In this document: positions 1-27,860 of the stretch, piece by piece
How the letters are laid out: each line of letters begins with the position of its first letter
Numbering within the stretch: position 1 is the stretch's first letter
Assembly: GCA_024704765.1 (NCBI GenBank)
Contig: JAKMXF010000068.1
Span: forward strand, 1-27,860
Reading direction: 5' to 3'
Origin: Oopsacas minuta
Lineage: Eukaryota; Animalia; Porifera
DNA length: 27,860 bases
Notes under the pieces: generated by a model
What the model was told of the DNA's origin: nothing
Seen by the model: the letters and a program-made list of their open reading frames with translations, nothing else
The model's database searches: none
Program-made: the position numbers and the translations under genes

Positions 1-260
1 AGTTTAGTATTCTTTTTAATATTATTACTTTTAACTGATTAATTGTTTTGACAATGATAAATGTATTTCATACGGAGTAGCTATAATGATAAAATTATAT
101 TTCCTAAATTTTCGGTTTTGCTGTTAATAATTACATTCAAAAACTACAAATTTCAATAATTCAAATTTACACTTGGAAGCATAAAAGGTTGGATGTCACC
201 ACTGAAACACCATGCCACTATTATTGTGAAGAAATTTATGTATAGTATATCTTCACTATT

Positions 261-407
261 TTGATACTTATCACGCCAAATTTAACATTTGGTATCGCAA
301 TACTAGAGCCAATTCGGATAAGCCGATGCCATTTTCAGATTCCCCGCGTTAAATATACCTAGAAACGGATCTAATATCTTAGGCAACAAATTGTTTGTTG
401 ACTAGTG
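261..407 (+). mobile_element. 3' (right) terminus of a Chapaev3-like (CMC) DNA transposon
   Basis: Ends ...tttgttgactagtg followed by TAA. The reverse complement CACTAGTCAACAAA begins with CAC, and TAA fits a 3-bp TWA target, both typical of Chapaev3. It matches the putative left TIR at 20347 (cagaggtcaacaaa) at 11/14. The inner boundary is approximate. Confidence 0.45.
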
Positions 408-537
408 TAATTCAAGAACTACTGTGTTTTGATGCAAAATAATTATTGCAGAAATCAGCCTAATAGAAATTACGTCACCAAAAATTGAGATTGAATGTAT
501 AATACGTACATAGCATTCTATATACTAAGGCAATGGC

Positions 538-1363
538 ACTCTATCGAAATTTTGGACCATGGATTGTCATTACCATCGGACTACTTTACATCATAACTGT
601 AATATCGTCAAACCTGCTTAACGGTCACCTGCACATAGCTGCCACCTAAAACAGTCCCCTCCGATTTCCCAGTATCATGACCTCTCTATAGCAGCCACCA
701 TTTTTGGTCCCTTACTGGCGCTAAACCTGTCTATAACGGCTACTACCTCTGTACAACAGCCAGTTCCTTTATCTAATGACCACTGTAGATAGTCGTCGCC
801 TCTCATAAGATCTACATTTGGCAAAGTCCCTTGGGTGGCCATCATTAACTATTTCCACTATATTATCGATCACTTGTCTTAAAGGCCAACTTCTCTATAT
901 CACCACTATTAACATATAGTTACTACACACTAGTGTATAGCGGTCAACCTCTCTATTGTGGCGACCTGTATATAGCGCCCACTTTTGGTCAGTCCCTTCG
1001 GTGGTCGTTATAGACAAGTTTGTCTGTAATTGGCGAACCGGTTTTCGATCGTATTAGTTAATGATATTGCTTCTAATTGATGATTATGAGTATTTTGCTC
1101 ATTGATTAAACTGTAGTGAAGGAATTTACATATTGTATTTGTTTAGGATTGCTCCTGGATGTTGTATGTGTAATGGGTAATCCTGTCAAAATTCATGCTC
1201 TACCATCTTCTTAGCCAGTTCAGCATACTCTCATCCACTCACAGCCCTCAGATTCTTCTACAATATATACCTACTTCATGGGATTCTGATCGGAATTGTT
1301 AAGGATATTGCTTATAATTGATGTCGGCCATAATTGACCCGCTCCCATCGTTAGCCAGGACCA
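538..1363 (+). repeat. Copy A of a diverged duplicated segment (partner 18572-18880), interrupted by a MITE
   Basis: Colinear blocks shared with 18572-18880 include atcgtattagttaatgatatt/atcgaatcagtaaatgatatt, aggattgctcctggatgttgt/aggcttgctcctctatgttgt, gatcggaattgttaaggatattgcttataattgatgtcggc/gatcgaatttgttaagaatattggctataattgatgtctgc and ccaggacca. Confidence 0.6.
605..1026. mobile_element. Tc1/pogo(Tigger)-type MITE
   Basis: Flanked by TA (603-604, 1027-1028). Degenerate TIRs tcgtcaaacctgcttaacggtcacc versus reverse-complemented cagacaaacttgtctataacgaccacc. Several internal variants of the acctgtctataacggccacc subrepeat. No coding capacity. Confidence 0.75.
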
Positions 1364-1687
1364 ATCAAGGTCGGCTGTAGTTGGTAATGAACATTTACAG
1401 CGTTAAAGTAACATGCCTTGGAGGTAAATTTGGATATTAGAAATTTGCATAATATTTCTCGTAATTTTTATCGATATTTAACCAAAAAATTATGCAGAAA
1501 TGTAACAGTTTGGCATTCTCAATTTCGGAGCTGCCCTATCGAGTACCACTCGTCAATTTGAAACTAATTAGATTATTTGCAACATTCTATTTGGTCAGTC
1601 TATGTATATTAGACAGCATATTGATATATTTATATTAATCAGAAATGTATTGTCTTAATTCTAATATTCATGTAATTCTCCATCAGA

Positions 1688-4037
1688 TTAGACATCGACA
1701 CCAGACAAAGACATGTTCGTACATACACCCCAGTATTCTCCACACCAAGTAGAACAATCTCTGCCGTTCTTCCGACAACTGCAGCGCATTGTATTACATT
1801 CTGTCTTGCAATGACACCTGATAATTTCCAGGAGTGCCTGTGATGTGGATGCGAGATTCGTATGAATTGGTACGAATTTCCCTTCATTGCTCGTCCACCC
1901 CCTGTTTTCTGGATTCAAATATGTATTTGTTGATTTCCATTCTTGGACATGAACATAGACTCGTTGGATATGATATTGAGCGGCTGCAGATGTGGGGGGG
2001 ATGTTATGAGACTGTATGATGTTTAAGAAAGTATCATCAGGGTTACTTTATCACAAAAACGTTTGAGCCTCGCTTGCTGTAATGCTCCCATCTTTTGTAG
2101 CATTCTGACGACCGAAAACTTCGCCCTGTTGGCGGAAATAGACACTGATTTGAAATCATGACAAAAAGTTGTGCCTTTTCAAATCTAAAAAACCCGAGAT
2201 GTCGTATCACACCCCAGTATAGCATGTACCAATAACAAGTTGTCACATTCCTCATTACCAAGAATTGCCCTAGTTTCATTCACATGCCAACACCTAGGCG
2301 TTTTCTTAGTACCATGCTTTGGTTCAGGCTTAAAAATATGTTAAATGAAGTCTCCGTATATGGTAGCAGAGGAGCACTAGAAGATCTGTATTATCCCCAC
2401 AATAATAGTGTCACATCTTGCTGCTGAGATAATTGTTGTTTGCACTATCAGGAGATCTGCATCTGCTTTACCATGATGTGCCTCACATCGAACCAATTCC
2501 AGCCACTCACTTAGCATAATTATGAAACGTTGCTTGTTTTCTTTATTAAAAGTAACTCCTCCTTCTTTATCTTAACTATCATATCAGCGGTGCAATGAAC
2601 ACTTGCTCTAGTACATTCTGCACCTCGTCTGAAATGTGTGCAGTCTTTGTAGATCCATCAAATATTATTATGGCTTTGCCATACCTCCGTATTACATGCT
2701 GTATATAGTACCTAAAGATGTTTTCCCATGTCTCGCCGCGTTGCTATACTATGCGGGCAAAGTGCACCACCATCTAAGACATACTGGATATTACCTGATG
2801 TTCCAGCAAATTGGTCGGAATTAGTGACCACAATGAATCTACCAAAGTACTTTTGTTGGCGCCTCAGTATATATCTGCACTCAATCAGTGCTGGCGGGTA
2901 TATACAGAGCTCAAAATGGAAGATCTCAGACAGGTCATTGTTTCGGGTTCCCATCGTAACAAGCCTCTGAAATAAGAGTTGCGGATCCCCTTGTACTACC
3001 TCATCTCGGATTTTGACTCTGACTGTATGTCCAGTGTTACTATTTGATCCTTCTTTTTCAAAGAATGTTATGCAACCTTTTTCCTTCCATTGATTTCAGG
3101 ATCGTCATAGCTACATCCTATGCTTTATGAGCATTTACTGCATTGTTAGCTGTCATCCCAGTTGAAATACTGCACAGGGTAATATTTTTAGGATTGAATG
3201 TGTTCTTTGAATCTAGAAAATTGAGCAGTTCTTGTAGATCAGAAATGTCCTTAGACTTTCTCGCTCTCGTCACTTCTATATGTTGTTCACTGGTTCTGTA
3301 TGTCATAGAAGCAAAGTCTTACATCGCATTGTTTACCTCTGCACAGGCTGGGGTAAAGAGTATCCACACCAAACGTTGTGTTTCTGTCATGCCGCGAACT
3401 CTAGTTAGGCCTCCAGTAGTTTAATAATACGCATAAGAACTTGTTCAACAACTAGATCTGGAGACAAATCTGCCGAGGATCGATCTGTTCGACGTAAACA
3501 TGAAGCCCATCAGAAAATGCCTATACACTTCAGGATGTTTCTCCTGAAGTTTCACCATTGTTGTAAGTAGATGTAAACGGACTTGCCATACAAATTTTGT
3601 ATCATACATGCTATGGAAGTGTAGCTTCCTGTTACCCGTACGTTCAGCCTTCAAGAAGGTCCTTAAAATATCAATCATATTCATACATGTACTGGAACCA
3701 CAAAGTACATGTGGGAAGATTCTAGAGTGATTTCTTTTTAGCTTGTATTTCTTGACACTCTGGCCAGAACGCCGTCCAATGCTTCATTGGTGGCTGATAT
3801 TTCACTAATCATGAGTTTATTATATAGTGTGGCTATTTCTTGGAGGTTCACATCATTCGTCACATTTCCCGAGGTCTCTTTTATGGTGTTGTAGATTAAA
3901 GATTCTGATTCCAGTTCAGTTTCTTCGGTGTCAGTTCCAAATGGCCTTGCTGACAACATGATATTAAGAGCCCTGTCTACAAGGAAGTGGCCTCGTACAG
4001 CGCTTGAAACAGCCTTACCACTTAGAATATGAGTCAC
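1688..4037 (-). mobile_element. Decayed Academ (AcademX-type) transposase: DDE core, XPG/PIN-like nuclease and Cys8 zinc finger
   Basis: Minus-strand fragments in order: SGKAVSSAVRGHFLV; AERTGN; PDLVVEQVLMR..TTGGLTRVRGMTETQR; YVLDGGAL; ADADLLIV..TDLLVLLCYH; LLLVHAILGCDTTSRVF (H3TH GCD motif); IPPTSAAAQYHIQRVY; RCHCKTECNTMRCSCRKNGRDCSTWCGE. Multiple stops and frameshifts. The 5' part is missing and the termini are not defined. Confidence 0.85.
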
Positions 4038-4513
4038 AGTTTATTGTGTTATTTCGTAATTGCTCAATTAAGGAATCAATAGTTTATATTATTTCGTAAT
4101 TGAACAATAAGAGTGTCTAGACTCTAGAGTGTGGATAATATATATTGAATATGTTCTCAACTATGAATACAAAGAGTCGAGTACTCTATTAATTCAATAA
4201 ATTCTAATAATTGCTAATACGTGATCTGACCCCAAATTATTCTTAACAGTATTCAATGTCATAGTATTCCGAGCGTCCCACTAAGAATCCCAAGCTTTCC
4301 CAGCCGCTATTAAAACATTTTTTCCGGCACAAACATCGCTCACTTCTCCAGACAGTGGTCCCGATTCTCAGTCCGTTGGGTCCTAAATGAATTTCTTCCC
4401 CTCTCCCAGCATGAATCTACAGAAACTGAGCATACTACACCCCAACCTCTGATCCAATTCGGACGTTACCTTAACCCATATCTAAAAGCTAGGAAACACA
4501 TTGCCTTGGTAAT

Positions 4514-6607
4514 CAGAAGTTCAATAAGGCTTGGCTTACCGAAATGCTATGGGTATGTTACGATGAGAGTTTGGAATTGTGCTGGTCCTCAGTTTGTGTC
4601 TGGGGTTTGAATGCTGACATGTTACCAGCGAATGAGAATAAATACAAGTTTGCTTTGAACAGTTTTGTCACTGAATGCAATAATTGGCACTGTGGTAAGT
4701 CGAAGCATATGAGGCATAGGGTAGCTGATGCTGGCGTGATTAAGCATAATGTGCATCATTACTTCGAAAGTATCAAGGCTGCTCACGAGAACCAACTCAT
4801 GATTAAGGGCCAGGTCAGCAGCCGTCCGGAAGAAACGAGATCAGAGGACACAAGATTGGTCTGGATGCTATTATTTCTAGTATACAACTCTTAGCTAGAG
4901 AAGGCATGCCCCTACGAGGACATGTGATGAAAAAATACAGCAAACATCTGGCAAGAGGTTAAACTTATTTCAGGTTTCAACGAGGATGTCAAATCCTACA
5001 TAAATAGCTCTGGATACAAGTTTATGTCTGTACCAATACAGAATGAACTTTTCGAGATGCTAGGTGACAGTGTGTAATTATTAAGAAAATCAAGAAGCCA
5101 TGTTGGTTTACTTGTATCATGGACGAGACTCAAGACATCTCAACCCTTGGGCAAGTTTGCATCTGTATTAGATATATCGGCGAGTCAGATATTAGTGCAC
5201 CGGAAGATTTCGTAAGATTTCATGACATTATTGGTACAACAGTTGTAGAGCTCTACGATATGCTTATCAAGACGATAAATAACCTTTTCTTGACATGCAG
5301 AATTGTCGAGGTCAGGCTTACGATGGAGCCGAAAATGTCTCTGGTCATGTTTCTGGTTTACAGACATTAGTTAGGAGTCAATATCCGAAAGTCCTGTATT
5401 CCCACTGCGCAGGTCATAATCTCAATTTGGCGCTGAACGATGTTGCAAAGGAAGTTCGCCGGTGTGACCATATCGTGACTCTCATGGGTAAAATTGAGGT
5501 ATATTTGAAGAATTCAGCAAAAAGAAAGGTATATTTCGATCAGATACGAGTTGCGAACTCAGAAGACGGTAAAATTAGCAGCTCTAATGTGCGTCCCATT
5601 TGCCCAACGAGATGCATTCTAAGATTCCCAGAAGTAAATGCAATTGTAGAGAATTAGGAGGATCTTCTTGACTTCCTTAGCATCTCTAATGACAATGAAA
5701 ACAAGGTTCAGGGGTATGTTCGAGAACTTCAACGCTTTGAAGTCTATTTCGGGTACGCATCCTGCATCGTATCTTTGTTCAAGTACACCCAGTTCACAAG
5801 GCAATCCAATTAGAATCAATGTCATTGGGGGAGTGTTCAAGCATAGTAACTGTACTTACAGCTGCATTGAGAATAGACGGAGAATCTGTAGATATTTTCA
5901 CTGTGTTCATAACCATCTGCAAGACTTCAGCATTGAGTATGGTTATTGAATTGCCTGCAGCCCATCGAGATCTCGCGAAAAGGGTGAATAGAGGAAACAG
6001 GGTTGACTGGGAATTGATGATGAAGTTGTTGACAACTATTACCATGGCATTTGAACAAAGATGTATAACTCTCTTGTATTATCGCTGACAAAGTGTTTTC
6101 AAGGAAAGGCAATTAACATTTCACTGGATTTTCAAGACATCCTATCTAATATTGGTGAAGATGCTAATTTTGAATTCCCAAGCTCACTCATGGAGCTCTA
6201 CACCTCGGATCTTAATTGGAAGTTTTTGAAGATAAAGACGATACAATGGAATCGTGTTGGTTATATATCCAACCCTACCAAACAAACGACTAATCTGAAG
6301 TCCCCCACAAGTATCTTTCTGAAAACTCTGATCATCGTCTCATGTGGGCCAACTTGGTATCTTTCCTCAAGCTTTACCTTCTTCTTCCTTGTACGTCATG
6401 TTCCGCCGAACGAGGATTTTGCTGCTTAAGACGTATAAAAACGTATCTTCGCAGCACTATGAAGGAAGATAGATAGAATGCATGCGCTTTATGCAACATG
6501 CATTGGACCAACTTGATCTTGACACATTCACTGACGAATGGATTAATAGAATTGAGTCCAGGATGGATAGATTTATGCTCAGTAAAGATTGTTTGAAAAA
6601 TTATTAA
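4514..6607 (+). pseudogene. Decayed hAT transposase (ZMYM1/THAP12-like: TTF zinc finger, DUF4371-type core, C-terminal dimerisation domain)
   Basis: QKFNKAWLTEMLWVCY (TTF-type ZnF); MDETQDIS (first Asp); CRGQAYDGA (second Asp); HCAGHNLNL (CxxH); PICPTRC (PTRW-like); LPCTSCSAERGFCCLRRIKTYLRSTM (catalytic Glu and dimerisation motif). Broken by several frameshifts and stops. Confidence 0.9.
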
Positions 6608-7329
6608 ATCATATAAATAACTAATTACTCACATTACATTCATTACAACTACATAAATACAAATGTTTTAATCGGTTAGAAGTGTTAAGCATTACAATCT
6701 TGTACCAAATATTTATTTGCAGTACTTTGAGTATGCTAGGAAATTGGAATATTAAAATACCTTTCAAGTGAGAATAATTTTTTCAAAGAAACTGAGGCGG
6801 CCTCTTTCTCGGTTTATTTCGGACTCAAATGTGTCCCAGGATTAGAATATTTCCGAAGGCTTTAAATTTGGTGAAATTCATGTCTTACTTAATGCACAGC
6901 CGTGTGTACCACCAAATAGGCTAAAATTGATGGCCATTAGTTTGTTAAATTCGGACTAACAAACGCTCTTACCATTTGATATGGATTTGTCAATTATATC
7001 TACTTTCTAGGAGTTTCAGTATTTGAAGAACATGTTAAGATATCTTTGCAATTTCTCACGGCAATTCTTCTTTGTTTATACTCTTTTAAATGATTGTTTA
7101 TTAACTTAATGGTTTGTCTAATTTTCATCAAGAATATGCTGCAATAATATTTACCTTTGTAGCTAGCATCTACTAGACTGATTCCGATATAATAATCCGT
7201 TTGTTTCCATCAGTCTTTGAATTTCAGAAATAGTCTTCAATTTTTGAAATTTTGGCAACTTTTCTAAAACTTTTCTAATTCCACCTAGAAAATTTGAATT
7301 TATACGGAAGCTATGGGACCATCCAATGA

Positions 7330-7612
7330 CATGGGCGCCGAAGACCAAAGGGCGGAAGGAGTCTGCCCCCTTGTGATTTCCTTATAATTACTTTATATAT
7401 TGTAGTGTAACGATATATGTCACTAGCGTATTAAATAGCTCCAATTAAACGGTTAAAGAATGTGTGGTCTCGATGTGACCTTATTAATCTGAGTCAAAAT
7501 GTATGTAGTTGTATAATTGTATACTATATTGTTTGCTTTTATAAAGAGAATTATTAGCCACACAATAACATGCTCCCGCTCCCTTGGGAATTATTCTAGT
7601 TCGGCGCCTATG
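7330..7612. mobile_element. hAT-type MITE
   Basis: TIRs catgggcgccgaa (7330-7342) and reverse-complemented cataggcgccgaa (7600-7612) match 12/13. GC-rich subtermini. The 8-bp flanks match only 4/8, so the insertion is old. Confidence 0.65.
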
Positions 7613-8115
7613 AACCTTGATTCTAATAAATATTATCTTAGCAGTGCTCTTAATTTGGGGTTGAAGTTTATCGTGTGATGAATAGAAGTTGGACTGCGAC
7701 ACTTTCGTCGGACGAATCACTACTGTATTCTACCTCTTTCACTCTTCTGACTAATTCTTAGGATTCACGACGTAACACTTTTCCACCAATGCAAATCGCT
7801 CAAAGGCAAGGCATATCGAACTTTGTGGGGACCTCTACCTGTGTGATGTATATGGTCCAATCCTATTAGCAAGAACGGAACCAAATCGTGTAATTATGGC
7901 TTGTAATGGTAATATTTGGCACATTATTACAGTGGAATCGTGTGAGTTGAGAGACCTGGTTTTAGTTGTTTATTGATATCGCATATGTATAATTAATAAT
8001 CCCTCGTTCCTCAGCGATGAACCAACTACTGTTTGAGGTTTGAGGGCCCTAGCCAATTTAGATTTGGAATAAAACCAATTGAAACATTTCGAATTATAGG
8101 AAACCTTAAGAGGTG

Positions 8116-8255
8116 CAGGTCTCTCAACCTTTGAGGTTCCCAAATCGTGAGAGCTTTACTATCTCACCGTGAGATAGTAAGAAGGCTGTCGTGAGACCAT
8201 GAGGTTTTCTCAAACCGTGAGTCTTACGACAAAATAGTGAGACTTAAGAGGCCTG
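8116..8255. mobile_element. Small hAT-type MITE with (C)GTGAG subterminal repeats
   Basis: TIRs caggtctctcaa and reverse-complemented caggcctcttaa. Several gtgag motifs. Perfect internal 12-bp-arm hairpin ttactatctcac-c-gtgagatagtaa (8156-8180). The TSD is imperfect. Confidence 0.6.
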
Positions 8256-8696
8256 CCTGAGGTGTCATCATGTATGTACAAGCACATAACTACTCTAGAT
8301 GGATAAGCAATTTAGAAATGCAAACAAAGTTATACGTATTACCATAATAAAGTTGTCAAATCGTCGAGTGTATTACTAACTACCTTGACCTATTTGATGC
8401 TAACCATACCGACTTTGAGCTCCCTCATTCATTTAGAGGTCTCCGTACTTTCAAAATTTTGTTATTGTAGGGGGATTCTGCATTGTTTAAGGGTAGGGGA
8501 TTACACATACAGTCATATATTATGTATTAGGTATCATATCTATGAGTTACTAAACAATAGACAATATACTACTTAGCTATAAACTATCAGCAATCCGAGC
8601 AAATTTTTAGTGAAATATTCCTTGAAATTGGATTATACCGATACATCAACTTGTGAACTCTGTTTTGTAAATACCAGATTGTAATATCTATAATAA

Positions 8697-9093
8697 CGAG
8701 CTTGTGGCTCGTCGCTTCGCGATGAACTCGGCGCATTGCGCCTCGAGGTTTCCATTATTCTCCAAATTGACAGCCCCTTTGAGTAATGTAATATAGATAT
8801 ATTTAGAACCGTTTAGTTCACAAATATACCTGGCATATATGTTATTGAATTATTTTGTAACATCTACCCCTTTGTAGCCGTTGAGGGCAAGTACCTACGT
8901 AAATTTTGAAATTTGGCTCGTTTGTTTACTTTATATTCACAAAAACAACAATAGATTTACATATGATTATTCCAAAAAGTGTGAGAATCGGATTCAGCAT
9001 GTTCGATATATTTAGTGAAGTTCTATTGAATTATATGTACTTCCTTGATAACGGACAAACTAACAAACAATTATTGAGATTTAATAGTATAGA
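8697..9093 (-). mobile_element. Non-autonomous Helitron, copy 1
   Basis: On the minus strand it starts A|TCTATACTATTAAA...tgtttgttagtttgt and ends with GC-rich hairpins and ...aagCTCG|T, in an AT target. The 8921-9051 core matches 22032-22159 in inverted orientation, roughly 90% by eye. Confidence 0.7.
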
Positions 9094-9335
9094 TTGTACC
9101 TGCTTATACATGGGACTGTAATTCTAATTGTACACATATGGTTAGTAGTATAAGTTGAATTTAAAAAACTGCATCATACTTGGAACAATTATAACATATA
9201 ATGAAAATGAGAATATACATAACGGCAGAGCTATAATTCATAGGTTGTTTCATACTAAACTTCCAGCAGCCTAGGTTGCTGTTTAGTAATCCCCAATACG
9301 GTATATCAATTTCACATCGGTTAAAGTATTAACAT

Positions 9336-9354
9336 CTGTCTCTTATACACATCT
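9336..9354 (+). other. Tn5 mosaic end / Nextera adapter CTGTCTCTTATACACATCT (library artefact)
   Basis: Exact 19/19 match to the synthetic Tn5 mosaic end, ending 9 bp before the N at 9363. Confidence 0.95.
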
Positions 9355-9362
9355 CTAAAAGC

Positions 9363-9363
9363 N
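9363..9363. other. Single-N scaffold gap
   Basis: The N lies between an adapter-bearing contig end and a mariner terminal fragment. Confidence 0.85.
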
Positions 9364-9527
9364 ATCGTAAATGATGCTAAAAGAATACCTAAACCAAACT
9401 TTTTGATTACAAAAGTTAGGATAATTGAGATAAGGGATATTACAATTAATCGAAACAATAGGCTAATTGATTGAGTGTATATAACACAAACTAGGGATAA
9501 ATTCCGCGAACTTTTTGGACAACCTAG
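9364..9527 (-). mobile_element. 5' terminus of the mariner family seen at 27392-27860
   Basis: 9500-9527 reverse-complemented is ctaggttgtccaaaaagttcgcggaatt, 27/28 identical to the TIR at 27392-27419, followed by TA (9528-9529). The internal sequence differs from the 3' end, so this is the other end. Confidence 0.8.
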
Positions 9528-9529
9528 TA

Positions 9530-9928
9530 CATAGTGGTCACCCCTTTAGAATGTGAACACTTAATTTGTTCCCAAATGTCTAAATTGCATAGGATATGAC
9601 CTCTTAAAAAGTGAACACCGGTTTTTCTGCCAGATTTTTAACCAGGCTGTCAGCTTTGTTATCACACTAGTTGTGAAAAGCAGGGATGTTTGATGATGTG
9701 GCTTCACAATATACTAGAGGCTTCCCTATATTTTGGGCAGAAGAGACAACATATTTGCCTGTACAATGCTTTCACACATTTGTGTAAACATGGAGGTCCT
9801 ATAAATAACATTTTCAGAAATCTGTGGTCAATGTCAGTTGAATGGTTCCGGTCATAAAATGTGAACACCTCTCAAAAGTGAACCTTTTGGCTGGTCCGCA
9901 GGGTGTTCACCTTTTGGAGGCTTTAGTG
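9530..9928. mobile_element. Right-hand part of a CAGT-TIR, TA-target MITE (left part at 27316-27389)
   Basis: The right TIR reverse-complemented (cactaaagcctccaaaaggtgaacacc) matches 27316-27342 at 22/27. TA at 9929-9930. Repeated cctc..aaaa(g/t)gtgaacac subunits. There is no proper left TIR; the fragment starts directly at the mariner TA. Confidence 0.75.
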
Positions 9929-10034
9929 TACTTCGAATCAACTACAATGCACTTCTTATTTATCCCTGGTCCAGAAATAATATTAGTTTCCAGGCCTTAT
10001 ATTACGCGTAGTTCACGAACTACATTATTTATAC

Positions 10035-10044
10035 TTTATTTATT
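10035..10044 (-). promoter_or_regulatory. Candidate polyadenylation signals (two overlapping AATAAA) for the POT-family gene
   Basis: tttatt at 10035-10040 and 10039-10044 on the plus strand, about 95 nt past the stop codon. The AT-rich context makes a chance occurrence plausible. Confidence 0.35.
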
Positions 10045-10135
10045 ATAGTAATGTATTGTATAATAGAGCATAGAGTATAGAAGTTATCAATCGAACAATA
10101 AAAATATAAACTTAGGTACTTTATAATTTATATCA

Positions 10136-12079
10136 CTATAAGCTTTCTTGTTGACTATCCTGTTGATAAAGCTTTTCTTCTTTAGATCTCTTCCAATGGT
10201 TGTAATGAGAGAACAAATAAAACAGCGGAATCATCATCAAATATACTCCAATAACTAACACCCATATTACCCAACTATTATGCTGAACGGAACTTTTGCA
10301 ATGTGAATTATATACTAAACAGTATTTACTTATTGCAGGCGTGTTTGTTGAATTTATGTCTAAGTTTTGACAATGTAAAGTACAAAGTTTGTCAAATGTG
10401 AAATTAAAAATATTCAAAACAACACCTGCTAGGCCATAATAGAAGAAGAAAATAGAGAAGAAGAATCCCATTAAGGAATTTTGAAAATGGTTGCTACACA
10501 AATAGTAAACATACTGAAGCAATCCAATTATGGAAATACTCTCAAGAATTCCGGAAAACAAATATTGAGGTATTTGTGTAATTAATGGTACCATAGAAGC
10601 ATAAAAGGTAGACGAGTCTGTACAATTCAATTTATAAGAAAAATTCACACGACAAGTTTCTACTGTAACAGCACAAAGGGCACTTAATAGCCCAAACGGT
10701 AAACCCCAGAAAATCCTCTTTAATATAGGATTAACTAATGTAAAGTGTTTGCGAAGTTTATTTCGTATAGAAGACAAGCATTTATACCGAACACACACAA
10801 ATTTCCTTGGAACCCAACGAATCCAAAATGGAATATCACTGGGTAGTGAGAATATTATATCATGGAAAAAGTATTCTACAATCAAAGCGGAGAAGATAAT
10901 GGTTAATGGGTTAATGAACCAATAAGAAATGAAGTACGATTCAGTGCTACAGTAGAAAAACCTATTTTTCTCATCATATATTGGTAGAGGCAAGAAATTT
11001 AATGGAATAGCTTGTTCAGGAAAGAGTAAATATAAGATTTGATAGGTGGATAGTAATGGTGTGAGTATTAGAAAAATAAGATTAATTTTTGTCATTGCTA
11101 AGGTTTTATCAACCAGAGATTTAGCCATTTCATATTTATTTTTCCTCGCCGCATATAACATTAATGATTTATAATTTGTTTTCTTCCTTCTATAAAACCT
11201 CAGCAGAAATGCTGCTATTAAAAGTTTAAAGCCTTTCCAAAATGAGAAATTGTTTGCAGCTATTGCTGAGTCTTTAAAATATCCCAACCGCCTTCCTAGA
11301 ATAGTCAGAAGCAGGACAATTAATAAAACAAAGTTTGCTATTGAACAGTGGATATAGAAAGATGTTTTAAACCACCGAACATAAAGAAGGTAGGCTAAGG
11401 CACCACCAATGTTTTTAGCTATGTAGAATAATGGAAAATACATAAGTAATGTTTCTAATGGTGTTCCATCTAACAAATCCAATCCGAAAGTAATAGAAAA
11501 TGGATAGGAGAGTGAAAAAGACAATTCAAAAACAATGAGGGATAATACAGTAAAAGAGTACTCAATTCCAACAATGAAATCTCTAACTACTTCTATAGTA
11601 GCATTATTTTGCGATTTTAAAGCTTTTAATTTAGGATTTTCAAAGATTTCGAAAACAATTACAAACAAGAGACTTATACCCGCAAAAAATGCTAACAAAA
11701 GTGTGCCTAGAACCAAATAATATCTTGAAAATTGCTTTCGATCACAGAAGTATACAATAAATGGTACAAGTAAATAGGATGAGGAAGAAATAAGAGGGTA
11801 TGCAAATTGATTCTCAAAAACTGAGTGAAACGTTTTATCTAAAGTAACATTTATAATTTCTGTTGTATTGAGAAAGAAAAAGTATTGTAGACTTACTATA
11901 AGTAGGTGTAGGTAGAGGCCTGGCCTGTGTACAATGGGAATAGCTTTTCCGAAAAAGATTGAAGGTCTGAATGTATCCTTTCTGATATATAAAGGCTCTT
12001 CGATACGAGTTGAAGCTAGTAAATTCCCTAAAGACTCATCGTATGGGGCGATTTCGTTATCATGAATATCCTCAACCAT
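10136..12079 (-). CDS. Intronless POT/PTR2-family (SLC15-like) MFS transporter, divergent, 647 aa from the first ATG
   Basis: Uninterrupted ORF with about 12 hydrophobic segments. POT-like motifs in order: PFIVYFCDRKQFSRY (TM2-3 loop), FGLDLL (PTR2 FGxDQ-like), FYIAKNIGG (TM5), FINPLTII (TM8), LKRIFWGL..ALCAVTVETCR (TM9), QIPQYLFSGILES (TM10). The track start at 12097 is TTG; the first ATG is at 12079. Confidence 0.85.
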   Translation of the reverse strand: MVEDIHDNEIAPYDESLGNLLASTRIEEPLYIRKDTFRPSIFFGKAIPIVHRPGLYLHLLIVSLQYFFFLNTTEIINVTLDKTFHSVFENQFAYPLISSSSYLLVPFIVYFCDRKQFSRYYLVLGTLLLAFFAGISLLFVIVFEIFENPKLKALKSQNNATIEVVRDFIVGIEYSFTVLSLIVFELSFSLSYPFSITFGLDLLDGTPLETLLMYFPLFYIAKNIGGALAYLLYVRWFKTSFYIHCSIANFVLLIVLLLTILGRRLGYFKDSAIAANNFSFWKGFKLLIAAFLLRFYRRKKTNYKSLMLYAARKNKYEMAKSLVDKTLAMTKINLIFLILTPLLSTYQILYLLFPEQAIPLNFLPLPIYDEKNRFFYCSTESYFISYWFINPLTIIFSALIVEYFFHDIIFSLPSDIPFWIRWVPRKFVCVRYKCLSSIRNKLRKHFTLVNPILKRIFWGLPFGLLSALCAVTVETCRVNFSYKLNCTDSSTFYASMVPLITQIPQYLFSGILESISIIGLLQYVYYLCSNHFQNSLMGFFFSIFFFYYGLAGVVLNIFNFTFDKLCTLHCQNLDINSTNTPAISKYCLVYNSHCKSSVQHNSWVIWVLVIGVYLMMIPLFYLFSHYNHWKRSKEEKLYQQDSQQESL

Positions 12080-12779
12080 TCGATAGTATTGATCCAATCA
12101 GCTTAATAGCTTATTTAGTAAGATCTCTTTACATTGCTTTTATGAGCATACAGATGCATGTGGCTATATTCCTAACTATCAAGTTACTCACCATGAGAGT
12201 TAAGTTTTATTATACACCTAGAATAATAGTTAAAGATTGATTAAGTAATGTACACTGCTTATCTGAACGTCAATAATATTTAATTTCCCCTTGGGAATGG
12301 GAATTGAAATTCAATAATTTCCGAAACATCAGTTAGCTTGCACTTGTATGTTTTTCACCTGGGAAAGATTCTTGTCAGATCAATATGTATATATTTCACT
12401 CTTTGCCTTTGTTTATTCAATCTCAACATCGATAATATTTACGTTGGAGATTGGTTTGTATGCAAAATATTCAATTCTTTGCAACTTGCAATTTGTACTG
12501 GGAATGAAACCAAAATTATATGTATCACTGAACGGCCAAAATATTCGCATAATTTAGGCTTGTTTCTACGGAAGATTATGTGATTTTGAAAACTAATTTT
12601 TCAAAGAAATTAATACAATTATTCATGAACTGCAGCCTTACCGGATACTGATGCATATCAGAATATCATCCACTCGGGATTGTAGTAATTTTTCGGTTGA
12701 GCGAAATATTAAACTATTCGGTTGCAACCTAAGAAATAATAAAATTTCAAAAGTAATTAGTTGAATATTGATAAACGGG

Positions 12780-13069
12780 CAGGGGCTCAGCCAGTTCCTT
12801 TAACGAGGGGCGCGAGTGTGGTGAGAATGACTGGCAAGGGCTAAGGGGCGCATTACCGTGTGTGGGTATATATTATGTCTAACACAAATATTCACATACA
12901 CTGAAATAGTTCTTTGCTAAAATGGATATTTAGCGAATGATATATATATAGTCTCAATAATCCACTGAATTAATTTGTGAAATATATCTCGCCACAGATT
13001 GTGATTTGAGCTTGTTTATTTTCATCACTATAGGTCACGAGAGTGAGAAGGAGCCCATCTGCGCCCCTG
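12780..13069. mobile_element. hAT-type MITE upstream of the POT-family gene
   Basis: TIRs caggggctcag and reverse-complemented caggggcgcag match 10/11. The 8-bp TSD is taaacggg (12772-12779) and taaacagg (13070-13077), 7/8. Confidence 0.85.
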
Positions 13070-13624
13070 TAAACAGGCTGAGCCACATGATTATAACATC
13101 TCTGAATTTGGGGGATTTCCCGGCTCATAGAGCACGACACACTATTATCACAATTATACGTTAAGATGGGAAAAGGGTAAGATTCTAAAATTGAAGTGCC
13201 GCTGTACATAAAGTATTCCCATATGTAACGAATCGGCCGATAGTGGGCCTAGCCGAAGCAGTAAGCCAAACCTCTGACAATATAATAGCTAAATTACCAC
13301 CATCTTTGAAGGCTATCCAATATTTTTAAGCGCCGATCGGTCAGTGTAAGACATAATTCTGCCAGTAGACGCCTTATCCGGGGAATTATGTGTTTCCATT
13401 TACAGTCCCATTATGGAACCTATTATTCCATTCCAAATTTACCGAATTTGGAAATACACGCAAATTTTACTTATGAGAATATAATCAATGCCCCTCCCAC
13501 ATGTGAATGTAGTACGCTAATCCGAATTTGGCACTATCAAGTTTCTCATATGTCAATATATTATATTGATGTATATTATGCACAATAAAAGCTAAAAGAC
13601 AATTTGATGAGCCGAAAAATAGAA

Positions 13625-16435
13625 TTACACTAGATAGTTTGATTTCTTTTGTTTTCTAGTCCATATTTTGAACAAAATACAATCAAATAGCACAAGCTTA
13701 CGCTTAAATTTGTCATAGAATACGAGTACAAAAATCAACACTAAAGTAACTAGTATAACAATTTTAAAATATACATCGATTGAACTCTTCTGCAGTTGCC
13801 ATTTCGTATATTCGTCAATGTATCCGAAACGATTTCGATAATGACTCGGTAACTCAAATGGAGTTGGAATTGGGAATAAACTAAGATAAAATTCCCTGAT
13901 GAGAGATTTTACAACAGAAGCTGAAGCGGTATTATGATCAATGTTGTCGTTAATACAAATAAATTTCCTGGTATTCTTCCTAATCCAGTCAAGATGGCCT
14001 AAAGCTTTGGAAGAATTCTCATTTATCATTTTAAAAGCCACTTCATCCTCGTTCAAAATTTCAAATTTTCGTTTAGGCAGTACGGAATAGTGTAGTTTCA
14101 CGAGTTCAATTAGCTCTGTACATTCTGCGAAAAATTCTAGGTTAATTAAGGGCAAGTTTTCTCCATAATAGGACTCTGGTTCATCGTTAGGAAGTTCGGC
14201 ACGAGTACCCTCATATGAAATGCTACATTCATTTAAAATATCATAATAATTATTCATAGTTTCACGTGATAGAGGAAGTTCTTTCAAAAGAGCTATCAAA
14301 TTGCGTTGCTCTAAAATTGACAAAATTCCATTTTCGTCTGTATCAAATTCTTCGAATACCCTTCTAAGACTTATTGACTCAAGAGTTTCTGACATGTAAT
14401 AGTAATAGTATGAAAAACTGTACTGCATATCATCATTTTGACGTACTTTATGTGATGACGTGAGATCAAATTCCTCGCGGAATTCATCTTGCAGTTCCTG
14501 CATTATATCACGGTCAATTAAATGCGGCATATGTGCAGGAACCTTCCTAGCCTCGTGACCGAAACGTTTACTGAATTTCCGGTTTACATATTTGAGGGAT
14601 TCACCAAAAGTATCCATTAGCTTACGGCTTTGATAAAAAGGAATTCCCTCAGGCTTTCCGTAGAAATTTTCATCAGAATTTATCAAGATATGTTTTCCAA
14701 TATTCCTACTTAATTGATTTGAACTCGGGGAGAACATTTGCAATCCTCTATCAGAAATAGATATATTTGGACTGAAGGTCATTTCTAAGGTAGGTTTGTT
14801 AAGACCTCGTAAGATACTTTCAATATTATTAATCTCATCAATTGTAAGTTGATCAAGAGCTATTCTTATATGATGTACAAATCCATTATGAGTAAGAAAT
14901 CCTCCCAGGAATTGGGTAACTATCGGTTTCAGACCATCTCTCACAGATTCAGGTATTTCTGTGCTGGTTAATAGGAAATCTAATATTTGAGAAGTGAAGT
15001 TGAAGTGAGACAAAAAATCTTCTTGAAATGATTGCTTATCATCTCTGAGAGTAATTTTACCATTTTCTGGAGAAGAAAGGAAAGTTATTTGTTGCTTATT
15101 AATGGAGAATTTCTTCTCAACTAATTCGTACGAATCGAAAAGAGCGGGTGTAGTAAAGAGATTAGGTCCAGCTGATTGATTCATTACTCTAGAAATATTA
15201 AGAGATAATGTATAGTAAGTATTGATTGATCCTGCTCGTGATAGCGTTAAGAATAATGTAGAAGTTTCATTTGAAAACGGTAGATTATTATAAAATGTCA
15301 TAGTGAGGATATGATGTTTGCTTGAGTACACTGAAGTACGTATAGTATTGTTTGAATGGAAATAACCTGAAACCAAAGTCCAGTTATCCTTCTTAGGGAA
15401 GTTATCGGATAAATTGAAATAAGCTGCCGGTGTACCTAATGGCAGATAAAATAATTGAGTTGCATTGGTGAAATCTATATAAAACTTGAGTAGACGGAAA
15501 TGTTCTTCTATACCACAATCACCTGAATCAAAGCCACAATCAAGCATGAAACAAGAGGTATCGCAGTAGCGATCTCCCATCCACGAATTCGGACATCCAG
15601 CAGCGCAATAGCCACTTGTATCCTGCGCATAGCGTGAATAATCCGAATACCCCCAACGCCCCATCCTTCCTCGTGTTTTTGTTGCATTACAATCCCCAGC
15701 GTCCATCTCACACTCAGTATAATTACAGGATGAATCACAATATCCATCTCCAATCCAAGACGAAGGACAACCGTCGCGACAATTCGGCACAGACCAGGAC
15801 AGATAAATTTTCTGACCTTTAGTATCTGAATAGAAATCTTCTGGCCACACAGGCTGACCTAACATAACATCATCATTCAAATACAAGAATTTCTTGGATA
15901 AACCAGGGATTCTGTGTATATGCGATTCTATAGACGGGGAAGAGAATGTAGGAAGATGCGAGATGTTCTGGAATATCTCATGATGAGTTACAATTGAGAC
16001 TCTTGTATGAGACAAGTCAAGCCAATAAGGAATCTGTCCATTCGTGACAATGTATATATGACGTATCCAAGGCGCATATTTCAACACAGAACGAATTGAA
16101 TAACGTAATTCTTCATTATCTTCAAATCTGTTCAAAGAATAGTCGTCTAATTCATTTTCAAATCCTATATTGAATTTATCGTGAATAGGATTCCATACAA
16201 TACGTGCGGCATTTATTGCGAAAGTACTTTCATTTTTATCCGTGACCAAGTCAGTATTATACGAATCTGATGTTATCTTGTAGATTATAATAGATTCTGT
16301 ATCCAAATCATGCTTGGAAATTATTGTGAAGTATTGATTAGAAGAAATAGAGTTCAGTCGGTCAGTCAATTGGCTCGAATTAGTATTGTTGCCACTAATT
16401 ATGTAATAGTTGGTAAGAGGAATACTGTTGATTAC
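13625..16435 (-). CDS. GNPTAB: GNPTAB exon 2 (936 aa plus stop)
   Basis: Acceptor ttcttccctag|GTAATC is in frame (phase 0). Stealth CR2 (RFEDNEELRYSIRSV...FSSPSIESHIHRIPGLSKKFLYLNDD); two LNR/Notch repeats; DMAP-like segment (GFLTHNGF); S1P-type site RKLM|DTF; CR3 (RKVPAHMPH...DMQYSFSYYYY); EF-hand (FDTDENGILS); CR4 (KFICINDNIDH); C-terminal TM helix. Confidence 0.95.
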   Translation of the reverse strand, partial: VINSIPLTNYYIISGNNTNSSQLTDRLNSISSNQYFTIISKHDLDTESIIIYKITSDSYNTDLVTDKNESTFAINAARIVWNPIHDKFNIGFENELDDYSLNRFEDNEELRYSIRSVLKYAPWIRHIYIVTNGQIPYWLDLSHTRVSIVTHHEIFQNISHLPTFSSPSIESHIHRIPGLSKKFLYLNDDVMLGQPVWPEDFYSDTKGQKIYLSWSVPNCRDGCPSSWIGDGYCDSSCNYTECEMDAGDCNATKTRGRMGRWGYSDYSRYAQDTSGYCAAGCPNSWMGDRYCDTSCFMLDCGFDSGDCGIEEHFRLLKFYIDFTNATQLFYLPLGTPAAYFNLSDNFPKKDNWTLVSGYFHSNNTIRTSVYSSKHHILTMTFYNNLPFSNETSTLFLTLSRAGSINTYYTLSLNISRVMNQSAGPNLFTTPALFDSYELVEKKFSINKQQITFLSSPENGKITLRDDKQSFQEDFLSHFNFTSQILDFLLTSTEIPESVRDGLKPIVTQFLGGFLTHNGFVHHIRIALDQLTIDEINNIESILRGLNKPTLEMTFSPNISISDRGLQMFSPSSNQLSRNIGKHILINSDENFYGKPEGIPFYQSRKLMDTFGESLKYVNRKFSKRFGHEARKVPAHMPHLIDRDIMQELQDEFREEFDLTSSHKVRQNDDMQYSFSYYYYYMSETLESISLRRVFEEFDTDENGILSILEQRNLIALLKELPLSRETMNNYYDILNECSISYEGTRAELPNDEPESYYGENLPLINLEFFAECTELIELVKLHYSVLPKRKFEILNEDEVAFKMINENSSKALGHLDWIRKNTRKFICINDNIDHNTASASVVKSLIREFYLSLFPIPTPFELPSHYRNRFGYIDEYTKWQLQKSSIDVYFKIVILVTLVLIFVLVFYDKFKRKLVLFDCILFKIWTRKQKKSNYLV

Positions 16436-16911
16436 CTAGGGAAGAACATATTCAGGAATTCAGTAAATCGAATTAGAATGTAATCAATTATATATCACAA
16501 TTCTAAAAGTGAATGGTAATGAGGCTAGGTATAATACATAACACAGGTGTATATATTTATACAGATGAACTTGTATAAGACGTTCACCCTCCGGAAACGA
16601 AGATTAGTATGTCTTAAGTCGAGCACGTATGAACCGAGTTCTACTGTATGTCAAATTTACTGATTAAAAGTTGTAATACGAATTTGGTAAACAAAATCTA
16701 TTAACTTAGCTTATTATCCCCTATGATTTGTACTTCCCAAATATATTGGAGAAAGTTAAAAGGGAGTACAGAAAACGGTCATTTTGGGTGCCCAAACTTT
16801 CTGGACCAAATTTTCAAATTAGACCATACAATATAAATGATATTTTCAATTTAAGGCCAGGTGTAGGCATCAGAAATCGAAGATTAGAATTTTCCGTAAT
16901 TTACTGAATAC
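16436..16911 (-). other. GNPTAB: GNPTAB intron (476 bp, GT-AG, phase 0)
   Basis: Donor AAG|gtattc at 16912/16911 and pyrimidine-rich acceptor ...ttcttccctag. The join gives ...FVTSEK-VINSIPL... in frame. Confidence 0.8.
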
Positions 16912-17586
16912 CTTTTCACTGGTGACGAATGAACCAACAGCTGGAACAATCTCTCCCTCAAAAGTTATATTATCACCCAGTGCCATCTCCACAGCTTGGA
17001 TATTACTCATCTTCACAAACGTTACTACTTCTGAACACACGTTTATGGTCTCGCAGGTCTCGATAACCTTCTCCACAAGCAGGTTATCAACGTTCCAAAA
17101 TACCTCATTACCTCTTATAGCAGGAGCTAACCCCTCCCTATAGCTTAATACCAATACATTGAATGGCACACAGTGTCTGAGTCTACAAGTCTTATTAGGT
17201 AATAGAATATCAAATCCTTTGGAGGTGGTATTCATACTTGCTTTGGTCAAATTCGCTTCAAGGGTGACATTAGTGTTTTGTTCTTCTCTCAAATTTCGCT
17301 TCACTTCATTTAATGTTTGAATAAGTAGAGGATCAGATCCGTTCACCCATGTATATACGACATCAATTGGCAGATAGGAACTGAGGTGTTCATGTAAATC
17401 TCGGGCAGCAATATTATCAGAAAATTCTGATGTAGAGTATTGTAGAATGGTAGGACGTCTGAAGAATGGCCAAAGATGGAACTGATCGGAGAATAACATC
17501 AAAATGAAGATACAAGTAAGGACACCAGCTAAAGATATTAGTAGCCCATTACGTGTGGAGAAGCATTCACTGGTTAGTTTCATCAT
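16912..17586 (-). CDS. GNPTAB: GNPTAB exon 1 (225 aa)
   Basis: ATG start, short cytosolic tail, N-terminal TM (GLLISLAGVLTCIFILMLF), Stealth CR1 (LPIDVVYTWVNGSD) and a spacer-1 motif (TCRLRHCVPFNVLVL, resembling vertebrate ECLLTHCIKVPMLVL). Confidence 0.92.
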
Positions 17587-17796
17587 TTGGTGAAATGTTC
17601 TCAGAATACAACTATAATTTACAAAAATATAAATAATTCTATAGATAGTTATTTTAACATTAAACTAATTTTCAGAAAATGTTGTGCACTCAATCGGAAC
17701 AAGAGCGATTGACTGATATTATCAAGCATGTTATTCGCAATTGTGGAAATGAAATGAGATGATAGTTACTGTGAAATTGGTAGGTAAAACTATGTA

Positions 17797-17882
17797 AGGT
17801 GTAACATCCACAATCGGGGTGTCAGGAACGCTGAAAAATGTTACCCCATTAGCCAAATAACCCGTTTGTGGAGGTTTCACTG
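17797..17882. mobile_element. 86-bp TA-flanked mini-MITE upstream of GNPTAB
   Basis: The left end ta-aggtgtaacatccacaatcgggg is an imperfect inverted copy of the right end (reverse complement ta-cagtgaaacctccacaaacgggt). TA on both sides. Confidence 0.5.
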
Positions 17883-18277
17883 TAATAACAAATAACTAAT
17901 AGATATGTCGAAATAAAGCCAGTGCTGACTGTGGAGGGCTTGAAGATTGAAACATCGAATATGCGTCAAGCGACAAATTTAAAGATTTTCAAAAAAAATT
18001 AACTGCTCCGTGTATTAGGGAAGCCCTATACATCAAAAGAACTGAATTTGAAATAGTGATAGAATTCATGCGTGTTAACCTTTGTCAATCATATCCGTAC
18101 TATATTAGCACAGGACAGTGGATATTCCAGGTTATTCCTTCTGAGTATCAATCTAAAGTGGTCGAACTCTAAATTTACGCTCGCTCATAATATTGGTCAC
18201 CCAAACACATGCAAACTGTTAAGGGACCTTATTCGTTAACATTTCTAAAACTTAAATAAACTGAGTCTATAGCCTAT

Positions 18278-18386
18278 ACTAAGCTTGAGTTAAGATTTGC
18301 CTTTACTAAGCTCGAGTTAAGATTTGCCTTTTACTATGCTTGAGTTAAGATTTGCCTTTTAGTATGCTTGAGTTAAGATTTGCCTT
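18278..18386 (+). repeat. Minisatellite, 4 x 27-28 bp
   Basis: Unit actaagcttgagttaagatttgccttt(t) in head-to-tail copies at 18278, 18305, 18333 and 18361 with 1-2 substitutions each and no spacers. Confidence 0.95.
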
Positions 18387-18571
18387 GAGTTTATCCTCGA
18401 AACTTCACCCAAAAACTTTGGCTTAAGGTCACTGTTAATGAGAAACTTGTTGCAGCTCCACAAGAGATTCACCTGACCATACATGCGGGTGGGCGGCTCC
18501 TTCTCATTTCTAATTGATCCTGAAACTACTTATACTCGACCATAACTGGTCCCTTCAACAAGTTAAGGTCA

Positions 18572-18880
18572 ACTCTATCTGGTCCTAGTATGTTCATATC
18601 TCCTGGGTGTATCTTGTAGCGATGTATCTAGTCTTTTATCGAATCAGTAAATGATATTCAATTGTGATGTGTGTTTTGTTCACTATTTCAGCTGTATTAA
18701 CGAAATGTACCTTGGATTAATTTCAGGCTTGCTCCTCTATGTTGTCCGATGTCTAACTACCCCCTGGTAGTTGGATTGGGTCTTCGGGATCGAAATCTAT
18801 ATGCTGAATCGGATATGATCGAATTTGTTAAGAATATTGGCTATAATTGATGTCTGCAATATTCGTTCCACCCAGGACCA
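18572..18880 (+). repeat. Copy B of the diverged duplicated segment (partner 538-1363)
   Basis: Same colinear blocks as copy A. It is 51 nt shorter between the gctcct block and the ttgttaag block. Confidence 0.6.
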
Positions 18881-20346
18881 GTGCCGTACGCGGACCATTT
18901 AAAGAGTTACAGTCTCCAAAAATTATATCTTTGTAAGTTGACAGAAATTCTTTTCCTGCCATAGCAGGATGATTATATACATTATATGCTATGACCTATA
19001 CCCTATGGAGGATCACACTTTGGGTCAGACCACATTTTCATCCGTGCGATGTTACTGAATCAAGTGGGAGGCTTAGTTCACCCAATGAGGAAATTTACCC
19101 CCACTCTAGTGTATAGTAGCCCCTAAATTCGCGAAAATACCTCCTCTAAGTTACTATACATATAGTATTTCCCTGAAATCTCTTCGAGGGTTGAATAAGC
19201 CTCGGGGGGCTAGAAATGACTCTATGACTTGTGAATAATTTACCACCACCCTAAAAATAATTCTATTCATATAAGTAGTATAGATGTGTTCAGTACTAAA
19301 TGGCAATACATACAGACACACTATATGCTAACGAGTTTGTTCACCCTGTTCACTTTTGCATAGTATATTTCCACGTATTTCTTTCTAATAGATGTCTATA
19401 TAATTAACCATCAAACTGGAATTCAGGTTCAATTCTCTAACTATACTATTAATACGCAATTAATCTATACTAACGCGATTCGTTTGCTAGGTCCCTGCGT
19501 GACAGCTTAGTGCTCCAGGTTAGCTTAATTATTGCACAGCTAAATTTTATAGTGTTATTGTTCACTACGCGACAGAATATACTCAGCACTACGTGCATGG
19601 AATTCACAGAATATTTTAATATTTATTATCCAAATTACAATAACTGGCCTTCTGTGGTGACAGACGCTATGTCGCTTTGTGTTGGTCGGATGTCAAGAAA
19701 TTGTGAAGTTTTTGGAAATTTAGAAAGTATATTTGTACAGTCATGATGACGTGATAATCCCATGATGAGTTAGCTTTTGGTCAGAATCATGACATCAGGA
19801 CATTTGCCACATTGTAGGGTATCCGTGATTCAAATTTCAAACTTCTGTCATGTATATTGGCTGAGCAGTCGCTAATAATGTGATTTTCAAAATCCAAAAA
19901 TGTAACAATGACTTCATGGTTAGTCATGGGTGTGAATTTTCGTCCAAGATTCGAACTTGTCCGAGCCAGGCCCAAAATACCCCTGTATGCCAAAAATCAG
20001 CCCTGGGGGTGTTCCAGTTTCTTCAATCAATTCTGGACATACAAAGATTTTCAGTAGACATTAATACGTACACTAGGGGACTACCAAAATTCGTACTCCT
20101 TATCAGGAGTACGTATCATCCGAACTAATTTACATTGAAAAGGCATCGAAGAGGACTGATAAAGTGTAAAAATTTGTACTCCTTACTGTGTTCGTATAAA
20201 CGAGACTCTACGTGATCTATTTGAACGTATTATACGTCTAGGTTAACCTCGAAATATCAGATTTTGACATTGTAGACTTGTTTAAGTCACATAGTTATCA
20301 AGTATTATATAATTTGGTCAACTGTACTGAGATTTCTCATTAATGA

Positions 20347-21096
20347 CAGAGGTCAACAAAAAATATTTTGTTTCTGTGTTGCCGAAGATTTTAGGTTAAA
20401 TTTAGACTATATTTGCTGTGCTGAGTTCGAAAATAACATCGGCTTTGCTGGATTGGCTCTTGATTTTGGTCCACATTTATGTTTATATTGTTAATTACCT
20501 TTTACAAATGTATATTCGATTTAATCAATACTTTTATAATTATAAGTATCTAGCAGATTCTAACTCTATGGCATCATCAAGAAGAAAATGTTCTAATGAT
20601 CCTAATACGTTCTGTTACAGATGTGGTGAATATACGTTGAAAGATCAGAGAAGAGGTATCCCAGACTTTGTGCGAAAGGCATACTTTGATTACTTCAAGG
20701 TGAAGCTTGGAGACCAAGACAAGCCATGGGCTCCGCATATTGTGTGTAAAACATGTAATGAATATATTCATAGAGAAGAAGGATTACCACACTACTTTAG
20801 CCAACAAGAAGGCCTCGTCTTTTGCAATGACATTGAAGGACTTCTCCTGGAAATGGGAGTACCACAATATAAACCAGAAGATTGGCGTCTACTCATTGAT
20901 AGTTCTAAGAGAAGCTTGAAGTGCGTTTTATTGCATAATGGAAATAAATATGCATCTATTCCAACTGGACATTCAACAAAGCTTAAGGTGGAGTAGGAAA
21001 ATATTTAAATGGTATTGCAAAAATTGAAATATCATGAACACCAGTGGTTGATATGTGTTGATCTCAAGATGGTAAACTTTCTACTTGGCCAACAAG
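20347..21096 (+). mobile_element. 5' part of an internally deleted Chapaev3 transposon (transposase pseudogene from ATG at 20568)
   Basis: Chapa domain (RKCSNDPNTFCYRCGEY...AYFDYFKVKLGDQDKPWAPHIVCKTC) fused directly to the catalytic region (WRLLIDSSKRSLKCVLLHNGN...QWLICVDLKMVNFLLGQQ). In-frame stops near 20994 and 21006. Putative left TIR at 20347. Truncated by the N at 21097. Confidence 0.85.
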
Positions 21097-21097
21097 N
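21097..21097. other. Single-N scaffold gap
   Basis: The N joins the middle of a Chapaev3 ORF to the middle of an unrelated Tc1/mariner-superfamily ORF. Confidence 0.85.
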
Positions 21098-21509
21098 GTA
21101 TCACAAGATTGGTTGTCAACGAATTTACCAGGCTTTTTATCCCGTATCGATTGGCCTCCTGCAAGTCCAGATCTAAACCCTTGCGACTATTATTTATGGG
21201 GGAGATTAGAGGAATTAGTGAATAATAGAGCATACGATAATATTCCAGCACTTAAACGGGCTTTATCCAAAGTTTGGTCTGAATTAGACAAAGATGAAGT
21301 AGCTCGGGCCTGCAATTTGTTCCCAGACAGAGTGAGAAGTTGTCTGAAGGCCCGAGGGAATAGATTTGAAATGAACTAGATTCAAACTGTATTGAAATTA
21401 TGAAATTAATTATAGTTTATTAATCTTAGTCAGCCTTTAGAGTTGGTACTTCCCTTTTATGTATTCAATGAATATTTCCATTTTGTTGCAGAACTTTTGT
21501 GTCACCCTG
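21098..21509 (+). mobile_element. 3' part of a Tc1/mariner-superfamily DDxD (maT/DD37D-like) transposon
   Basis: QDWLSTNLPGFLSRIDWPPASPDLNPCDYYLWGRLE...KARGNRFE, with Asp as the third catalytic residue. Right TIR ...gaacttttgtgtcaccctg followed by TA (21510-21511). The D-D spacing cannot be counted because the 5' part lies in the gap. Confidence 0.85.
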
Positions 21510-22011
21510 TACTTTTAAAAGAACAATTCCTTACATATGGAGTAACTTGAAAGTGCTAAATTTGAAATCAGCGTACTCGATTAACCCAGTAAAACACTTG
21601 AAACCAAGTTTCTGAGACTATTTTGAAATTTGTTTACTTTAAAAATACACCGAAGCAATACCTAATATTTCGAATACTTTGATAACAATATAATAATTGA
21701 ATTCAGCGTATTCCATTATTCACTTGGTAACAATGTTCGGGATAACATTATTCTCTAAGGAATCATGTTCGAGTTAAAATAATTCACGGGAATACTATTC
21801 ACTGAGACGCCGGTTCGGTGTTTCAGTTTGGACTCGGACTAGAGACAGGTTAGAAATAATTGAGTGCTTTTGCATATTGTTTATTAATAGAATTCTAAAA
21901 TAAGGTTTTCTTCTCTTGAATGAGAGACACGATATACTGTTTGGTCATTTCACTTCCTCTAGCGAATTCTTTCCCTACTCTTTTATGGTATGCAATTTTG
22001 AAATTGTCGCA

Positions 22012-22291
22012 TAACTATGTATAAATCTTGTTTATCAAGGAAGTAAATATAATTCAATAAAAAGCACTAAAAATATCGAACTGCTGAATCCGATTTTCAC
22101 ACTTTTGGATTAATCAGATGTAAATTTATTGTTGTTTTTATGAATATAAAGTAAACAAATTGTTGAAATATTAATTTATTTATTCAATTTTGCAATTTTA
22201 TACCTCGTTAAGTTCCAGGCTAGAAGTGACGAGTCCCATGCGAACACTTTATATTCTCAAGCCGCGCAGCGCGAGCAAGCGAAGCGCCTCG
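22012..22291 (+). mobile_element. Non-autonomous Helitron, copy 2
   Basis: The 22032-22159 core is shared with copy 1. The 3' end is gccgcgcagcgcgagcaagcgaagcgcCTCG|T. The 5' boundary is approximate. Confidence 0.65.
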
Positions 22292-22722
22292 TTCGTAGAA
22301 AATTCGAATGAGTACACTCCCTTCTATTTCTTTGAGATATTTTAAAATATATAAATACATGAATGAAGAAATAATCAAGCAAAATTATACGTAAAGAACA
22401 AAAATGTCCTACAGACAGACAGGGATTGCAGCTTTGGGCCATCACTCATATCTTGACCTATTAATAAGTGTAAGAGCGAGGGTTCAAAAGAAGCACTATG
22501 CTAAAATATACCAACTTGGGAGAGACAGGAATATTGGGCAGAAGTATCCTCTCTAGAATGGGAGCGTGACGAATTAAAAACAGAATTACAGTTGCTTAGG
22601 GTGGAAGTTGCCGAACTTTGGTAAACCGAAATAAAACTCTTAAAAAATGTGTAAAAGGATATATTTTTTTGCTAAATAAATACTCCAGTCTTGTATTCTT
22701 ATATTGATAACCAATTTAATTA

Positions 22723-22851
22723 AGCCCCCCATACACGATGCAACTGTTGCATACAAAATGTTGCATGCAACAGGCAACATACACGGTACAACAATGTTGC
22801 ATGATATTAGTACAATTTCGTGCAACATTGTTGTACCGTGTATGGTGGGCT
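22723..22851. mobile_element. PIF/Harbinger-type MITE with a nested perfect inverted repeat
   Basis: tta|agccccccatacacg ... cgtgtatggtgggct|ttta gives near-TTA flanks. Perfect 24-bp inverted repeat at 22778-22801 and 22821-22844. Confidence 0.65.
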
Positions 22852-22950
22852 TTTACACGTTGCATGGCCATATCTCGGAAAGTATTGGTCCGTCATACAA
22901 GTTCAAATTGCAGAGAATTAGGTCATACCCCAGCTGTTCTCTTTAGGTTT

Positions 22951-23602
22951 CTAAATAAAATTAATTATGCTGAGCGCCTCAACATACGTAATCTCCCTGC
23001 TGTTTGTATCTATATTGAGCTGTAGATCTGAACCTTTAGAGCATATACATTTGAGGATAACTTCTAGTGTTATGTTATGGATAAGTAGAACAAACTCTAT
23101 TGGCTCTTTCCCATTGCTATCTCGATTGATGACTTCCATCATCCTATCACTGGATTTATTCATTATCTTTTTTTGACGAAGTTTATTAAACTTTGATATT
23201 AGAATGTCGGAGTTAATAATTTCCAGTTCCTCTTCCAAATTACTCCTTCACTGAGTACCAGTTCATTCCAACCAAGGTTCCATCATGTAATTGAATATTA
23301 TTATTTGATTCTACTTGATTGATTTCCTGCTGTGCTACCTCTGGTCCTGTTACCATAATACTGAAAATTGGACCATATATCATCCTACCTAATCTGGGAT
23401 AATCCTTGATTGTATTTTCCATATTTGTGAGAGATTTTCTATTAAATTTCATAAATTTCATTCGGAAAATAGGATGATCTAGTTTAGGTCCTGGTAGCCT
23501 TCATCTTATATCGCTATATCGTGTCACGAAGCGGAATAACTTGGCGAGTAAGTATAACCCATAACTCAGAAGTAGAATCCAGCACAGTGAGTACAAGCTT
23601 GT
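22951..23602 (-). pseudogene. Cytochrome P450 (CYP4-clan-like) pseudogene, N-terminal third
   Basis: SLYSLCWILLLSYGLYLLAKLFRFVTRY (TM anchor plus basic patch), a stop at 23501-23503, then RLPGPK.HPIF (proline motif) and YPRLGRMIYGPIFSIMVTGPE. A stop and frameshift follow near 23240, then IMNKSSDRMMEV..ITLEVILKCICSKGSDLQLN..YVEALSIIN, resembling CYP4A MTLDTIMKCAFSHQGSIQVD..YIQAISDLN. No I-helix, ExxR or heme motif was found. Confidence 0.7.
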
Positions 23603-25728
23603 CTATCGTATAAATATTTTTGTACAGTATTTAGCATTTTACTATTCATGTAATGAACGCTATCAACATGTGTAGTTTTTAGAAACAGATTCAGATTTCA
23701 CTAAGTTTTATATCCCCTAGATTCTAGTACAAGACTGAATGTTTATATTGAATTATTACTACGCATACGCATAATTGTGTTTGAGTGTAAAGTTCATTAT
23801 TTGCGTAGTCTAGATAAATTTAATTACCTACGATTTACAGAGTTGTAATTACTAATTACTTCCATCTGATACCTCATATCTTTTATCAAGTTAAATGTGA
23901 AATAGCCAACCAAATTAAGGATAGCCCAGTGGAACCTTTGTAATGATTCTGAATAGCATACATACTTAAGTTTGTACTTTCGGTATCTCATTAACCCTCG
24001 GAGAGCAGAATTTAAAATTACGAGGATTTTTCTTCAATAAGCTGCGTCATCTTCACACTTCGAACATAATTTATTGGAAATTTAAGTCCAAATTTATGCA
24101 ATGTATGTTAGCGTAATCGTGGAAATTTCAGTCATTTCGATCTCATAGCTTCGTCAAAACTCAGTGCTATTTAAAGGGACGGATCATGGGTGTGGAGGAT
24201 GCTGGGCGCCAGCAGAGGCCCCCTTCAACCGTTGCCGATCCAAAAGAAGTTTGAGATAGCAGGGACATTTTTACGATAAAGTTGCCTCACTCTTCTTTCA
24301 TTTTTGGCTCTGCGTTATGGCGCCCCGCTACTACTTCAACGTCAAGAATCCATGCAAAAATAATTACGGTGTATTTTCTGTTGGTTCCAGGAATTGTATT
24401 TCGCCATGTCTGAGCTATAGGACATTACAGCAGAGTTAATTAAGAAATTTCAAGTTTCTCTTCAAGATGGCTATGATATAGATGTCAAGGTGAAAGTAGT
24501 ATTGTCACCTACTGACAATCTGCCTCTCGTATTCAGGCGTTTGTAGAAGTAATTGTATTACATACATATAGTATAGTATTCAAATTCTAACGAAGTGCTC
24601 AGGCTCGAACTTTTAGTACAAGAAGCACAGAAAAGAGTTTTGGATTTTAACTTTATGATAATAAAGGGTTATTCTATTAATCAGGATCCACCTTATTTTA
24701 GAATTTTATTAATAAACAAAATGTCAAAGCCCTCAATTATTTCTAACTTGTCTGTAGTTCTAGTCCAATCTGAAAACCGAACTGGCGTCTCAGTGAATAG
24801 TGCCTTGAATTATGTTCGCTCGAACATGATTCCCTAAAGACTAATGTTACCCCGAACATATACCTAGCGCGGTGGCTTATCCAGGAGATATTTGGTGTTC
24901 AAACAACCTCCTCGTAACTGATTTCCAAAAGAGATATGTTATTATTTATAATTCCATTTTCCTTAATAAGCGCAGAGCTTCTGGAATCTTATTTACAGAA
25001 TGCTATCCAATTTTCACAATTACATTTTCAACGAGTTTTCGAGATGATATCGTACAAGACTCCAGATGACTAATCACTAATGTATTAGCAGAGTAAATTT
25101 GTATTGACTAAATAGATTATGTTATCTGAAAATAAGCATCTAAACACCTAAACATCTAACAACTTTGGTACAACTGCACAATATTACACTCCTACTATGT
25201 GACTAGAGTAGCTGTGAAAATTCTCCTAAAGAACCCCTGTGGACGCAAAATTGCCTATGCTAGAGAATTCTATACACTAAGGTAATGGTGGGTACTAAAA
25301 TTTTGAACCAGGGATTAATTGGATACCTCAATATTAACATAGATAAATTCTATTTGTCGCGACAGAATTAAAATCGTGCATATTGATGATTTATTGATAT
25401 TTGACAATACACACAGTCTATATCTACAAAGTATTTGTGGGCTGAAATGAAGTCATCTGCTTGCTTACTTAGCTATTATGTCAAAGAAATGCTCCAATGT
25501 TAAAATTCTGTAATAAATTAATTACTAGTTTAATACATTTAACATTTCTAATTTTGTATGATGTAATCAAAGGATATTTTCACCTAAATATCAATAATAT
25601 GTCATGATAAAGCTCTCGTGGTTTACTGATAATTATAGTAGTGACCATGCATGGCATATTTTGCCAATATTTACCAAGATCAGAGAAATCATATCAAAAT
25701 GAATTATCAAGGTATGGGAAGTCGGGTA

Positions 25729-26458
25729 CAGTGGAACCTAAAAAACCAAAACTCGGGATGTGAAAATTATGTCAGTTTAGCACATTGTCAGATTGTGCCA
25801 GGGGGTCACTAGGTGAAGGTATTTACCCATAGGGTACTTCATTGAAAAATACATTTTTGGACCTACCCACCACTACCCCTCACGAAGTACCGATACTTCG
25901 CCAAATTCTCGCATTTGACCCCTACACCACCCCTGAAATTCCTATAATTCGTTGCTCTTTGAATCTCAAACTTAGTACTGTTTAGATTTAGTATGGATTT
26001 TTGTCCCAATGTAAGTTAATATTTGAATTTCTATAACTTTCATATGTAATTAAAGTGATTTGTAAAATACTAGTAAGCAGCTAATTTATTTAAAGATTTC
26101 TACTTCTTTCTTTTCTATCAGAATATATACCTCTATGCAAGAGTGTTTAACATTGTAATTAGCTAGTTATAATTGGTATAACCAGGTATAAGTCAATTTG
26201 TTCAGTGTTATAGGACAAATTATGCTAACAAAACTGTGAATATATGTTAGCTACAATGATGTGGGGTTAACTGGATGTATTGCAGAAATTAGGAACAAAT
26301 AATTAAGTTATACACAATTAGTTACTACGTACTGAGTGAATCAGTAACATTATGAGTGACCCCCCCTGATTATGAAGGTGAAATTGTATTGTCGGAAGCC
26401 ATTTCAGATCCGAAACACTTCCGGATTATACATGTGTCGGTTTGCGCAGGTTTCACTG
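25729..26458. mobile_element. Putative CAGT-TIR, TA-target MITE
   Basis: ta|cagtggaacct at 25727 and aggtttcactg|ta ending at 26460 (10/11 inverted match). An inner inverted pair gggggtcact/agtgacccccc is also present. It could be two separate fragments. Confidence 0.45.
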
Positions 26459-26789
26459 TATATACTATGTGTGTAAGTTGATTTGACCATAACAATGAAG
26501 GTTATCAAGTAAAAATATGCCATCAATGGTCACTACAATAACACTGAAACGCGGGAACTTTATCATGACAAAATTTGGATATATTGTGCAGCAACCTTCC
26601 TAGATCCCATGGTATAAAATTTGAAATGTTAAGTGTATTAATTGACTCATTACAGAGTTTTAACATTGGAACATTTCTTTGACTTAATCGCTAAGTAAGC
26701 AAGGTATTCAATCAATCCCAGGTCCCAATTTTCAGTGATTACCATTGCCTTAGTGTATAGAATGCACTCTCTAACAGTCACGTTTAGAG

Positions 26790-26979
26790 GGAGGTCCCGC
26801 TTTTTCGAACATGTGTTGAGGGCCAATAAGACTAATGTCCAGCCAAAACCTGCCAAAAACCTTAATTGTCCCGTTTTTTGTAGTCCAGTCTAATACAAAT
26901 TATATGCTATATCCCGCGATGTCCCGCTAAATTAGTACCTTCTGTCCTGCTTTATTCTTCACTCAGGTTGGCAAATATG
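26790..26979. mobile_element. Right-end fragment of a hAT-like element
   Basis: Repeated (t/g)gtcccg subterminal motifs and a terminal caggttggcaaatatg (reverse complement catatttgccaacctg). No partner TIR found. Confidence 0.35.
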
Positions 26980-27315
26980 AATGCTATGCCTAGAGATTTT
27001 AATGAATTCTGCGCTTTAATTGATGCTAGAACAATTAATGATATTATTACAGGTCTGGATTCGGTTCATCGGTTAACCACCACTATAACCAACTAACTGA
27101 ATATTGTCGTTTCCATCAATTTATTCATTATTTCTATGGTTTTGAGATGTACAGAATGATAAATAAACGAATCCGGTTGGTAAAGTAATTTTGCTGTTAC
27201 ATTTTTGGTTCGTATACAAATTTCAATCATTTTGCCAGATAAAATCTCATCACTTTTGCATTCGCGTATGTAATAACTATCGATGGATTTTTGTCCAAAA
27301 CATAAGTTATTTGTA

Positions 27316-27389
27316 CAGTAAAACCTCCAACAAATGAACACCTCCAAAATATGAACACTTTTCTCGGTCCCGAATTTCTCCCATTGTTC
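27316..27389. mobile_element. Left-hand part of the MITE whose right part is at 9530-9928
   Basis: ta|cagtaaaacctccaacaaatgaacacc TIR and subrepeat, cut at a TA (27390-27391) by the mariner TIR. Confidence 0.75.
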
Positions 27390-27391
27390 TA

Positions 27392-27860
27392 CCAGGTTGT
27401 CCAAAAAGTTCGCGGAATTGCAAATATATTTTATTTATCAATGATCATACTCAACTAATTATTGTTCATAGTTTTCAATAAATTCACCCTTAACCTCGAT
27501 ACATTTCTTCCATTTTGATGGGAGTTTATTTATTCCTGTGGTGACGAATTCTTTCAGGGGTACCTTGAATCCATGAATTTACAGCGAACTTAAGGTGCTC
27601 AAAATCGCTGAAACGTTTACCTCTAAGTGGTCTTTTCATTTCTGAAAAAAGCCAGTAGTCGCTGGGCGCTAGATCTGGGCTGTATGGGGGATATGGGAGT
27701 AATTCGAACCCTAAATGTTGAATTTCATCCAAAGTTCGCCTGCTGGAATGGGCTGGAGCATTATCATGCTGAAGCAAAACATGAGAACTCAACTTGCCAC
27801 GCCTCTTAGACTTGATAGCTTCGCGCAATTTCTTCAGAACTTGAACATAGTATTCAGTAT
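27392..27860 (-). mobile_element. 3' part of a mariner (DD34D) transposon with a frameshift; runs off the window end
   Basis: LLQHDNAPAH...YSPDLAPSDYWLF with exactly 34 residues between the two Asp. A frameshift near 27545 gives ...GINKLPSKWKKCIEVRGEFIENYEQ with the stop at 27459-27461. 28-bp TIR at 27392-27419 with TA outside. Confidence 0.95.

What the first reader, a model, noticed from the sequence alone, without database searches (positions are those of the whole stretch)
9364..27860. One mariner-in-MITE insertion appears split, with its halves in permuted order 18 kb apart
Seen: at 27316-27419 a MITE left arm is cut at TA by a mariner 3' TIR. At 9500-9928 the same mariner family's other TIR (27/28 identical) is followed by TA and a MITE remainder that has a matching right TIR (22/27) but no left TIR. 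Both mariner ends have the same orientation. Joining 27316-27391 to 9530-9928 gives one seamless MITE (...ctcccattgttcTAcatagtggtcaccc...). Inference: the right junction lies upstream of the left junction. Either the contig 21098-27860 truly precedes the contig 9364-21096 (contigs swapped at the N gaps), or a mariner-carrying MITE was mobilised or duplicated as a composite.
Basis: partly seen in the sequence, partly recalled or inferred. Interest (0 to 1): 0.75.

Follow-up and report, generated by a model that had tools for sequence, protein, structure and literature searches.

The report
Mis-ordered scaffold splits one nested transposon
The two "halves" are one ordinary mariner transposon inside a small MITE, and they look permuted only because this draft scaffold lists its three contigs in the wrong order (equivalently, each on the wrong strand); this is an assembly error, not biology.

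Summary
Contig C (21098-27860) ends 469 nt into a ~1313-bp mariner that cuts a MITE left arm at a TA. Contig B (9364-21096) starts with the last 164 nt of the same mariner family in the same orientation, followed by TA and the rest of the MITE. At least 13 intact MITE copies elsewhere in this 61-Mb assembly read straight through the predicted join. Each junction occurs only once in the assembly. None of about 20 other full mariners sits in this MITE.

The decisive new result is a second split element in the same scaffold. Repeat X ends contig B (20340-21096) and resumes at the very start of contig A (1-408). Three uninterrupted X copies elsewhere show about 717 nt between those two parts. The true order is therefore C-B-A with orientations kept, while the file says A-B-C. 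This is a systematic scaffold-writing or scaffolding error. The single Ns are not gap sizes.

Other first-stage readers of this scan noted the same reversed order on at least seven other pieces of this genome; those notes are unchecked.

One oddity remains. The MITE's right flank is the end of a foldback-like repeat Z, but its left flank is not recognisably the rest of Z.

Interest is low: an ordinary nested transposon plus an assembly artefact.

The parts
1..408 (+). Right-hand part of repeat X at the very start of contig A. It continues the X copy that ends contig B.
   Evidence: In five other X copies (L067, L068, L073, L075, L076), sequence matching window 1-408 follows sequence matching window 20768-21096 in the same orientation. 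The spacing is 717-719 nt in the three N-free, undeleted copies.
9336..9354 (+). Tn5/Nextera mosaic-end adapter, 8 nt before the end of contig A.
   Evidence: Exact 19-nt match. There are 27 such sites in the assembly and 0 in the control.
9363..9363 (.). Single-N contig join A|B. The sequences on its two sides are unrelated.
9364..9527 (-). Last 164 nt of the mariner as read on the + strand. This is the transposase 5' end with the CTAGG-type tip at 9500-9527.
   Evidence: 96-98% identical to the same end of about 20 full copies.
9528..9529 (.). TA target-site duplication of the mariner, right copy.
   Evidence: All full copies are flanked by TA.
9530..9928 (+). MITE-1 remainder with its right terminal repeat. 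Its own TA is at 9929-9930.
   Evidence: 78-94% identical to other copies in the assembly. Terminal repeat and TA confirmed.
9929..10023 (+). Outer ~95 nt of one arm of the foldback-like repeat Z. Homology starts exactly at the MITE's TA.
   Evidence: 40 listed matches. nhmmer E = 1.6e-26. Alignment.
20340..21096 (+). Left-hand part of repeat X at the right end of contig B.
   Evidence: At least 30 copies at 84-97% identity. Continuity with window 1-408 shown.
21097..21097 (.). Single-N contig join B|C. It places the interior of X next to the interior of the unrelated Tc1-like element Y.
21098..21514 (+). 3' part of the Tc1-like element Y at the start of contig C. It includes the transposase C-terminus and a terminal repeat at 21482-21514.
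27163..27315 (+). Left flank of the MITE ('W'), ending in TA at 27314-27315. It is not recognisable as the missing part of Z.
   Evidence: One 69% match, at about C28:10302-10448, ends exactly at the MITE boundary. The Z profile finds nothing here. End-anchored similarity to Z gives p of about 0.02.
27316..27389 (+). MITE-1 left arm with its left terminal repeat.
27390..27391 (.). TA target-site duplication of the mariner, left copy.
27392..27860 (-). First 469 nt of the mariner as read on the + strand. This is the CCAGG-type tip and the transposase C-terminal region with the D34D stretch. It runs off the scaffold end.
   Evidence: 96-98% identical to about 20 copies. Translation. DDE_3 hit.

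Best explanation
There is one real, ordinary nested insertion. A ~1.31-kb mariner-like element, with its transposase on the minus strand, inserted at a TA inside a ~475-bp TA-flanked MITE. This MITE lies about 200 nt downstream of a POT/SLC15-like gene. The short-read assembler could not carry contigs through the high-copy mariner (96-98% identical copies), so contig C stops 469 nt into it and contig B starts 164 nt before its other end. About 680 nt are missing. The permuted order is an artefact of how the scaffold was built or written. The true layout is C-B-A, or equivalently rc(A)-rc(B)-rc(C). The file gives A-B-C with every contig left unflipped. The single Ns are placeholders and do not measure gaps. 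What is shown: the anatomy, the uniqueness of both junctions, and a second split repeat (X) with the same permutation in the same scaffold. What is inferred: the cause. Either contig strand flags were ignored when the scaffold was written, or read-pair orientation (FR versus RF, for example a Nextera mate-pair library) was mis-specified in scaffolding.
For: (1) The mariner pieces are complementary and non-overlapping, in the same orientation, with TA on both sides and the family-typical asymmetric tips. (2) At least 13 intact MITE copies read through the predicted join. (3) Each junction occurs once in 61 Mb, and none of about 20 other full mariners lies in this MITE. (4) Independent second case: B's right end (20340-21096) and A's left start (1-408) are parts of one X element. 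They are separated by 717-719 nt in the three N-free, undeleted copies and are joined in the same orientation in five copies. (5) The joins as written put unrelated sequences together: adapter junk next to the mariner interior at 9363, and the X interior next to the Y interior at 21097. (6) Both apparent breakpoints coincide exactly with assembly gaps. (7) Unchecked notes from other first-stage readers describe reversed order with kept orientation on at least seven other pieces of this genome. (8) Tn5 mosaic ends are left in the assembly 27 times, so Nextera-type reads went in untrimmed.
Against: The flanks of the MITE do not rebuild one element. The right flank is the outer 95 nt of repeat Z, starting exactly at the TA. 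In all seven Z copies examined, Z continues 20-170 nt further left. The left flank in contig C shows only a marginal resemblance over about 15-30 nt (p of about 0.02) and no profile hit. No reads, long reads or second assembly could be consulted. X is a multi-copy repeat, so the B-to-A continuity is a strong coincidence argument, not a proof of physical linkage.
Confidence: 0.86

Rival explanations
1. The MITE carrying the mariner exists in two or more genomic copies. It was either mobilised as a ~1.8-kb composite by the MITE's own transposase source or carried in a segmental duplication. Contig C would then show the left junction of one copy and contig B the right junction of another.
For: The left flank ('W') and the right flank (Z) of the two halves do not belong to one recognisable element. 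This is what two different loci would give.
Against: Only one left junction and one right junction exist in the assembly at up to 3 mismatches. No Z-type flank joined to a MITE left arm exists. The 74-nt left arm is short enough for reads to thread, so a second copy should have produced a second junction contig. The two halves sit in the same 3-contig scaffold. That scaffold shows the same permutation for an unrelated repeat.
Confidence: 0.06
2. The order A-B-C is real and the permutation is biological. For example, a tandem duplication or a transposition of the 18-kb block could place the right junction upstream of the left junction.
For: It is the order written in the file. No read data were available to contradict it directly.
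Against: It needs two independent rearrangements, one in the mariner and one in X. Both breakpoints would have to fall exactly on assembly gaps, and both would have to give the same order-reversed, orientation-kept pattern. The sequences abutting each N are unrelated, and one is adapter.
Confidence: 0.03
3. There is one locus (C then B), but the MITE copy is a recombinant or has an adjacent deletion. Ectopic exchange between two MITE copies, or an aberrant transposition event, would have removed the left part of Z. This refines the best explanation and does not replace it.
For: Z homology stops exactly at the MITE's TA on the right. The left flank is not Z. The only relative of the left flank ends at the same TA.
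Against: Truncated Z fragments exist: L090 loses homology about 45 nt left of the site. A short Z fragment could therefore have been the target. The last 15-30 nt of the left flank do resemble Z weakly. With a TA duplication, no informative target-site test is possible.
Confidence: 0.25
4. Two independent mariner insertions hit the same TA of two different MITE copies, making that TA a target hotspot.
For: Mariners insert at TA and can show local site preference (general knowledge).
Against: None of about 20 other full mariner copies is in this MITE. The two partner junctions that this model needs are absent. Same site, same orientation and exactly complementary truncation by contig ends would all have to coincide.
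Confidence: 0.01

Closest known systems
Mariner-like elements (Tc1/mariner superfamily, mariner family; Pfam PF01359 transposase)
   Same: Length 1303-1327 bp, 28-nt terminal inverted repeats, TA target duplication, a 353-aa transposase with PF01359 and D,D34D spacing, and many near-identical copies.
   Different: Nothing unusual. The window's copy is frameshifted near the C-terminus. Its middle ~680 nt are simply not assembled.
Tc1/mariner-type (Stowaway-like) MITEs
   Same: 447-649 bp, non-coding, CAGT... terminal repeats of about 27 nt, TA duplication, and tens of copies at 78-94% identity.
   Different: Its autonomous partner was not identified here. One copy carries a nested mariner.
Scaffold mis-ordering or strand errors in short-read and mate-pair draft assemblies
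   Same: Contig breaks fall inside repeats. The joins have no sequence support. Order is reversed with orientation kept. Leftover Tn5/Nextera adapter is present. Mis-scaffolding in Nextera mate-pair assemblies is a recognised problem (PMC4458127).
   Different: The exact software cause could not be established from sequence alone.

Membership tests
mariner-like element | Element of about 1.3 kb with short terminal inverted repeats | tested here: met
   About 20 full copies of 1274-1327 bp with 28-nt tips. The window's tips are 27/28 identical.
mariner-like element | TA target-site duplication | tested here: met
   Every full copy is flanked by TA on both sides. In the window, TA is at 27390-91 and 9528-29.
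mariner-like element | Transposase of the mariner family (PF01359) with the D,D34D catalytic spacing | tested here: met
   PF01359 E = 1.6e-20 on the intact 353-aa ORF of L008. There are 34 residues between the HDNA aspartate and the PSDY aspartate in the window's own frame -2 translation.
Tc1/mariner-type MITE | Short, non-coding, multi-copy element with terminal inverted repeats | tested here: met
   At least 13 distinct full copies of 447-649 bp. Terminal repeats match 22/27 in the window's reconstructed copy.
Tc1/mariner-type MITE | TA target-site duplication | tested here: met
   TA flanks nearly all copies. In the window, TA is at 27314-15 and 9929-30.
Tc1/mariner-type MITE | Terminal repeats shared with an autonomous transposase-encoding partner | not tested
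   No partner was searched for. The nested mariner has different tips, so it is not the partner.
single nested insertion split by assembly | The two halves join seamlessly at one duplicated target site | tested here: met
   Intact copies carry the joined sequence. TA is present on both sides.
single nested insertion split by assembly | Each junction is unique in the genome | tested here: met
   One hit each at up to 3 mismatches. The extra hits at C109 and C177 are not MITE junctions.
single nested insertion split by assembly | The outer flanks of the host MITE rebuild one continuous target | tested here: inconclusive
   The right flank is Z and the left flank is not clearly Z.
scaffold order/strand artefact | Other elements in the same scaffold show the same permutation at the other gap | tested here: met
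   Repeat X: B's right end continues into A's left start.
scaffold order/strand artefact | Read pairs or long reads contradict the written order | not testable with these tools

The most novel reading that the evidence does not exclude
The MITE with its mariner passenger is not a one-off. Either it has been mobilised or duplicated as a ~1.8-kb composite, or the copy is the product of a transposon-end-associated deletion or ectopic MITE-MITE exchange. Either would explain why its left and right flanks do not belong to one Z element.
Probability: 0.1. Interest if true: 0.3.

Novelty: not a real feature. Interest (0 to 1): 0.1.

Why it matters
There is no new biology here. A mariner nested in a MITE is routine in repeat-rich animal genomes. 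The practical point is data quality. In this assembly, contigs joined by single Ns appear to be written in reversed order, or on the wrong strand. Any gene model, synteny call or "rearrangement" that crosses such an N is therefore unreliable, and similar "split, permuted transposon" findings from this genome should be discounted. The assembly also retains Tn5/Nextera adapter sequence.

Tried and rejected
1. I tried to find a second assembly or an orthologous locus through the neighbouring POT-like gene.

2. I tried a flank-continuity test. The hope was that the MITE's left flank (contig C) and right flank (contig B) would be two parts of one repeat. The right flank is Z, but the left flank is not recognisably Z. 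The test neither confirms nor refutes adjacency.

3. A second left junction at C109:21089 turned out to be a chance 10-nt match in non-MITE sequence. The C177 hit is a mariner in an unrelated site.

4. A target-site duplication test for repeat X failed. Its exact termini could not be fixed from the copies held.

I did not work around this.

6. Other single-N joins in the held loci (for example C25:97985) were uninformative about order.

7. A literature search for the mariner tip sequence found nothing.

8. The organism was not identified.
Full report
WHAT THE WINDOW IS. The window is the complete 27,860-bp scaffold C68 of a 61.5-Mb, 365-scaffold assembly. It consists of three contigs: A (1-9362), B (9364-21096) and C (21098-27860). 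They are joined by single Ns at 9363 and 21097, and GC content is 35-38%. The content is animal-like. Contig B carries, on the minus strand, a GNPTAB-like gene (Stealth CR1-CR4 plus Notch LNR domains, 13625-17586). It also carries an intronless POT/SLC15-like ORF (10136-12097), whose relatives carry PF00854. The rest is dense with transposons. I did not take it for human, and I did not identify the species.

CHECKING THE OBSERVATION.
- In contig C, a MITE left arm (27316-27389, preceded by TA) is cut at TA (27390-91) by a mariner tip. The mariner runs to the scaffold end, giving 469 nt of it.
- Contig B opens with 164 nt of the opposite end of the same mariner family. This is followed by TA (9528-29), 399 nt of MITE ending in the right terminal repeat, and TA (9929-30).
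- The two tips are 27/28 identical. The single CCAGG/CTAGG difference is shared by most full-length copies, so it is a family trait.
- Both pieces place the transposase on the minus strand.
- The element is a genuine mariner. About 20 full copies measure 1274-1327 bp, are 96-98% identical and are all TA-flanked. L008 and L009 hold an intact 353-aa ORF, and the L008 ORF matches Pfam PF01359. The D,D34D spacing is readable in the window's own copy.
- The host element is a genuine TA-flanked MITE family. At least 13 distinct full copies of 447-649 bp exist. These copies contain, uninterrupted, the sequence formed by joining the window's left arm to its right remainder across one TA.

ONE INSERTION OR SEVERAL. 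Junction strings of 23 nt, searched with up to three mismatches, occur once each in the assembly. The reversed-pattern controls gave zero hits. The only near-hits are a mariner in unrelated sequence that shares 10 nt by chance (C109) and another in an unrelated site (C177). None of the other full mariners is in this MITE. The left arm is only 74 nt, so reads would thread from a second flank into the mariner if a second composite copy existed. No such contig exists. A search for a left arm preceded by a Z-type flank also found nothing.

WHY THE ORDER IS PERMUTED. The key new result is that the other gap of the same scaffold shows the same permutation for an unrelated repeat.
- Contig B ends inside repeat X (20340-21096; at least 30 copies).
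- Contig A begins, at base 1, inside the later part of X.
- In five other X copies, sequence matching window 20768-21096 is followed in the same orientation by sequence matching window 1-408. In the three N-free, undeleted copies the spacing is 717-719 nt.
- So B's right end leads to A's left start, just as C's right end leads to B's left start.
- The true layout is C-B-A, or equivalently each contig should be reverse-complemented in place. The file gives A-B-C.
- The joins as written have no support. At 9363, adapter junk abuts the mariner interior. At 21097, the X interior abuts the interior of an unrelated ~1.33-kb Tc1-like element Y.
- Both "breakpoints" fall exactly on Ns.

A biological cause would need two independent rearrangements landing exactly on assembly gaps with the same geometry. 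After I had found this, a look-up showed that other first-stage readers had noted "contigs in reverse order with orientation preserved" on at least seven other pieces of this genome. Those notes are unchecked, and I did not test them on their own DNA. They agree with a systematic error.

LIKELY CAUSE (INFERENCE). There are two candidate causes.
- Strand flags were ignored or inverted when scaffolds were written. This turns a minus-strand scaffold into this exact pattern.
- Read-pair orientation was mis-set in scaffolding. Outward-facing mate pairs read as inward-facing, or the converse, place neighbours in swapped order with strongly negative gap estimates. Some scaffolders print such gaps as one N; this last point is from memory and was not checked.

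The 19-nt Tn5 mosaic end sits 8 nt from the end of contig A. It occurs 27 times in the assembly against 0 for the control. Nextera-type reads were therefore used without full trimming. Mis-scaffolding with Nextera mate pairs is a recognised problem (PMC4458127). Other scaffolds contain long N runs next to broken mariners, so single Ns are a distinct class of join.

A RESIDUAL ODDITY. The 95 nt to the right of the MITE (9929-10023) are the outer end of one arm of a ~500-bp foldback-like repeat Z. The evidence is 40 listed matches, inverted pairs about 320 nt apart, and nhmmer E = 1.6e-26. Z homology starts exactly at the MITE's TA, which looks like an insertion into Z. In all seven Z copies I could read, Z continues 20-170 nt further left. 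The sequence left of the MITE in contig C is not recognisable as that continuation. There is no profile hit. There is only a marginal end-anchored resemblance over 15-30 nt, with an empirical p of about 0.02 against 1,396 other TA sites. Its only relative is a 69% match in scaffold C28, which stops at the same TA.

Possible explanations are as follows.
- The target was a short truncated Z fragment. Such fragments exist, for example L090.
- A deletion or MITE-MITE exchange removed the left part of Z.
- Two composite copies exist. This is less likely given the junction counts.

VERDICT. The nested mariner-in-MITE insertion is real but ordinary. The permuted order is an assembly artefact affecting the whole scaffold and probably many others in this genome.

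Noticed in passing
window 9336-9354; also 26 other sites in G000: The Tn5/Nextera mosaic-end adapter (19 nt) is embedded in assembled sequence. It occurs 27 times in the assembly against 0 for the reversed control. Twice it lies 8-9 nt before a single-N join. This is adapter contamination of a deposited assembly.
   Followed up: partly
window 1-408 and 20340-21096: Repeat X is about 1.9 kb with CAC(A/T)GG...-type inverted termini and at least 30 degenerate copies. One short ORF (20418-20996) has no Pfam match. X was not classified.
   Followed up: partly
window 21098-21514: Contig C starts inside a ~1.33-kb Tc1-like element Y. It shows a transposase C-terminus with a WPP.SPDLNP-type motif, a 33-nt terminal repeat, and about 6 copies at 94-96% identity.
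   Followed up: partly
window 25262-25662 and 26512-26768: A large inverted repeat with arms of about 400 nt at 75-90% complementarity forms a ~1.5-kb foldback-like element in contig C. It has a weak resemblance to the Z family (nhmmer E = 0.012 at 25399-25492).
   Followed up: no
L008 (G000:C55) and L009 (G000:C23): Two mariner copies keep an intact 353-aa transposase ORF. Most copies are 96-98% identical. This suggests a recent and possibly still active burst.
   Followed up: partly
L093/L094 (G000:C82, about 19258 and 31022): Scaffold C82 ends inside one arm of a Z element. A contig that begins after a single N at about 19258 starts inside the opposite arm, and the two arms share private variants. 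This may be another case of mis-ordered contigs. The sequence between could not be fetched.
   Followed up: no
window 10136-12097 (-) and 13625-17586 (-): There is an intronless POT/SLC15-like ORF of 653 aa. It has no Pfam hit itself, and its relatives at 48-67% identity carry PF00854 and occur in multi-gene arrays on single contigs. Next to it is a GNPTAB-like gene (Stealth CR1-4 plus LNR) with very large exons.
   Followed up: no
window 8868-9051 and 21982-22161: A further short repeat family, about 130-180 nt aligned, is present in both contig A and contig C and at other loci (L067, L074, L086).
   Followed up: no
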